Below are positions 1 through 42,124 of a stretch of DNA of 42,124 nt, in pieces. The stretch is taken from IMG/VR virus record IMGVR_UViG_3300029181_000007; one strand, 5' to 3'. The notes under the pieces are model-generated. The model ran no database searches. It was not told the DNA's origin and was given only the letters and a program-made list of their open reading frames with translations. Numbering within the stretch: the stretch's first letter is position 1; every line of letters begins with the position of its first letter. A program made the translations under genes and the position numbers. The DNA is from a virus.

Positions 1-99
1 AAGAAAAAATCTGCCTGCGGTTGTTTCACAGACAGACTTTTCACCGATTTGTCACCAGAACGCACTTGCACCCCGGCGGTAATGCAAACATGCGCGTTT
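1..99. repeat. Terminal direct repeat, copy 1 (identical to 42026-42124)
   Basis: aagaaaaaatctgcctgcgg...aaacatgcgcgttt was read at both ends, and all 99 nt are identical. Confidence 0.95.
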
Positions 100-378
100 G
101 CACGTCTTTTGCGCCATGCGCGGCGTAAAAGTAACGCCTGGGCTGCAAAAACAACTTGCAGGGCTATGGGTACGCCGCTTCCTTTGGCGGGTCGGCACCG
201 CCTTGTAAGCCCTAGCGCTTCACGCACTTGCTCGTGTCTGGAACTGGCTGGCTCAAAAGTTGGGTCAATGAAATCACCTTCCTTTTGAATCAGTTTAACT
301 AGGAGCCTTGAACAGTATAGCAAATCGGTGCGCCGTTGTCAATTATGTTTCAACTTACGTTTTAAAGGAGGTGTGAAA

Positions 379-582
379 GTGCCTGAAAAATGGACAGGCC
401 GTTTAGTAGGCCGGATGCACAACAACCAGATTACAGTAGACGACGTAGCAAAGCATCTTGGATTTTCGAGAAGCTACTGTTCACTGATTTTGAACAGCAA
501 GCGCAACCCTCCCGGCATTCGGGAAAAGATGGAAACTGCCGTCAGCGAGATCATTAAGGAAAAGGAGGACAAAACGGCATGA
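379..582 (+). CDS. Small helix-turn-helix DNA-binding protein (Cro-like early regulator candidate)
   Basis: GTG start 7 nt after AAAGGAGG (364-371). HTH-like segment ITVDDVAKHLGFSRSYCSLILN. First gene downstream of the early promoter. ATGA overlap with the next gene. Confidence 0.6.
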   Translation: MPEKWTGRLVGRMHNNQITVDDVAKHLGFSRSYCSLILNSKRNPPGIREKMETAVSEIIKEKEDKTA

Positions 583-1382
583 GCGAATTAAGCAATCTCA
601 TCCCTATTAGCTACGACAACCCGGAGCGCCCCACGGTGAGCGGCCGGGAGCTGCACGAGTTTCTTGGCATCAAATCCAGATATAATGACTGGTTTAACAA
701 CATGACCGCCTACGGATTTGCCGAAAATGTCGATTATGTGTCGCTTACTAAAAATTTAGTAAACGGTGGACGCAGCACCGACCACCAGCTTACCATCCAA
801 ATGGCCAAAGAGCTGTGCATGATCCAGCGCAACGAACGAGGCAAGCAGGCGCGGCAATATTTCTTGGCCGTGGAGGCGCAGTGGAACAGCCCGGAAGCGG
901 TCATGCGCCGTGCGGTGCTGATCGCCCAGAGGCAGAACGACCAGCTCAAGGCCGCCAACCGCCAGCTTCTGGCCGAGAACAACGACCTGAAGCCGGATGC
1001 AGAGTATGCCCGGGCGGTGTGCGTGGGCAAGAACTGCCGCACCACTACCAGCCTTGCCAAGGATTACGGCCTGAGCGCCGAGAAGCTCAACAGCATCCTT
1101 CACGGCCTGAAGATCCAGTACAAGACCAGCGACGGGCAGTGGGTGTTATACGCAAAGTATAGTGGAAAAGGCTACACCAAAAACCGCAAATCCACGCCGT
1201 TCCAGCACAAGAGCACCGGCGAGTGGGACACCAAGAACACCACCGTTTGGACGGAAGCGGGCCAGCGGTTCATTTATGAGCAGCTCAAGGCTGTGGGAAT
1301 GCTGCCCAGCGTGGAGCGCAAGCAGAGCGTGGAGCAGATGGAGCTTGCCGCCCGGCAGCATAACCAGGACGGGGTGGCGTAA
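579..1382 (+). CDS. Phage antirepressor (AntA-like N-terminal domain plus KilAC C-terminal domain)
   Basis: N-terminal segment PTVSGRELHEFLGIKSRYNDWF...FAENVDY. C-terminal segment TTTSLAKDYGLSAEKLNSILHGLKIQYK...WVLYAKYSGKGY is the KilAC pattern. Confidence 0.85.
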   Translation: MSELSNLIPISYDNPERPTVSGRELHEFLGIKSRYNDWFNNMTAYGFAENVDYVSLTKNLVNGGRSTDHQLTIQMAKELCMIQRNERGKQARQYFLAVEAQWNSPEAVMRRAVLIAQRQNDQLKAANRQLLAENNDLKPDAEYARAVCVGKNCRTTTSLAKDYGLSAEKLNSILHGLKIQYKTSDGQWVLYAKYSGKGYTKNRKSTPFQHKSTGEWDTKNTTVWTEAGQRFIYEQLKAVGMLPSVERKQSVEQMELAARQHNQDGVA

Positions 1383-1422
1383 CATGACACTGAACTGCAT
1401 GAACGGTAAAGGAGGAGCAAGC

Positions 1423-1665
1423 ATGAAAAAAGCTATTGTTGGTGTAGCGTCCGTATTGGCAAGCGTTTTGCTGATGGCCGGATGCAATAAGCAGGTTATT
1501 GACCTGACCTATGAATACAGCTGGGCGCAGCTGAAAATGCCCGACGGAACGATTGTCGAGGGGAATGTCGAAAGCTGGTGCGACTATGAAGGCGACCAGC
1601 TTCAGGTTGTGATTGACGGTGTGACCTATCTGGTTCATTCGTCCAACATTGTCATGCGTCATTGA
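1423..1665 (+). CDS. Small secreted lipoprotein
   Basis: ATG 7 nt after AAAGGAGGAG. Signal peptide MKKAIVGVASVLASVLLMAG followed by C gives a lipobox (LMAGC). 80 aa. Confidence 0.7.
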   Translation: MKKAIVGVASVLASVLLMAGCNKQVIDLTYEYSWAQLKMPDGTIVEGNVESWCDYEGDQLQVVIDGVTYLVHSSNIVMRH

Positions 1666-1681
1666 TGCAGGGAGGATCTTT

Positions 1682-2002
1682 ATGAAAACCACGATGCGCG
1701 ATAAGGTTTGCCAGCTGATTGGCAAGTACAACGTGTTGGAGCAGCAGGCTATGGTTAAGGTCGCTGGCGGTGCATTTCGTACTATGCTCGGCAAGACGCC
1801 TACCAAAGAAGAGGAAAACGCTTCGGAGAAGGCCAGCATTTACCACTGGATGCAGGAAGATTTGAAGCAGCTTCTGGAAGAAGACGAAGCTGCAACAGCC
1901 CAGGATGACCCCCGCAAGACCGCCCCGGCTGGCAAGTGGTGCACGGAATCAGCGGCACAGGCAGCTGAGAGAGCCGCAAAGGAGGCGCGGAACAATGGGT
2001 GA
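1682..2002 (+). CDS. Hypothetical early protein
   Basis: ATG after GGGAGGA. 106 aa. Overlaps the next start. Confidence 0.5.
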   Translation: MKTTMRDKVCQLIGKYNVLEQQAMVKVAGGAFRTMLGKTPTKEEENASEKASIYHWMQEDLKQLLEEDEAATAQDDPRKTAPAGKWCTESAAQAAERAAKEARNNG

Positions 2003-2177
2003 AGCACTGGCGACCATCATCGCGTTTGCCGTCCTTCTGGGCATCTCGTGGGGCGTTACCTGCGCCGCCGTGTGGGCCATCTGCGCATTGATGCACTGGA
2101 CGTTCACCTGGGCCGCCGGAACGGCGGCGTGGATCGCGCTCTTGCTCATTGGCAGCTTTTGCAGCTCTAAGAAGTGA
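1995..2177 (+). CDS. Small membrane protein (two predicted TM helices)
   Basis: The internal ATG at 1995 begins MGEALATIIAFAVLLGISWGVTCAAVWAICAL...AAWIALLLIGSF, which is hydrophobic. Confidence 0.5.
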   Translation: MGEALATIIAFAVLLGISWGVTCAAVWAICALMHWTFTWAAGTAAWIALLLIGSFCSSKK

Positions 2178-2225
2178 GGCGCTGACCATGCCTGCACAAA
2201 AGAAACACACCAATAAAGGAAGGTT

Positions 2226-3017
2226 ATGAGCATGAGTGAAAAGATCATCGCCTACAAGGCCATGGACAAAAATATGCAGTGCCGTGGCAAGCAGTATGAG
2301 GTGGGCAAGACCTACCATGAGGGCAAGGCCGACTGCTGCCACGCTGGTATGCACGCCTGCGAGAACCCGCTGGATGTGCTGCACTACTACCCGTTGAAGG
2401 ATGGCCCGCGCTTTTTTGAGGTCGAGTGCGGCGGGAACGTGGATAAAAGCGAAGAGGACAGTAAGCTGGCCTGCACTGAGCTGACGGTGAAAGGTGAGGT
2501 GAATTTTGCATGGCTGGTAAAAGCTACAGTGAATGCTGTTTTTAATCGGGTGAAGGGCAAAGAACCTTTTTCCAGCGGCGATTCCAGTACGGCGGGTTCC
2601 AGCGGCGATTCCAGTACGGCGGGTTCCAGCGGCAATTTCAGCACGGCGGGTTCCAGCGGCTATTACAGCACGGCTGGTTCCAGCGGCAATTACAGCACGG
2701 CGGGTTCCAGCGGCGATTCCAGTACGGCTGGTTCCAGCGGCAATTACAGCACGGCTGGTTCCAGCGGCAATTACAGCACGGCGGCAGCCACTGGGGCTTA
2801 TTGCAACGCAAAAGCAGACGGAAAAGATAGCATTGCCGTTGTAAACGGTGCTTGCGGTAAGGCGTGCGGCGCACTGGGCTGCTATCTGGTGCTGACCGAG
2901 TACGATGATGACGGCAATATGTTGCTGGCCAAAATGGCAAAGGTTGACGGAGCCGTTATCAAAGAGAACACCTGGTACACCCTCAAAAATGGCGAGTTTG
3001 TGGAGGCTGCACCGTGA
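2226..3017 (+). CDS. Cys/His-motif N-terminal domain protein (DUF7666-like by recall) with eight SSGxxSTAG repeats
   Basis: N-terminal segment YKAMDKNMQCRGKQYEVGKTYHEG..CCHAGMHACENPLDVLHYY, followed by the 9-aa repeats. The start is more likely ATG 2232, which lies 8 nt after GGAAGG. Confidence 0.75.
   Translation: MSMSEKIIAYKAMDKNMQCRGKQYEVGKTYHEGKADCCHAGMHACENPLDVLHYYPLKDGPRFFEVECGGNVDKSEEDSKLACTELTVKGEVNFAWLVKATVNAVFNRVKGKEPFSSGDSSTAGSSGDSSTAGSSGNFSTAGSSGYYSTAGSSGNYSTAGSSGDSSTAGSSGNYSTAGSSGNYSTAAATGAYCNAKADGKDSIAVVNGACGKACGALGCYLVLTEYDDDGNMLLAKMAKVDGAVIKENTWYTLKNGEFVEAAP
2571..2786 (+). repeat. In-frame tandem repeat, 8 x 27 bp (tccagcggcgattccagtacggcgggt consensus)
   Basis: Eight consecutive near-identical 27-bp units were counted. 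They encode SSG(D/N/Y)(S/F/Y)STAG. Confidence 0.95.
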
Positions 3018-3178
3018 AGAAGCACTACAACAAGCGTTGGCTTGAACAGCGCTGGGATGCAAGGCAGCCGGAGCGGTTGGAGCATATCCGGCTGAAACGG
3101 CAGCTGAGAACAAAAAAGGAGGTGGACGATAATGAAGCCGAGCATGGGAATCGCAGAGTGCTGCCAGATCATGCGTGA
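3014..3178 (+). CDS. Possible small basic protein (54 aa, GTG start)
   Basis: GGAGG (3002-3006) lies 7 nt before the GTG. GTGA overlap with the upstream stop. It overlaps the next gene by 47 nt and is below the ORF-track cutoff. Confidence 0.3.
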   Translation: MKKHYNKRWLEQRWDARQPERLEHIRLKRQLRTKKEVDDNEAEHGNRRVLPDHA

Positions 3179-3368
3179 TAACAACATTTCGGTGAGTGAG
3201 CCAAATTTAAAGGCGATGATTCAGGCGGGTAGCTTTCCCCAGTGGGCGGTGCCATCCGTTGGCACGGACAATGCGGCTCCGTTGATTTCTCGTGCCGGAT
3301 TTGTGGCGTGGGTGAAGGACTTTTACAAGCTCGAAAAGGTTTACACAAAGGAGGATCCGAAAGAATGA
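3132..3368 (+). CDS. Small DNA-binding protein (excisionase/HTH_17-like pattern)
   Basis: AAAAAGGAGG SD. GIAECCQIMRDNNISVSEPNLKAMIQAGSFPQWAV...LISRAGFVAWV resembles MerR/Xis-type winged HTH proteins. Confidence 0.5.
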   Translation: MKPSMGIAECCQIMRDNNISVSEPNLKAMIQAGSFPQWAVPSVGTDNAAPLISRAGFVAWVKDFYKLEKVYTKEDPKE

Positions 3369-3649
3369 AACTCAAATCTACTACTTACTACTGGTTGGCT
3401 GTCGTTTTTGGCGGCGTTGGAATGGGCGCAGCTATGGGTGCAGAGGGCACCGCGCAGACCACCGGATATATCTCCAGCACACTGTTTGCGGTGTCGCTGG
3501 CGCTGATTTTGGCCGCTGTTCTGCTGGCTCGTCTGGGCTTTGCCGCAGAGGACAGGGAGAGAGCCGCAAAGCGGCGCAAGTACGGCAAGATCAACCGTGC
3601 CCACGCCCGCAACCCGGAATATCCGGAGAATCAGGAGCGTGGGGCATGA
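3365..3649 (+). CDS. Membrane protein (two TM helices, basic tail)
   Basis: ATGA coupling to the upstream gene. YYWLAVVFGGVGMGAAMGA and LFAVSLALILAAVLLARLGF are hydrophobic. Confidence 0.55.
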   Translation: MKLKSTTYYWLAVVFGGVGMGAAMGAEGTAQTTGYISSTLFAVSLALILAAVLLARLGFAAEDRERAAKRRKYGKINRAHARNPEYPENQERGA

Positions 3650-3855
3650 TGACGGCCAAAGAGTACGTTGAGGGCAAAGTCAAATCCTACACGCGGCTTG
3701 CCGAACGCTGCAGGCGAGAAGCCGAAGCCTCAGACGACATTGTTGTCCGGGCCGGATACTCCGCACGGGCAAACGTCTGGGAGATGTGCGCCGAAGAAAT
3801 GGACAACGTGTGGGAGATGCTGCAAGAGGAGTCCGGGGAGATCACGTATGCCTGA
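3646..3855 (+). CDS. Hypothetical protein
   Basis: Start overlaps the upstream stop. 69 aa. Confidence 0.5.
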   Translation: MMTAKEYVEGKVKSYTRLAERCRREAEASDDIVVRAGYSARANVWEMCAEEMDNVWEMLQEESGEITYA

Positions 3856-4138
3856 CACTGTCCACCATGTCATGTGGTACACCGTCTGGGATGCCAAGAC
3901 CGGAGATCTGGTAGCATCCGGCACGGCGGCAATGTGCGCCCGACGGCTGGGGTATTCCAGCTCCGGCAGCTTTGCCATCGCGGTGAGCCACTGGCTGCAC
4001 GACGGAAGCCGACACGTCAAGTACACCATCCGGCGGGAACGCATTCCCCGCAGCGAGGTGGACAGCCTGCCGCAGCGTCGCAAGCGTAAAAAGAAGCAGC
4101 CTGCCAGTGTGTTCCAGCACGGACAAGCCACAAGGTGA
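3848..4138 (+). CDS. Hypothetical protein with basic C-terminal tail
   Basis: The internal ATG at 3848 overlaps the upstream gene end. MPDTVHHVMWYTVWDAKTGDLVASG...QRRKRKKKQ. Confidence 0.5.
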   Translation: MPDTVHHVMWYTVWDAKTGDLVASGTAAMCARRLGYSSSGSFAIAVSHWLHDGSRHVKYTIRRERIPRSEVDSLPQRRKRKKKQPASVFQHGQATR

Positions 4139-4192
4139 CGGGGTTCCAGAGTTCCATCACCACAAAGATATCACAAACAGGAGGTTTTTACA

Positions 4193-4387
4193 ATGCATGA
4201 CGTGGCATTTTACTATTGCTACGGACACCGCAAAGAGCACTGCAGCATTGACGTGCAATGCTTTGAGGGCGAGCCGGTCAAGGCCAGCGTGGACGCCCAG
4301 CACTGGGCAGATGAGCAGATCCAGACCGGTGAATACAGCCAGATCGACGTCAAGGACGCCCTGGGCAACATGATCTATTCGAGGTGA
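4193..4387 (+). CDS. Hypothetical protein
   Basis: ACAGGAGG SD. 64 aa. Confidence 0.5.
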   Translation: MHDVAFYYCYGHRKEHCSIDVQCFEGEPVKASVDAQHWADEQIQTGEYSQIDVKDALGNMIYSR

Positions 4388-4393
4388 ATATTT

Positions 4394-4801
4394 ATGCAGT
4401 GCAGTGAAAAAGGCAAAATCTGCCTGAACTACGCGTTCAACGTGCCGGAGTGGCAGTTGGACATGACCCTGGATGCGCTGGCCGCGCTTGGCGCCGCCGT
4501 GAGCGCCTGCGGAAAGGTGCAGAAAGCCGTTGCCGGAGATTTGGCGTGGATCAAGAGACACCCGAACAGCATGTATATGGGCACGGAGCCCATCGACCGG
4601 GCACGGGCGTGCAATGAGGCCGCAACCGCCCTTGGACGGGCCGTCTATGCGCTGGAAGTCATTCTGTGCCAGTCCAGCCAGTTCGGATTTGCGCATGATC
4701 TGGCCCGTGCCGCACAGACCGGCTATAACGTTGAGCATGTGGCGCTTGAGACCCGCTGCCGTGAGCATGGGTGCGAGGATGTAGCATATAAGCATGGATA
4801 A
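4394..4801 (+). CDS. Hypothetical protein
   Basis: 135-aa ORF in the operon, overlapping the next start. Confidence 0.5.
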   Translation: MQCSEKGKICLNYAFNVPEWQLDMTLDALAALGAAVSACGKVQKAVAGDLAWIKRHPNSMYMGTEPIDRARACNEAATALGRAVYALEVILCQSSQFGFAHDLARAAQTGYNVEHVALETRCREHGCEDVAYKHG

Positions 4802-5441
4802 AACGAGCATTTATGAGGCATCTCGATCTGTCCCGCCGGAAGCGCAGAAGCGGATCAGCGGCGGGCGGCTGAACGGCATGACCGACATCAACCCCATGTG
4901 GCGCGTCAAGAAGCTGACCGAGCTTTTCGGCCCGGCGGGCATCGGTTGGAAGTTCGACCCGCCAGTATTCGAGGAAAAACCCGGCGTCAACGGCGAGGTG
5001 ATGGTGCATTGCTTCACCTGCCTGTACATCCGGCAGGACGATGGGACCGCCTGGAGCGCTCCTATTCCCGGCGTTGGCGGGTCCATGCTGATCTCCACCG
5101 AGAAAAGCGGCCAGCGCACAGACGATGAAGCGTATAAAAAAGCCTACACGGACGCCCAGGGCGTGGCATGTAAGGCGCTTGGTATTGGTGCAGACGTGTA
5201 TTGGAACGCAGATGCAACCAAGTACAGCGCCCCTGCAGCAAGGCCTGCACAGAAGCCCTCCGCCCCTCCTGTCTGTGCCTGCTGTGGGAAGCAGATCACT
5301 GGCATCAAGTCCAAGGACGGAAAATCTGCGCTGACCGCCGAACAGGCAGCCGACCGCAGTTTCAAAAAATACGGGCGTGTCCTCTGCATGGAGTGCGCCA
5401 GAAAGCAGCCGAAAGAAGATGGAGGATTGACGCATGCTTAA
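4794..5441 (+). CDS. Rad52/Sak-like single-strand annealing protein with C-terminal zinc ribbon
   Basis: KKLTELFGPAGIGWKF and DDEAYKKAYTDAQGVACKALGIGADVYW fit the Rad52-type SSAP signature. C-terminal CACCGK...CMEC. Lies directly upstream of ssb. Confidence 0.65.
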   Translation: MDKTSIYEASRSVPPEAQKRISGGRLNGMTDINPMWRVKKLTELFGPAGIGWKFDPPVFEEKPGVNGEVMVHCFTCLYIRQDDGTAWSAPIPGVGGSMLISTEKSGQRTDDEAYKKAYTDAQGVACKALGIGADVYWNADATKYSAPAARPAQKPSAPPVCACCGKQITGIKSKDGKSALTAEQAADRSFKKYGRVLCMECARKQPKEDGGLTHA

Positions 5442-5907
5442 CGTTGTAGCCATCATGGGCCGCCTTGTGGCGGACCCGGAACTCAAGACCACCACGCAGG
5501 GCACCAGCGTGTGCCGTTTCCGTATCGCCTGCGACCGCAGCTATGTTCGTCAGGGCGAGGAACGCAAGGCCGATTTTATTGACATTGCCGCATGGCGGCA
5601 GACTGCCGAGTTCGTCTGCAAGTATTTCCAGAAGGGCAGCCTGATCGCCATCGACGGCAGCATCCAGACCCGCCAGTATCAGGACAAGAACGGCAACAAC
5701 CGTACCGTTTTCGAGGTCGTGGCCAACAATGTGAGCTTTGCAGGCTCCAAGGCCGCAGACAAGCCCGCTGTGCAGAGTTTCGACCAGCAGACGCAAAGTT
5801 ACACTCGGCAGGCAAACGCCTCTCACAGCGCACCGCAGGCCGGTTACGCGCAGGGCGAGCCGGACGACTTTGACGAGATCACCGACGACGGCGACCTGCC
5901 GTTCTGA
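5434..5907 (+). CDS. ssb: Single-stranded DNA-binding protein
   Basis: OB-fold pattern MLNVVAIMGRLVADPELKTT..G..VCRFRIA...FIDIAAWR..AE. Acidic tail DDGDLPF. Confidence 0.9.
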   Translation: MLNVVAIMGRLVADPELKTTTQGTSVCRFRIACDRSYVRQGEERKADFIDIAAWRQTAEFVCKYFQKGSLIAIDGSIQTRQYQDKNGNNRTVFEVVANNVSFAGSKAADKPAVQSFDQQTQSYTRQANASHSAPQAGYAQGEPDDFDEITDDGDLPF

Positions 5908-5965
5908 TGACCGGCAAAGCGCTGTGCTATCTGGCGTTACGGGCGTGCAAAGGAGGTGAAAGCGG

Positions 5966-6751
5966 TTGAAAGAGGAAGAACAGAAAAGCATAGTCATTTA
6001 CAAGTCATGGAAAAAGCCATTGCGGAAATTGTCTCTGGAGCAAAAAGGCAGGATTTTTGATGCGCTGCTTGATTTCCCCGATCCACCGAATTTTGAGGAC
6101 GACCAGAAGCTCGAAATGGCGTGGGATTTTATGTCCGAGGCTGTGGAATCAAATTCTAAAAAATGGAACGAAAAACGAGAAAAGAGAGCTGCAGCAGGGC
6201 GTAAAGGTGCAGAAGTTACAAACGGCAAGCGTCAGCAAAACGCGGCAAATCCGGCAAATGCCGACTTTGACGAGCAAAAACAGCAAAACGCGGCAAATCC
6301 GGCTGTATCTGTAAATGGTAATGGTAATGTAAATGGTAATGGTAATGTAAATGGTAATGGTATATCCCCTAACGGGGATATATATAATAGCGCCGCCCCC
6401 GCCGCCGTTGACGTAGAACTTTCCAAGATCGTCCAGCATTATCAGCAGGCCGTTGGGGACTTCCCACGCTCTGCGCTGGACAAGCTGCAGAAGTGGAGGC
6501 AGGAGTACAGCACAGAGATGATCCTGCTGGCGATTGACAAGGCTACAGAAGCCGGAAAACGCTCGTGGAACTACATCAACGGCATATTGTCCGGCTGGAA
6601 ACGGGACGGCCTGCGCACACCGGGAGACGTGGAAGCCAACGAACAAAGCCGACAAGCCAGACCGAGAGGCAAGCAGCCAACCGAGACCGTAGACGACCAG
6701 CTTGCACGGGTGCTGGCGAAGATGGACAGAGAAAGAGGGTTTGAGACATGA
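5966..6751 (+). CDS. DnaD-like replication initiation / replisome organizer protein
   Basis: TTG start 9 nt after AGGAGG. C-terminal MILLAIDKATEAGKRSWNYINGILSGWKRDGLRT is the DnaD/DnaB_2 pattern. Low-complexity N/G/Q linker. Confidence 0.7.
   Translation: MKEEEQKSIVIYKSWKKPLRKLSLEQKGRIFDALLDFPDPPNFEDDQKLEMAWDFMSEAVESNSKKWNEKREKRAAAGRKGAEVTNGKRQQNAANPANADFDEQKQQNAANPAVSVNGNGNVNGNGNVNGNGISPNGDIYNSAAPAAVDVELSKIVQHYQQAVGDFPRSALDKLQKWRQEYSTEMILLAIDKATEAGKRSWNYINGILSGWKRDGLRTPGDVEANEQSRQARPRGKQPTETVDDQLARVLAKMDRERGFET
6311..6362 (+). repeat. In-frame 18-bp tandem repeat (gtaaatggtaatggtaat, about 3 copies) encoding VNGNGN
   Basis: Read directly. It lies in the linker of the DnaD-like protein. A 23-bp direct repeat occurs nearby (6233-6255 and 6281-6303). 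Confidence 0.9.
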
Positions 6752-7317
6752 CGCGGGAAGACGTGGCAAAGCTGATCCGCATGAATTTTGTGCTGTACAA
6801 GCTGGGTTCCAAGCCACTGACCGATGAGGAGATGCAGACCACTATCGATGTGTGGGCGTATCAGTTTGGCGACTATGACGGCGATACTGTCAAGCGGGCT
6901 TTTCTGGCGGCAAACCGGGTATGCGTTTATCCGGTCACGGTGGCCGACATCTTCAAGCAGCTTTCCCAGTGTCTTGACCCGTCCGCTGAATGGGAAGCTC
7001 TGGCTGTAGCGGCACGCAAGGCACAGACATTTTTGAGCTGGCGCAAGTTCCCGATGGTGACCGGCATTGATGAAAAGGGCGGGCTGCTGCGTAGTGACGG
7101 ACAGAAAGAGCTGAAAGCCCTGTATGACCAACTCCCCCCGGCGGCAAAATCCTATGCCGGGAGCGTGGGAGGGCTTGCAGAGCTGGCTGAAATGCCGGAC
7201 CTCACATACCGCCGTGCTGAGTTTTTGAAGCAGGCGCAGGCCGATATCACCACCGCCCCGCGTGAAGCTGCAAGGCTGCGGGCGAGCGAGCTGACAAGGA
7301 AGGAGATTGAAAAATGA
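6748..7317 (+). CDS. Putative replicative helicase loader/inhibitor (G39P-like N-terminal domain)
   Basis: ATGA coupling to the DnaD-like gene. The N-terminal pattern VAKLIRMNFVLY...DVWAYQFGDYDGDTVKRAF...YPVTVADIF resembles G39P-type loaders. Confidence 0.45.
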   Translation: MTREDVAKLIRMNFVLYKLGSKPLTDEEMQTTIDVWAYQFGDYDGDTVKRAFLAANRVCVYPVTVADIFKQLSQCLDPSAEWEALAVAARKAQTFLSWRKFPMVTGIDEKGGLLRSDGQKELKALYDQLPPAAKSYAGSVGGLAELAEMPDLTYRRAEFLKQAQADITTAPREAARLRASELTRKEIEK

Positions 7318-7649
7318 GCGAATATATCGACCGCGAAAAAGCCATCGCAAAAATCAAAGCAGCATATTGCTGTGGCTGCGAAAATTACAACGGCGTAAGA
7401 TGCCGCGCGTGTCAGATTATGGACGCGATGGATGTGCTGGAAGATGAACCGGCAGTGCCTGTGATTGACGCGGAATCTATGAAAAAGTACCTGACCGACT
7501 GGAAAGACGGGCTGGACGGGAGCGGAAATTGGGGGTACTCGTACGCAATCAGGGCAGAGCAAACGGTTCAGGTGCTGGATACCACACTGAACCACATTGG
7601 TTACATGCTCAAGGAGAACAGCGGGGTGCAGACCGATGGTAAAACTTGA
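7314..7649 (+). CDS. Hypothetical Cys-rich protein
   Basis: ATGA coupling. CCGCENYNGVRCRAC motif. Confidence 0.5.
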   Translation: MSEYIDREKAIAKIKAAYCCGCENYNGVRCRACQIMDAMDVLEDEPAVPVIDAESMKKYLTDWKDGLDGSGNWGYSYAIRAEQTVQVLDTTLNHIGYMLKENSGVQTDGKT

Positions 7650-7827
7650 ACCCTGCAAAGACTGCCCCGACCGGCACCCGATCTGTCACGACAGCTGCCC
7701 GAAGTACGCCGAGTACAAGCGTCAGCTGAAAGCGCAGCGCATCTACACCAACGGTAACCACGCGGCAGAGCGCATCAACCGCAACGATTTCAACAAAGAG
7801 GGATGGATGGGAGGAAGAAAACGGTGA
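7636..7827 (+). CDS. Small Cys-rich (zinc-binding?) protein
   Basis: Internal ATG at 7636. MVKLEPCKDCPDRHPICHDSCPKY. Confidence 0.45.
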   Translation: MVKLEPCKDCPDRHPICHDSCPKYAEYKRQLKAQRIYTNGNHAAERINRNDFNKEGWMGGRKR

Positions 7828-8444
7828 AAGTGCTGATTGCTTGTGAGGAATCGCAAGAAGTGTGCAAAGCGTTTCGTGCAAAAGGCCACGAAGCCTACTC
7901 CTGTGATATTCAGGAGCCGTCCGGCGGGCATCCTGAGTGGCATATTCTTGGTGATGCGCTCAAGGCCATTAAGGGGGGGAAAATCGTTACGATGGACGGC
8001 GTGGCGCATGAAGTCGGAAAGTGGGATTTGCTCATTGCACACCCGCCTTGCACACACCTAGCTGTTTCTGGTGCGCGGTGGTTCACGGAGGGGAAAAAAC
8101 CACTCAGCTTACGCTATGAAGCTGCTGCATTCTTTATGAAATTTATTGAAGCGGATGTCCCGCATATAGCGGTTGAAAATCCTGTGTGCGTGATGTCTAC
8201 GCTATACCGAAAGCCGGATCAGATTATCAATCCTTGGCAGTTTGGACACCCGGAGCAAAAGAAAACTTGCCTGTGGATTAAAAATCTTCCTATCCTTGAG
8301 GAAACTGACAACGTGTACGACTACATGACGACGTTGCCACCAAAATTGCGAGAAAAGAATCATTGGATGGGACGCGGCCACTCAAAAGAACGCAGCAAAA
8401 CTTTTCCTGGCATTGCAAAAGCAATGGCTGAACAGTGGGGGTGA
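7824..8444 (+). CDS. Compact DNA cytosine-C5 methyltransferase-like protein
   Basis: GTGA-coupled GTG start. AHPPCTHLAVSG is like motif IV (PC) and IAVENP is like motif VI (ENV). At about 206 aa there is no room for a canonical target-recognition domain. Confidence 0.5.
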   Translation: MKVLIACEESQEVCKAFRAKGHEAYSCDIQEPSGGHPEWHILGDALKAIKGGKIVTMDGVAHEVGKWDLLIAHPPCTHLAVSGARWFTEGKKPLSLRYEAAAFFMKFIEADVPHIAVENPVCVMSTLYRKPDQIINPWQFGHPEQKKTCLWIKNLPILEETDNVYDYMTTLPPKLREKNHWMGRGHSKERSKTFPGIAKAMAEQWG

Positions 8445-8448
8445 GCAA

Positions 8449-8661
8449 ATGAGGTACAAGCCCGGCGCTTACATCGTTTCTCTCGACCACCTGATGGGGC
8501 AGGAACTTGTTTATTACGGCGGGAAACTGCTCCACAAGGGATGGTTTGGCAACTGGCAGCTGTGGTATGCGAAAGCTGAGCTTTCCAGATTGCGCATTCG
8601 GGAAGCTGTGAGAACGGAGGAAGAACATGAAACCGAAAACGAAATCCGAGCTGATGACTGA
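8449..8661 (+). CDS. Hypothetical protein
   Basis: ATG after GGGGTGAG. 70 aa. Confidence 0.45.
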   Translation: MRYKPGAYIVSLDHLMGQELVYYGGKLLHKGWFGNWQLWYAKAELSRLRIREAVRTEEEHETENEIRADD

Positions 8662-9115
8662 ATGGGCAAACCAGCCGGATCAGCTCAAGAAAGAGCGGGA
8701 AGTCAAGGCCATCCGTAAGGCGATGGACGATGCCCGCGCCGTGCTGCAGGACGGTCTGACCCGGTACGTCAAGAAAAAGACCAAAGCCCGCAGCATGGCA
8801 AAGGCTGAAGCTGACCCTTTTGCTGAGCTGGAAGGCTGGGAAAGCATGGAGCAGATCCAGGATGCCTACGGCTACGGCGAGATCACCGCCGACAAACGGG
8901 ACAAACTCGCCGACCTGTGGGAAGCCCGTGAAGCTGCAAGGAACAGCCGCAAGGGCGCGGACAAGTACCACGATCTTGTGACGGAGATGCTGGAGACAGC
9001 CATCCGCCGAGTGGGCGGAGAATACGCAGATATGCTGTTTGAGTATGACCAGCAGCGAAGGGAAGCTGAAAAGCAGTGCGAGCAGCTGGCAATGGAAGGA
9101 ATGATGAAAAAATGA
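8627..9115 (+). CDS. Hypothetical coiled-coil protein
   Basis: GGAGGAAGAAC precedes the ATG. 162 aa, rich in charged residues. Confidence 0.5.
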   Translation: MKPKTKSELMTEWANQPDQLKKEREVKAIRKAMDDARAVLQDGLTRYVKKKTKARSMAKAEADPFAELEGWESMEQIQDAYGYGEITADKRDKLADLWEAREAARNSRKGADKYHDLVTEMLETAIRRVGGEYADMLFEYDQQRREAEKQCEQLAMEGMMKK

Positions 9116-9501
9116 CCGACATTGAAAAATCAATTGCCAAGCTCCAGAGGTGCTTTCCGGGAAGTTATATTACTGACCGGAACGAGCTTATTGTCCATCC
9201 GAGGACAAACCAGTATATTATTCTGGAAAACATCGGAACGGAAGATGCCATCAAGGCCAAAGTGCTGGAGTGGCTTTCACGGGCGGCATTTAAAACCGAA
9301 CCATATTCACAGAAGTGGAGAAATCGAAAGTTTCACAAATATATGAGGGACGGCATCAATGCTTTTCTGGATACCGATTTCTCCGAAGATGATATGGAAC
9401 TGATCTACACCTACATGGGGCTTGAATGCGACCGTTGGCTGACACTCATGTTTATCGATCACGACATGAGCATCGAGTGGCTGAAGGAGCACGTATCATG
9501 A
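9112..9501 (+). CDS. Hypothetical protein
   Basis: ATGA coupling at both ends. 129 aa. Confidence 0.5.
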   Translation: MTDIEKSIAKLQRCFPGSYITDRNELIVHPRTNQYIILENIGTEDAIKAKVLEWLSRAAFKTEPYSQKWRNRKFHKYMRDGINAFLDTDFSEDDMELIYTYMGLECDRWLTLMFIDHDMSIEWLKEHVS

Positions 9502-9872
9502 AGCTGATCCTCTACGGCGACCCGCACACCAAGAAAAATTCTGCACGCATTCTCCGCACACGCTCCGGGACTCCATTCGTGGCCCCTAGCAAGGCTTACG
9601 TGGATTATGAGACGGACTGCCTGCGGCAAATCAACAGGCCGCGCAGCCCCATCTCCGCCCGCGTGAACGTGCGGTGCGTGTACTACATGAAGACTGCCCG
9701 TCGGGTCGATCTGGCAAACCTCATCGAGGCGACCACGGACATCCTGGTAAAAGCCCGGGTGCTGGAAGATGACAACTGCTGCATCGTCGCCGCCCACGAT
9801 GGCAGCCGGGTGGATTACGACAAGCAAAAGCCCAGAGTGGAGATCTGGATTGAAGAAATGGAGGACACATGA
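9498..9872 (+). CDS. rusA: RusA-family Holliday junction resolvase
   Basis: MKLILYGDPHTKKNSARI...DLANLIEATTDILVKARVLEDDNCCIV...PRVEIWIEE fits the RusA layout (D..N spacing, DD motif). Confidence 0.7.
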   Translation: MKLILYGDPHTKKNSARILRTRSGTPFVAPSKAYVDYETDCLRQINRPRSPISARVNVRCVYYMKTARRVDLANLIEATTDILVKARVLEDDNCCIVAAHDGSRVDYDKQKPRVEIWIEEMEDT

Positions 9873-10261
9873 ACCAAGTGTTTTTGGTAATTGGCTCAAC
9901 ACTTTGCTACGTCGGCGGGTTCGGCATAATGATTTGTCTTTTGGGCGTACTAACCGAACTGTGTATCGAAATCTGGGACAGTAATTTTAGACAGATTTGC
10001 GTTCGATTCCAAATCGCGCCGGGCGATGTTTCATACTTTGCCCAGAGTAAAAAAGACATTGAAGCAGCACTTGAGAAACAACGCATTCGGTGGCCGAACA
10101 CGGACGATGCATCTTTCGGGTGGTGGAACTGCCCAAGATGCAGCGCGTCGAACCGATACGTCAGCGAAAGCAAATCGGTTGCATATTGCCGCTGCTGCGG
10201 GCAAGCTGTCGATATGGATTACTACAGGAGGCATGCCAATGATTCGCAGATGGACACCTGA
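9869..10261 (+). CDS. Membrane-anchored zinc-ribbon protein
   Basis: N-terminal TM segment VFLVIGSTLCYVGGFGIMICLLGVL. CPRC...CRCC motif. Confidence 0.5.
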   Translation: MNQVFLVIGSTLCYVGGFGIMICLLGVLTELCIEIWDSNFRQICVRFQIAPGDVSYFAQSKKDIEAALEKQRIRWPNTDDASFGWWNCPRCSASNRYVSESKSVAYCRCCGQAVDMDYYRRHANDSQMDT

Positions 10262-10736
10262 CACCGACACGCAAAAGCCGGGAGAGACAACCGATGAGCA
10301 GAAGATGCGGGCGTGGTTTGAGCGCCTGCCGAAGATGCGGGCACTGATCTGCCAGCAGCAGGAGCACATTGCAAGCCTGCGGAATGCCGCCACCACGACC
10401 ACGTCAGGCACGTCCGGCGCGCCGGGGCGCTCCGGAACCAGCGACAAGGTAGGTCGGAACAGTGACGCCGCCATGGATGCCGAGCAGCATCTGCACGAGC
10501 TGAAATGCCAGTATGCCGAGATGCAGAAGAAAGCCATTGAAGTGGCCTACATGCTCCACGCCGATCCTGCATCCATCCGCCGCAGTAAGTGCATCATCCT
10601 GTGCTATGTTGAAGGCAGGCGGCACGCCGATATCGCGGCAGAAGTCGGCTATTCCAAGCCGTCTCAGGTTTCACGCGCAATTTCGGAAGGCCTGAGCCAG
10701 CTGACAGAGATCGCGAACGAGCTGAATCTTAGTTGA
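10239..10736 (+). CDS. Late-gene transcriptional activator candidate (sigma-70 region-4-like HTH, DUF1492/ArpU/RinA-type position)
   Basis: ATG 7 nt after AGGAGG. C-terminal CIILCYVEGRRHADIAAEVGYSKPSQVSRAISEGLSQL. Last gene before the terminase region. Confidence 0.6.
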   Translation: MIRRWTPDTDTQKPGETTDEQKMRAWFERLPKMRALICQQQEHIASLRNAATTTTSGTSGAPGRSGTSDKVGRNSDAAMDAEQHLHELKCQYAEMQKKAIEVAYMLHADPASIRRSKCIILCYVEGRRHADIAAEVGYSKPSQVSRAISEGLSQLTEIANELNLS

Positions 10737-10789
10737 ACCTGTACATTTTGCACAATGTCAGAGGGCTTTGTTTTTACACGCTCTGGGAT

Positions 10790-10818
10790 TTACTTGTTAT
10801 CGGCATCTGTGCTATTGT
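10790..10818 (+). promoter_or_regulatory. Putative promoter TTACTT-17-TGcTATTGT
   Basis: -35 at 10790-10795, a 17-nt spacer, and an extended -10 (TG at 10810-10811, TATTGT at 10813-10818). It lies upstream of the structured RNA locus. Confidence 0.35.
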
Positions 10819-10947
10819 GGTACCATCGGCAAAGCCGAAAAGGCAAACCGATGCACGCAGCCTCCGAAACGTGTCCCTTCTTAGCATTTTCCTTTTCTGT
10901 TTGCAGGTGCTGGGCTTTGCTCTCTTCACGTTTCGCGCTGCTTCTAT

Positions 10948-11021
10948 GCGATGCACTGACACAACGGCAGCCTGCCGCTCGTGAGAGACAGGAGGCGGTT
11001 CGATTCCGTCGTATCGCACCA
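10948..11021 (+). ncRNA. tRNA-sized, CCA-ending tRNA-like element without a decodable anticodon arm
   Basis: 7-bp acceptor (gcgatgc/gtatcgc). T arm ggcgg-ttcgatt-ccgtc. Encoded ACCA. A 3-bp D-like stem with GG in its loop. The anticodon position holds a 22-nt hairpin cctg-ccg-ctc-GTGA-gag-a-cagg with a GNRA loop. Confidence 0.5.
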
Positions 11022-11136
11022 TATGGCGCATGGACTAGACAACTCGCAAGGCCGCACGTGCAACCTCCCGTGCCAAGAAAAGGCCTTAGAATCCTTGCCA
11101 AGGTGTAGCTTTCCTGACAGGATGTGCGCCAATCAA

Positions 11137-11166
11137 CAGCCCCGGCGGCGAACCGGAGCTGTTTTT
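11137..11166 (+). terminator. Rho-independent terminator
   Basis: cagccccgg / ccggagctg stem (one C.A mismatch), 7-nt loop, then TTTTT. Confidence 0.6.
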
Positions 11167-11170
11167 ATAT

Positions 11171-11240
11171 GGCCGCCTGAGCGCAGTTTAGAGCGCGGCG
11201 CGTGTGTGTAGACACGGCTGGTTCGATTCCAAGGGCGGCT
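11171..11240 (+). ncRNA. Degenerate tRNA-like element (70 nt)
   Basis: 7-bp acceptor ggccgcc/ggcggct and D arm gcgc-agtttaga-gcgc. A GGTTCGATTCC T loop sits on only a 3-bp T stem. The anticodon-position stem cgtgt/acacg closes a 6-nt loop gtgtag, and no variable region remains. Confidence 0.4.
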
Positions 11241-11245
11241 TTTAT

Positions 11246-11318
11246 ACTCCGGTAGCTCAAGTGGTAGAGCAGCGGTCTCCAAAACCGCATGTTGCAGGTT
11301 CGAGCCCTGCCGGGAGTG
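11246..11318 (+). tRNA. trnW: tRNA-Trp (anticodon CCA)
   Basis: Full cloverleaf: ta-gctc-aagtggta-gagc, anticodon arm gcggt-CTCCAAA-accgc, and T arm gcagg-ttcgagc-cctgc. The acceptor has one G.G mismatch. No CCA is encoded. Confidence 0.85.
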
Positions 11319-11440
11319 CTTGCGTGCCCTATGAGGGGGCCGCGCAATAGCGGGGCATCTGGCCGCGAAAGTTCCAGATGCAGCAGTGCCTACCGTTTGA
11401 CGCATGTCCAACGAACTGAATGCACGGGTGCTGCTTATAT

Positions 11441-11576
11441 GCCGTCATAGCTCAACTGGAAGAGCGCCGCCCATTTAAGGCGGGACAACGTTGGTGACAC
11501 CACGGGAACATCACTGCACAGCCAACCACTGCGCACATCCATTCCGTGGGTGCTGGTTCAAATCCAGCTGGCGGCA
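11441..11576 (+). ncRNA. tRNA-like gene with a 68-nt insertion in the variable-arm position (anticodon loop CATTTAA)
   Basis: Acceptor gccgtca/tggcggc. D arm gctc-aactggaa-gagc. Anticodon arm ccgcc-catttaa-ggcgg (A at position 33, UUU at 34-36). Nt 11484-11551 are inserted before a perfect T arm gctgg-ttcaaat-ccagc. Confidence 0.5.
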
Positions 11577-11590
11577 CATTCGATATTTTG

Positions 11591-11620
11591 ACCGTTCGGA
11601 TTTTCCGGGCGGTTTTTCTT
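11591..11620 (+). terminator. Rho-independent terminator
   Basis: accgttcgga-ttt-tccgggcggt forms a 10-bp stem (two G.U pairs), followed by TTTTTCTTTT. Confidence 0.6.
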
Positions 11621-11647
11621 TTGCATGAGTTTAGAGAGGTGGTGGCG

Positions 11648-12115
11648 GTGAGCGCAAAGCGGCTGACAGACAGACAGAAAAAGAAGATCATCGCGGATTA
11701 TATCCAGCTGCAAAATTACACCCGCACCGCAAAGCTGAACGACGTTGCAGAAAGCACTGTGCGCAAGATCGTGAAAGATAATCCAAAGTGCGCGGATTTG
11801 TGCGCCTTAAAAAAAGAGCAGAACACGCAGGACATGCTTTCCTACTTAGGCAGCAAGTGCGGGGAAGCACAGAATCTTCTCGGGCTGTACCTTCAGGCGA
11901 TGGCAGACCGTAACAAAATCGCGGAAGCAACGCTGCCGCAGCTGTCCACGGCGTTTGGCACCATCGTGGACAAGTTTGCTATGCTGGGAGACCAGAGCGG
12001 CATAGAAGCCCCGGACGATGGCCTGCTTGAGGCTCTGAGCGCTGCCGCAGACATCAGCCCGCCGGATGACGTGGAGATGCTGCCAGAGGAAGAGGACGAC
12101 AATGCGGAAAAGTAA
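11648..12115 (+). CDS. terS: Terminase small subunit (putative)
   Basis: GTG start 8 nt after GAGAGG. N-terminal HTH AKLNDVAESTVRKIV. Acidic C-terminus. Overlaps the terL start. The longer ORF-track start (11546) would overlap the tRNA-like element. Confidence 0.6.
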   Translation: MSAKRLTDRQKKKIIADYIQLQNYTRTAKLNDVAESTVRKIVKDNPKCADLCALKKEQNTQDMLSYLGSKCGEAQNLLGLYLQAMADRNKIAEATLPQLSTAFGTIVDKFAMLGDQSGIEAPDDGLLEALSAAADISPPDDVEMLPEEEDDNAEK

Positions 12116-13349
12116 CGGATTTCGTTGGAAAGCCCTCAGCCAGCGGCAAAAGCAGGTCCTGAGCTGGTGGACACCGCAGAGCGCATACAGCGGCTACAAC
12201 GGCATCATTGCCGATGGAGCTATCCGCTCGGGCAAGACCTTTGCCATGAGCTTTTCGTTCGTCCAGTGGGCCATGACCTGCTACAGCGGCCAGCAGTTTG
12301 CCATGTGCGGCAAGACCATTGCCAGCTTCCGGCGCAACGTGCTGGGGACACTCAAGCAGCAGCTTGCAGCCCGGGGCTACAGCGTCAAGGAGCATCGGGC
12401 AGAAAACTGCATGACCGTCAGCAAGGGTGGCAGAACAAACGAGTTTTACTTTTTCGGCGGTAAGGACGAGAGCAGCCAAGACCTAATCCAGGGCATCACG
12501 CTGGCTGGAGCATTCTTTGACGAGGTGGCCTTGATGCCGCAGAGCTTTGTCAATCAGGCCACTGCCCGCTGCTCCGTCACCGGGTCAAAATTCTGGTTCA
12601 ACTGCAACCCGGGCAGCCCACAGCATTGGTTTTATCTCGAGTGGGTGCGGAAATGCCGTTCCCGCAAGATGATGTACCTCCACTTTACGATGGACGACAA
12701 CCTGTCGCTCTCCGAGGACATCAAGGACAGATACCGCAGCCAGTACAGCGGAGTTTTCTACCAGCGCTACATTCTGGGCCTGTGGACGGTGGCAGAGGGC
12801 CTTGTATATGACATGTTCGACCCCAAAAAACACGTCATTGACGTGCTGCCCGAGCTGTCCCCGAAGAGCGCCTATGTGGCGTGCGACTTCGGCACCCAGA
12901 ACGCAACGGTGTTCCTGCTGCTCCAAAAACAGGCCGATGCAGACTGCTGGATCGTCACCCGGGAGTACTACTACAGCGGCCGCGAACAGAAGCGGCAAAA
13001 GACCGTGGGCGAGTACGTCACAGACCTCAAGGCGTGGCTGAATGGCCTCAAGCCGGAGAGGATCATTGTGGACCCCTCTGCCCTGCCACTGATCACTGAG
13101 CTGCGCAAGAACGGCTTTACCCAGACCCCGGCAAACAACGACGTTCTGAGCGGAATTCTGGACGTACAGACCATGCTGCAGACCGGGCGGTTGAAGGTCT
13201 ACAAGGGTTGCAAGCACACGCTGGAAGAGTTCGGCGTGTACGCTTGGGATCCAGATAAAGACGACACCGTGCTGAAGGTCAACGACCACTGCATGGACGC
13301 TATCCGCTACTTCGTGCGCACAAAGCGCCTTGTGAAACTGAGGGATTGA
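12102..13349 (+). CDS. terL: Terminase large subunit (PBSX/Terminase_3-like)
   Basis: Walker A GAIRSGKTF. LAGAFFDEVALMP (Walker B-like). A C-terminal nuclease region with D residues. Lies immediately upstream of the portal gene. Confidence 0.9.
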   Translation: MRKSNGFRWKALSQRQKQVLSWWTPQSAYSGYNGIIADGAIRSGKTFAMSFSFVQWAMTCYSGQQFAMCGKTIASFRRNVLGTLKQQLAARGYSVKEHRAENCMTVSKGGRTNEFYFFGGKDESSQDLIQGITLAGAFFDEVALMPQSFVNQATARCSVTGSKFWFNCNPGSPQHWFYLEWVRKCRSRKMMYLHFTMDDNLSLSEDIKDRYRSQYSGVFYQRYILGLWTVAEGLVYDMFDPKKHVIDVLPELSPKSAYVACDFGTQNATVFLLLQKQADADCWIVTREYYYSGREQKRQKTVGEYVTDLKAWLNGLKPERIIVDPSALPLITELRKNGFTQTPANNDVLSGILDVQTMLQTGRLKVYKGCKHTLEEFGVYAWDPDKDDTVLKVNDHCMDAIRYFVRTKRLVKLRD

Positions 13350-14755
13350 TTTTGAGCATTTTGAGCACTGTATACACATTCCAGACCTTTCAGCAGGCGC
13401 AAGCCGCCGGGGAACAGCCTGATTTCATCCGGCGGTTCGTGCAGCAGCACTGCAGTTCCGGACCGTACAAGATGGCGCTGGACGCCGACCTGTACGACGC
13501 CCAGAAAAACCCGGGGGCTGAACGCTTCGCGCAGGCTTACGCTTTGATGCTGAAACGCCTGTCCAAAAACACAAAGCAGGATGTCCTGCACCCCGATATG
13601 GTCAAGAGCAATCTTTTCCGGCGGCTCAACAAGCAGAGAGCCACATACTCCCTCGGCAACGGCGTGGTCTTTGCGGACGATGGCGTGGACAAGAACAGGC
13701 TGGGGCAGAACTTTGACGAGCAGATCCAGAAGGCCGGATATTTCGCCCTGATCCACGGCGAGAGCTTCGGATTCTGGAACAACGACCATCTGGTGGTTTT
13801 CAAGCTGACCGAGTTTGCCCCCCTATACGATGAAAAGACAGGCCTTTTGCAGGCAGGTGTGCGCTTCTGGCGGCTGAACCCTGACACGGATATGCACTAT
13901 ATCCTGTACGAGCTGGACGGCTTTACCGAGTACACGGAAAGCAAAATTGGCAGCATCATGCAGGAGACAGCCCCGAAGCAGGCATACAAGAGCGTGACCG
14001 TCACCACACCCGGCGGCGGGCTGGAAAGCGTGGAGGGCGAAAACTACAGTTCCTTGCCCATTGTGCCTCTGTGGGGCTCAGACCTGCACCAGAGCACCCT
14101 TGTGGGGCTGAAAGCCTACATCGACAACACCGATCTGGTGACGTCCGGCTTCTGCAGCGACCTGCATGATTGCACAGAGATTTATTGGCTGTGCGAAAAC
14201 TTCAACGGCATGACCGATGATGAGCTGCAGGAGTTCCTAGTCAAGCTGAATCTGTACCACATTGCAGGCGCAGACACCAGCGAGGGCGGCAAGATCACCC
14301 CCTACACCACCGAGATTCCTGTGACGGCCCGGCAAACCCTGTTGGAGCTGCTCCACGCCCGGGTCTATGAGGACTTCGGCGGCCTGGACGTGCATTGCGT
14401 CAGCGCAAACAGCACCAACGACCATTTGGATGCGGCCTATGAGCCCATGAACCAGAACGCAGACGACTTCGAGGCACAGATCAAGCCTTTTGTTCGTCAA
14501 ATCTGTGCGCTGGCTGGCTTTGGCAGCGCAACGCCGACGTTCAACCGGAACCGGATTGTGAACACCGCCGAGCAGGTCAGCACAGTAATCTCCGAGGCGG
14601 CGATCATTGGGCAGGACATGGCCATTGACCTACTGCCAAACCTGACCCCGGAGCAAAAGGAAAAGGCCAGGGCCTCCCTGATGGCGGAAAGCGCAGCACG
14701 GGAGACCGTGGGCGAGGAGGAAGACACCGATGAAAAAAAACAGCAAAATTTATGA
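13346..14755 (+). CDS. Portal protein (SPP1 gp6-like)
   Basis: 469 aa, coupled to the terL stop (TTG/TGA overlap; alternative TTG at 13352). Acidic C-terminal tail. Position between terL and the MuF-like gene. Confidence 0.85.
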   Translation: MILSILSTVYTFQTFQQAQAAGEQPDFIRRFVQQHCSSGPYKMALDADLYDAQKNPGAERFAQAYALMLKRLSKNTKQDVLHPDMVKSNLFRRLNKQRATYSLGNGVVFADDGVDKNRLGQNFDEQIQKAGYFALIHGESFGFWNNDHLVVFKLTEFAPLYDEKTGLLQAGVRFWRLNPDTDMHYILYELDGFTEYTESKIGSIMQETAPKQAYKSVTVTTPGGGLESVEGENYSSLPIVPLWGSDLHQSTLVGLKAYIDNTDLVTSGFCSDLHDCTEIYWLCENFNGMTDDELQEFLVKLNLYHIAGADTSEGGKITPYTTEIPVTARQTLLELLHARVYEDFGGLDVHCVSANSTNDHLDAAYEPMNQNADDFEAQIKPFVRQICALAGFGSATPTFNRNRIVNTAEQVSTVISEAAIIGQDMAIDLLPNLTPEQKEKARASLMAESAARETVGEEEDTDEKKQQNL

Positions 14756-14848
14756 TCCTCTGGGAAGATTGATCGATGTGATGCTTTTCGTCGCTGATTT
14801 TGCCATTGTGGCTGGGTGCTTTCTGGCTGTTGCGCAGGCGATTGGCTT

Positions 14849-15865
14849 ATGACTGAACGTGACCGCATCTCTACCCGCCAGCTGAACCGCTTGCGCCGCC
14901 GCATTTTGCGGGTATACGGCACTGCCCGCCGGGAGATGACCGAGCAGCTCACCGAGTTTCTGGGGAAGTACCGAGCGTTGGACGAGCGCAAGCGGGCGCA
15001 GCTGGATGCGGGCGAGATCACCGAAGAGGATTACCGCATCTGGTTACAAAATCAGGTCTTTCAGTCCGATTTGATGCGGGCAAAGCTGGACGGCATCACC
15101 CAGACTTGCACCACAGCCCAAGAGACGGCCTACAAGCTGGCCCGGGACGAGCAATACAATATCTTTTCCTTTGGCGCAAACTGGGCTTTCTATGAGCTGG
15201 AACAGGCCGCAGGCGTGACGTTCGGGCTGACCCTGTACAACACCGAAGCGGTCAAGCTGCTGCTGAAAGAGAACCCCCGCATGGTGCCAAACAAGCGCAT
15301 CAAGAGCGAGAGCAACCGCACCTATGACGCCCGGGTGTTCAACCGCTACGTCATGCAGGGCATCGTGCAGGGCAAGAGCGTCCACGACATCGCCGTGCAG
15401 GCCGTCAACGGCATGGCTGATACGGAGATCCACTGGGCCATGAACAACGCCATCACAGCCCTTACCAGCGCCCAGAACGCCGGGGCTTTGCAGCAGATGC
15501 ACAACGCCCAGGCTTTGGGCATCGAGGTCAAAAAGCGGTGGAACTCCACTCACGACTACCGCACCCGTGAGATGCACCGCCTGCTGGATCAGCAGACGGC
15601 AGAGCTTGACGAGCCTTTCAAGGTCATGGGTTACGAAATTCAGCGCCCCGGCGACCCCAACGCGGCCCCGGAGATGGTCTACCACTGTCGCTGTGTGCTG
15701 TCCTCTGCGCTGGGTAAGTACCCCCGGCAGAACGCCATGCAGCGGGACAATGTGACCAAAGAGACCACCTCCGTCATGGATTACACCGAGTGGTATAAGG
15801 CTAAGGGCGGCACCGAGGCCGAGCAGATGTGGTGGGCGGAAGAGCGCGAGAGGAAGAGGGGATGA
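14849..15865 (+). CDS. Head morphogenesis / minor capsid protein (SPP1 gp7 / Mu F family)
   Basis: KKRWNSTHDYRTREMHRLLDQQTAELDEPFKVMGYEIQRPGDPNAAPEMVYHCRC matches the Mu F-family C-terminal signature. Confidence 0.8.
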   Translation: MTERDRISTRQLNRLRRRILRVYGTARREMTEQLTEFLGKYRALDERKRAQLDAGEITEEDYRIWLQNQVFQSDLMRAKLDGITQTCTTAQETAYKLARDEQYNIFSFGANWAFYELEQAAGVTFGLTLYNTEAVKLLLKENPRMVPNKRIKSESNRTYDARVFNRYVMQGIVQGKSVHDIAVQAVNGMADTEIHWAMNNAITALTSAQNAGALQQMHNAQALGIEVKKRWNSTHDYRTREMHRLLDQQTAELDEPFKVMGYEIQRPGDPNAAPEMVYHCRCVLSSALGKYPRQNAMQRDNVTKETTSVMDYTEWYKAKGGTEAEQMWWAEERERKRG

Positions 15866-15868
15866 ACT

Positions 15869-16492
15869 GTGATCTTGCCGATGGAAAACACCGAAAAGAT
15901 GATTTTTCCGGGCGTGGGCAAGTATGGCATCCCTGAAATCAAGCCGGAAACGGACATCCGCATTGACAAGCTGGAATGGATCCCGGTCAATTATGCGCTG
16001 ACAGCCAAAGACAAGGCCACAAAAGGCGTGCATTTTTACAAGGACGATTACCAGTTTGAACGGTTTTGGAACAACCCTGACAAATACATTCCCCTTTTGC
16101 AGCAGTTCGGCGCGGTATGTTCGCCGGATTTTTCGCTTTACAGCGATATGCCGCTTGCTGTACAGCTTTTCATGCACTACAAAAAGCACTGGCTGGCTGC
16201 ATACTGGCAGGCGCACGGCATCCACGTCATTCCAACGCTCTGCTGGTGCGGTGAGCAAAGCTATGATTGGTGCTTTGATGGTGAGCCTAGAAACGCCATC
16301 GTGAGCATTTCGAGCCACGGCACACAATCTGACCCATACGAAGCAGAGTGCTTTGCCAAACACTGCCGCAAGGCGCTGGAAGTGCTGCAACCAAGCGGTA
16401 TTTTGTGGTACGGCAAGTGTCCGGCAGAATTTGACTGGAACGTGACCAAAATCAAGCCATTTCAATACGAGAGGAGGCATTACCGTGAGTAA
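15869..16492 (+). CDS. DUF4417-like protein (moron inside the head module)
   Basis: KGVHFYKDDYQFERFWNNP...VCSPDFSLYSDMP...HYKKHWLAAYWQAHGIHVIPT matches the DUF4417 pattern by recall. GTG at 15869 or ATG at 15881. Confidence 0.6.
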   Translation: MILPMENTEKMIFPGVGKYGIPEIKPETDIRIDKLEWIPVNYALTAKDKATKGVHFYKDDYQFERFWNNPDKYIPLLQQFGAVCSPDFSLYSDMPLAVQLFMHYKKHWLAAYWQAHGIHVIPTLCWCGEQSYDWCFDGEPRNAIVSISSHGTQSDPYEAECFAKHCRKALEVLQPSGILWYGKCPAEFDWNVTKIKPFQYERRHYRE

Positions 16493-16994
16493 ACGAGGTT
16501 CGGGCAGCTCTGCGAGAGCGGGCGGCGGTGGATCTGGAGAAAAAGAAAAAGAGCTTTTTACCGTTGGGAAAGACGGTGTGCGTGTCTACGATGATTTGGA
16601 AACCGATTCAAAAACTGGTTGGCTGAGCGAACATAGCACATCGGCCGTAAAAGCTTTTAGAAGCCTGAGCGATGTTCATTGCAATTGGAACAAAGGCTTT
16701 GATGTTCTTGATGGGGACAAAAAACCGGTGCACATGAAAAGAAGCCAGCAATGGGACTACCTGAAAAACCAGAATATAAATTCTTTCATTTTACGAGTTC
16801 CAGAAGGCGACAAAAAAAGAGCCTTAAAACAGATGGAAGACTACGGGTATCACGTTGTTGCAAAATTGGCATCGAATTCAAAAGATAAGCGAATTTTTGA
16901 TGATAACGAGTTTTATATGTCCAAAAAGAAAATGCAGCGGCTTGGCTTGGATTTCAAGGTGGAAACCTACTGGAAAAAAGGATGGAAAGGCTGA
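16485..16994 (+). CDS. Hypothetical protein with Gly/Ser-rich N-terminus (AT-rich moron)
   Basis: GTG start overlapping the upstream gene. The DNA is visibly AT-richer than its flanks. 169 aa, lysine-rich. Confidence 0.55.
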   Translation: MSKRGSGSSARAGGGGSGEKEKELFTVGKDGVRVYDDLETDSKTGWLSEHSTSAVKAFRSLSDVHCNWNKGFDVLDGDKKPVHMKRSQQWDYLKNQNINSFILRVPEGDKKRALKQMEDYGYHVVAKLASNSKDKRIFDDNEFYMSKKKMQRLGLDFKVETYWKKGWKG

Positions 16995-17000
16995 TGCATC

Positions 17001-17450
17001 GTGAACTTTAACTACGACATCAAATTCACCGACAACACCCCGCAGCTGCATGAAGCTCTGAACTCGTGGGCAGAGCGGGTGCTGACCATCTGGGGCATGA
17101 CGGTGCAGGACTACGCCCAGCTGCTTGTGCCCACAGGCACGGAAGACAGCACGGGCATTGAGGGCTATGTGGGCGGTGCGCTCAAGCAGAGCCTGACCTT
17201 TGCCATCGACCTCGCAAAAAAGACCGTGACCATCGGCAGCAATCTGTTTTACAGCATGTATGTGGAGTTGGGCACAGGCATCTTTGCTGAGAAGGGAAAC
17301 GGACGCAAAACGCCGTGGGTCTGGAAGGACTTCAACGGCAAATGGCACTTTACCCGGGGCATGGCTCCCCGTCCGTTCCTCCGCCCGGCGGTGGAGGATC
17401 ACATTGACGAGCTGCGAGAGATCGCGGTAGAAGAAGGAAACAAGGAATGA
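17001..17450 (+). CDS. HK97 gp10-family head-tail protein
   Basis: GSNLFYSMYVELGTG...GMAPRPFLRPAVE matches the gp10-family motif (YA..vE.Gt ... PfLrPA). Confidence 0.7.
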   Translation: MNFNYDIKFTDNTPQLHEALNSWAERVLTIWGMTVQDYAQLLVPTGTEDSTGIEGYVGGALKQSLTFAIDLAKKTVTIGSNLFYSMYVELGTGIFAEKGNGRKTPWVWKDFNGKWHFTRGMAPRPFLRPAVEDHIDELREIAVEEGNKE

Positions 17451-17605
17451 ACGAAGAAAAGAACACTTGCTGCAACTGCTGCTGGCATGATGAATTTTCG
17501 TGGGTCTGTTTCAACGGCGGCTCTGAGCGGGCAGCTGATTTTACGGACCCGGAGGATACTTGCCCAGCATGGAAGGCAAGATTAGAAGAAGACAAGGGGG
17601 AATAA
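17447..17605 (+). CDS. Small Cys-rich protein (52 aa, below the ORF-track cutoff)
   Basis: ATGA coupling to the gp10-like gene. AAGGA lies 8 nt upstream. MNEEKNTCCNCCWHDEFSWVCFNGG...DTCPAW. Confidence 0.45.
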   Translation: MNEEKNTCCNCCWHDEFSWVCFNGGSERAADFTDPEDTCPAWKARLEEDKGE

Positions 17606-17607
17606 GC

Positions 17608-17793
17608 ATGAACCCGTCTCCGCAAGAATTGAGAATCGTTCAGGCGATGATTTGGACGATCATGTTTTTTCTCTGGAATTTTGGCGTTTTCACAGCACTC
17701 GGTATTGCAGGGAGAGAGCCAAAGTGGATTACCGTTGTTGGTATTGACGTTTTAGTTGCTATCGTCTTTCTGACATTCTATTGGATTCTCTAA
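17608..17793 (+). CDS. Small membrane protein (two TM helices)
   Basis: AAGGGGG lies 7 nt before the ATG. IVQAMIWTIMFFLWNFGVFTALGIAG and ITVVGIDVLVAIVFLTFYWIL. Confidence 0.55.
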   Translation: MNPSPQELRIVQAMIWTIMFFLWNFGVFTALGIAGREPKWITVVGIDVLVAIVFLTFYWIL

Positions 17794-17806
17794 AAACCAA
17801 ATACTC

Positions 17807-17838
17807 AGCGGTTGGCGCACAGCGTCAGCCGCTTTTTT
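17807..17838 (+). terminator. Rho-independent terminator
   Basis: agcggttgg / tcagccgct stem followed by TTTTTT. Confidence 0.6.
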
Positions 17839-17840
17839 AT

Positions 17841-17914
17841 GCCGTTTTCGCTCAATGGTAGAGCTGCTGATTTGTAACCAGCGGACGCGGGTTCGATTCC
17901 TGCAGACGGCACCA
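17841..17914 (+). tRNA. trnT: tRNA-Thr (anticodon UGU), CCA encoded
   Basis: Acceptor gccgttt/agacggc. D arm gctc-aatggta-gagc. Anticodon arm gctga-TTTGTAA-ccagc. T arm gcggg-ttcgatt-cctgc. Ends ACCA. Confidence 0.85.
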
Positions 17915-17989
17915 CACCGGCAGCACGTCCGGCAAATAAACCTTATTGCCAAGCATGGCAGCCCGAGCATGGGCAGAAAGGACTATCAC

Positions 17990-18577
17990 ATGGCACTCAA
18001 AAGAGCTGACATCCGCACGATTCTGGAGAACCCCGAAACCTCCAACGATGACAAGGCCAAGGCCATTCTGGACGCCCTGCACAAGGAGACGGACGAACTC
18101 AAAGACCAGCTGGATGCAGAAAAAACAGCCCGCACACAGGCCGAGAAAGACCGGGATGCAGCCAACGGCGGCAAGCAGGCCGCTGAAAAGGCGCTGACCG
18201 ACTACAAGGCCCAGCAGACCCAGAAAGACACCCACGCAGCCAAGGAAGCCAAGTTCCGGGAGCTGCTGAAGTCCGCCGGGGTACTGGACAAGTATGCTGA
18301 TCGGGTCGTGCGGCTGTCTGGCGAGGATATCGACAAGCTGGAGCTGGACGATAAAGGCGAGGTCAAGGACGCCAAGAAGCACGCCGACAGCCTGAAAGCT
18401 GATTGGAGCGACTTCGTAGGCACTACGATCACCACCGGCGCAAAGGTGGACACCCCGCCCACAAACACCGGCTCCAAAATGACCAAAGACCAAATTTTTG
18501 CAATCAAGGACGCTGGCGAGCGCCAGGCGGCCATTGCAGCAAATGCCGACCTGTTTACAGGCGGCGGAAAGGAATAA
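17990..18577 (+). CDS. Capsid scaffolding protein (GP20-like)
   Basis: Charged coiled-coil sequence (ELKDQLDAEKTARTQAEKDRDAA...) directly upstream of the major capsid gene. The longer ORF-track start would overlap tRNA-Thr. Confidence 0.75.
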   Translation: MALKRADIRTILENPETSNDDKAKAILDALHKETDELKDQLDAEKTARTQAEKDRDAANGGKQAAEKALTDYKAQQTQKDTHAAKEAKFRELLKSAGVLDKYADRVVRLSGEDIDKLELDDKGEVKDAKKHADSLKADWSDFVGTTITTGAKVDTPPTNTGSKMTKDQIFAIKDAGERQAAIAANADLFTGGGKE

Positions 18578-18580
18578 CAT

Positions 18581-19474
18581 ATGGCAGCAAAAGAAGGTAT
18601 CACCATGACCACCGATATCACCGTAGCCGCGCGTGAAATCGACTTTGTGACCCGTTTCCAGCGCAACTGGGACCATCTGCGCACCATTCTGGGCATCATG
18701 CGCCCCATCCGGATGCAGCCTGGCACCGTGCTCAAGAGCAAGTATGCACAGGGCACCCTGCAGAGCGGCACCGTGGGCGAGGGCGAAGAGATCCCGTTCA
18801 GCAAGTACACCGTCAAGGAGAAGGAGTACGGTAAGATCACCATCGACAAGTACGGCAAGTCTGTCACCCTTGAGGCAATCCAGAATTACGGCTACGATGT
18901 CGCCGTGCAGAAGACCGATGATGAGTTCCTGTACGACCTGACCGCTCTGGTAACGGATAAGTTCTACAAGTTCCTGAACACCGGCACCCTGAAGGGCACT
19001 CCCAAGACCTTCCAGATGGCGCTGGCACATGCCAAGGGCGCGGTCGAGAACAAGTTCAAGACCATGCATCGCACCGTGACCGGCGTTGTTGGCTTTGTCA
19101 ACGTGATGGACGTGTACGACTATCTGGGCAATGCCAATATCACCGTGCAGAACCAGTTCGGCTTCCAGTATATCAAGGACTTCATGGGCTACAACACCAT
19201 CTTCCTGCTGTCCGACAGTGAGATTGCGAAGGGAAAGGTTATTGCCACCCCGGTAGACAACATCGTCATGTACTATGTGGATCCTGCGGATAGCGAGTTT
19301 GCCCGCGCAGGTCTGGTCTACCGGACCGCAGGCGAGGCAAGCAACCTCATCGGCTTCCACACTCAGGCAAACTACAGCACCGCAACCTCCGAGAGCTACG
19401 CCATTATGGGCGTGACCCTGTTTGCTGAGTATCTGGACGGTATCGCTGTCGAGACCATTACCCCGGGCGAGTAA
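18581..19474 (+). CDS. Major capsid protein (HK97-fold type)
   Basis: 297 aa immediately after the scaffold gene. Composition and position are typical of SPP1-like siphovirus major capsid proteins. Confidence 0.85.
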   Translation: MAAKEGITMTTDITVAAREIDFVTRFQRNWDHLRTILGIMRPIRMQPGTVLKSKYAQGTLQSGTVGEGEEIPFSKYTVKEKEYGKITIDKYGKSVTLEAIQNYGYDVAVQKTDDEFLYDLTALVTDKFYKFLNTGTLKGTPKTFQMALAHAKGAVENKFKTMHRTVTGVVGFVNVMDVYDYLGNANITVQNQFGFQYIKDFMGYNTIFLLSDSEIAKGKVIATPVDNIVMYYVDPADSEFARAGLVYRTAGEASNLIGFHTQANYSTATSESYAIMGVTLFAEYLDGIAVETITPGE

Positions 19475-19500
19475 TCGCCCCTTTGTAAGGAGGACGCCCC

Positions 19501-19911
19501 ATGACTGTACCGGAGCTGTGCGTCTACACGCACAATTTCTTTGACCGGGCGGACGACCCCATTGCTGGGGAGTTCGCCTTTGAGCCGGATACCGTGCCCG
19601 CCGGGGTAGTGCCGGGGCAGTATTTCCTTGTGTGCGGCTCCATCTTCAATGATGGCGTGCACATGGCCGGAGACGGAGACCTCACCGCCGAGACCTTCAC
19701 CGGCACAGTGCAGCCCATGCGGGTTCCGCCTGACTTCGTGGCGCTGGCTGAAAAAATCGACGCATACGACAAGGCGCTCCCGTCCGGCGGCGTGTATGTG
19801 TCGCAGTCCTTTGCCGGGTGGTCCGGCACAATGGCTACAGGCGCGGACGGGATGCCCGCTGACGGCAAGACCCGCTATAAATCCGAGATCAATCAGTGGA
19901 GGAAGATGTGA
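19501..19911 (+). CDS. Virion protein, putative head-tail connector
   Basis: AGGAGG SD. Positioned between the MCP and the head-closure gene. Confidence 0.45.
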   Translation: MTVPELCVYTHNFFDRADDPIAGEFAFEPDTVPAGVVPGQYFLVCGSIFNDGVHMAGDGDLTAETFTGTVQPMRVPPDFVALAEKIDAYDKALPSGGVYVSQSFAGWSGTMATGADGMPADGKTRYKSEINQWRKM

Positions 19912-19912
19912 C

Positions 19913-20281
19913 ATGGTCAATCCGTTCGCTGCATCCACCGTGATGCAGAGCTTTACCAAAAAATACCGCTTTCAGACCCGCAGTTATGAGCCGGACGGTG
20001 TGGGCGGCTTTGTTTCCGGCTGGACGGACGGCCCAGAGTTTGAAGCCGTGGAGCGCCACGACACCACCGTGGAAGCTCAGGTGGCAGAGCAGGCCGACAC
20101 GGCATCTACTTACACGCTGCTTGTTGGCACCGGTGTTCCGCTGGCCTTCCCGGACTACATCAAGCGGGTGGACGGCGGGCAGACCTTCCAGATCACCAGC
20201 ACGGCAGATGAGGGCAAAGCCCCGCCGGAATCCGGCATGGGACTGCGAGCCGTCAAGTGCAAAAAGGCGGTGCTGCCGTGA
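19913..20281 (+). CDS. Head-tail adaptor / head closure protein (SPP1 gp16-like)
   Basis: Internal ATG at 19913 after GGAGGA. 122 aa. Position and size fit. Confidence 0.5.
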   Translation: MVNPFAASTVMQSFTKKYRFQTRSYEPDGVGGFVSGWTDGPEFEAVERHDTTVEAQVAEQADTASTYTLLVGTGVPLAFPDYIKRVDGGQTFQITSTADEGKAPPESGMGLRAVKCKKAVLP

Positions 20282-20658
20282 TGGGCCCGTCTGAGAGCAT
20301 CAACCGGGCACTGAACACGTTTTTCAACGGCTTTGGAATCCCGGGCTATCTGGAAGATAACATCCCTCCTGCCGCTTCACTGCCCTATCTGACCTACAAG
20401 CCCACCATCCCCGGCGGGTGGAACGAAACATCATCCTTCCACGCCCGGCTGTGGTACCCAAGCAAGGGCGGCAGGGCCCCCATCCTGCAAACCGAAGATA
20501 CGATCGGCGCGGCCCTCGAGGACAGCATAACGCTTTCCTGCGAGGGCGGCGCTATTCTTTTGCGCAAAGGCACCCCGTGGGCACAGCCCCTCGACAACCC
20601 GCCTGAAGGGTACCTGTGCGAGTACCTGAATTTTGAGATCACGCAGCTATGCGAGTAA
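20281..20658 (+). CDS. Tail completion / tail terminator protein (putative)
   Basis: Start coupled to the upstream stop (GTGATG). Lies immediately upstream of the major tail protein. Confidence 0.45.
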   Translation: MGPSESINRALNTFFNGFGIPGYLEDNIPPAASLPYLTYKPTIPGGWNETSSFHARLWYPSKGGRAPILQTEDTIGAALEDSITLSCEGGAILLRKGTPWAQPLDNPPEGYLCEYLNFEITQLCE

Positions 20659-20666
20659 GGAGAATT

Positions 20667-21242
20667 ATGGCAAGAAAATTTACCAAAATTTCCGCAGAAG
20701 CATTCAAGTCCATGCAGATCAACGCGGGCCTTGTGCTGAACAAGTTCGACACTGAGGGCCAGACCGCCGTTGCTGATGCCGACATCATCTGCGCAACCAC
20801 TGGCGGCATCACCGCAACCTGCACCCCCAACATCACCGACCTGGGCGAAGATGTGGACAACTGCCAGAAGAACACCGTGGAACTCATGGAAATTGAGGAC
20901 TACGACTGCACGCTGGCCTTCACCGCGCTGAATACCTCCGCCGAGGTCATCCGCATGGCGCTGGGCGCAGCGGACGTGGCCGGGGGCAAGGTAACGCCCC
21001 GCATGACGTTCAAAACTGACAAGACCACGGGCGACTTCAAAACCATTTGGTTTGTGGGCGACCTCATCGGCGGCGGTTATGTGGCTGTTCGGCTGGACAA
21101 CGCAATCAGCACGGGCGGCCTGTCCCTCAAGACAACTGACAAGGGCAAGGGCAATGTGTCCGTCACCCTGACGGGCTGTGTCCGAATGGGAGACGAGACC
21201 GTCCCCATGGAGTTCTTTGTGAGTGAAGACGCGGCAGCATAA
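20667..21242 (+). CDS. Major tail protein
   Basis: TAAGGAGA SD. 191 aa. Lies directly upstream of the tail chaperone pair and the TMP. Confidence 0.7.
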   Translation: MARKFTKISAEAFKSMQINAGLVLNKFDTEGQTAVADADIICATTGGITATCTPNITDLGEDVDNCQKNTVELMEIEDYDCTLAFTALNTSAEVIRMALGAADVAGGKVTPRMTFKTDKTTGDFKTIWFVGDLIGGGYVAVRLDNAISTGGLSLKTTDKGKGNVSVTLTGCVRMGDETVPMEFFVSEDAAA

Positions 21243-21254
21243 GGAGGACAACGT

Positions 21255-21659
21255 ATGAAAACCCTGAACCAGATGGACGAAACCGAGTTTCTGCGCCGCT
21301 GCTGGCTGATCGCAGACGCCGTTTCCGACCTTTTGGAGAAATCCAAGGTGGCGGAGCTGCGTAAGGTGATGCCGGTCCTGACCGGCAAGGAAACCCCGGA
21401 AGAGCTGGCACAGAAGAAGGATGAGCAGGCCAAGAAGAACATCAAGGCCATGGCAAAGAGCCTGCTTTTCGACAACGCAGAGGGCACTGCAAAGCTGTTG
21501 CCCCTGCTGTATGAGCCGGACGTGGACGAGGACGGTACGCCCGAAACCATGACGCCGTTCAAGACCCTGCGCGTCATCACCGCCACCGTGGAGGATAAGG
21601 ACGTGCTGGATTTTTTGTCCTCGTTGGTGAGGTTGGCGCAGACGGATATCGACGCTTAA
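21255..21659 (+). CDS. Tail assembly chaperone (gpG-like)
   Basis: Acidic 134-aa protein between the major tail protein and the TMP. It contains the slippery heptamer near its 3' end. Confidence 0.7.
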   Translation: MKTLNQMDETEFLRRCWLIADAVSDLLEKSKVAELRKVMPVLTGKETPEELAQKKDEQAKKNIKAMAKSLLFDNAEGTAKLLPLLYEPDVDEDGTPETMTPFKTLRVITATVEDKDVLDFLSSLVRLAQTDIDA

Positions 21660-21922
21660 CCTCCACCATCCGGCTGGATATGCTGCGGCTGATCGGCAAG
21701 CCGTACATTGCGCAGCACTGCATTACAGCTCTGCGGCAGGAGCAAATCGCACTCAGCTACCGGGCATATATGACCGACGCACTGGCCGTTCTGGCTGGTG
21801 AGCAAGAGCGTTGGTATGACAGTGTAGAGAGCCTTGTGGACAGCAGGCCGAAACCGCAGCAATCCCCGGAAGAAATCAAGACCCGCATTCTGAACGGCCT
21901 GAGAGGAGGTGAAACAACCTGA
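21255..21922 (+). CDS. Tail assembly chaperone frameshift product (gpGT-like; -1 shift at 21611-21617)
   Basis: T TTT TTG is in the zero frame. The -1 frame is open from 21599 to the stop at 21920-21922 and runs into ORF 21680-21922. Confidence 0.6.
21611..21617 (+). promoter_or_regulatory. Programmed -1 ribosomal frameshift slippery heptamer T TTT TTG
   Basis: X XXY YYZ pattern in the gpG reading frame (codons ttt 21612-21614 and ttg 21615-21617). Confidence 0.6.
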
Positions 21923-21933
21923 AACTTTTTGAA

Positions 21934-24699
21934 TTGAGCGCCACCCTCGGGCTGGACGACAGCGCCTACCGGCAAGGCGTGGAAGAGGCAAAGTCTCAGA
22001 CTAGGGACGCCGTCTCCACCATGATGAAAGATTATAATCGGCTGTACAGCGAGGTCATTCACCTTACGGCAGCCTACCAGAAATCACGGAGAGAGACCGG
22101 GGAAGCCTCCAAAGAAACTAAGGAATTTGCCCAGAAGCTGAAAGAAGCTCAGGCCCAACTCAATACCACGGCACAGGGACTGAAAACTGCGGAAGGGTAC
22201 ATGAACAGCTTTGGGGACGCCACATCGGGGTCCAGCAAGTCTCTGGCCGGTGCTATTGCACAAGGCACGATCATGGCGGGCCTTTTCTCAAAACTCAGCT
22301 CTGCCGCTCTTGCCGCTGCGAAAAGTTTCATTCAGTCTGGCATCGACTACAACGCCCAGATCGAGAAATACACCACCGGCTTTACCAATATGCTGGGCAG
22401 CGCGGAAGCTGCACAACAAGCCATGGCAAAGATTCAGGAGGACGCCGCCCGCACCCCGTTCAACGTCGAAGCTCTGACGCAGGCAAACCAGCTGCTTATC
22501 AGCGCGGGTGAAAACGCCGGGTATTCCGAAAAGGTCATTCTGGCACTTGGCAACGCAGTCAATGCGGCAGGCGGCGGCAATGCGGAACTGTCCCGCATGG
22601 CGCAGAACCTGCAGCAGATCGCCAACGTTGGCAAGGCTGCAAGCATTGACATCAAGCAGTTTGCTTATGCAGGCATCAACATCTATCAGGTTTTGGCCGA
22701 CTATACCGGTAAATCGGTGCAGGAAGTCCAGAACATGACCATCAGTTATGACTTGCTGTCTCAGGCTCTTATCGCAGCCAGCGAAGAGGGCGGGCGCTAC
22801 TACGGTGCTATGGAGACACAGAGCCAGACCATGAATGGGCGCATGTCTACCCTGCAGGACAATGTCAAGCAGCTGGCGGGATTGCTGACCGGCGATTTAT
22901 CCAGCGGCGTCGGCGTTGTAATCGGCAATCTGAACGACATGCTCGTCGCAGCACAGGAAGCCTACAAAACCGACGGGTGGATTGGTCTTGCGGGCGCAAT
23001 TACCGGGTTGAGCGGCCCAATTTCGTCCGTCAAATCCTGGTTTGAGGGCTTTGCTTCCAGTGCCTCCACCTGGCTGGACAAGCTGAGCTATAAGCTCAAT
23101 CGCTTTCTGGGGAAAGCGGCCACAGCGGATTACGACACATACGAGGAGTATGCAGACGCAAACCTCCGCCAAAGCAACCGCGACCGCTTACGGCAGCAAG
23201 CTCTTGCAGGCGTTGGCGTCAGCAATAAGAGCTGGTCCCAGCGGCAGGCGGAGTTGGCGGCAGCCAATGGCAACGGGGGCAGCTCCATCGTCACCACAGG
23301 CAGCGGCTCTTCCGGCAGAAAAAAATCCGGCTCCAAGTCCACCACCGAAACGGTCATTTCATCCATCTCCAGCACGGCTACCACCACCGCGCAGAATGCG
23401 CTGGGTACCGTGACCACCAGCATCCAGACCCTTGCCGAAAAGGTCAAGGACAGCTCCGGCAAGATCAAAGACCGCATCACCGAGACCACCACCACGACCG
23501 GCAAGGAGATGGTGAACGGTGTTGCCACGACCTTTAAGCAGGTCGAGACCAAAGTCAACGGCACGGTCACAAAGGTCACAAAGACCTATGACGACATGTC
23601 AAAAACGCTGCTGGGCACCTTTACCAACGTCTCGGAAACCACCTTTGACGGCATCACCACAAAGGTGCAACAGGCGGTGGAAAAGTACGCGGACGGCAGC
23701 GAGCATATCAAGAAAACCGTCACAGAGACCGGCCAGCGCGTCGGCGAGAACGGCGCGGAGACCTACGAGAAGATCATCACCTACATCGACGGCGTTCAAG
23801 ACAAGGTGAACGAGACCTCTACTCTTATCGACAAGAGCGTAAAGGGCACCCAGAGCCGCATTGACCAGCAGCTGAGTGAGGCTTCCGGCCAGCTGGATAA
23901 GGGCATTTTCGGGCTGGTAAAAAGCGCCTTTAGTGACGCCAAAAATGGCGACTGGGGCGGTCTCGCTCTAGATTTTGTCAATCTAATCTGGGGCGAAGTG
24001 TCGCAGGGCCAGCGCGAAACAATTTCCAAGTGGTTTGACAACGCCCTTGCCGCCGTGAACGAATCTTACTATGGCGGTGGTCTGAAAAGTGCATTTACCG
24101 CGGTGGAAAGCCTGTTTAAAGGCGGCATTGTGCCGGGCGTAAACAACGCCACGACGGCAGTTGATTCCTTCTCTAAGGTCGTGAGCGGGCTTGCGAGCTC
24201 TGGCGGCGTTGGCGGCGCACTTGGCAGCGTTGTGCAGGGTTTTTCTGGTATGGCTGGCGGCATCACGTCTGCGCTTGGCACTGTGGTGTCGTTCATCTCT
24301 GCAAACCCAGTCCTTGGCGTCATTCTCGGCGTTGGCGCTGTGGGTGCTGTAGCTGGCGGCATCGGGCTTTCGCTGTGGGCAAAAAACAAAAAGAGCAAAG
24401 ACCCGGTCAATAATTACAAGAGCCCGTTTGACGATGTGGGCGTTTACGACAGCCTGAGCGAGTTTTCTACGCGGTCTGCGATGCAGTACCGCGTGATCGG
24501 ACAGAGCAGCCACGCAGACAAGCAGACCAGCATTCTGGAGCGCATCGAGGAGCTTCTGGACGAGCATCTGCCTGCCATTGGCACCGGTCAGGTGGTCATG
24601 GATTCCGGCGAGCTGGTGGGCGTTATTTCGCCCAGGATGGCACAAAATGTTGACGCGCGCATCGGTGTGACCGTGACGCGGAAAGCGAGGGGTGTGTAA
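21934..24699 (+). CDS. Tail tape measure protein
   Basis: 921 aa, Ala/Gly/Ser-rich and helical. Hydrophobic Gly-zipper segment GVILGVGAVGAVAGGIGLSLWA. The start is uncertain: TTG at 21934, or CTG at 21919 which lies 9 nt after AGGAGG. Confidence 0.9.
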   Translation: MSATLGLDDSAYRQGVEEAKSQTRDAVSTMMKDYNRLYSEVIHLTAAYQKSRRETGEASKETKEFAQKLKEAQAQLNTTAQGLKTAEGYMNSFGDATSGSSKSLAGAIAQGTIMAGLFSKLSSAALAAAKSFIQSGIDYNAQIEKYTTGFTNMLGSAEAAQQAMAKIQEDAARTPFNVEALTQANQLLISAGENAGYSEKVILALGNAVNAAGGGNAELSRMAQNLQQIANVGKAASIDIKQFAYAGINIYQVLADYTGKSVQEVQNMTISYDLLSQALIAASEEGGRYYGAMETQSQTMNGRMSTLQDNVKQLAGLLTGDLSSGVGVVIGNLNDMLVAAQEAYKTDGWIGLAGAITGLSGPISSVKSWFEGFASSASTWLDKLSYKLNRFLGKAATADYDTYEEYADANLRQSNRDRLRQQALAGVGVSNKSWSQRQAELAAANGNGGSSIVTTGSGSSGRKKSGSKSTTETVISSISSTATTTAQNALGTVTTSIQTLAEKVKDSSGKIKDRITETTTTTGKEMVNGVATTFKQVETKVNGTVTKVTKTYDDMSKTLLGTFTNVSETTFDGITTKVQQAVEKYADGSEHIKKTVTETGQRVGENGAETYEKIITYIDGVQDKVNETSTLIDKSVKGTQSRIDQQLSEASGQLDKGIFGLVKSAFSDAKNGDWGGLALDFVNLIWGEVSQGQRETISKWFDNALAAVNESYYGGGLKSAFTAVESLFKGGIVPGVNNATTAVDSFSKVVSGLASSGGVGGALGSVVQGFSGMAGGITSALGTVVSFISANPVLGVILGVGAVGAVAGGIGLSLWAKNKKSKDPVNNYKSPFDDVGVYDSLSEFSTRSAMQYRVIGQSSHADKQTSILERIEELLDEHLPAIGTGQVVMDSGELVGVISPRMAQNVDARIGVTVTRKARGV

Positions 24700-25439
24700 T
24701 GGGCAAACTTTTGGGCGCACAAATTGGCAACTTCCACACCCTGAAAGACTGGAAGCTGTATCTCAAGGTCGGAAGCCCCAAAATCGGCCCTGCTGAGGTA
24801 GATGACTACCTTGTGCAGGTGCCGGGGTCTGATACCCTGCTCAACCTGACCAGTTCTTTGGACGGCAGGCCACACTACAAAAAGCGCACCATTACCATGG
24901 AGCTCAAGTGCACCGCACCGAAAAATCAGTGGGAGAACCTCTACAGCACTATCGCAAACGCCATCCACGGGAAATGGCTCCAGTGTAAATTCGACAATGA
25001 CCCCAGTTTTTACTGGGAGGGCCTGTGGGAGGTGTCCGTCATCAAGGACGCATTATACTGTGTGTTTACGATTACAGGCACTTGCGACCCCTTCAAACGA
25101 AGTGTATACGACGGCTCTGATGACTGGCTGTGGGATGACCTTGTATTTGATACGGCGATTATCCGCAATTATACGGATATCCAGCTCAAAGCCAACGAGG
25201 ACATCACCGTAACCGTCACCGGTGCACCAAGAGCGGCTGGCATCTACTTCAAGCGCAGTGAGGACGCTGCCGACATTGCGGTGTCTCTCAATGGCCTTGA
25301 GGTTGGCATCCTTGCAAAGTCTACAGAGTGGCAGTACATTGAGGGCTTGCATATGCCGGATGGCGTTGTAGGTACTCTCATCTTTGCGGCGTCTGCGGAT
25401 TGCAGCATCAGCATCCGATATCTGGGGGGCAGCTTATGA
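24699..25439 (+). CDS. Distal tail protein (Dit)
   Basis: 246 aa, coupled to the TMP stop. Its position and size match siphovirus tail-family proteins. Confidence 0.7.
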   Translation: MGKLLGAQIGNFHTLKDWKLYLKVGSPKIGPAEVDDYLVQVPGSDTLLNLTSSLDGRPHYKKRTITMELKCTAPKNQWENLYSTIANAIHGKWLQCKFDNDPSFYWEGLWEVSVIKDALYCVFTITGTCDPFKRSVYDGSDDWLWDDLVFDTAIIRNYTDIQLKANEDITVTVTGAPRAAGIYFKRSEDAADIAVSLNGLEVGILAKSTEWQYIEGLHMPDGVVGTLIFAASADCSISIRYLGGSL

Positions 25440-27109
25440 GCTACAAAGTTTATGCGGGCGTCCAGACCGGCGTTGACGTGTGGAAGACAAAGACCTGCAT
25501 TTACGACCCAACGGACTACACGGACACAAAAAAGCTCATCAGTCCAACTTTGACACGGGAGGTGAGCAAGGCCGGTAGCTTGGAATTCACCCTGCCGCTT
25601 GGCAATGTGGCCCACTCAGCTTTGCAAAAAATGCGCACGACCGTGTCCGTAGAGCAAGACGGTGTGCGCATCTGGGAGGGCAGGCCCATGAGCCATGAGC
25701 AAGATTTTATGCTGCGTCAAAAAGTCTTTTGCGAGGGAGAGCTGGCCTACCTCAACGACAGCTCCGTTGCGCCATATACAGCCAAAGACGTGACGATCAA
25801 GCAATTTCTTTCGTTCCTGCTGGAAAATCATACCGGCATGGTGGACGCATACAAGGCGTTTACCTGTGGAAATGTTGGCTTTCCGAGCACCAGCGTGGTG
25901 GTTCCAGAACTGCATAACTGCGTGATGAAACTAGACTACATGGCAGGTACTCCGGACAGTGACGGCGATTATATGTATGAATATGGACTTTATACCTCAT
26001 CCGGCGTTCAACTTGTGAGCCAATATGAAGCTGGCTTCTCGGATGACGACACGGCCCCGGATCCATCTGCGTACAGATGGACGCTGAATGAAAAGCATGC
26101 AGATTCTTCCATAAACGGGTATATCTGGCGCACAGGAAACGGCCTGTTTTCCGTGAGCGTAAATGTGGCCCTGCCCTTGGACGGAGATGGCCAGACGCAC
26201 GAAGCTACGCAAAGAACGGTTACGCCGGATATCACATGCGCCACGCACTCAAAATCCCTTCCGCCTGAGACGGAATACGATCTCAAAGACACGGTCTCGA
26301 AAAATTGGAAAATCGAAAAGCAGGGAGACGGCTATGCCGTCTTGTTCAACGGTGCAGCCCTGCCGGATTCTTCCGTGGTCCGTTACGATTCTGCGCCACG
26401 GTACACCTTTGGCGATGGACGAAATTTTGGCGTTACATGGGATGTCATCCAAAATGAGCTTGTGGATGTATACGGCGGTTATCTGATCGTCCGGCACGAA
26501 AACGGGGCCCGGTATCTGGACTACGTCCGGGAAGTGCAGGAGAAAAACGGGCAGCCCATCGCATTCGGCACAAACCTGCTCGACCTGAGCAGCTACGTCA
26601 AAGCAGAGGATATTGTCACCCGCGTCATTGCCGTCGGAAAAAAGAAATCCGGCTGGTTTTTGTGGGAGAAAACCAACACCATCACGGCAACCGCTAACGA
26701 CGCCACCGCGCAAAAGCTGTTTGGCATCATCGCGCGGGTCATTGTGCAGGACGGAACCGAAAACACAACGCAGTCGCTTCTGGATGCCGCAAACGCGGAG
26801 CTGTCCAAAAACTTGCGTTACCTTGACGGAATCACGGTAAAGGCTGTGGACCTCAAGGATGCCGGCGTGGATATCGCCCGCCTTGGCTTTGGCAAGATGA
26901 CACACATCTACTCCAACCCGCACGGGGTGAACACCTGGCTTTTGTGCTCTAAGCTTGTGGAGCCTTTGGACGCGCCGGACAAAAAAGAATTCACGCTGGG
27001 CATTGATTTCTCCAGCGTCAGCGACTTGCAGGCCCTGAGCGCACGAAAAGCCAGTGACGCCTATGACCTGAGCCGCTCGCTGAAGGGCTATGCATCCGCA
27101 AAGGGGTGA
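25436..27109 (+). CDS. Tail-associated lysin-like / baseplate hub protein (Tal, prophage-tail family)
   Basis: ATGA coupling to Dit. 557 aa. N-terminal segment SPTLTREVSKAGSLEFTLP...VRIWEGR is typical of Tal N-terminal domains. Confidence 0.7.
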   Translation: MSYKVYAGVQTGVDVWKTKTCIYDPTDYTDTKKLISPTLTREVSKAGSLEFTLPLGNVAHSALQKMRTTVSVEQDGVRIWEGRPMSHEQDFMLRQKVFCEGELAYLNDSSVAPYTAKDVTIKQFLSFLLENHTGMVDAYKAFTCGNVGFPSTSVVVPELHNCVMKLDYMAGTPDSDGDYMYEYGLYTSSGVQLVSQYEAGFSDDDTAPDPSAYRWTLNEKHADSSINGYIWRTGNGLFSVSVNVALPLDGDGQTHEATQRTVTPDITCATHSKSLPPETEYDLKDTVSKNWKIEKQGDGYAVLFNGAALPDSSVVRYDSAPRYTFGDGRNFGVTWDVIQNELVDVYGGYLIVRHENGARYLDYVREVQEKNGQPIAFGTNLLDLSSYVKAEDIVTRVIAVGKKKSGWFLWEKTNTITATANDATAQKLFGIIARVIVQDGTENTTQSLLDAANAELSKNLRYLDGITVKAVDLKDAGVDIARLGFGKMTHIYSNPHGVNTWLLCSKLVEPLDAPDKKEFTLGIDFSSVSDLQALSARKASDAYDLSRSLKGYASAKG

Positions 27110-27113
27110 TAAA

Positions 27114-28175
27114 TTGGATAAGACATTTGACGAAGCAATTTCCGAAGTCCGCAATGCAGAACGCGGCGTGGAAGTACGGGAAGCCCTTGCACAGGGCTTT
27201 GAGTATGTGAAGCAGTATGGCGAAGCTGTTATCGCGCGGCAGGAAGAAGCTGTTCAGAGTGCGGAAACAGCCACAAACGCGGCGGCAACTGCCACAGCAC
27301 AGGCCGCAGCAGCAGCCAAGACAGTCAAAGACGCCACTGCAAGCGCCATAAGCGCAGCGCAAGAGCAGGCAGGTATTTCGACATCGAAAGCCGAGGAATC
27401 TGCTTCCAGTGCCGAAGAAGCAGCGGCCAGTCAAACTGCTGCCGCGTCTAGTGCATCTGCCGCAAAGGCCAGCGAGGAAGCAGCTGCAAAGAGTGCCGCC
27501 GACGCAAAGGCTATCGTGTCCACTGACACGACCCTGACCGTATCGGGCGCACCGGCTGATGCAAAAGCGACCGGCGACGCCCTGGCTCAGAGGTACACCA
27601 AGGCCCAGGCCGACGCCAAGTTCGGCACGCCGTACACCCTGCCGCCCGCCACAGCAGACCAGCTGGGCGGCGTGAAGGTGGGCGACTATCTGGACATCGC
27701 TGCGGACGGCACCCTGAGCGGCAAGACGCTGTATGACACCATCGCGGCCAGTGTGGCGGTCAAGTCGGAGGCGCGGCTGGTGTGGAGCGGAAAAACAACG
27801 ATTGGGAGGAGAAAAACTGAGACAATTAACGTTCAGGACGGTGTAGATTACGTTAACCTCCGCGTAAACGAAGCTGATTTTAATCTTACCCCTGGTATGA
27901 CATATGAAGCTCACATTTCTAGCGCGGGAAGTCTCACGGTCACAGTATTATTTTCGGCCGACAAAAAAAGGCTTGAATGTACCCTTACCAATACGCTGAA
28001 TACTGTATCGGTTGTATTCACCGGCTACCACTACCCCACCTTGGCAGAGCTGCTGACCGAGACGCAGGCCGCCCAGGCGGACACGGACGCCCTGGCGGTA
28101 GATCAGGAGTACCGCGTCGCCCTGCTGGAGCTGGGACTGACCGATGACACCACCACTGACACAAGAACCACATAA
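27114..28175 (+). CDS. Tail fibre / receptor-binding protein with Ala/Ser-rich coiled-coil stalk
   Basis: TTG start after AAGGGG. N-terminal AERGVEVREALAQGFEYV, a long A/S/E-rich stalk, and a C-terminal globular part encoded by AT-richer DNA. Confidence 0.65.
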   Translation: MDKTFDEAISEVRNAERGVEVREALAQGFEYVKQYGEAVIARQEEAVQSAETATNAAATATAQAAAAAKTVKDATASAISAAQEQAGISTSKAEESASSAEEAAASQTAAASSASAAKASEEAAAKSAADAKAIVSTDTTLTVSGAPADAKATGDALAQRYTKAQADAKFGTPYTLPPATADQLGGVKVGDYLDIAADGTLSGKTLYDTIAASVAVKSEARLVWSGKTTIGRRKTETINVQDGVDYVNLRVNEADFNLTPGMTYEAHISSAGSLTVTVLFSADKKRLECTLTNTLNTVSVVFTGYHYPTLAELLTETQAAQADTDALAVDQEYRVALLELGLTDDTTTDTRTT

Positions 28176-28188
28176 GGAGGTAAAAACT

Positions 28189-28353
28189 ATGTTGTATCGT
28201 ATCTGTAAACGCCTGATCGAGCGCGGCCAGACCACTGGCCTTGCGGACAAGCTGGACGTGTTCTACGCCATTGGCCGCATCACCGAGGCCGAGTACAAGG
28301 AGCTGATCGAGCTGCTGGAGGACAAGACCGGCAATAAGAACAAGGAGGCTTAA
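28189..28353 (+). CDS. xkdX: XkdX-family small protein
   Basis: TAAGGAGG SD. 54 aa. VFYAIGRITEAEYKELI matches the XkdX pattern. Lies between the fibre and the lysis genes. Confidence 0.6.
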   Translation: MLYRICKRLIERGQTTGLADKLDVFYAIGRITEAEYKELIELLEDKTGNKNKEA

Positions 28354-29010
28354 ATGAGTAAAACAATCATGGACGTTTCCCGCTGGCAGGGCAACATCGA
28401 CTGGGACAAGGTCAAGGCCAGCGGCAAGGTGGACGGTGTGATGCTGCGGGCAATGGGCAACAGCAAGACAGGCGCACCCAGCAAGCCGTATCTGGACCCT
28501 ACCTTTGCCCGCAACTACACGGAGTGCACTCGGTTGGACATCCCGGTGGGCGTGTATGGCTACTTCAAGGCCGTCAGCCGAGCAGAAGCTGACAAGGAGC
28601 TGGCCCTGCTGAAAAGCGCCCTGATCGGCAAGACGCTGCGCCTGCCGGTGGCTGTGGACGTCGAGGACGCGTTGCCCGCGAAGCTTAGCAAAGAGGTGCT
28701 GACCGACCTGACCGCTTACGAGCTGAAAACGGTGCAGGACTGGGGATTTTACTCTATCTTGTACACCTACCTGAGCTATGCAGACAAGCACCTTTACATG
28801 ACCGGCGCGGCGCTCAAGCCCTATGATGTGTGGCTGGCGGCCTACCGTAGCCAGAAGCCCGCCACGGTATACCCCTATGGGATGTGGCAGCATACCAGCT
28901 CCGGCAGCGTGCCGGGCGTTGCAGGCAATGTTGACCTGTCCATTGCTTACAAGGACTATACCAGTATCATTTGCAAGAAGGGCCTGACCCGTCTCCGGGA
29001 GGGCAAATGA
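28354..29010 (+). CDS. Endolysin, glycoside hydrolase family 25 muramidase
   Basis: The DVSRWQGNIDWDKVKASG signature, plus VGVYGYF and a GNVDL tail. No cell-wall-binding domain is evident. Confidence 0.85.
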   Translation: MSKTIMDVSRWQGNIDWDKVKASGKVDGVMLRAMGNSKTGAPSKPYLDPTFARNYTECTRLDIPVGVYGYFKAVSRAEADKELALLKSALIGKTLRLPVAVDVEDALPAKLSKEVLTDLTAYELKTVQDWGFYSILYTYLSYADKHLYMTGAALKPYDVWLAAYRSQKPATVYPYGMWQHTSSGSVPGVAGNVDLSIAYKDYTSIICKKGLTRLREGK

Positions 29011-29396
29011 CCGAAAAAGAAGCTCTACTGTGGGTGCTGGGCATCCTGGGCAGCCTGTGCGCTGCGGTCATCACCATCGACAAGGTGCTGGACATCATCC
29101 ACAAGTACGTCAAAAATGCACAGGCCCCCGACGATGCGCAGAACAAGCGGCTTGACGAGATGGACAAGCGCTTGCAAACGTTAGAAACGGGCTATGCGCA
29201 ACATTCTTTGGCGCTTGGGCGCGATTTGTCCCGCTTCGGGGAAATCGACGAAGTAAACCGCCTGACGCTTGAAGCCGTTCGTGCCCTGCTGGAAGCACAG
29301 CTGACCGGAAACAACGTGCCCGCTATGCAGGCCAGCAAGGAAAAAATCGATAATTACCTCATGGAAGGAGTAACGAAACATGGAAGCAATGCTTAA
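29007..29396 (+). CDS. Membrane-anchored coiled-coil protein (lysis accessory or holin-like)
   Basis: ATGA coupling to the endolysin. N-terminal TM segment LLWVLGILGSLCAAVITI. Confidence 0.5.
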   Translation: MTEKEALLWVLGILGSLCAAVITIDKVLDIIHKYVKNAQAPDDAQNKRLDEMDKRLQTLETGYAQHSLALGRDLSRFGEIDEVNRLTLEAVRALLEAQLTGNNVPAMQASKEKIDNYLMEGVTKHGSNA

Positions 29397-29715
29397 TTTC
29401 ATCCCCGCACCCGTCGCAATCGTTCTCATCATCGTCGGCTTTGTGGCTCTGGCAGTCGGCGCTATCCGCATGGGCTATAAGCAGCTGGTCAAAGATCTGG
29501 CCTATGACCTCGTGTGCAAGGCCGAGGACAGCATCATGGGCAGCGGTCAGGGCGCGAAGAAAAAGAAGCAGGTCTTTGACGCGCTGCGTGCGGCCTGCCC
29601 TGCATGGCTGAAGCCTATCATCACGGATGAAGTGCTTGACGCGGTGATTGAAAAGGCCGTGAGCCTGATGAAGAAGGCACTGGAAGAAAAGAAGCCTACC
29701 ATCAACAAGGAGTAA
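29380..29715 (+). CDS. Holin, LL-H-family-like
   Basis: N-terminal TM segment FIPAPVAIVLIIVGFVALAVGAI. GSGQGAKKKKQVFDAL...VLDAVIEKAVSLMKK resembles LL-H holins. Confidence 0.6.
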   Translation: MEAMLNFIPAPVAIVLIIVGFVALAVGAIRMGYKQLVKDLAYDLVCKAEDSIMGSGQGAKKKKQVFDALRAACPAWLKPIITDEVLDAVIEKAVSLMKKALEEKKPTINKE

Positions 29716-29718
29716 CCC

Positions 29719-31695
29719 ATGATCGAGCAAAGCGTATCTCTCGCATCCAATGGCGTCGTCAAAGTGCCGGGCTATGAGCAGCTGGTGCGCTTTGGCTACA
29801 CAAAAAACCGGGGCGTGTACCGCCTTGCCGTCACTGCCGCCGGCGAGTGGGAGGGCCTGACCATCCGGGCGTTCTGGCACCTGCCGGGCGGCGGGGCACC
29901 GGCGTCCTCCCTGGTGGTGGACGGCTATGTGGCCGTGCCCGCCAGCGTGACCGTACAGCCTGGTGATGGCTGCATCACCTTTGAGGGAAGCGACGGCACC
30001 CGCACGGTGACAAGTGCAGATCTGCGGTATCGTGTCAGTGCCAACTCTGGCACAGAGGATGGCACAGAGCCGGAGCCGGGCACCCCTGCCTGGCAGGAGC
30101 TGGTGGGGGCCGTTCATACCGATGCCACCGCCGCAGAGCAGGCTAAGACCGATGCCCAGACCGCCGCCAGTGAAGCAGCCACCAGTGCGGGCAATGCAGC
30201 CCAGAGCGCTCAGGAAGCCGCTGACAGCTTACAGGAGCTGAAAGACGGCATTGCCGCTGGTAACTTCAAAGGCGAGAAGGGTGACAAGGGCGACACTGGC
30301 CCCATCGGCCCGGTCGGCCCGCAGGGTGAGCAAGGCCCTCAAGGCCCCACAGGCGCTATGGGTGCCACTGGCCCACAGGGTGAAACTGGTCCTCGTGGCG
30401 AGCAGGGGCCACAGGGTATTCAGGGCGAGCGCGGCCCGCAGGGTGCGCAGGGGCCGCAGGGCGAAAAAGGTGACACTGGGCCACAGGGGCCTAAAGGCGA
30501 CCCCGGCCCGGCAGGTGCAGACGGCAAAGATGGCATACAAATTGATGATACCACTGTGGGCCCCGACGCATGGAGCAGCAAGCACATCGTGGATATGCTC
30601 TGCCCGCCCATCTCTGAGACCGGCAACCCGGTGCAGTGCTACCCTGTGGAAAATTATCCGCTGGGGGTGACTGCCAGCTGGGAACCTGTGCAGGAGGGCA
30701 GCGGTGAGCCAAGTCCGGACAACCTCCGGCCTATCCACGGCAGGACGCGGGTAAATGTCGAACGGAGCGGGGAGAATCTGCTGAATATCGCTCCGTTTAC
30801 CAAGCTGACAAATCAAGGCGTCACCTATGAGTATGTAGCCAACGGCGGCGTACATATTTCTGGCACCGCATCGGCTAATGTGGTTAGCCCAATGTTTTCG
30901 GTTTGGTATCTGCCGCCCGGGAAATACTACGCGTCAGATTCGGGTGAAGGAATTGGCGCTAGTATTGTGGTGCAGAGAAATGGTAGAAACGTTTGGCTAA
31001 GCACCAAAGGCACTTTTGTGATTTTGGCTGGGGACGTAATTAAGTTTTGGTGCTTGAGTGTGAATAGCGGCATAACTGTTGACAAGACGCTATACCCGTA
31101 CATTGTCCCTGGCACCACTGCCCCCACCACCTACGCCCCTTACACCGGCCAAACCGCCACCCTCACTCTGCCCCGCACCATCTACGGCGGCACGGTGGAT
31201 GCAGTGACGGGAGAGGGGCAGGAAACGTGGAGACTTGTGACGCTGGATGGGACGGAGAGGTGGATACGACAAGACAACGCAACAAATAATTATTCTTGTA
31301 GCATCAAACCTGTTGCAAACAGCTTAACGAATTGTTTGTGCAGCATGTTCCAGTGGAAAATGTATGCTTACGCGAGTAATGGAAATGAAGGATATTTTGC
31401 GTTTGAAAGCAGCGGGGAAAGAGTGAATTTTTGCGTTACTGAAACGTGGGAGACAGTAGATGCTTGGAAATCCTACCTCGCCGCCCAGTATGCGGCAGGA
31501 ACCCCCGTGCAAATCGCATACAAGCTGGCAACACCTGAACCTTTCACCGCCACAGGAGCACAGCCTATCCCTGCCCTCCCCGGCGTGAACACCCTGATGA
31601 CCGATGCCGATGCCTTGACCGTGACAGGCAGAGCAGACCCCATCAAACGCATTACTGACCTTGAGGACGCAGTAGCGTCCATGACAACGACCTAA
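29719..31695 (+). CDS. Collagen-like triple-helix repeat tail fibre protein
   Basis: 29 uninterrupted G-X-Y triplets (30271-30531). An Ala-rich coiled coil lies upstream. The C-terminal globular region has AT-rich patches. Confidence 0.75.
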
Positions 31696-31708
31696 AGGAG
31701 GACTGACT

Positions 31709-31933
31709 ATGGCAATCAAAAGCAAATCTCGCCATGACCTGACCCTGCGCTCCATCAAGCGGGAAATCGCCGCAGGACGCGATGTTGCGTTCTGGCTGGA
31801 TAAAGCATATATGCACTACGACAACGGACTGCTGACCGCAGATGACATCGCAGAGGTGGAAGCCCTTGCACAGGCGTACTACGACGCTCTGGACGCGGAG
31901 GAAGCGGCTGACGCTGAGGAAATCACACTGTAA
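31709..31933 (+). CDS. Hypothetical acidic protein (possible fibre assembly factor)
   Basis: TAAAGGAGG SD. 74 aa. Confidence 0.5.
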   Translation: MAIKSKSRHDLTLRSIKREIAAGRDVAFWLDKAYMHYDNGLLTADDIAEVEALAQAYYDALDAEEAADAEEITL

Positions 31934-31943
31934 GGAGGATATC

Positions 31944-32162
31944 ATGGCAAGCACTACATACCGCCATCTCGGTGACGTCACCGAGATGTACGCCGCACAA
32001 GAACAATTTCGTGACATCACGAAAATGGTGACAAAACGTCACCATTTTGCCGTGCTTGGCAATATGGTGCGCAACGCCGGACAGCTGCCGCAGCCTTTCT
32101 GGCTCGGTGCTGCCTGTGGCGGCGGCTCGTGTAGTGCTGCCCACTGCGCTGAAAGGACTTGA
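31944..32162 (+). CDS. Hypothetical protein (overlaps the next ORF in another frame)
   Basis: TAAGGAGG SD 6 nt before the ATG. 72 aa. Confidence 0.45.
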   Translation: MASTTYRHLGDVTEMYAAQEQFRDITKMVTKRHHFAVLGNMVRNAGQLPQPFWLGAACGGGSCSAAHCAERT

Positions 32163-32340
32163 CAGACAGAAGATGACCGCCGCCATCAAAAACGCACCGC
32201 TTGGGAGGGTAGACCGTAAGATAGCCTTACTGCGGTACGTTGAGCGGCTCCCACTGCCGGACATTGCAGCACAGACCCATTACAGCCGGACGGCGATAGG
32301 CTACCGGCTGAAAGGTATTGAAAAAATGTTGAATGTGTGA
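32047..32340 (+). CDS. Sigma-70 region-4-like HTH protein (start uncertain)
   Basis: C-terminal DRKIALLRYVERLPLPDIAAQTHYSRTAIGYRLKGIEKML. No SD is visible at the TTG (32047). It may be joined to 31944-32162 by a frameshift, or start internally. Confidence 0.45.
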   Translation: MPCLAIWCATPDSCRSLSGSVLPVAAARVVLPTALKGLDRQKMTAAIKNAPLGRVDRKIALLRYVERLPLPDIAAQTHYSRTAIGYRLKGIEKMLNV

Positions 32341-32346
32341 TATAAT
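32318..32346 (+). promoter_or_regulatory. Strong sigma-70-type promoter TTGAAA-17-TGaTATAAT
   Basis: -35 at 32318-32323, a 17-nt spacer, TG at 32338-32339, and -10 at 32341-32346. Confidence 0.5.
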
Positions 32347-32352
32347 ATTTTT

Positions 32353-32445
32353 ACGATCCGAGTGTATGTAGGACGCATGTTTAAGGCTGATTCTACAAAC
32401 GCAACAAAGCGGCAGGTTATTCCAGAGCTTGCCGCTTTTCTTTTT
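32353..32445 (+). ncRNA. Putative short transcript (about 90 nt) between the promoter and the late-operon terminator
   Basis: Bounded by the promoter at 32318-32346 and the terminator at 32407-32445. It contains only a 24-codon ORF with a poor SD. Confidence 0.3.
32407..32445 (+). terminator. Rho-independent terminator (end of the late operon)
   Basis: aagcggcag / cttgccgctt stem, 10-12-nt loop, then TTTTCTTTTT. Confidence 0.7.
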
Positions 32446-32454
32446 GCATGAATT

Positions 32455-32464
32455 GTGGTATAAT
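32455..32464 (+). promoter_or_regulatory. Extended -10 promoter element TGgTATAAT
   Basis: tgtggtataat was read at 32454-32464. No good -35 is present. Confidence 0.35.
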
Positions 32465-32469
32465 TATCT

Positions 32470-32667
32470 CAACAAATCCACCCGGCCTTTCGAAGAAGCG
32501 CATTAGGGTGGATATTTGCCAGCTAGCCCAGTGCTTTATCTGGGAATGAAAAAAGCGGTTGCCAGATAGGCGCCGACCAGTCTCCCACCCGCCTACTTAC
32601 AGTGCGTACCATGCGGGAGACGCAGAAATCCCCCGGTGTTCCGTTTGGAGCATTGGGGGATTTTTTT
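32470..32667 (+). ncRNA. Putative structured small RNA (about 200 nt)
   Basis: It starts after the extended -10. Hairpins are atccaccc/gggtggat (8 bp), tatctgg/ccagata (7 bp) and tctccc/gggaga (6 bp). It ends in a long terminator hairpin. No credible CDS. Confidence 0.3.
32626..32667. terminator. Bidirectional rho-independent terminator
   Basis: aaatccccc...gggggattt stem extended by ggtgttcc/ggagcatt wobble pairs, with a gttt loop. TTTTTTT follows on the plus strand. It abuts the stop of the minus-strand gene. Confidence 0.65.
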
Positions 32668-33373
32668 ACTTTTTCTTCAATTCCTCAAGCCTGCTGGAAA
32701 GTTCTTCTTCCCATCCTTCATGTTCTTTAAGGTACGGGGCGTAGATCAGTTCTTCGGCCTCTTTGCGGGCCGCAACGGCTTCTTCGATTGTGTCATAGCT
32801 GCCGAGATGATATTGCTTGCGTTGGAAATTGATATATGCACGCCATCGACCGTGGCAGTCTTTGCACACACCATTCGCGCCAGAAGTGGAATTTTTATTG
32901 ATATGGCCTCCGACCGCCCTTGTGCGAATCGACATAAGGGAAGAGCCACCCGCGTAAGCTGTGCTGTGAATTGCCCCGGTTTTCTCTCCAATGTCCCTGT
33001 TGCAATCTGCGCAATGCTGGATCAGAGGAAGCCTTGTGATCTTTACGGTGGTTTCCTTCCCACATTTCGGGCAAATAGCACGGCACAGAAAATGACCTGA
33101 CCTCTTTTCGGGCAAAACTTCCAATACTTTCCATCCGTTGATGACGTGTCCCTCTTTTTCCTTTGCCTTTTTCAGTCTTGCGGTTGTCAGGCCTGGCTTT
33201 TGCCCTCGATTCGCGCAAGACAGACAGCTGCGGCTTTTGCCAAGACGCAGGGAGCTGTCATACACGTCTTTTACCACTCCGCACTCACACTGGCATGTGT
33301 AGTAGTGCGGCTTTTCAGACGGCGCAAGTACCGTCCACTTTCCAAAATGCTTTCCAGTCAAATCTTCTGCCAT
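32666..33373 (-). CDS. AP2-domain DNA-binding protein with duplicated zinc-ribbon modules
   Basis: Two modules (GKWTVL...CQCECG...SCLSC and NGWKVLEV...CPKCG...CADC). C-terminal GVCKDCHGRWRAYINFQRKQYHLGSYDTIEEAVAARKEAE is the AP2 pattern. Confidence 0.65.
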   Translation of the reverse strand: MAEDLTGKHFGKWTVLAPSEKPHYYTCQCECGVVKDVYDSSLRLGKSRSCLSCANRGQKPGLTTARLKKAKEKEGHVINGWKVLEVLPEKRSGHFLCRAICPKCGKETTVKITRLPLIQHCADCNRDIGEKTGAIHSTAYAGGSSLMSIRTRAVGGHINKNSTSGANGVCKDCHGRWRAYINFQRKQYHLGSYDTIEEAVAARKEAEELIYAPYLKEHEGWEEELSSRLEELKKK

Positions 33374-33383
33374 AACATTTTCC

Positions 33384-33701
33384 TCAGATCAGGCCGTAGT
33401 GCTCGGCCAGAAGGAAGCGTACATACACCGGGCACTCCCTCTCGCCCAGGCACCAGCCCTGCACCGTGCGGCGCGGGATGCCCGCACCCTTTGCAAAGGC
33501 GGTCTGGCTGATGCCGGATGCCACCACCATCTCCCGCACGCTCATGCGGGAGACGTCCCAGAGATGGGACAGGCGGGCGGTCTCGGCGTCCAGATCGGCG
33601 CAGCCATCGGAATCGTCCGGGATGCTGAGGGTGACGTTACCGAGAAAAACTTCTTTCGGCTGCTTGGCAGCCATGCCAAAAAGTTCTGCTTTGCTATACA
33701 T
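33384..33701 (-). CDS. XRE-like helix-turn-helix protein
   Basis: MSVREMVVASGISQTAFAKGAGIPRRTVQGWCLGERECPVYV is an HTH pattern. AAAGGAAG SD. Confidence 0.6.
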   Translation of the reverse strand: MYSKAELFGMAAKQPKEVFLGNVTLSIPDDSDGCADLDAETARLSHLWDVSRMSVREMVVASGISQTAFAKGAGIPRRTVQGWCLGERECPVYVRFLLAEHYGLI

Positions 33702-33764
33702 GGTTGACTTCCTTTCTTTCGCATGATAATATGTTCGTGTACCTCCATGGTACGTCTTTCACAA

Positions 33765-33806
33765 AAGCCCCGTCAGGTGTTCGCTGCACTTGACGGGGCT
33801 TTTTTA
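33765..33806. terminator. Bidirectional terminator
   Basis: aagccccgtcag / cttgacggggctt stem of 12 bp, with an A-run upstream and TTTTTT downstream. Confidence 0.65.
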
Positions 33807-33807
33807 T

Positions 33808-34020
33808 TTAGTAGATCTCAACGCCCAGTTTTTCGGCGGCGGCTTCAACGACTTCTTCAAACGAGGGGCCGCGATTCGGGTCGTTCCAGTCGTAATCGCC
33901 AGCGGATGCAGCTTCCCACTCTTCTTCCATGTCAGCTGCCTTGCACAGCTCGGTGCACAGCTCGCAATCCCAGACATCGGACTTGCGGATGTCAGCGGCG
34001 ATTTCAATAGCGTTTCTCAT
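33808..34020 (-). CDS. Small highly acidic protein
   Basis: GGAGGT SD. 70 aa rich in D/E/W (DMEEEWEAASAGDYDWNDP). Driven by the operator-bearing promoter at 34069-34097. Confidence 0.6.
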   Translation of the reverse strand: MRNAIEIAADIRKSDVWDCELCTELCKAADMEEEWEAASAGDYDWNDPNRGPSFEEVVEAAAEKLGVEIY

Positions 34021-34068
34021 AATTTTGTACCTCCATGTTGTTGTGTGTTGGTGTCTTTCACTGTCTTT

Positions 34069-34097
34069 ATTATACGCTCATTGAGCGCAAAAGTCAA
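34069..34097 (-). promoter_or_regulatory. Near-consensus promoter TTGACT-17-TATAAT (minus strand) with an operator in the spacer
   Basis: The reverse complement of 34061-34100 reads ggcTTGACTtttgcgctcaatgagcgTATAATaaagacag. Confidence 0.6.
34075..34087. promoter_or_regulatory. Operator-like 13-bp palindrome CGCTCA-T-TGAGCG
   Basis: Perfect 6+1+6 palindrome inside the promoter spacer. Confidence 0.55.
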
Positions 34098-34116
34098 GCC
34101 TATTTGTAAAATTTTG

Positions 34117-34129
34117 TGCTCAATGAGCA
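34117..34129. promoter_or_regulatory. Operator-like 13-bp palindrome TGCTCA-A-TGAGCA
   Basis: Second copy of the GCTCA-N-TGAGC motif, with its centre 42 bp from the first. Confidence 0.5.
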
Positions 34130-34235
34130 CTTTTTTTCTTTTGGCAGAATAGAGCATTTTTGTCCTTCGTTGGTCGCTCGTTGCCTCTCCCGCCGGGCGG
34201 CTCTGCTACACTGGGCGCAAAGGAGGGCGGTCCCG

Positions 34236-34613
34236 ATGTGGCGCAAATTTAACCCAAACCCTCACGGGAGCAGCGTCGGAGATTGCGCCGTGCGTGCTGT
34301 AGCGGCTGCCACAGGGCAGAGCTGGGAGCAGGTCTACATTGGATTGGCGCTGACCGGATTTGCCCTCGGCGATATGCCTAGCGCAAACCGCACATGGGGC
34401 GCGTACCTTCAAAAGCGCGGGTTTAAGCGCCGTTTGGTGGAGGCAGACTGCACCACCTGTTACACCGTGGCAGATTTTGCCCGGGAGTACCCGCACGGCG
34501 TGTATGTGCTTGGCTGCTCCGGGCACGTCCTGACTGTGATCGACGGCGAGTGGTGGGACAGCTGGGACAGTGGCGCAGAATGCCCGATTTACTACTGGTA
34601 TAAGGAGGAGTAA
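34236..34613 (+). CDS. Hypothetical protein with papain-like Cys/His pattern (GDC...GH)
   Basis: AAAGGAGGG SD. NPNPHGSSVGDCAVRAVAAATG...CSGHVLTVIDGEWWDSWDSG. The peptidase call is inference only. Confidence 0.55.
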   Translation: MWRKFNPNPHGSSVGDCAVRAVAAATGQSWEQVYIGLALTGFALGDMPSANRTWGAYLQKRGFKRRLVEADCTTCYTVADFAREYPHGVYVLGCSGHVLTVIDGEWWDSWDSGAECPIYYWYKEE

Positions 34614-34616
34614 ACG

Positions 34617-35066
34617 ATGCCTTACAATCCGTATGCGTATCAGATGCCGACATACTACGGCCAGCCAATGCCGGACAACCTCACTCAACTCAGGCAGGGA
34701 GTGGGCTATCAGTCTCCCATGATGCAGCAGCCGACAGCCCAGACAGCACAGGCTACGCCCTCCATCATCTGGGTGCAGGGCGAGGAGGGCGCAAAAGCAT
34801 ACATGGTTGCCGCAGGAAACAGCGTGCTCCTGATGGACAGCGAAAACAGCGCGTTTTACATCAAAAGCACCGATGCAAGCGGTATGCCGCTTCCCCTCCG
34901 GGTGTTTGACTACAAGGAGCGCACCACAGCCGCAAAAACGCCGCCACAAACGGCGCAGCAGTCTGGCGTGGAGTTTGTCACCCGGGCAGAGTTTAACGCG
35001 CTGGCAGCCCGCTGTGCGGCGCTGGAAAAGCAAGAGCCCACAAAGCCTGAAACGGAGGCCAAGTAA
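34617..35066 (+). CDS. Pro/Tyr/Gln-rich N-terminus protein with a compact beta-rich core
   Basis: AAGGAGGAG SD. MPYNPYAYQMPTYYGQPMP...IIWVQGEEGAKAYMVAAGNSVLLMDSENSAFYIKS. Confidence 0.55.
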   Translation: MPYNPYAYQMPTYYGQPMPDNLTQLRQGVGYQSPMMQQPTAQTAQATPSIIWVQGEEGAKAYMVAAGNSVLLMDSENSAFYIKSTDASGMPLPLRVFDYKERTTAAKTPPQTAQQSGVEFVTRAEFNALAARCAALEKQEPTKPETEAK

Positions 35067-35068
35067 TT

Positions 35069-35293
35069 ATGTCAAACCCTCTTTTTAACGTTCTGAGCGG
35101 CGGTATGCCCGCCATGTCCGGCCCTATGGGTCAGTTTGGTCAGCTGATGCAGCAGTTCCAGCGGTTCCGTGCAAACTTTCAAGGCGACCCAAAAGCAGAA
35201 GTGCAAAAGCTGCTGCAATCCGGCAAAATGTCACAAAACCAGCTGAACCAATTACAGGCGATGGCGAAACAGTTTCAGCAGTTTCTTCATTAA
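35069..35293 (+). CDS. Small Gln-rich protein
   Basis: 74 aa, with Q-rich repeats (QLMQQFQRF, QNQLNQLQAMAKQFQQF). Confidence 0.5.
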   Translation: MSNPLFNVLSGGMPAMSGPMGQFGQLMQQFQRFRANFQGDPKAEVQKLLQSGKMSQNQLNQLQAMAKQFQQFLH

Positions 35294-35356
35294 GTCGTAA
35301 CCGTGGCCACGGTTCAAGCATAAAAATCATTCAAAACACACGAAAGGAGTACAAAA

Positions 35357-36133
35357 ATGTCTCTTTCTTCCGATTCTGCGGTTCTGACCATGCCTGTTCA
35401 GCCCGCAAACACCAATGGCGGCAACGGCTTTGGCTTTGGCAATGATGGCGCATGGTGGATCATCATCCTGTTCCTGTTCGCCTTCTGCGGCGGCTGGGGA
35501 GGCAACTGGGGAGGCAATGGCAACACCGGTGCCGGTGTCGTTGACGGCTACGTCCTGACCTCCGATTTTGCCAACATCGAGCGCAAGATGGATGGTATCA
35601 ACAACGGCATGTGTGATGGCTTCTACCAGCAGGCGCAGCTTGTCAACGGCGTGCAGCAGACCGTGAACAACGGCTTTATGTCCGCAGAGATCAGCCGCGC
35701 AAACCAGCAGGCGGCGTTCATGCAGCAGCTGTTTGCCATGCAGATGCAGCAGCAGGAGTGCTGCTGCGAGAACCGCTCTGCCATTCAGGGCGTCAACTAC
35801 AATTTGGCCACCCAGTCCTGCGAGACCCGGAACACGGTGCAGAACACCACCCGGGACATCATCGACAACCAGAACCAGAACGCCCGCGCCATCCTTGACG
35901 CCCTGACCGCACAGCGCATCGAGGCAAAGGACGCAAAGATCGCTGAGCAGGGTCAGCAGCTGTTCGCAGCACAGCTTGCAGCTTCCCAGGCGGCGCAGAA
36001 TGAGACTCTCAAGGCATACATGAGCGGTCAGCTGGCCTACTACAACCCGCGTCCCGTTCCTGCCTTCCCGGTTCCTGCGCCGTACCAGTACGGTAACTGT
36101 GGCACCGGATGCGGCTGTAACGGCTGCGCATAA
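35357..36133 (+). CDS. Gly-rich membrane protein with a Q/N-rich body and Cys-rich C-terminus
   Basis: AAAGGAG SD. GGNGFGFGNDGAWWIIILFLFAFCGGWGGNWGGNGN is YjcZ-like. It also has QECCCEN and ends GNCGTGCGCNGCA. Confidence 0.6.
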   Translation: MSLSSDSAVLTMPVQPANTNGGNGFGFGNDGAWWIIILFLFAFCGGWGGNWGGNGNTGAGVVDGYVLTSDFANIERKMDGINNGMCDGFYQQAQLVNGVQQTVNNGFMSAEISRANQQAAFMQQLFAMQMQQQECCCENRSAIQGVNYNLATQSCETRNTVQNTTRDIIDNQNQNARAILDALTAQRIEAKDAKIAEQGQQLFAAQLAASQAAQNETLKAYMSGQLAYYNPRPVPAFPVPAPYQYGNCGTGCGCNGCA

Positions 36134-36204
36134 CCGAATCACGGCAACTGACTGCAAATTGTATGTAGTCTGTTCAGCCCCTGAGCTGATTTTGCAAACC
36201 AGAG

Positions 36205-36231
36205 CGCCGGGGCAGCAGTCCCGGCGTTTTT
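36205..36231 (+). terminator. Rho-independent terminator
   Basis: cgccggg-gcagcagt-cccggcg followed by TTTTT. Confidence 0.65.
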
Positions 36232-36252
36232 ATTATGAAAGGAGCCGATAAA

Positions 36253-36675
36253 ATGGCTGAATTTAGCAACTCTAACACCGTCAGCGTGGCGGCAGGTGAA
36301 AACCTTCCCCTGACCGAGACCGCGGTGAAAGCCCCTGCCTGCATCATGCACCGTGAGGGCAGCGGCCTCGTGACCCTGCGCGGTCTGACCAATCAGTGCA
36401 GGGCCCGCTTCAAGGTAATCTTTGGCGGCAATGTCGCCATTCCCACCGGCGGCACTGTGGGGCCCGTTTCCGTGGCGCTGGCTGTCGGCGGTGAGTCGCT
36501 GACCAGTGCGACTGCCATTGTCACCCCGGCGGCAGTCGAAAATTACTTCAACGTTTTCGTGGCCGCGTTCATCGAGGTGCCGCGCGGCTGCTGCGTGACC
36601 GTGGCGGTTAAAAATACCAGTACGCAGGCAGTCAGCATTGCAAACAGCAACCTGATCGTTGAGCGGGTAGCATAA
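36253..36675 (+). CDS. Beta-rich protein resembling BclA C-terminal / C1q-TNF-like jelly-roll domains
   Basis: GAAAGGAG lies 8 nt before the ATG. Alternating beta pattern NTVSVAAGENLPL...SGLVTLRG...RFKVIFGGNVAI...VALAVGGESL...VTVAVKNTS...SNLIVERV. The fold call comes from pattern recall only. Confidence 0.55.
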   Translation: MAEFSNSNTVSVAAGENLPLTETAVKAPACIMHREGSGLVTLRGLTNQCRARFKVIFGGNVAIPTGGTVGPVSVALAVGGESLTSATAIVTPAAVENYFNVFVAAFIEVPRGCCVTVAVKNTSTQAVSIANSNLIVERVA

Positions 36676-36691
36676 GAAAGGAGATAAAGTC

Positions 36692-37093
36692 ATGCTGGAT
36701 AAACTGAATCATCTGAAGGATGAGATGTGCGACGAGCTCATGGAACTGACCAACAAAAAGAACCGTTCCCCGGGTGATGTTGAGATGATCGGCGAGATTG
36801 TGGATATCATTTTGGACATCCACCGCATCGAGGATTACTGTGAGGGCGGCGAGTACAGTCGTGCGGGCGAGTGGGCTGCTGACATGCGCGGGACTTTCGG
36901 CCACGATGCCGGAAACGGTTACAACCGGGGCAGCAGCTATGCCAACCGAGGCCGTCACTATGTTCGTGGGCATTACTCCCGCACGGATGGCCGTGAGCGC
37001 ATGATCTCTGACATCGAGGACATGATGCAGGAGGCCACCGGCGCAGAGCGCGATGCATACAAGCGGGCCGCTGACATCTTGCGCAACGCATAA
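36692..37093 (+). CDS. Hypothetical protein (helical ends, Gly/Arg/Tyr-rich centre)
   Basis: AAAGGAGA SD. The centre reads GNGYNRGSSYANRGRHYVRGHYSRTDGRE. Confidence 0.5.
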   Translation: MLDKLNHLKDEMCDELMELTNKKNRSPGDVEMIGEIVDIILDIHRIEDYCEGGEYSRAGEWAADMRGTFGHDAGNGYNRGSSYANRGRHYVRGHYSRTDGRERMISDIEDMMQEATGAERDAYKRAADILRNA

Positions 37094-37110
37094 GAAAGGG
37101 GGCGGCAGGC

Positions 37111-37440
37111 ATGGACATTGACGAGATCAACACCCACATTCACAAGCTGAAATGTGGTTCAACGGACTGGCAGAGCGTGGAAAAGCTTGCCGCCCTCTGC
37201 ACTGTGCGGGACGAGCTGGAAGAAAAGCAGGCACGTGAAACGCAGACCCAGGCATTGCCGCCCACGGATTACCGGGCGGCGTACTCCACGGCAACGGAAC
37301 CGCAAAGCGACTTTGTGACGGCTGCCAGCTCTGTTCCTTTCGGCGGTCTGATGCAGGTGCTTGACGAGCACATGAAGGCAATAAAGCTGGTGTACCCGAA
37401 AGAGTATGAGCTAGTGATGCGGAAGATAAGCGACTTGTAA
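37111..37440 (+). CDS. Hypothetical protein
   Basis: AAAGGGGG SD. 109 aa. Last gene before attP. Confidence 0.5.
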   Translation: MDIDEINTHIHKLKCGSTDWQSVEKLAALCTVRDELEEKQARETQTQALPPTDYRAAYSTATEPQSDFVTAASSVPFGGLMQVLDEHMKAIKLVYPKEYELVMRKISDL

Positions 37441-37497
37441 AAAGACATAGAATGTGCTATTTTTACATAAGATTCAGCGTTTTGGCACGGGATGCAT

Positions 37498-37506
37498 AAT
37501 CTAACA
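37498..37506 (+). repeat. Arm-type repeat AATCTAACA (copy 1, left of the core)
   Basis: Exact 9-mer (11-mer ATAATCTAACA shared with copy 2). Confidence 0.6.
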
Positions 37507-37554
37507 GGAAGCTGACAAATTGATAATTATTCACGTTGAAACGCTAAATAAATT

Positions 37555-37602
37555 TGATTTGTAATCAGTGGGTTGCAGGTTCAACTCCTGTCACCAGCTC
37601 CA
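37555..37602 (+). other. attP core candidate: 3' two-thirds of a tRNA-Thr(UGU) gene (anticodon loop to CCA)
   Basis: tga-TTTGTAA-tcagt-gggtt-gcagg-ttcaact-cctgt-caccagc-t-cca. No matching 5' acceptor or D arm lies upstream. It is 110 bp from the integrase stop. Confidence 0.65.
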
Positions 37603-37607
37603 AAAAT

Positions 37608-37653
37608 AAGCGTACAGGCGATAAAAACAAGTCGCCTATACGCTTTTCTTTTT
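37608..37653. terminator. Bidirectional terminator
   Basis: aagcgtacaggcga / tcgcctatacgctt stem of 14 bp (one mismatch). T-runs are present on both strands. It lies between the tRNA fragment and the int 3' end. Confidence 0.6.
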
Positions 37654-37689
37654 GTTGAAACCGTGCAAAAACACCTGAAAACGTGTGAT

Positions 37690-37710
37690 AATCTAACAAA
37701 CAATCTAACA
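37690..37710 (+). repeat. Arm-type repeats AATCTAACA x2 (right of the core)
   Basis: Copies at 37690-37698 and 37702-37710, just downstream of the integrase stop codon. Confidence 0.6.
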
Positions 37711-37712
37711 AG

Positions 37713-38846
37713 TCAGTACTTCATCTTCTGCATTTCCCGCAACAAATATGTCGGGTCGTTGTGTGACACGTACTTGTTTGCCGTTGTGGAGAAATTCTTG
37801 TGACCGAGGATTGCCTGCACAGCGGTTTTTTCCAGACCGCACTCCACCATTTTACTGCTGGCCGTATGACGCAGAGTATGCGGGTGCACCCCCTCTATAT
37901 GGCATTCCTGCATCAGGGCACGGAATTTTGTAGCCACATTGCGTTTGTCCAGCTTTGTGCCGGCCTTGGATGGTATCAGCCATTCGCACCCGCTGTTCAG
38001 CATCCAAAAAGCTACCGTCTTGTAAATCGGTTCAAGAATCGGGATAATGCGGTTTTTGCCCGCCTCGGTCTTTTCGCCGCCCTGCATATAGTGCTCCTTC
38101 AGATGAACGTCCTCACAGCGCATAGAGAGCAGTTCATCAATGCGCATACCGGTGTACAGCAAAACCATGGCGATTTGAGCCGTCTGCCCGAATTTTGGGT
38201 CATTCTGGTAGATGCTGATCTGCTCTATCTCGGCTGCAGTCAGAGTGCGCTCCGCTTTTCCTGTAGCCGCCGGGAGCTGCAGCAGCATGGCGTAATTTTT
38301 GTTTATGATGTCCTGCGCCATTGCCCACTCGCAGATCTGGCTGAAAAGCGTGCGCTGCTTTTCGCAGGAGCTGCGGGAGAGCCCTTTTTCCACCATTGCG
38401 TCAATGACCTGTTGATAATCTGCCGCTTTTAAGTCCCGCAATTGTCGGTCGTATAGCGGCGCAGCCTTTGCATAGGCCAGCTCGTACCCCTTTTGCATGT
38501 CCGTGCTAAGCTTGTCAAATTTGGGCTGCGCTTTCCATTGGACATAGGCATCCGCAAAGGTGCATTTCAGACGCGCTGCGGGGGTGTTCTGGGCGTTGTA
38601 AGCGTCCAGCGCTTGTACTGCTTCGCCTGCCGTTTCAAACGTGCCCAGAACATCTCTGCGGGCTGTGAGTGCAACATACGGTCTTGCCCGCGTCCCACTC
38701 AGTTTATACACGCTGCCGCTGCCCTTTGGACGGCGGCGCTTTTTTCTTTGCTGCGGGGCGGCTTCCGGCTGTTTCTTCCCGCACCACGGACAAAAAGAAG
38801 CGCCATCCGGGATCTCCTTCCGGCAACATGGTCTTATGCACTTCAT
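37713..38846 (-). CDS. int: Tyrosine site-specific integrase with N-terminal zinc ribbon
   Basis: CCRKEIPDGASFCPWCGK. Catalytic-region motifs TGMRIDELLSM (R), HTLRHT (H-x-x-R), AILGH and ANKYV (Y). Confidence 0.9.
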   Translation of the reverse strand: MKCIRPCCRKEIPDGASFCPWCGKKQPEAAPQQRKKRRRPKGSGSVYKLSGTRARPYVALTARRDVLGTFETAGEAVQALDAYNAQNTPAARLKCTFADAYVQWKAQPKFDKLSTDMQKGYELAYAKAAPLYDRQLRDLKAADYQQVIDAMVEKGLSRSSCEKQRTLFSQICEWAMAQDIINKNYAMLLQLPAATGKAERTLTAAEIEQISIYQNDPKFGQTAQIAMVLLYTGMRIDELLSMRCEDVHLKEHYMQGGEKTEAGKNRIIPILEPIYKTVAFWMLNSGCEWLIPSKAGTKLDKRNVATKFRALMQECHIEGVHPHTLRHTASSKMVECGLEKTAVQAILGHKNFSTTANKYVSHNDPTYLLREMQKMKY

Positions 38847-38849
38847 AGC

Positions 38850-39437
38850 TTACTCCTTTTTTCGCCCGATGTAACCCTGCGCGCCTTTTTCCGAAGCTTC
38901 ACGCCCGGCCTTGTAATTTACCTTCAAATCGTCTATTGGCGGCTGTGGGTCGTCCGGGCAGGGGTCTAATCCCATGTTCTGGGCAAAGTTGTATTGGTTG
39001 ATGATGATTCCGCACACGCTGACCCGGTTGTTGAGTGGGCAGTGCAGGTTGGCGGCTACCTCGGAAATCACAGCGGACGGGCTGCTGCCATGGTTGCCCT
39101 TCAGCACGAAAAGAAGCAGTCGTTTCGTCAGCGGTGGCAAGTTTACCACAAAGCGGCACAGCTTTGCGTCCAGCTCTGTGTCGGTCTTTCCGTCATCGGG
39201 TGTCGCGTACAGCTCCGGGTGGATCATCTCCATAAACACGGCGATGGGGGATGCCCCGCAGGCCGTACACCAATCCATGATCTCGTCGCTGTCCGGGCTG
39301 GTGCAGCCTTTTTCCCAGCTCTGCACCGTCCGCTCACCCTTTTCGATGCGTCTTGCGATCTCCACTTGGCTCAGGCCGGCAGATACCCGGGCCTTTGCAA
39401 GCGCTTTCCCGATCTGGGTTGCCGTAAAATAACTCAT
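38850..39437 (-). CDS. XRE-family HTH regulator (CI-like repressor candidate) upstream of int
   Basis: Internal ATG after GGGGGTGA. HTH AGLSQVEIARRIEKGERTVQSWEKG. 3-nt gap to the int start. Confidence 0.7.
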   Translation of the reverse strand: MSYFTATQIGKALAKARVSAGLSQVEIARRIEKGERTVQSWEKGCTSPDSDEIMDWCTACGASPIAVFMEMIHPELYATPDDGKTDTELDAKLCRFVVNLPPLTKRLLLFVLKGNHGSSPSAVISEVAANLHCPLNNRVSVCGIIINQYNFAQNMGLDPCPDDPQPPIDDLKVNYKAGREASEKGAQGYIGRKKE

Positions 39438-39475
39438 ACTTTCACCCCCGTAAAACCAACGTGTTTTTAACAGAA

Positions 39476-39502
39476 AATGGCGCAGATTTTTTCTGCGCCA
39501 TT
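39476..39502. promoter_or_regulatory. Perfect 11-bp inverted repeat aatggcgcaga-ttttt-tctgcgccatt
   Basis: Read directly. It lies between the repressor-like gene and the divergent promoter, so it could be an operator or a minus-strand terminator. Confidence 0.5.
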
Positions 39503-39510
39503 CGACAAAA

Positions 39511-39539
39511 AATATCCGTATTTTGTTTTCCAACGGCGC
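39511..39539 (+). promoter_or_regulatory. Putative promoter with extended -10 TGgTAGAAT
   Basis: TAGAAT at 39534-39539 with TG at 39531-39532. A weak -35-like TTGTTT lies upstream. Confidence 0.35.
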
Positions 39540-39595
39540 ATGGTAGAATTTGGAACATAAGACATAAATATGCACAAAAGAAAGGGGAAAACAAA

Positions 39596-39706
39596 ATGGA
39601 TTTTGAGCAAAGAAACGGTAAAGAAACCGAAACGACCATCATCGACGGAATGCCCGCCAGCATCCTGACCGGCACCGAACGCACCCCTGCACCCTGGGAG
39701 GAATAA
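39596..39706 (+). CDS. Very small protein (36 aa)
   Basis: AAAGGGGAAAAC SD. MDFEQRNGKETETTIIDGMPASILTGTERTPAPWEE. Confidence 0.35.
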   Translation: MDFEQRNGKETETTIIDGMPASILTGTERTPAPWEE

Positions 39707-39709
39707 GTT

Positions 39710-39922
39710 ATGAAAAAGCTGTCACACTTTCGCACCCATGCCCGTGCCCTGCTGGCCTGCTATTTGGATATGACCCCGGAGCAGCAGCGCCTTGCTCGCG
39801 CTTACATTCAAGATAAGGCCCTGCCGGAGGTGCAAGCCCTGCGTAATGCAGCCGGTACGCCCGGCGGGGCGCTGGCCGCTGACTTGCTGCAAAATTTGCA
39901 GCAGCCTTGCAACCGCGAATAG
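39710..39922 (+). CDS. Hypothetical protein
   Basis: GGGAGGA SD. 70 aa. Confidence 0.5.
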   Translation: MKKLSHFRTHARALLACYLDMTPEQQRLARAYIQDKALPEVQALRNAAGTPGGALAADLLQNLQQPCNRE

Positions 39923-40068
39923 CAACGTGCATATTTTGCACATTGCTCGTGCATGTCGCGCGTATCTTGCAAATGCTCATTTTTCTGTGGATTTTTCCAC
40001 CGAAAACAGTGCTCGAATGGGGATTGATGTCAACAACCAGCTGTTTTATAATATGGTTGTGAACAGGT

Positions 40069-40785
40069 TTACAGGCCAAGCAACTGAGATTTCTTTGCGT
40101 TGTACTCCGCTTCCGTGATGGCCCCCATATCCAGTAGCTGCTTAAACTTCAAAAGTTCATCGGCGGAGCTGGGGGCAGCCGGAGCGGTGCCCCACGGCTG
40201 TTCTGGAGAGCCTTTGCAACTCTTGAGAAACGCAGTCATTCCGCCTGGATAAACCGTTGTCGGCAAGTTGCTTTCACCTAGTGGAAGCGCAAAGTGGATA
40301 GACACGTTCTCTTTACTGCGACCCTTGCGGGTCTCTGTTTTAGCGGTGGTAGCGCCCACGATCGCACCCACAGGCCCGGCAACGGCTGCACCAATCACGG
40401 CACGGCCAATACCACCCTTTGTCTCTGTCACCGTCAGATCGTCAGGCGCGTCAGATTCATAACCGGCGACTTCATCAAAGCTGTAGATCAGGCGAGGGCC
40501 TTTATCACCACTGCGGTGTCCAATGCAAAACAGCCGGTTTGGTTTGTCAATCGACACAAAGAGTGCGTCACCATCATAGATGGAATCGGTTTCTTTGAAC
40601 ACCTTCCGACGCTGTTCCAGTGTAGCCCAGTAGTCCGCAAGGGCAACTGTCGGTTGCTTTGCTGCCCGGATGCCCAATTTTGAAAAGAAAAAGTTGCTAC
40701 AGCTGGCGCAAATCAAGCCGTCCGCGCTTTTCTCACGGTTCAGAAGGCCCAGCTTGCCGCCGCAGACAGGACAGATATTTGCCAT
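40069..40785 (-). CDS. Zinc-ribbon / glycine-zipper / SHOCT-domain protein
   Basis: GAGGTG SD before MANICPVCGGK...CASC. GGIGRAVIGAAVAGPVGAIVGA. C-terminal SADELLKFKQLLDMGAITEAEYNAKKSQLL is the SHOCT pattern. Confidence 0.7.
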   Translation of the reverse strand: MANICPVCGGKLGLLNREKSADGLICASCSNFFFSKLGIRAAKQPTVALADYWATLEQRRKVFKETDSIYDGDALFVSIDKPNRLFCIGHRSGDKGPRLIYSFDEVAGYESDAPDDLTVTETKGGIGRAVIGAAVAGPVGAIVGATTAKTETRKGRSKENVSIHFALPLGESNLPTTVYPGGMTAFLKSCKGSPEQPWGTAPAAPSSADELLKFKQLLDMGAITEAEYNAKKSQLLGL

Positions 40786-40875
40786 AATAAGCACCTCACA
40801 CATACAAAAATAGGCAGCCGACCAGCTGCCGAAAAAGCTAAGTTATCAATGAAAATGCCAAAGGGGGAAAATAAA

Positions 40876-41028
40876 GTGCAAGAAACTAGCACAAAGTTTG
40901 CAAAATGTGATACAATGGAAGAAAAAGAGTCGCACGACAAGCTTGTGCATCTTGCCATCAGTGAGATTCTTTCGTTATCCGAAAACCAGCTTCAAGAAGT
41001 CATTCGGAGGTTTTATGCTGTATTGTAG
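40876..41028 (+). CDS. Possible small protein (50 aa, GTG start)
   Basis: AAGGGGGA lies 7 nt before the GTG. It is below the ORF-track cutoff and overlaps the next start by 14 nt. Confidence 0.3.
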   Translation: MQETSTKFAKCDTMEEKESHDKLVHLAISEILSLSENQLQEVIRRFYAVL

Positions 41029-41209
41029 ACTGAACATTTTAAAGCAGGACGAGAACGGAAACTGGTACAAGCCCAAAAACCAGCATCGAATCTGGCGATT
41101 TTTCCGGGATGACCTGTTTGGATGGGTCAGCTGGCTTTTGCCTGAAAAAAAGCAGGCAGAACATAATCAGAAACCAGATTTACCAGAACCGGAATCAGAA
41201 TCAAAGTGA
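41015..41209 (+). CDS. Possible small protein (64 aa)
   Basis: GGAGG lies 4 nt before the ATG. Its 3' end overlaps convergent gene 41127-41459 by 83 nt. Confidence 0.35.
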   Translation: MLYCRLNILKQDENGNWYKPKNQHRIWRFFRDDLFGWVSWLLPEKKQAEHNQKPDLPEPESESK

Positions 41210-41459
41210 CGATTCCAACAGCTATCTTGCCCAAGAGGGAGCGCCGGTTTGCTTTTTCCTCCCGGACATATTGTTTGCCTGCCGTCGTGATTCTGACACC
41301 GGATTTGAACGCGCCGACTGTTGAGACCTCTGCAAGCCCCATATCTTCCAACCTGCTGGATGATTCCAGCAGATCCGAAGTGCGCTCTATTCCGCCAGGA
41401 TATGCTTTATCCAAGGCCCGCAACAGTTTCAGTTCCTTCCGATCAAGATGCAAGCTCAT
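41127..41459 (-). CDS. C-terminally membrane-anchored protein coupled to the repressor gene
   Basis: ATGA overlap with the upstream repressor gene. C-terminal TM segment IAVGIVTLILIPVLVNLVSDYVLP. Confidence 0.55.
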   Translation of the reverse strand: MSLHLDRKELKLLRALDKAYPGGIERTSDLLESSSRLEDMGLAEVSTVGAFKSGVRITTAGKQYVREEKANRRSLLGKIAVGIVTLILIPVLVNLVSDYVLPAFFQAKAS

Positions 41460-41806
41460 TCCGGCAACTCCTTTTTAACTGCCTGAGCAATCCGAACAAT
41501 TTTCATAATGTTTTCGTCATCCATGCCATCCAGCGCTTCCAGCAGAGCCCGGCGGGCTGGTGACAATTTTTCAAGCTCAATGCCATCTAAGGTATTGAGC
41601 TTTTCTTTTTGCTCTTCGCCGGTCAAGTCCTCCCGTGCAACGCCAAAATAGACAGCTAACTTTTCTAACGTCACTTCTGAGGGCTTCTTTCCTTTTTTCC
41701 ATCCAGTTGCTGCCGCATTGGAAAGACCTATTTTTTTCGACACGGCAGTTGGAGATTCTTGTCGAGCAGCACACAGCTTCAAATAGTTTTCGTAAAAAAT
41801 GCTCAT
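41456..41806 (-). CDS. XRE/Cro-CI-family HTH repressor, divergent from the early promoter
   Basis: Internal ATG 8 nt after GGAG. HTH SPTAVSKKIGLSNAAATGWKKGKKP. Confidence 0.75.
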   Translation of the reverse strand: MSIFYENYLKLCAARQESPTAVSKKIGLSNAAATGWKKGKKPSEVTLEKLAVYFGVAREDLTGEEQKEKLNTLDGIELEKLSPARRALLEALDGMDDENIMKIVRIAQAVKKELPE

Positions 41807-41838
41807 AACAGCACTCCGTTTCTGTGCATATCCACGAA

Positions 41839-41884
41839 AGCTAGCAAAGTTAGTAAAAAATGTTGACAACTAACTTTGCTAGCT
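41839..41884. promoter_or_regulatory. 16-bp perfect inverted repeat AGCTAGCAAAGTTAGT / ACTAACTTTGCTAGCT (operator candidate)
   Basis: Arms at 41839-41854 and 41869-41884. The right arm fills the promoter spacer and the -35 lies in the loop. Confidence 0.6.
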
Positions 41885-41891
41885 GTATAAT
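41863..41891 (+). promoter_or_regulatory. Consensus sigma-70 early promoter TTGACA-17-TATAAT
   Basis: -35 at 41863-41868, spacer at 41869-41885, -10 at 41886-41891. It reads across the circular junction into the early operon. Confidence 0.7.
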
Positions 41892-41925
41892 GCTCTTGTC
41901 AGTTGAAATAGTTAACAAAACACAA

Positions 41926-41957
41926 AGCCCCGGCGGGAACCCGCCTAAGCTGTTTTT
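41926..41957 (+). terminator. Weak terminator/attenuator-like hairpin in the early leader
   Basis: ggcgg-gaac-ccgcc with flanking agc/gct pairs. TTTTT begins 7 nt after the inner stem. Confidence 0.3.
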
Positions 41958-42025
41958 ACTTGTATTCTGCAACTACATAGTAACACACTTTGTAAACTTT
42001 TTCAACTGGTATTTGACACGGCGAT

Positions 42026-42124
42026 AAGAAAAAATCTGCCTGCGGTTGTTTCACAGACAGACTTTTCACCGATTTGTCACCAGAACGCACTTGCACCCCG
42101 GCGGTAATGCAAACATGCGCGTTT
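42026..42124. repeat. Terminal direct repeat, copy 2 (identical to 1-99)
   Basis: Exact 99-nt match to the window start. This is typical of a circular contig overlap. Confidence 0.95.

Follow-up and report, generated by a model that had tools for sequence, protein, structure and literature searches.

A human-gut Faecalibacterium-type prophage carries a protein-free series of conserved structured RNAs between its late regulator gene and its terminase genes. The array is made up of one ordinary tRNA-Trp, three non-canonical tRNA-shaped RNAs (E1, E2 and E4) and one previously undescribed four-helix RNA (S2). We studied it in positions 10737–11647 of IMG/VR record IMGVR_UViG_3300029181_000007, the whole 42,124 nt of which are hereafter called the window. 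From 5' to 3', the modules are arranged as S1, E1 with its CCA, S2, T1, E2, tRNA-Trp, S3, E4, T2 and then terS. No coding sequence is conserved in the interval, and each module is kept in hundreds of human-gut phage contigs. Covariation supports the folds predicted for E4 (pseudoknot included), S3 and the closing stem of S2, with weaker signals for E1 and E2. At least two RNA families absent from Rfam are defined, the E4-type tRNAs and S2. The interval as a whole is probably the untranslated leader of the late (packaging), or terS, operon, organized as a modular small-RNA array, and could be an RNA-based means by which the phage protects or manipulates translation.

Genomic setting and modularity

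The upstream neighbour of the array is a gene for an ArpU/sigma-like regulator (PHROG 36, E = 3e-7; weak Pfam Sigma70_r4 match), and downstream are terS, with its start at 11648, terL and an SPP1-type portal gene. A promoter-like site on the plus strand (10790–10818; TTTACT-18 nt-TATTGT, with TG upstream of the second hexamer) is probably, judging from sequence, the start of the late-operon leader. The site had been proposed in the initial annotation; it falls under the threshold of a sigma-70 scan (8/12 matches), but its hexamers are conserved, with TTTACT-18 nt-TATnnT kept in 9 distinct relatives with diverging spacers (S0 alignment). Two intrinsic terminators had also been claimed, and a pattern scan recovered both. 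T1 (11135–11168, plus strand; scan match 11144–11163; z −2.6) is a stem-loop followed by UUUUU and closes an S1-E1-S2 unit, while T2 (11590–11624, plus strand; scan match 11590–11614; z −4.0) has an 11-bp stem and a U run. Both have the G+C-rich hairpin and U run of rho-independent terminators on the transcribed strand and are conserved in relatives downstream of S2 and E4, T2 also in the Faecalibacterium prophage L204 (67% terL identity). The gap between T2 and terS is about 24–28 nt, and by our reading of the sequence 28 nt leaves too little room for another promoter.

We found no credible coding sequence in the interval, in keeping with the initial annotation. Its ten ORFs (53–117 aa) gave a single, sub-cutoff Pfam match, none reached a curated family score in Pfam or PHROGs, and 46 colinear relatives do not preserve the largest open frames. 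Gene callers may put spurious ORFs across this leader. Searching the interval with Rfam at E values up to 10 returned no family except tRNA, and at gathering score in 15 diverse relatives tRNA matches were the only ones. Taken singly, the RNAs have modest folding z-scores (−0.5 to −3.3), and the case that the RNAs are more than chance structures is comparative, not energetic: a check for covariation in homologous loci backs the folds with hundreds of related gut-phage contigs.

The modules occur independently of one another. Among 66 phages with terminases 97–99% identical, S2 is present in 61, E2 in 57, tRNA-Trp in 57, window-type E1 in 30 and E4 in 33, and the full set of the window occurs in just 15. 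E4 is missing from half of the closest relatives and is thus dispensable. The same RNAs persist in a prophage with terL only 67% identical; none of the array RNAs was found in more distant Oscillospiraceae prophages (terL about 47% identical), so these added no deeper covariation. The middle arm of E2 and the interiors of units in the E1 slot have been swapped for unrelated hairpin-forming sequences, with the acceptor, D and T arms fixed, and some module junctions lie inside the T loop, E2 being truncated at GGUUCGAUUCC in loci L058 and L021.

Structures of the RNA modules

ARAGORN made a sole call in the interval, a canonical tRNA-Trp(CCA) at 11246–11319 (plus strand) that is present in 75 of 84 related loci. 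An Rfam scan at gathering score gave two tRNA matches, tRNA-Trp (60.1 bits) and 11441–11576 (47.8 bits), the latter being E4. By ARAGORN and the Rfam model RF00005, tRNA-Trp is therefore a canonical tRNA, E4 is one in part, and E1 and E2 are not. The initial annotation had named this tRNA-Trp along with three further units that keep a tRNA acceptor stem and T loop but have abnormal anticodon regions. Both claims are borne out, the three units being conserved with compensatory changes, and a reading of all four as ordinary tRNAs with normal loops is contradicted by the ARAGORN and Rfam results. Relaxed ARAGORN settings yielded inconsistent calls. None of E1, E2 and E4 has the full combination of 5-bp anticodon stem, 7-nt loop and U33. 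All three have the tRNA elbow (acceptor stem, T arm with a GTTCRANYC loop and D-loop GG), with support from pair counts; nearly every copy of E2 and E4 retains the GG, the exceptions being the window E2 and E4 types D and E. UAU precedes each of the four tRNA-shaped units. No tmRNA gene was found with ARAGORN -m or Rfam, Y RNA/YrlA had no Rfam match, and no Ro/Rsr or SmpB homologue was detected among 30 genome ORFs compared with PHROGs (10 also with Pfam).

E4 (11441–11576, plus strand) is a tRNA with a big variable region, of which 65 nt are scored as inserted by the Rfam model. Its anticodon loop, CAUUUAA, is Lys(UUU)-like, with A33 at 11473 and the anticodon at 11474–11476. The variable region (68 nt, 11484–11551) is predicted to form helices P1 (11500–11507 with 11542–11549) and P3 (11515–11521 with 11529–11535) and a 4-bp pseudoknot (UGGU 11492–11495 with ACCA 11525–11528), a domain found in no Rfam 15 family. 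Across a sample of 142 distinct sequences (271 copies), A33 is present in all, and the loops are CAUUUAA (255 copies), GAGUUAA (15; Asn(GUU)-like) and AAUUUAA (1), with 36-UAA-38 invariant. The anticodon arm is nearly invariant (CCGCC/GGCGG in 259/271 copies), and the tertiary core is kept in sequence (U8, A14, G18, G19, and A15 matched by U48). The discriminator is split evenly between A and U, an unusual state for a charged tRNA. A canonical tRNA-Lys(UUU) is also present in 17 loci, so E4 is not simply the Lys tRNA of the phage. A Gln(UUG)-like tRNA with an extra A after U33 is found in relatives as well.

Covariation is seen in every helix of E4. In the trimmed alignment, 99.2% of cells are paired and 10 pairs show double changes; of 500 shuffles, none reached the observed value on four of five measures and one did on the fifth, and the folding z-score is −3.3. 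Five unrelated versions of the variable arm exist, all sharing a conserved linker and loop motif. Of 141 sequences, 140 keep the pseudoknot, which covaries from UGGU/ACCA to UGAU/AUCA, a GC-to-AU switch. At locus L018 the arm is a perfect rod of about 22 bp, in which a pseudoknot within one molecule would be impossible. An alternative pseudoknot register, GUUGG/CCAAC, was rejected since it is broken by the linker variants GAUGG and ACUGG, with UGRU/AYCA kept. We also rejected the ARAGORN -i parse of E4 as tRNA-Val(TAC) with a 49-nt intron, which ignores the conserved anticodon arm, and an origin of the insert as a mobile insertion or intron: it is lacking in 0 of 154 distinct sequences, and the shortest parsed variable region is 53 nt.

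E1 (10948–11021, or 10948–11018 without CCA; plus strand) is a tRNA-like RNA with a conserved fold that stays below tRNA thresholds. Its acceptor stem is 7 bp long and its D stem 3 bp; the T arm, GGCGG-UUCGAUU-CCGUC, is normal, the discriminator is A, and the CCA is encoded. The place of the anticodon arm is taken by an extended hairpin with an enlarged loop, and there is no 7-nt anticodon loop. Its best Rfam match is tRNA-Sec (10947–11018), at 18.7 bits against a gathering score of 47 (E about 1–2). Over 26 distinct homologues, 96.2% of cells are paired, compared with at most 52% for slid partners, and compensatory changes occur at two pairs among sequences that are 97% identical. The enlarged loop holds CUCAUGA or CUCAUAA in most relatives, resembling the anticodon loop of tRNA-Met, and CUCGUGA in the window. 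The window copy is slightly degraded, with two G-U pairs; because these changes are private, an exact-match search for it in IMG/VR returned zero matches.

E2 (11171–11241, plus strand), likewise a tRNA-like RNA with a conserved fold below tRNA thresholds, combines an 8-bp acceptor stem, a D arm and a 3–4-bp T stem with a UUCGAUU loop, and has no variable loop. Again the best Rfam match is tRNA-Sec (11171–11240; 17.3 bits against a gathering score of 47; E about 1–2). The middle hairpin is short, with a loop of 6 nt in the window and 6, 9 or 3 nt by variant, and at least three unrelated middle arms occur. Among 48 distinct homologues (77% identical), 93.8% of cells are paired; the first acceptor pair appears as GU, UG, GC and UA, and one D-stem pair as GC and AU. 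The acceptor stem alone is 97.7% paired and the T stem consists of three invariant pairs and a C-A mismatch, an acceptor branch compatible with 8/4 in which the fourth T-stem pair is non-standard. Covariation in E1 and E2 is thin, with double changes at just 2–3 pairs, and the window E2 has lost one G of the conserved D-loop GG.

S2 (11024–11131, plus strand) is a four-helix RNA with the closing stem UGGCGCAU/GUGCGCCA. It has no Rfam match in the window or in the 15 diverse relatives, and forms a family missing from Rfam, comprising 133 distinct sequences (371 copies, 107–150 nt) in 13 clusters. Its ends are invariant and its inner helices are rebuilt from unrelated sequences, with one CCUCC and one AAUCC in each cluster representative; in the window these lie in AACCUCC, in a hairpin loop at 11062–11068, and GAAUCC at 11089–11094. 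The helix that the initial annotation drew as closing 11025–11130 is paired in 99.3% of cells over 53 diverse homologues and has one covarying pair; counts at one pair of this stem (P1) are AU 34, GC 9 and GU 7. All 13 cluster representatives have a tRNA-like unit ending N-CC-R upstream and a hairpin with a U run downstream, which we read as an intrinsic terminator and whose sequences differ. A T-box-like pairing of the NCCA end of E1 with the invariant UGGN of S2 was rejected, as the discriminator and N are not complementary (A with A in the window), and a DNA-level inverted repeat at the S2 ends is less likely, as the G-U pairs of the stem work only in plus-strand RNA.

S1 (10820–10936, plus strand), the 5' leader, has 46 distinct homologues, a pyrimidine-rich stretch with CCUCC and an end, GCUGCUUCUAU, immediately 5' of E1. 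Its 5' hairpin (10824–10853), noted initially, is present in the minimum-free-energy fold, but it never varies and in many relatives is swapped for a different hairpin. The long S1 helix CGAAACGUG/CACGUUUCG is uncertain because no compensatory change was found among homologues. S3 (11320–11435, plus strand) is a series of hairpins at about 11321–11347, 11355–11381 and 11382–11435, with UUAUAU after the last. RNAalifold predicted 27 pairs from 60 homologues, of which 6 show compensatory changes (GC 27 / AU 24 and CG 35 / UA 24, among others), in line with the helices proposed at 11356–11380 and 11381–11435. Absent from the initial annotation were the pseudoknotted nature of the E4 insert, the separate RNA family closed by the helix at 11025–11130, and the placing of the entire interval in the terS operon leader.

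Possible roles of the array

Phage tRNA genes are usually explained by codon supply or, lately, by the replacement of tRNAs destroyed by host defences. Here, a widespread human-gut phage family (hundreds of contigs) maintains tRNA-shaped RNAs that should decode poorly or not at all. We tentatively favour a processed late-operon leader whose small RNAs mimic or replace tRNAs hit by host defences. The tRNA-shaped units would be handles for RNase P, RNase Z and CCA addition, each RNA would be cut from the leader, and S2 would be left as a tRNA-linked trailer RNA ending at T1. The non-decoding tRNA-like RNAs would work as RNAs and not as adaptors; the decoy reading in the initial annotation holds in its structural half, in that three such units are conserved with compensatory changes. 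E4 would most likely be a nuclease-refractory stand-in for, or an uncleavable mimic of, tRNA-Lys/Asn, with its pseudoknotted domain perhaps adding binding or stability, and the CCUCC loop of S2 may base-pair to Shine-Dalgarno sequences or imitate the 3' tail of 16S rRNA. Being expressed from the late leader would time the RNAs to peak structural-protein synthesis and to defences triggered by late proteins.

The argument from nucleases turns on position 33. PrrC cleaves 3' of U33 (PMC2610378), and cleavage by colicin E5 is abolished when U33 is changed to A or G (PMC1635277); the U33A change in E4 would remove a residue cut or required by anticodon nucleases of these types. The E4 loops CAUUUAA and GAGUUAA thus show a nuclease-targeted tRNA type altered at a nuclease-needed residue, and A33 in Lys- and Asn-like loops makes a circumstantial case for E4 as a decoy against such enzymes. 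In the window, neither E1 nor E2 carries a recognisable mimic of an anticodon, and the nuclease argument therefore depends on E4 and the relatives. U33A should impair decoding too, and the 'replacement tRNA' version of the favoured explanation may therefore fail.

A second reading, which we consider rather unlikely, is that the array is an RNA-only counter-defence island in which E4 inhibits Lys/Asn nucleases, other units mimic tRNAs or acceptor ends, and S2 is an anti-Shine-Dalgarno mimic or blocker of ribosome-binding sites. E4 would then be a natural tRNA scaffold with a pseudoknotted, aptamer-like domain, acting as an uncleavable substrate mimic. If the RNAs do mimic or inhibit tRNA-targeting defences, RNA-based anti-defence would extend beyond CRISPR mimics, and the array would be an RNA analogue of protein anti-defence genes, conceptually like RNA anti-CRISPRs, as well as a source of natural designs for tRNAs with an extra domain.

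The two terminators could point instead to a purely regulatory leader, acting in cis by attenuation or antitermination to time terS and terL, with the tRNA shapes incidental or serving as processing punctuation. Both terminators lie between the sole plausible promoter and terS, one follows every S2 directly, and the leader position corresponds to that of lambda PR'-tR' and other antitermination-controlled leaders. However, modules are freely lost and gained while terS and its ribosome-binding region are unchanged, and such optional modules argue against a required cis element. Inspection of the sequence around T1 revealed no alternative antiterminator pairing. Moreover, the anticodon arm of E4 and the ends of S2 are conserved in sequence and not just in structure, which suggests a trans-acting recognition factor. 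We accordingly regard a purely cis-acting leader as a doubtful explanation.

Comparably unlikely is that E4, and perhaps E2 and E1, are unusual working tRNAs, E4 reading Lys/Asn codons as a nuclease-resistant tRNA with its extra arm tolerated. E4 does reach the Rfam tRNA gathering score and keeps the tertiary-core residues and 36-UAA-38, and its UUU-to-GUU switch stays inside the class IIb synthetase group. Engineering hairpin aptamers into the variable arm leaves tRNAs active (PMC7590224). Against this, A33 replaces the near-universal U-turn U33, and the 16-nt single-stranded linker and ~50-nt pseudoknotted domain go far beyond any known variable arm. The varying A/U discriminator and the canonical tRNA-Lys of 17 loci also speak against decoding by E4, and E1 and E2 are entirely without a 7-nt anticodon loop.

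We find it improbable that the tRNA-like units are decaying pseudogenes or recombination scars, with T-loop microhomology used for shuffling and no function of their own. The array is strongly mosaic, junctions such as the E2 truncations fall in T loops, and the window E1 and E2 are slightly degraded. Stem changes are nevertheless overwhelmingly compensatory or wobble-compatible (96%, 94% and 99% paired for E1, E2 and E4, compared with about 53% at most in slid controls), hairpins re-form where the E2 middle arm and E1-slot interiors have been replaced, and the RNAs persist at 67% terL identity.

Two further possibilities carry very little weight. A small protein encoded in the interval is highly improbable: one candidate, a minus-strand micro-ORF (MPRRDTFRRLR...) after AAAGGAGGAAA in relatives, has a strong Shine-Dalgarno sequence and ATG in most of them, but the window is without that Shine-Dalgarno sequence, the C-terminal halves differ by frameshifts and replacement, changes in the shared 11 codons are mostly non-synonymous, and all ORFs of the interval are below curated family scores. 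The suggestion of one large ornate RNA like GOLLD or ROOL, which occur near tRNAs and in prophages (PMC5737381) and which the long, helix-dense interval recalls, is the least probable of all and was not upheld, given Rfam matches limited to tRNA, an internal terminator and modules independently present or absent in the 66 close phages.

Relation to known systems

No specific prior description of such an array emerged from literature searches covering tRNA-like decoys, phage tRNAs with long variable arms and ncRNAs of Faecalibacterium prophages. Among the closest parallels are phage tRNA clusters. For mycobacteriophage, it has been proposed from combined observations that phage tRNAs with changed anticodon loops escape tRNA-targeting defences (PMC10264068), and T5 tRNA-Tyr acts against a retron defence (bioRxiv 10.1101/2023.03.15.532788). 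The array resembles these clusters in its position beside packaging genes, its genuine tRNA-Trp and its changes focused in the anticodon loop of nuclease-attacked types (Lys, Asn). It differs in that three of its four units are not recognisable decoding tRNAs, and in that the E4 change is at U33 itself and E4 carries a 65–87-nt pseudoknotted domain, its counter-nuclease role being one we infer from sequence.

Allo-tRNAs form non-standard cloverleaf clusters in Clostridia and phages, some thought to be unused in translation, and their 12-bp acceptor branch, of 8/4 or 9/3 type, joins a longer acceptor stem to a shorter T stem (PMC5389517). The 8-bp acceptor and 3–4-bp T stems of E2 are compatible with an 8/4-like branch. 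E2 is without the long variable arm and the normal 7-nt anticodon loop of allo-tRNAs, and E4 combines a 7/5 branch with a pseudoknotted variable region that is far larger. Allo-tRNAs sit in toxin-antitoxin loci of soil bacteria, and the array here probably in a phage late leader.

Small RNAs released by tRNA processing include the 3' external transcribed spacer of E. coli leuZ and the tRNA-miRNA units of MHV68, and the C4 RNAs of P1/P7 and the CI RNA of P4 are processed by RNase P. S2 likewise stands directly 3' of a tRNA-shaped unit and ends at the terminator of that unit, and by analogy tRNA maturation would define its 5' end. Unlike these RNAs, S2 has a conserved fold of four helices, invariant ends and a CCUCC motif, and the unit upstream of it is non-decoding.

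With GOLLD, ROOL and FuFi-1 (PMC5737381), the array shares a prophage association and nearby tRNAs, and S2 resembles FuFi-1 in being a highly conserved motif with a 3' terminator; there is no sequence or structure match to any of the three here, and the array consists of separate small RNAs instead. A copy of FuFi-1 lies elsewhere in the same phage (5–227, minus strand; Rfam). YrlA and tmRNA imitate tRNA in the acceptor stem, T arm and elbow and carry a further domain foreign to tRNA, as the array RNAs do. In E4, by comparison, the acceptor stem is made by the two ends of the RNA, the anticodon arm is complete, and the variable region is where the extra domain branches off.

A modular RNA array upstream of terS

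The window spans the complete ~42-kb genome of a temperate siphovirus. It carries genes for the anti-repressor Ant (579–1382), SSB (5434–5907), a DnaD-like loader (5966–6751), a methyltransferase (7803–8444), RusA (9426–9872), an ArpU/sigma-like regulator (10026–10736; PHROG 36, E = 3e-7), terS (start at 11648), terL (12066–13349), an SPP1-type portal (13346–14755) and the tape measure (21934–24699), with the integrase (37713–38846) and repressor (38850–39575) on the minus strand. Among cellular genomes, its closest relative is a prophage from a Faecalibacterium MAG, with 67% terL identity; terL identity falls to ~47% in other Oscillospiraceae prophages. Related terL genes occur on 549 IMG/VR contigs, the best 80 being 97–99% identical. 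Outside the interval, a FuFi-1 RNA lies a short way upstream of the Ant gene at 5–227, minus strand (Rfam RF02986, 69 bits; gathering score 59.6). A second canonical tRNA, tRNA-Thr(UGU), occupies 17841–17914 on the plus strand within the structural-gene module, distant from the main array; relatives have a tRNA-Thr at one of two sites, this one or the leader array.

Compared by BLAST with terL-defined relatives, the interval between the regulator and terS (10737–11647) is a mosaic. Among 66 relatives with a complete upstream flank, the four-helix RNA S2 is present in 61, the hairpin series S3 in 58, the tRNA-shaped E2 and the tRNA-Trp in 57 each, any E1-class unit in 49 (E1 of the window type in 30) and E4 in 33; 15 have the full window set. 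Other relatives have extra units, namely canonical tRNA-Met, tRNA-Thr or tRNA-Lys, or a tRNA whose loop is 8 nt long. The interval is thus an array and not one RNA. A large RNA of the GOLLD or ROOL type, raised in the initial annotation, is contradicted by this separation into modules, and Rfam searches at E up to 10 found no resemblance to GOLLD, ROOL, Y RNA or tmRNA in the interval.

The single canonical tRNA that had been proposed was recovered: ARAGORN calls one tRNA in 10737–11647, tRNA-Trp(CCA), at 11246–11319. Of the further tRNA-like elements, described as abnormal, E1 and E2 gave only weak tRNA-Sec matches (Rfam, E up to 10); 11441–11576 (E4) matches the Rfam tRNA model at gathering score, but its variable region contains a 65-nt insertion. 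Scanning found terminator-like sites at both suggested intrinsic terminators, T1 (11135–11168; folding z-score -2.6) and T2 (11590–11624; -4.0). The promoter-like site fell below the threshold of a sigma-70 scan, but its hexamers are conserved: TTTACT and TATnnT, 18 nt apart, are kept in nine distinct relatives despite differing spacers. The interval had been judged free of credible coding sequence, and none of its ten ORFs gave a significant family match in PHROG or Pfam (a single Pfam match fell below the cutoff); across 46 distinct relatives colinear over ≥780 nt, the longest open frames (81–124 aa) were never retained at ≥90% length, with median coverage of about half. The ARAGORN and Rfam, terminator, promoter and ORF results therefore show the initial description to be correct.

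A minus-strand micro-ORF (MPRRDTFRRLR..., 25–37 aa in nearly all copies; 10774–10900 in the window) lies behind a strong AAAGGAGGAAA in relatives such as L006 and L018. Its C-terminal halves are not conserved, its changes are mostly non-synonymous, and the window copy lacks a Shine-Dalgarno because of a 3-nt deletion; read on the plus strand, the sequence is the CCUCC-rich part of the 5' leader S1 (10820–10936).

Architecture of E4

Pattern scans of IMG/VR and human-gut metagenomes, which give lower bounds on copy number, returned at least 142 distinct E4 sequences in at least 271 copies. E4 keeps a canonical tRNA body, with U8, A14, G18, G19, a U48 partner for A15 and an acceptor branch of the 7/5 type, and its anticodon stem-loop is nearly invariant. 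In the 271 copies listed, the loop reads CAUUUAA (255), GAGUUAA (15) or AAUUUAA (1); each resembles a Lys(UUU) or Asn(GUU) loop, with 36-UAA-38 intact and A33 without exception.

Five unrelated versions of the variable region (53–87 nt), designated types A to E, have a common 5' linker, G-N-C-A-A-C-N-N-U-G-R-U-G-A-Y-A-C. All types have a covarying basal helix (CCAC/GUGG, CAUC/GAUG or CACG/CGUG, by type) and an apical hairpin with A-Y-C-A in its loop. In types A–C the linker's UGGU goes with ACCA of the loop, in D and E UGAU goes with AUCA, and there are also G-U variants; all four pairs are preserved in 140 of 141 sequences. When only segments alignable across types were used (80 distinct rows), 99.2% of cells were paired, compared with at most 52% when the partners were slid against each other, and ten pairs had changed on both sides. 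None of 500 shuffles reached the observed value on four of five measures, and one did on the fifth. The type A apical stem contains an A-C mismatch, which several relatives restore to G-C or A-U.

One copy departs from this fold: in relative L018 (L018:3377–3512), GUGAUGU has taken the place of the internal loop's 3' side and the arm is a perfect rod of ~22 bp, hard to reconcile with an intramolecular pseudoknot; this arm change appears templated. E4 and a canonical tRNA-Lys(UUU) occur together in 17 loci. Three E4-carrying relatives have, beside a canonical tRNA-Lys and ≤2.5 kb from E4, a tRNA whose anticodon is CUA (tRNA-Pyl in the ARAGORN output), a possible amber suppressor. On one Faecalibacterium MAG contig, CAKTGQ010000006.1, two copies of a related prophage region, L204 (15326–24603) and L205 (54046–63323), each carry the same E2 and type-C E4; their spacing of ~39 kb points to tandem prophages or to a duplication in the assembly.

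The S2 family and neighbouring modules

S2 (11024–11131) belongs to a family of 107–150-nt RNAs with no Rfam match, comprising at least 133 distinct sequences and at least 371 copies in 13 clusters, with invariant ends (5' UGRCGCAUGG, 3' GGAUGUGCGYCA). The long-range helix first noted at 11025–11130 is its P1 stem, in which 99.3% of cells are paired and one position varies among AU (34), GC (9) and GU (7). P2 (GG...CC), P3 and inner P4 (AGG/CCU, GCGGG/CCCGC, GCGCGC/GCGCGC or GUGGG/CCCAC) are re-formed from unrelated sequences between clusters. Each cluster representative has exactly one CCUCC and one AAUCC; in one cluster the CCUCC sits inside ACACCUCCUUUCU, which we take to resemble the 3' tail of 16S rRNA. 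In every cluster representative, S2 follows a tRNA-like unit that ends in N-CC-R, in some cases separated from it by a small hairpin, and an intrinsic terminator lies downstream. Several of these terminators (for example, in L194 and L375) read ...GCAUGGAAAC(G/A)UGC... and resemble both invariant S2 ends (GCAUGG, GUGC) fused, like miniature S2 derivatives; UGACGCAUG also lies within S3 hairpin 4.

E1 (10948–11021) folds into a cloverleaf whose acceptor stem is 7 bp and whose D stem is 3 bp long; the T arm is normal, an N-CC-R tail is encoded, and a 6-bp stem with an enlarged loop stands where the anticodon arm would be. E1 homologues are little diverged (97% identity), with 96.2% of cells paired and compensatory changes at two pairs of the CCUG/CAGG helix. 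The loop in most copies is CUCAUGA or CUCAUAA, the loop sequence of tRNA-Met(CAU), and in the window CUCGUGA. Other relatives fill this slot, after the conserved S1 end GCUGCUUCUAU, with different units of 51–101 nt that all start GCGA, finish CGC-N-CC and have a T arm, their interiors being unrelated. L231:3398–3468 (tRNA-model match, 39.7 bits), with normal acceptor, D and T arms and an anticodon arm of a 5-bp stem and 3-nt loop (GCUCC-CCG-GGAGC), is by its predicted fold another non-decoding tRNA-like unit of the E1 slot. Six relatives (L021, L030, L043, L054, L057 and L058; for example, L030:1965–2041) carry what ARAGORN labels 'tRNA-???(attg)', with the 8-nt anticodon loop CUAUUGAA, a Gln(UUG)-like loop with A inserted after U33; N-CC-A and then S2 follow.

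In E2 (11171–11241) the acceptor stem is 8 bp long, the D arm contains the GG motif, the T stem consists of three pairs and a C-A mismatch, and there is no variable loop. The first acceptor pair varies among G-U, U-G, G-C and U-A and one D-stem pair between G-C and A-U; the middle arm takes one of three unrelated hairpin forms, with stem and loop sizes of 5 bp and 6 nt, 6 bp and 9 nt, or 5 bp and 3 nt, in a fixed remainder. For S3 (11320–11435), RNAalifold on 60 homologues gave three helices of 27 pairs, six with compensatory changes, and confirmed the helices annotated at 11356–11380 and 11381–11435.

Proposed roles and known systems

With only 28 nt separating T2 from terS, transcription of terS must pass through the interval, which would make the array a late-operon leader. 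UAU precedes all four tRNA-shaped units, and N-CC-R is found on units followed by S2 and not on E2, tRNA-Trp or E4. Established tRNA maturation involves RNase P, RNase Z and CCA addition; the tRNA shapes may direct these same steps and thereby release each RNA, which would leave S2 as a tRNA-linked trailer RNA.

PrrC cleaves 3' of U33 (PMC2610378), and colicin E5 needs Y33-G34-U35 (PMC1635277). The constant U33A of E4, in loops of nuclease-attacked tRNA types, points to a putative nuclease-refractory substitute or uncleavable mimic. The Gln(UUG)-like tRNA with A after U33 and the Met-like enlarged E1 loop of relatives are in line with nuclease evasion. We infer the scheme of leader, processing and nuclease evasion as a whole from sequence; our structural claims are strong and the functional ones weak.

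Both the E4 architecture, which combines A33 with a covarying pseudoknotted domain in the variable region of a tRNA, and the S2 family appear to be undescribed. Neither is represented in Rfam 15, and no account of either turned up in literature searches. E1, E2 and E4 are not canonical tRNAs, and tests of membership placed the interval in none of the tmRNA, Y RNA and GOLLD/ROOL families. Of known systems, the array comes closest to phage tRNA clusters that include nuclease-evading tRNAs, to the irregular and 8/4 tRNAs described by Mukai et al. (PMC5389517) and to tRNA-linked small RNAs.

Follow-up and report, generated by a model that had tools for sequence, protein, structure and literature searches.

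A tRNA-Lys(UUU)-like RNA gene with A33 and a conserved, structured variable arm in temperate Faecalibacterium siphoviruses

The window, that is, the whole 42,124-nt stretch of viral DNA analysed here (IMG/VR virus record IMGVR_UViG_3300029181_000007), contains a cluster of non-coding RNA units upstream of the terminase genes. The cluster is ordered as a tRNA-like RNA (b), a tRNA-Trp, a structured spacer RNA, the tRNA-Lys(UUU)-like element that is the subject of this report and a terminator (Table 1). The element itself sits between the gene of a sigma-like late regulator and terS/terL. The consensus structure of the spacer RNA (RNAalifold) includes nine pairs with double compensatory changes. 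The terminator flank is also found 3′ of canonical tRNA-Lys genes in relatives. The 3′ end of the element bears marks of recombination with the tRNA genes next to it. None of the 30 window ORFs scanned against Pfam or PHROGs was recognised as a tRNA-related enzyme.

Table 1. Coordinates of the non-coding cluster and of the parts of the tRNA-Lys(UUU)-like element, numbered along the window.
Feature	Position	Strand	Details
Degenerate tRNA-like RNA b	11171-11240	+	acceptor and D arms well formed; 'anticodon' arm variable; T stem of 3 bp
tRNA-Trp(CCA)	11246-11319	+	always directly upstream in the cluster
Structured spacer RNA	11320-11440	+	between tRNA-Trp and element; ends TTATAT at the 5′ end of the element
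Whole tRNA-Lys(UUU)-like RNA gene	11441-11576	+	136 nt; discriminator A at 11576; CCA not encoded
Acceptor stem, 5′ strand	11441-11447	+	GCCGTCA; partner TGGCGGC at 11569-11575; 7 bp including one G-U
D arm	11450-11465	+	GCTC-AACTGGAA-GAGC; carries G18 G19
Anticodon arm	11467-11483	+	CCGCC-CAUUUAA-GGCGG; A33 at 11473, UUU at 11474-11476, A37 at 11477
Conserved linker	11484-11499	+	G-ACAACGUUGGUGACA; first 16 nt of insert; UGGU at 11492-11495
P1 stem, 5′ strand	11500-11507	+	CCACGGGA; pairs with TTCCGTGG at 11542-11549
Internal loop, 5′ side	11508-11514	+	ACAUCAC; opposite CAUCCA at 11536-11541
P2 hairpin	11515-11535	+	TGCACAG 11515-11521, apical loop CCAACCA 11522-11528, CTGCGCA 11529-11535
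P1 3′ strand and GU	11542-11551	+	G110 invariant, U111 as U48
T arm	11552-11568	+	GCTGG-TTCAAAT-CCAGC; from sequence and Rfam model
Intrinsic-terminator-like hairpin and T run	11590-11614	+	closes the cluster ahead of terS

The initial annotation had described intact acceptor, D, anticodon and T arms, and both the sequence and the Rfam tRNA model bear this out. RF00005 spans the element end to end (model positions 1-71) with a score of 47.8 bits, against a gathering score of 29, and an E-value of 2.6e-7 for the whole window, the covariance model handling the extra 68 nt as an insertion. ARAGORN made no tRNA call at these positions. Arm lengths are the canonical 7/4/5/5, and the cloverleaf helices are 99-100% paired across 105 homologs. 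The D stem is paired in all 105 sequences, with variation limited to D-loop positions 16, 17 and 20. Elsewhere the pairs themselves vary and pairing is kept: acceptor pairs 5-68 (UG/UA/CG) and 6-67 (CG/UG/UA) differ among homologs, the anticodon stem displays the double changes C28-G42 to A-U and C30-G40 to A-U, and T-stem pair 51-63 is U-A in 65, C-G in 32 and U-G in 8 sequences. The alignment also retains all core tertiary positions of the tRNA fold. Where the element departs from a canonical tRNA is in the A that replaces U33 and in the size of its variable region, which at 68 nt exceeds both the 4-5 nt of class I and the 10 to about 24 nt of class II.

The insert occupies 11484-11551, exactly as first annotated in place of the variable loop, and lies between the anticodon stem and the T stem at positions 45/46. 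In the Rfam alignment, the insertion follows model position 44/45, ahead of the final variable-loop bases, which is the site of class II arms. The domain opens with an unpaired linker whose consensus among the insert types is G-ACAACGYUGGUGACA and whose conservation equals that of the tRNA core in all three. Next comes a long, irregular and bent hairpin made up of P1, an internal loop and P2. Its stem P1 runs from C60-G109 to A67-U102, with two extra pairs past a bulged A in the RNAfold prediction; the pairing of the insert ends proposed in the initial annotation was essentially right. P1 displays double changes between insert types at 61-108 (CG/AU), 62-107 (AU/UA) and 64-105 (GC/AU). In type B, covariation is found at the fifth pair (alignment A2 columns 64-124, AU/GC) and at the post-bulge pair (A2 columns 66-123, GC/CG/UG). 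From standard tRNA numbering, we infer that the 3′ strand of P1 and the GU behind it supply core positions 46-48.

Beyond the internal loop lies P2, a quasi-palindromic hairpin with a stem of 7 bp, including one A.C. This hairpin is retained with different stems in the other insert types, TGCGCA/TGCGCA in type C and GGC/GCC or GGA/TCC in type B. The apical loop has the form YNAACCA, and its AACCA is near-invariant over the insert types. At one locus (L146), AGTGATG substitutes the 3′ side of the internal loop and leads to full pairing; at another (L147), P2 is lost. The retention of P2 with differing stem sequences across the insert types indicates that the C/A-rich bait envisaged earlier, a single-stranded loop of ~33 nt, is really a hairpin, and the direct repeat CACTGC(G)CACA reported within it corresponds to the two strands of the P2 stem (TGCACAG/CTGCGCA).

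Covariation over the 105-sequence alignment offers a more quantitative view of this fold. Double compensatory changes occur at 12 pairs, compared with 5.4 in shuffles, and 94% of the cells are paired, compared with 32-43% when the partners are slid. The apical ACCA is in addition complementary to the UGGU of the linker, with one double change and wobble-compatible transitions as support; for this predicted pairing to form, the hairpin would have to bend back at the internal loop. An alternative pseudoknot register, GUUGG:CCAAC, gave 36 mismatching cells, poorer than UGGU:ACCA, and was discarded. A mini-hairpin G50-C58, prompted by a G-to-A/C-to-U co-change, was likewise rejected, being broken by variation at U51. 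An Rfam scan of 11100-11700 at E-values up to 10 returned only weak chance matches besides the tRNA, with no ribozyme, intron or known sRNA. A group I intron, with a core usually >200 nt and located in the anticodon loop, does not agree with 68 nt in the variable region.

Copies of the element were found at no fewer than 197 phage loci of IMG/VR and in two MAGs of Faecalibacterium, with A33 in every case. The insert exists in three versions of 68, 69 and 82-87 nt, in which the same architecture is kept by compensatory changes and the two-helix arm after the linker measures 52-70 nt. The anticodon loop CAUUUAA, with the A33 and UUU already noted in the initial annotation, is identical in 197 of 197 loci; the family has little evolutionary depth (about 90% identity), and this single-base invariance is therefore of limited weight. 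A 23-mer from the insert, used by itself, retrieved 119 loci, each of which has A33. No gene combining the linker with U33 was found in IMG/VR, and a metagenome scan for any U33 anticodon combined with the linker, a pattern of 14 fixed bases and too loose, gave 120 random matches and no tRNA. A short-armed version is also absent from IMG/VR. The sole short-armed copy, L122, comes from a Faecalibacterium MAG; its arm has collapsed and its D loop is damaged. Among A33/C33 tRNA-Lys-like genes, a search for arms of 25-55 nt yielded one chance match, in coding DNA. The variable-arm domain is confined to the family of the element. Altogether, the analysis shows that the element is an RNA gene which temperate siphoviruses of Faecalibacterium maintain under selection.

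The derivation of the element from tRNA-Lys(UUU), in line with the assignment made at the outset, is supported by its loop, which is the canonical CUUUUAA with U33 changed to A, by the short-armed relative L122, which ARAGORN calls tRNA-Lys(ttt), and by a 3′ flank identical to the one behind canonical phage tRNA-Lys genes. The loop retains UUU, with U35/U36, and A37, and CAUUUAA differs from that of tRNA-Lys(UUU) at position 33 alone. Canonical U33 tRNA-Lys genes share loci with the element in 29 cases, indicating that the element is not simply the tRNA-Lys of the phage. Its discriminator is A in the window copy and U in types B and C; within type A, it is A only where a canonical-tRNA flank follows and U otherwise. 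This lack of a fixed discriminator counts against strong selection for LysRS charging.

Changes at position 33 are also encountered outside the family. A search for A33 matched 11 loci, about 10 of which are otherwise normal phage tRNA-Lys genes, including a close relative (L208) of the canonical tRNA-Lys of this phage group. Six A33 genes scored with Rfam reached 50-68 bits. In the approximately 10 normal genes, A33 arose independently. C33 is commoner than A33, being present in tRNA-Lys of at least 120 loci, a large E. coli prophage family among them, and G33 was seen once.

A tRNA-like fold with a function outside plain decoding is known from tmRNA, from the bacterial Y-RNA-like YrlA and from stable RNAs other than tRNAs in the tRNA cluster of T4. 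The element is similarly tRNA-like, located in or near a phage tRNA cluster and probably processed by tRNA enzymes. However, in tmRNA and YrlA other domains stand in for the anticodon arm, whereas in the element this arm is perfect and it is the variable region that has grown; no tmRNA or YrlA match to it was found (ARAGORN; Rfam at E up to 10). With the class II tRNAs (Ser/Leu/Tyr/Sec), the allo-tRNAs and the nematode nev-tRNAs, it shares an extra helical arm at 45/46 of a canonical cloverleaf. Natural class II arms reach about 20-odd nt, and their stem begins right after position 45. Class II arms have been described as '10 or more nucleotides' (PMC7609411). The arm of the element differs in its length of 68-87 nt, in the 16-nt unpaired linker that comes first, in its two helices, internal loop and conserved apical loop, and in the UUU anticodon that accompanies it. 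Its acceptor and T stems are of the normal 7/5 type, not 8/4 or 9/3.

Nucleases of abortive infection classically attack tRNA-Lys(UUU), and phages answer with uncleavable tRNA variants; cleavage by PARIS AriB takes place at 40/41. PrrC cuts immediately 3′ of U33, whereas it is the wobble base, U34, that RloC removes (PMC2610378). A T5 tRNA-Lys variant is resistant to PARIS AriB (PMC11464382), and nuclease evasion has been hypothesised for anticodon-loop mutations of phage tRNAs (PMC10264068). By analogy with these systems, we tentatively favour the reading that the element might be an anti-defence tRNA-Lys variant, or a decoy as already suggested in the initial annotation, directed against nucleases that attack tRNA-Lys. 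Like the T5 tRNA-Lys, it is phage-encoded, bears the anticodon of a targeted tRNA and is altered in the anticodon stem-loop near the cleavage site, and position-33 variants of tRNA-Lys (A33, C33) recur in other phages (PMC11464382, PMC10264068, PMC2610378). On the other hand, the known nuclease-evading tRNAs are of ordinary size (75-77 nt) and none has an enlarged variable region, and the discriminator of the element is not fixed. Judging by short-armed A33 tRNAs, A33 alone would suffice for evasion, which hence leaves the large conserved arm unexplained.

The element is probably produced from a short cluster transcript comprising tRNA-like b, tRNA-Trp, the spacer RNA, the element and the terminator. 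RNase P and RNase Z would then excise it, and the CCA enzyme would add CCA. The change of U33 would alter the nucleotide at the PrrC-type cleavage junction, and the added arm would either block docking of the nuclease or serve as a handle that sequesters the nuclease or another tRNA-binding protein. The element may still decode AAA/AAG, or it may act purely as a decoy. Based on U33 substitution studies, a purine at 33 is expected to weaken decoding.

The main rival reading, though on the unlikely side, is that the element is a scaffold that does not decode at all, in which the tRNA fold provides stability and RNase P/Z processing, the arm is a payload binding a protein or RNA in late development, and A33 blocks use in translation. 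Such a role would fit the linker and apical loop, the most conserved parts, which are kept while the stems are replaced, as well as the discriminator base that is not conserved. The neighbours, a spacer RNA with covariation and a second tRNA-like RNA that is non-canonical, point in the same direction, and the TTAT(AT) that precedes each cluster unit is consistent with shared processing. A scaffold, however, needs neither an invariant Lys-specific anticodon loop nor a covarying anticodon stem. In favour of a scaffold, GGATGTGCGC (11120-11129), located ahead of an upstream terminator hairpin, complements GCGCACATCC of the arm (11531-11540) over 10 nt. Yet pairing of the arm with the upstream conserved motif GGATGTGCGYCAA was rejected: the full 10 nt are present in type A only, type B is down to 6 nt, chance would give about 0.04 such matches, and no compensatory changes accompany the pairing.

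Engineered tRNAs with aptamer-tipped V-arms stay active and can be sequestered by the cognate protein (PMC7590224). These aptamer-tagged tRNAs and tRNA scaffolds likewise carry a structured module on the variable arm, and the engineered arm binds a protein, thereby sequestering the tRNA or recruiting a synthetase (PMC7590224). They are synthetic, and the element would be their natural counterpart. We regard as rather doubtful a natural tRNA-aptamer fusion, which would make the element a tRNA-like effector RNA of a new class, in which the fold-back pseudoknotted arm (linker UGGU with apical ACCA) would capture a host protein (e.g. a tRNA-Lys-directed nuclease or another tRNA-binding enzyme), A33 would prevent cutting or decoding, and the element would act within a tRNA-like operon together with b and the spacer RNA.

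It seems improbable that the element is a functional tRNA whose decoding or charging is special. Its arm would be class II-like or a 'pseudo-anticodon' that recruits a synthetase or factor, and the reading of AAA/AAG would change (through insertion of a different amino acid, frameshifting or a regulated supply), in the manner of the purine-33 and long-arm tRNAs involved in codon reassignment. The location of the arm exactly at the class II site and the intact core tertiary positions speak for this, as do the tolerance of the ribosome for aptamer-tipped V-arms (PMC7590224) and the share of AAA among the Lys codons of the phage (41%). Moreover, nev-tRNAs and allo-tRNAs join long arms to anticodons of other amino acids, outside Ser/Leu (PMC3333845, PMC5389517, PMC7609411). 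Nevertheless, the stem is preceded by 14-16 unpaired nucleotides, unlike in class II arms, and a U/A discriminator fits neither Ser (G73) nor a fixed Leu/Tyr identity (PMC9976931). The geometry of the apical loop is not that of an anticodon loop, its position 2 being variable and its '37' a pyrimidine, and the loop was rejected as a pseudo-anticodon on these grounds. The genes read open in the standard code, with no sign of recoding. A T-box-like UGGN element in the linker is at best speculative, since the discriminator does not covary with U55.

The insertion-inactivated, passively carried tRNA-Lys pseudogene proposed in the initial annotation is highly improbable: ARAGORN makes no call, a normal tRNA should suffer from A33 as well as from a 68-nt insert, and the losses in L147 and L122 point the same way, but the insert persists in at least 197 loci with the conservation of the core, its stems are compensated in three insert types whose divergence argues against near-clonal copies, and the U33 or insert-free relatives that were to betray a pseudogene were not found in IMG/VR. 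Hardly any credence can be given to a DNA-level signal that happens to resemble a tRNA (a pac site, a late-regulator promoter or operator, or a recombination site), for which the location next to the late regulator and terminase genes and the recombination signs at the 3′ end could be cited, because compensatory changes including G-U intermediates preserve RNA helices that a DNA-binding site does not need, and an attP with a tRNA-Thr fragment adjoins the integrase at about 37545-37605, where it also disposes of an integration-site reading of the element.

The combination of a 68-87-nt variable arm with a fixed A33 represents a tRNA shape for which no described equivalent was found in the literature, and the family is clearly under selection. 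A review of non-canonical tRNAs contains neither a structured variable arm of 68-87 nt nor a fixed purine 33 (PMC7609411). The recurrence of A33/C33 in unrelated phage tRNA-Lys suggests a general rule, namely that phages and anticodon nucleases may contend over position 33 of tRNA-Lys. Because it escapes tRNA finders, the gene probably lacks annotation in hundreds of gut phage genomes. If expressed, the element would extend the structural range known for natural tRNAs. In phages that infect Faecalibacterium, one of the major commensals of the human gut, it is a concrete and abundant candidate for tRNA mimicry or RNA-based counter-defence.

The arms, A33, UUU anticodon and 68-nt insert of the tRNA-Lys(UUU)-like element (11441-11576, +) are all as described in the initial annotation, both on reading of the sequence and in the Rfam tRNA model. 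The covariance model scores 47.8 bits over the whole element (model 1-71; gathering score 29), with the 68 nt aligned as an insertion at the variable-region position. RNAfold of the 136 nt returns a cloverleaf with an insert hairpin (-53.6 kcal/mol, z = -2.9). ARAGORN reports only tRNA-Trp and a tRNA-Thr (17841-17914) in the window, missing the element. The element displays the fold of a tRNA while departing from it in two defining features, U33 and variable-region size.

Features of the element and of its non-coding cluster, with double changes in alignment A1
Feature	Position	Strand	Description	Double changes
Conserved motif GGATGTGCGCCAA	11120-11132		first in cluster order	
Terminator-like hairpin	11137-11166		after GGATGTGCGCCAA motif; covarying stems	
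Degenerate tRNA-like RNA b	11171-11240	+		
tRNA-Trp	11246-11319		between b and spacer; ARAGORN	
Spacer	11320-11440	+	121 nt; covarying structured RNA	
Acceptor stem		+	7 bp, GCCGTCA/TGGCGGC; read from sequence	6-67
D arm	within 11441-11576	+	G18 G19; read from sequence	
Anticodon arm	A33 11473; UUU 11474-11476	+	CCGCC-CAUUUAA-GGCGG	28-42 and 30-40, C-G to A-U
Insert	11484-11551	+	68 nt, anticodon stem to T stem	
Type A insert			68 nt; 133 loci, window copy included	
Type A P1	11500-11507 with 11542-11549	+	8 bp	61-108 CG/AU, 62-107 AU/UA, 64-105 GC/AU
Type A internal loop			ACAUCAC opposite CAUCCA	
Type A P2			7 bp including one A.C, TGCACAG/CTGCGCA	
Type A apical loop			7 nt, CCAACCA	
Type B insert			82-87 nt; 42 loci	
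Type C insert			69-70 nt; 17 loci	
T arm		+	GCTGG-TTCAAAT-CCAGC; read from sequence	51-63: U-A 65, C-G 32, U-G 8
Discriminator		+	A, CCA not encoded; read from sequence	
Terminator	11590-11614		3' of element	

A 23-mer of the insert, which leaves the anticodon loop unconstrained, has exact matches in at least 119 IMG/VR contigs, and patterns combining D arm with loop or loop with linker add further loci. Altogether, the element is present in at least 197 loci (pattern-based scans, hence a lower bound from which remote relatives may be missing) with 117 distinct sequences, and the loop reads CATTTAA in every one. All relatives are fairly close (~90% identity), so that the invariance of single bases has limited weight. 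Most of the structural evidence is carried by the three insert types. In the genome scan, the element occurs in two Faecalibacterium MAGs only, identifying Faecalibacterium as the host genus. By gene content the window is a typical temperate siphovirus, encoding integrase, repressor, antirepressor, SSB, a DnaD-like protein, methyltransferase, RusA, a sigma-like late regulator, terS/terL, portal and a Mu-F-like protein. No cultured relative was found in the INPHARED collection, and Pfam or PHROGs scans of 30 window ORFs revealed no tRNA-related enzyme. A FuFi-1 RNA (Rfam RF02986, 69 bits, E 1e-12), one of whose hairpins contains a large insertion, is located at the left end (5-227, -). Next to the integrase gene (37713-38846, -), the intergenic region contains the last two-thirds (3' part) of a tRNA-Thr(UGU), running from anticodon arm to CCA (37545-37605, +), presumably attP. 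The phage has in addition a complete tRNA-Thr(UGU) that differs from this fragment and is encoded within the structural module (17841-17914, +), which recalls 'tRNA-dependent lysogeny' (PMC10865867).

The tRNA body and a 16-nt linker, G-ACAACGYUGGUGACA, are common to all three insert types, and the linker is as conserved as the tRNA core. Type C forms its stems as CATCA/TGATG (P1) and TGCGCA/TGCGCA (P2). The type B arm is one long irregular hairpin in RNAalifold: a 9-bp P1 interrupted by a bulged U leads through a 12-nt asymmetric loop into a 4-bp helix, and a 6-nt bulge separates that helix from a 6-bp P2 capped by a 10-nt loop. Stem sequences change from type to type with pairing kept, and AACCA is always found in the apical loop, save for the rare variants AGCCA, AACCG, AACTA and AACAA. 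The direct repeat CACTGC(G)CACA pointed out in the initial annotation corresponds to the two strands of the type A P2, and the C/A-rich loop thought there to be single-stranded is instead mostly helical. In one natural variant (L146), the 3' strand of the internal loop is swapped for the exact complement of the 5' strand, and in another (L147) P2 is gone by deletion between its two strands.

Alignment A1, with 105 distinct sequences, served to test covariation. Pairing over the full structure is 94.3% and falls to 32-43% on sliding the 3' partners by 1-3 columns. Two-sided changes affect 12 pairs versus 5.4 +/- 0.9 in shuffles, and 0 of 500 shuffles reach 12. Double changes are present in every part of the structure; the compensatory changes that the initial annotation had named as a check exist in both tRNA body and arm, and four arm pairs covary among the type B copies. 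UGGU in the linker (52-55) is complementary to ACCA in the apical loop (85-88), a register that is 99.3% paired, with U-A replaced by C-G in one double change and with several single changes that a wobble pair would tolerate. This pairing is a plausible pseudoknot, weakly tested since both partners are nearly invariant. Geometrically, it would need the arm to be folded back at the internal loop, in keeping with helices of about the same length flanking that loop in types A and B. The alternative register GUUGG:CCAAC gave 36 mismatching cells and was rejected.

Apart from A in place of U33, the loop of the element matches the canonical tRNA-Lys loop CUUUUAA. The element derives from tRNA-Lys and is a conserved, structured RNA with an intact L-shape core. 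The same family of loci holds 29 canonical tRNA-Lys(UUU) genes (U33, 5-nt variable loop), some of them ~370 nt downstream of the element. Their 3' flank, CATTCGATATTTTGACC followed by a terminator, is identical to that behind the window element. All type B and C copies have U as discriminator, and in type A it is A only where the CATTCGATATTTTGACC flank follows, indicating a discriminator without strong constraint. A73 and the 3' flank of the window copy probably originate from recombination with a neighbouring canonical tRNA. A33 is retained in a MAG copy (L122) whose variable region is collapsed to 13 nt and whose D loop lacks GG. This copy appears to be a deletion derivative; none like it was found in IMG/VR.

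Genes resembling tRNA-Lys with CATTTAA and a short variable region occur in 11 IMG/VR loci on diverse viral contigs (L201-L211, e.g. L208 5141-5214, -, and L210 779-851, -), and about 10 of the genes are normal in all other respects; in L203, a proper anticodon stem is not formed. Rfam scores of 50-68 bits were obtained for the six of these diverse genes that were checked. L208 very closely resembles the canonical tRNA-Lys in these Faecalibacterium phages, and the variable region is 17 nt long in L204 and L211. Still more frequent is the C33 version (CCTTTAA), with matches in at least 120 loci (31 distinct sequences), including a large E. coli lambdoid/Stx-associated prophage family (267 phage records) sometimes annotated as tRNA-Lys; G33 was seen once. 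The E. coli gene (L212-L331, e.g. L331, L323; LC567822.1) has an apparently 9-bp acceptor helix (ACCGTCACC/GGTGGCGGT), a non-standard D arm and an encoded CCA. Intermediate arms (25-55 nt) were not found in any tRNA-Lys-like gene with A33 or C33. Hence, substitution of position 33 recurs in phage tRNA-Lys genes, and the giant arm is specific to the element's family.

Within a ~450-nt non-coding cluster between the sigma-like late regulator gene (10026-10736) and terS/terL, the element is the final unit. TTAT(AT) precedes each tRNA or tRNA-like unit, which would fit a common context for RNase P processing. The cluster travels with the structural genes. TerL is ~96% identical in 126 of 150 loci and the upstream regulator only ~31%.

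Several neighbouring RNAs have features of their own. The motif GGATGTGCG(C/T)CAA (11120-11166 region) is strongly conserved, with wholly different sequence 5' of it between loci. In type A only, 10 nt of it are complementary to GCGCACATCC within the element (11531-11540; ~0.04 matches expected by chance), and compensation is not seen. The spacer has no Rfam match over 11320-11440. Its hairpin GCATCYGG/CCRGATGC shows C-G to U-A in 11 sequences and G-C to A-U in 8, its long terminal stem has 5 covarying pairs with the interior replaced by unrelated sequence in some loci, and an H-type pseudoknot is possible (GCGG/CCGC, variant GCCG/CGGC). RNA b is degenerate yet conserved, with acceptor GGCCGCC/GGCGGCT, D arm GCGC-AGTTTRGA-GCGC, T loop TTCGATT whose stem has just 3 good pairs, and an 'anticodon' arm in two unrelated versions, one with a length-variable (GT)n run; its sole Rfam match is tRNA-Sec at 17 bits. 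A further tRNA-like piece (10947-11023, +; acceptor GCGATGC/GTATCGC, T arm GGCGG-TTCGATT-CCGTC, ACCA encoded) is without canonical D and anticodon arms, scores 18.7 bits as Rfam tRNA-Sec and is conserved among related loci only in its 3' part. Many relatives carry a hairpin and a ~75-aa small ORF (MFERLKELICDMAKFL...; L076 9622-9977, +) between the element and canonical tRNA-Lys or tRNA-Met. This segment is absent from the window, apparently lost by recombination between the 3' acceptor strands of the two tRNA genes. In one related phage (L016 5780-5856, +), the tRNA reported by ARAGORN immediately 5' of tRNA-Trp has a 4-base anticodon (attg).

Abortive-infection nucleases have tRNA-Lys(UUU) as their classical target. 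PrrC cuts 3' of U33 and U34 is excised by RloC (PMC2610378); PARIS AriB cleaves at 40/41, and T5 escapes via an uncleavable tRNA-Lys variant (PMC11464382). Anticodon-loop mutations of phage tRNAs have been hypothesized to serve nuclease evasion (PMC10264068), and the independent recurrence of A33 and C33 fits this idea. The element is probably transcribed together with its neighbours, processed like a tRNA and then supplied with CCA. We tentatively propose, by analogy, that it may be an anti-defence tRNA-Lys derivative. Evasion alone does not explain the arm. The arm may block nuclease docking or act as a binding handle, as the aptamer-tipped V-arms of engineered tRNAs do (PMC7590224), making the element a decoy or sponge RNA. 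The main rival, a non-decoding scaffold with the arm as payload, appears somewhat unlikely, and a specially charged or recoding tRNA is improbable. Inactivation of a tRNA-Lys by insertion, as the initial annotation had considered, and a purely DNA-level signal are both highly improbable, since the covariation of RNA pairs (12 two-sided pairs in A1) contradicts a decaying pseudogene as well as a DNA signal. In IMG/VR, no U33 copy with the linker was found.

The element, a phage tRNA or tRNA-like RNA, has its insertion at the same site as class II tRNAs, but its arm design differs. An intact anticodon arm and the lack of any matching family model distinguish it from tmRNA and YrlA. No comparable tRNA appears in a review of natural non-canonical tRNAs (PMC7609411), and targeted literature searching found no description of such an element. 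That the arm is a protein-capturing module, with the element forming a new class, we consider unlikely; if the arm does capture a protein, the element would represent a new class of tRNA-like effector.

Follow-up and report, generated by a model that had tools for sequence, protein, structure and literature searches.

A conserved seven-gene module next to the attachment site of a phage of gut Clostridia

The locus and its flanks

The window analysed here is the whole of a 42,124-nucleotide stretch of viral DNA (IMG/VR virus record IMGVR_UViG_3300029181_000007). Between positions 34236 and 37440 its plus strand carries seven co-oriented open reading frames, termed p1 to p7, each of which has, as the initial annotation reported, a strong Shine-Dalgarno sequence (AAGGAGG, GGAGG or AAAGGAG) at normal spacing. 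The intergenic gaps are, in order from p1 to p7, 3, 2, 63, 119, 16 and 17 nt. The start of p5 was set at 36253 rather than 36235 because of the position of its Shine-Dalgarno sequence and because its homologs are 140 aa long. The GC content of the module (0.56-0.58) equals that of the remainder of the phage. The features of the module and its neighbors are as follows.

34069..34129, no strand assigned: divergent promoter region with two GCTCA(T/A)TGAGC palindromes; neighbor, outside the module
34236..34613, plus strand: p1, 125 aa, predicted minimal papain-like Cys-His-Asp protein (phrog_3754); predicted accessory peptidase, exchangeable, of the type-1 module
34617..35066, plus strand: p2, low-complexity and P/Y/Q-rich at the N-terminus, helical at the C-terminus, with a small conserved beta domain (phrog_21718)
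35069..35293, plus strand: p3, Q/M-rich helical protein of 74 aa (phrog_22984)
35357..36133, plus strand: p4, the core protein, 258 aa (phrog_16490)
36131..36236, plus strand: structured RNA at the 3' end of p4, with hairpins P1 and P2 and the intrinsic terminator P3
36253..36675, plus strand: p5, predicted stand-alone TNF/C1q jelly roll of 140 aa (phrog_20016)
36692..37093, plus strand: p6, with helical ends around a G/R/Y/S-rich low-complexity center
37111..37440, plus strand: p7, helical, 109 aa, the least conserved member
37554..37604, plus strand: attP core, the 3' 49 nt of tRNA-Thr(UGU); boundary, outside the module

Do these genes encode any standard phage function? Pfam, NCBIfam and PADLOC searches with the seven proteins gave no matches (for PADLOC defense systems, none below E 0.01 for any component), and the PHROG matches are exclusively to families of unknown function, which bears out the earlier statement that none of the seven fits a standard role. 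Searches for coat and exosporium families, including ExsY/CotY, likewise gave no match to any module protein.

The assignment of the block to the prophage end also held. In the integrated prophage it is proximal to attR, the ends of many prophage contigs in IMG/VR fall at about window position 37606, and on the window map it sits between lysis module and attR, beside the integrase. A collagen-like protein of 658 aa is encoded 2.5 kb upstream; it matches Scl/Lcl collagen models only, and not the exosporium-leader model (TIGR03720).

The block had further been credited with an operator-bearing switch of its own. The elements exist: palindromes occupy 34076-34086 and 34118-34128, and at 34097..34069 the minus strand has a strong predicted promoter. 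However, this promoter region belongs to a variable minus-strand cassette (32666-34020), homology to 80 close relatives begins only at 34157/34212, and the palindromes and minus-strand genes fall in a hypervariable slot (32520-34150) whose genes occur in 7, 34 and 20 of the 80 relatives. Because of this, the switch, judged from these alignments, is part of a hypervariable cargo slot and is not inherited with the module. What recurs upstream is a strong terminator: 40 of 64 loci have one within 400 nt of the module, compared with 14 of 191 control windows. A canonical sigma-70 promoter was found upstream at two of 64 loci and in 10 of 191 control windows, which is no excess over chance; some loci, the window included, have an extended -10-like TGnnAAAAT right after the upstream terminator.

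Distribution and module types

The order p1-p2-p3-p4-p5-p6(-p7) is found in about 80 divergent Clostridia loci, in Butyrivibrio phage Ceridwen and in Dulem viruses, and is thus shared by isolated as well as assembled phages; synteny holds down to about 30-45% protein identity. Because it recurs in this way, the seven-gene order can be taken as a non-chance arrangement, and the genes that the initial annotation treated as one block do co-occur across phages as one. The order p2-p3-p4-[RNA]-p5-p6 is a deeply conserved module of thousands of Clostridia phages, old and very widespread in those of the gut.

Most loci are labeled as Clostridia families, which are monoderm. Module-bearing contigs include ones labeled Subdoligranulum, Agathobacter and Lachnospira, and Ceridwen was isolated on Butyrivibrio fibrisolvens; none of these four is known to sporulate. 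The authors who described Ceridwen reported no integrase, observed lytic growth alone and suggested that the phage is virulent.

Three module types can be distinguished. Type 1 has p1, type 2 has a predicted HExxH mini-peptidase of 105 aa in place of p1 (this protein is absent from the window), and in type 3 another Cys-rich beta protein replaces p5. Type 3 was seen in elements of 57-60 kb, and in one of them a ParA-like ORF lies downstream. The p6 gene is found in types 1 and 2, the long 'alt-p6' of type 2 falling into the p6 HMM family, while p7 is restricted to a subset of type-1 modules. Among relatives with the same endolysin, a version of the module is present in 52 of the 53 that could be assessed (type 1 in 30, type 3 in 22). 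This is not the pattern of sporadic cargo that defines a moron, and neither is the phage-like GC content.

Within one phage population there are two deep p2-p3-p4 haplotypes (below 50% identity), with p1 and p5 staying at 86-99%; p2, p3 and p4 thus co-vary as a single cassette. The neighborhood outside the module also varies. In 11 loci one of the two large genes closest upstream encodes the minor capsid protein Phage_min_cap2, a scaffold gene lies downstream in four, and a recombinase lies directly downstream in at least 18.

Module proteins and the RNA element

p1 had been described as a papain-like-pattern protein. In its AF2 model (pLDDT 94.9) Cys17 begins a helix (17-26), His97 begins a strand (97-102) and Asp108 closes a further strand (105-108), the two strands being adjacent. 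This is the clan CA geometry, with Cys at a helix N-terminus and His and Asp on neighboring strands, and the three residues show no variation across 121 sequences. Sequence searches with p1 against Pfam and PDB gave no matches. Its best Foldseek match in the PDB is not significant (E 0.14, TM 0.38-0.43), yet the head of the list consists of papain-like proteases (AvrPphB, Josephin, staphopain, Tae4), and model, residues and list together support a papain-like fold. The predicted activity and the small size (125 aa) would place p1 beside small papain-like peptidases, to which its matches are weak. It is a member of a broad phage protein family, all of it uncharacterized, which occurs outside the module as well, in Bacillus, Geobacillus and Lak phages.

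The type-2 zinc protein has invariant H57, E58, H61 and E77 in 20 sequences. An HExxH motif with a downstream Glu in about 105-110 aa is the minigluzincin pattern, and in the PDB the protein matches, weakly, the minigluzincin MJ1213 (E 0.003), of the MJ1213/projannalysin group; 10-15 of the 20 members also have weak SprT-like, DUF6782 and M78 matches. Its activity, too, is predicted. In 50 loci with complete flanks, p1 alone was found in 34, the Zn-peptidase alone in 11, both in none and neither in five, a split that may reflect merely two clades. No peptidase was detectable in type-3 modules. Since type 3 is without one and p1 is common outside the module, the link between peptidase and module may be loose.

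The compositional claims made for p2, p3 and p6 stood. Residues 1-48 of p2 are 48% P+Y+Q, and its beta domain has the motif WVxGExGAKxY...YxKSxDASG; no Pfam or PDB match was obtained for p2 even with a 51-sequence profile. p3 (74 aa) is 20% Q and forms with p2 and p4 a single co-inherited haplotype block, and the center of p6 is 55% G+R+Y+S.

For p4, the Gly-rich N-terminus, the Q/N-rich body and the Cys-rich tail described earlier are all present. The N-terminal peptide (MSLSSDSAVLTMPVQPAN) is conserved, its 18 aa being kept across otherwise divergent haplotypes; class II N-termini read SLSDIAAxTGN. The Gly/Trp-rich N-terminal part includes a short hydrophobic core, WWIIILFLFAF. A transmembrane segment here is plausible but borderline, because the hydropathy scan gives a core of just about 13 residues. 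The body is coiled-coil-like (26% Q+N) with a CCC triplet that is nearly invariant in the alignment, and the tail is Pro-rich and then Cys-rich (GNCGTGCGCNGCA). The p4 family comprises 1410 clusters at 50% identity, the best 150 of which are all about 75-340 aa long with no extra domains attached. The class of N-terminal peptide shows no covariation with p5 or with the protease type, so specific docking of p5 on p4 is not supported by the sequences.

No other module protein has a hydrophobic segment, and none has an N-terminal signal-like hydrophobic stretch; a vegetative cell-surface structure therefore appears unlikely. This weakens the surface half of the suggestion that the proteins form a self-assembling or surface structure. 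The self-assembly half is strengthened by composition and by two predicted folds, with one small peptidase in addition. The lack of such stretches also means that no lipoprotein (o-spanin) candidate is evident, and p4 resembles an i-spanin of the Rz/Rz1 type in outline only. Spanin pairs of that type, in which an i-spanin has an N-terminal transmembrane segment and a coiled coil and the o-spanin is a lipoprotein, belong to phages of diderm hosts.

The call of p5 as C1q/BclA-C-like is strongly supported by modeling. The AF2 model (pLDDT 95.1) has the ten-strand jelly roll, superposing on BclA-CTD and ExsF, and Foldseek against the PDB returned F-BclA, ExsF, ExsFA, BxpB and BclA (9h38, 9h3d, 7r1m, 8d02, 1wck, 2r6q) with probability 1.0, E 6e-7 to 5e-6 and TM 0.72-0.78. 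Phage spike or fiber knobs (9eul, 8ke9) are matched as well. p5 is thus predicted to be a TNF/C1q jelly roll, nearest to Bacillus exosporium ExsF, BxpB and BclA-CTD, with just 8-16% identity to these structures. Neither a search for the Pfam family BclA_C (PF18573) nor a profile search against the PDB returned anything relevant. The p5 family has at least 7900 clusters at 90% identity, and a vicinal CC is invariant.

The internal terminator noted after p4 proved to be part of a larger element. Hairpins P1 (36150-36170) and P2 (36172-36189) precede P3, an intrinsic terminator on the plus strand with a stem at 36204-36226 and a T-run at 36227-36231. Of 82 loci, 54 have a hairpin followed by a T-run. 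With the covariance model built for the element (R1), 64 of 88 sources yield a single copy each, located 3' of p4 in the loci checked, including those with genes inserted between p4 and p5. Pairing is kept in 96.5% of pairs, and compensatory changes occur in 15 of 15 pairs. Rfam gave no match to the element, and type 3 has a weak two-hairpin version at the equivalent position. By its covariation this is a conserved terminator element of about 100 nt.

A possible late phage structure and its alternatives

What might such a module do? We tentatively favor a late-expressed structure with cytoplasmic assembly and proteolytic maturation. With similar reserve, we regard the block as an accessory operon that temperate siphophages infecting gut Clostridia inherit vertically, and not as a casually acquired moron. 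The proteins would build a multi-protein structure inside the cell, with p4 as the main product. Since a conserved terminator or 3'-UTR element ends the p4 gene, downstream expression should be lowered, and the RNA may set a stoichiometry in which p4 exceeds the products of the downstream genes. p4 could be an oligomeric, probably trimeric, coiled-coil stalk held by its short Gly/Trp-rich hydrophobic anchor and stapled by disulfides through the CCC motif and Cys-rich tail. p5 would be an ExsF/BxpB-type trimer with vicinal cysteines, serving as cap or adaptor, and p2, p3 and the R/G/Y/S-rich p6 may be partners or chaperones. One component is presumably matured by the miniature peptidase, p1 in type 1 or the minigluzincin-like protein in type 2. 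The operon would form the distal end of the late (lytic) transcription unit and serve the phage itself, as an accessory virion or ejection structure or as one for assembly or egress.

Several observations count in favor of this: the synteny over about 80 loci, the very large families, the phage-like GC, the near fixation among relatives, the minor-capsid and scaffold neighbors, the presence in Ceridwen, the lack of any sigma-70 promoter excess, the exosporium fold of p5, the conserved CC and CCC, hydrophobicity confined to p4, the covarying terminator and the mutual exclusion of p1 and Zn-peptidase. Counting against it are the frequency of p1 outside the module, the peptidase-free type 3 and the independence of the p4 N-terminal class from p5 and protease type; moreover, a transmembrane-like protein would be unusual in a siphovirus virion, the tape measure excepted.

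The usual location is a further difficulty, since between lysis genes and attR, by the integrase, is the classical slot for lysogenic conversion. The initial annotation had proposed just this, and the map slot agrees with that proposal. On such a reading the prophage would express a membrane-anchored assembly that alters the lysogen, for example by blocking entry of DNA from related phages or by aggregation. The upstream terminator would then insulate the module, which also fits a moron, some loci have the -10-like sequence just after it, and in the window there is the divergent operator-bearing region; two p2-p3-p4 haplotypes against stable p1 and p5 are moreover typical of specificity determinants under diversifying selection. 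Morons of Firmicutes siphophages share the map position, which holds for the window and most loci, and a terminator often lies upstream of the module. They differ from the module in that it is nearly fixed in its lineage, deeply conserved and phage-like in composition, and adjoins a minor-capsid gene in 11 loci. The switch is not conserved alongside it, a phage reported as lytic carries it, export signals are absent apart from the p4 anchor, and superinfection exclusion by five to seven genes rich in low-complexity proteins is without precedent. Lysogenic conversion is thus weakly supported and we consider it rather unlikely; the module looks more like a fixed phage part than swappable cargo. 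Anti-phage defense or abortive infection, with a sensor, a small protease and p4 as membrane effector, would also suit a prophage end or cargo hot spot, interchangeable proteases, the membrane-active-looking region of p4 and the p2-p4 haplotype diversity. It is improbable given the empty PADLOC searches, the absence of nuclease, NTPase and other typical defense domains, a composition dominated by structural and low-complexity features, and a synteny that is deep and stable rather than patchy.

The fold of p5 raises the question of whether the module makes an exosporium-like or appendage-like structure in the mother cell of a sporulating lysogen, decorating the spore. All the best structural matches of p5 are exosporium proteins (ExsF, ExsFA/BxpB, BclA-CTD, F-BclA), and the collagen-like protein lies close by. 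ExsF is likewise a stand-alone trimer, docking the N-terminal leader peptides of collagen-like proteins, and N-terminal trimming of BclA has been reported (PMC12357932). p5 is similarly a stand-alone jelly roll of about 140 aa, both systems have Cys-rich, signal-peptide-free components, as coat and exosporium proteins do, and trimming of a partner's N-terminus is proposed for the module. However, no sequence-level relationship links p5 to these proteins, the collagen-like protein has no exosporium-leader match, no leader peptide or ExsY/CotY homolog was found, and the module is phage-encoded and present in phages of hosts not known to sporulate, so a spore-surface role is quite improbable. Very improbable is a bacteriocin-like toxin-immunity system, in which the peptidase would process p4 as a Gly-rich membrane toxin with a leader, and immunity would come from p2/p3. 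The conserved 18 aa of p4, class II N-termini that loosely recall double-glycine leaders, the co-variation of p2-p3-p4 and the fact that C39 leader peptidases are papain-like, as p1 is predicted to be, all fit. That said, there is no transporter, p4, with 258 aa and a long coiled-coil body, is unlike known bacteriocins, leader class does not correlate with protease type, and p5 and p6 are left without a role.

For a late phage structure there is an architectural analogy in P22-like tail needles. These are trimeric coiled coils, and their TNF-like knob is described in PMC3741392. In the module, by contrast, stalk (p4) and knob (p5) would be encoded separately, and the stalk candidate carries Cys clusters and a hydrophobic anchor; no homology was detected, and a position in the virion is putative. 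The likeness would lie in pairing an elongated coiled-coil protein with a membrane-acting TNF-fold trimer.

Genomic setting, distribution and types of the module

The window represents a temperate siphophage genome of about 55% GC, in which the following features were recognized.

12066-13349, +, large terminase
13346-14755, +, portal
14816-15865, +, MuF-like head protein
18581-19474, +, major capsid protein
21934-24699, +, large ORF (921 aa), probably the tape measure
up to 28175, +, tail proteins
28354-29010, +, endolysin
29380-29715, +, holin-like protein
29719-31695, +, collagen-like protein (658 aa)
up to about 32340, +, small ORFs
32666-33373, -, HNH/AP2 endonuclease
33384-33701, -, HTH protein
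33808-34020, -, 70-aa ORF
34236-37440, +, seven module genes, p1 to p7
37554-37604, +, tRNA-Thr 3' fragment, the attP core
37713-38846, -, tyrosine integrase
38850-39575, -, repressor-like gene

Among the module products, p1 is a papain-like protein, p2, p3 and p6 are low-complexity proteins, p4 is Gly- and Cys-rich and coiled-coil-like, p5 is a TNF/C1q jelly roll, and p7 is helical and the least conserved. Do these genes belong together, or are they adjacent only by chance? A p5-anchored scan using one genome per species yielded 80 loci, mostly labelled Oscillospiraceae, Lachnospiraceae, Ruminococcus, Subdoligranulum, Agathobacter, Butyricicoccus and other Clostridia, and iterated HMM searches were then run on these loci and on phage records. 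The order p1-p2-p3-p4-p5-p6(-p7) was recovered almost everywhere; the seven genes are a conserved module, not a chance ORF run. Carriers include Butyrivibrio phage Ceridwen, which infects B. fibrisolvens DSM 3071, and Dulem viruses 33, 35 and 39. Besides Ceridwen, the one isolated phage, cultured lysogens have the module, among them Lachnospira intestinalis CLA-AA-H89B (L121, type 2 as defined below) and Lachnospiraceae bacterium JLR.KK009 (L122, type 1). The p5 and p1 families comprise at least 7904 and at least 7185 clusters, respectively, at 90% identity, and the p4 family 1410 clusters at 50% identity; the best 150 of the p4 matches are all short (about 75-340 aa) with nothing extra fused. 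The GC content of the module is that of the rest of the phage. Three module types were distinguished.

Type 1 (window): p1-p2-p3-p4-[RNA]-p5-p6(-p7), where [RNA] is an element 3' of p4
Type 2: without p1 and p7; a longer p6, then a protein of about 105 aa with an invariant HExxH...E
Type 3: p2-p3-p4, then a 123-aa Cys-rich beta protein and a 212-aa low-complexity/helical protein; p5 and peptidase undetected

The type-2 HExxH protein lies directly 3' of p6 (L085 10214-10531, L151 11407-11733, L136 11044-11364 and 15 more loci) and matches the minigluzincin MJ1213 (E 0.003), with weak SprT-like, DUF6782 and M78 matches as well. In the 50 loci with complete flanks, p1 occurs without the Zn-peptidase in 34, the Zn-peptidase without p1 in 11, neither in five and both in none. 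This mutual exclusion suggests, from gene content, that the system includes a small peptidase, but within limits: the split may reflect just two clades, and p1 is also found alone, away from the module (see below). Type 3 is found in contigs of 57-60 kb that carry the window's endolysin (L226, L175, L176, L210, L243 and others). In L226, the one contig read in detail, the module spans 12526-15420 and is followed by a ParA-like ORF; the 123-aa protein begins MACKTSCRLCPH and has no sequence match in the PDB, and the N-terminus of the 212-aa protein is rich in R, E, D and Y. Among the 53 IMG/VR relatives that share this endolysin and could be assessed, type 1 occurs in 30, type 3 in 22 and neither in one. 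In 11 divergent type-1 loci an ORF of about 50 aa, here called p0 (RLIAAGM..A....W[FY]..QG...LE.Y), abuts the 5' side of p1 (L002 5213-5365, L146 7849-8001, L113 927-1115 and eight more); it is missing in the window and its close relatives.

Counts of neighboring genes indicate two main placements: downstream there are 15 tyrosine integrases, three serine recombinases and four scaffold proteins, and upstream about 14 endolysins and 11 Phage_min_cap2 proteins. Most commonly the module is distal to the late and lysis genes and adjoins attP and the integrase. For the window this means an attR-proximal position in the integrated state, as proposed in the initial annotation, since many IMG/VR prophage contigs of close relatives stop at about window position 37606. 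In the second placement, seen in the 11 loci with Phage_min_cap2 upstream, the module adjoins head genes; in Dulem virus 35 it lies between the minor capsid gene and the scaffold and major capsid genes. The authors who described Ceridwen saw lytic growth only, report no integrase and suggest that the phage is virulent.

The block had also been credited with an operator-bearing switch of its own, and this did not hold up. Copies of the palindrome GCTCA(T/A)TGAGC are confined to 34076-34086 and 34118-34128, where they flank a strong minus-strand promoter. Homology to the close relatives sets in only past them, at 34157 or 34212, and of the 80 relatives just 7, 34 and 20 have the respective minus-strand genes, three in all. 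The late start of homology and the patchiness of these genes make 32520-34150 a hypervariable cargo slot, within which the switch sits, although the switch may influence p1 in this phage. The slot separates the late operon from p1; its contents in the window are the minus-strand HNH/AP2 endonuclease, HTH protein and 70-aa ORF together with the divergent promoter and its two palindromic operators, and in close relatives a different sequence of about 1.2-1.8 kb. Operators shared with the main immunity region were considered and rejected, the motif being restricted to the two sites upstream of p1.

In 40 of 64 loci, as against 14 of 191 control windows, the 400 nt upstream of the module contain a strong terminator; a good sigma-70 promoter is present in 2 of 64 as against 10 of 191, which is not above chance. 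Two readings fit this pattern: a moron that is insulated and has a weak or atypical promoter, or antiterminated transcription that runs on into a distal late segment. A search for a conserved promoter motif upstream of p1 turned up none; a TGnnAAAAT-like element follows the terminator only in a subset of loci.

Module proteins and a conserved RNA element

All seven ORFs have strong Shine-Dalgarno signals, as initially noted, and are tightly spaced (p5 starts at 36253, giving 140 aa), and the compositions ascribed to the proteins proved correct on re-computation. The statement that none fits a standard phage function likewise stands: none of the seven has a Pfam, NCBIfam or PADLOC match. Five have PHROG matches, all to families without known function, and p6 has a weak one. 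Profiles of diverse members gave nothing informative against Pfam (p1, p2, p4) or PDB sequences (p1, p2, p4, p5, p6); the coiled-coil-type matches of p4 to keratin and HA2 are insignificant and were not taken as evidence. No module protein is named in any database searched.

Structure prediction was more revealing for p1 and p5. The AF2 model of p1, built with 120 homologs of 50-62% identity, has a pLDDT of 94.9 and places Cys17 at the N-terminus of a helix and His97 and Asp108 on neighboring strands, all three residues being invariant. This agrees with the papain-like pattern first noticed in the sequence, with the proviso that the fold search against the PDB gave no significant match (AvrPphB, Josephin-2, staphopain, Tae4 and viral PRO/DUB domains head the list). 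The p1 fold is found in many uncharacterized phage proteins in BFVD, and p1 occurs alone, outside the module, in Bacillus Tsamsa-like, Geobacillus GBK2 and Lak phages. The p5 model (pLDDT 95.1) is a ten-strand jelly roll whose best PDB fold matches are the F-BclA head, ExsF, ExsFA, BxpB and BclA-CTD (E about 1e-6, TM 0.72-0.78), which upholds the C1q/BclA-like call. ExsF, itself trimeric and stand-alone, captures the leader at the N-terminus of collagen-like proteins (PMC12357932). An analogous docking of the p4 N-terminal peptide into p5 was considered and rejected because covariation between p4 class and p5 does not exceed background: p4 N-termini fall into two classes, nearest-neighbor class agreement is similar for p5 and for p1, p2, p3 and p6, and the best single p5 column predicts the class in 77% of cases versus a 60% baseline. 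Nor does the p4 leader class correlate with protease type.

Only p4 has a hydrophobic stretch, and the other proteins lack an N-terminal signal-like segment, so assembly would have to occur inside the cell, as it does with virions and spore coats; these sequence features make a structure on the vegetative cell surface unlikely. The N-terminal flank of p4 carries no positive charge, which under the positive-inside rule makes a cytoplasmic location probable for the long C-terminal part of the protein.

Relative to the window, the 80 close relatives (L003-L082) are 94-99% identical in p5 and 86-98% in p1. Identity in p2, p3 and p4 (34621-36097) is bimodal and marks two deep haplotypes, at least 70% in about 45 loci and below 50% in about 33, with recombination break points at the p1/p2 junction and the conserved RNA element after p4. 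The shared bimodality and break points mark the three genes as one co-adapted cassette; such sequence data argue for physical interaction among the products and leave room for diversifying selection. The N-terminal 18 residues and Cys-rich tail of p4 are conserved across both haplotypes.

The RNA element (about 100 nt, 36131-36236) runs from the p4 stop codon through a variable hairpin P1, a short conserved linker and hairpin P2 to a GC-rich terminator, P3, and a T-run. The internal terminator of the initial annotation is thus real, as part of a larger conserved structure. A simple scan found the hairpin plus T-run in 54 of 82 loci, RNAalifold found compensatory changes in 14 of 15 pairs, and a covariance model run over 1.33 Mb found exactly one copy in 64 of 88 sources. 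In the covariance-model alignment, which was fitted to the model and so favors structure, 96.5% of cells pair (shuffles, 78%; slid partners, 39-58%) and all 15 pairs show double changes. In type 3 the equivalent position is taken by a weaker version with two hairpins, and Rfam has no family for the element. On the simplest reading it is the 3' end of, and an attenuator for, p4; with attenuation there, p2-p4 would exceed p5-p7 in abundance. The element directly follows p4 in the loci checked, even when unrelated genes intervene between p4 and p5. Such inserts (L119, L122, L125, L127, L150), all downstream of the element, encode proteins judged by eye to be PAPS-reductase-like, DNA cytosine methyltransferase, radical-SAM and HNH/AP2 proteins; they look like unrelated mobile cargo rather than module parts, making the p4-p5 junction an insertion hot spot.

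Possible roles of the module

The most abundant viruses of the human gut include the temperate phages of Lachnospiraceae and Oscillospiraceae, most of whose genes lack an assigned function. The module, almost fixed in its phage lineage, now has a defined core, three types, two confidently modelled folds and a cis-acting RNA element, which turns a block of hypothetical proteins into a directly testable system. What might it do? We tentatively read it as an accessory structural operon, inherited vertically, that works for the phage in lytic growth. In such an operon p4 would be the abundant stalk-like core, p5 an ExsF-like trimeric cap or adaptor, and p2, p3 and p6 low-complexity partners, and the mini-peptidase would act in maturation of the structure. 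If this structure acts in the lytic cycle, it would be a new accessory siphophage machine. Lysogenic conversion, as initially proposed, or exclusion seems to us rather unlikely, and stays a serious rival on account of the map position, the terminators upstream and the p2-p4 haplotypes; expression in lysogens would make the module a very common phage route to modifying gut commensals. Weaker readings were also weighed. We consider anti-phage defence improbable. Exosporium proteins outrank TNF ligands and phage fibre knobs among the p5 fold matches; a spore-surface module is nonetheless a shade more improbable still, and a bacteriocin-like cassette is hard to credit at all.

The individual folds (papain-like, TNF/C1q, minigluzincin) are already known. 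No known multi-gene system matches the module, and a literature search covering prophage BclA/C1q-like proteins, ExsFA/BxpB with phages, TNF-like capsid decoration and phage minigluzincins found no description of it. We accordingly rate the module as outside the known kinds of system, a rating that reflects lack of assignment, not shown mechanistic novelty. It is conceivable, if doubtful, that it represents an undescribed phage-borne structural system: a protease-matured, Cys-stapled fibre or lattice (p4 stalk, p5 trimer, prion-like or RGG-like partners) with stoichiometry set by the conserved terminator RNA, used by thousands of gut Clostridia phages during infection, for instance as an accessory membrane-penetrating or egress device or a membrane-anchored assembly platform.

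Other features of the phage genome

The phage carries a tRNA-Thr(UGU) gene at 17841-17914, within the head gene cluster, and a tRNA-Trp gene at 11246-11319. The last 49 nt at the 3' end of a different tRNA-Thr(UGU) make up the attP core, so that the phage's own tRNA-Thr has the same anticodon as the integration-target gene. The collagen-like protein has a long Gly-X-Y region, is encoded 3' of the endolysin and holin genes, outside the tail block, and matches Scl/Lcl collagen adhesin models and tail-fibre PHROGs. At 32318-32438 a near-consensus promoter (TTGAAA-17-TATAAT, with a preceding TG) is followed about 60 nt on by a strong terminator (32406-32438) with no ORF between; this unit might specify a small RNA, or it might be an orphan leader.
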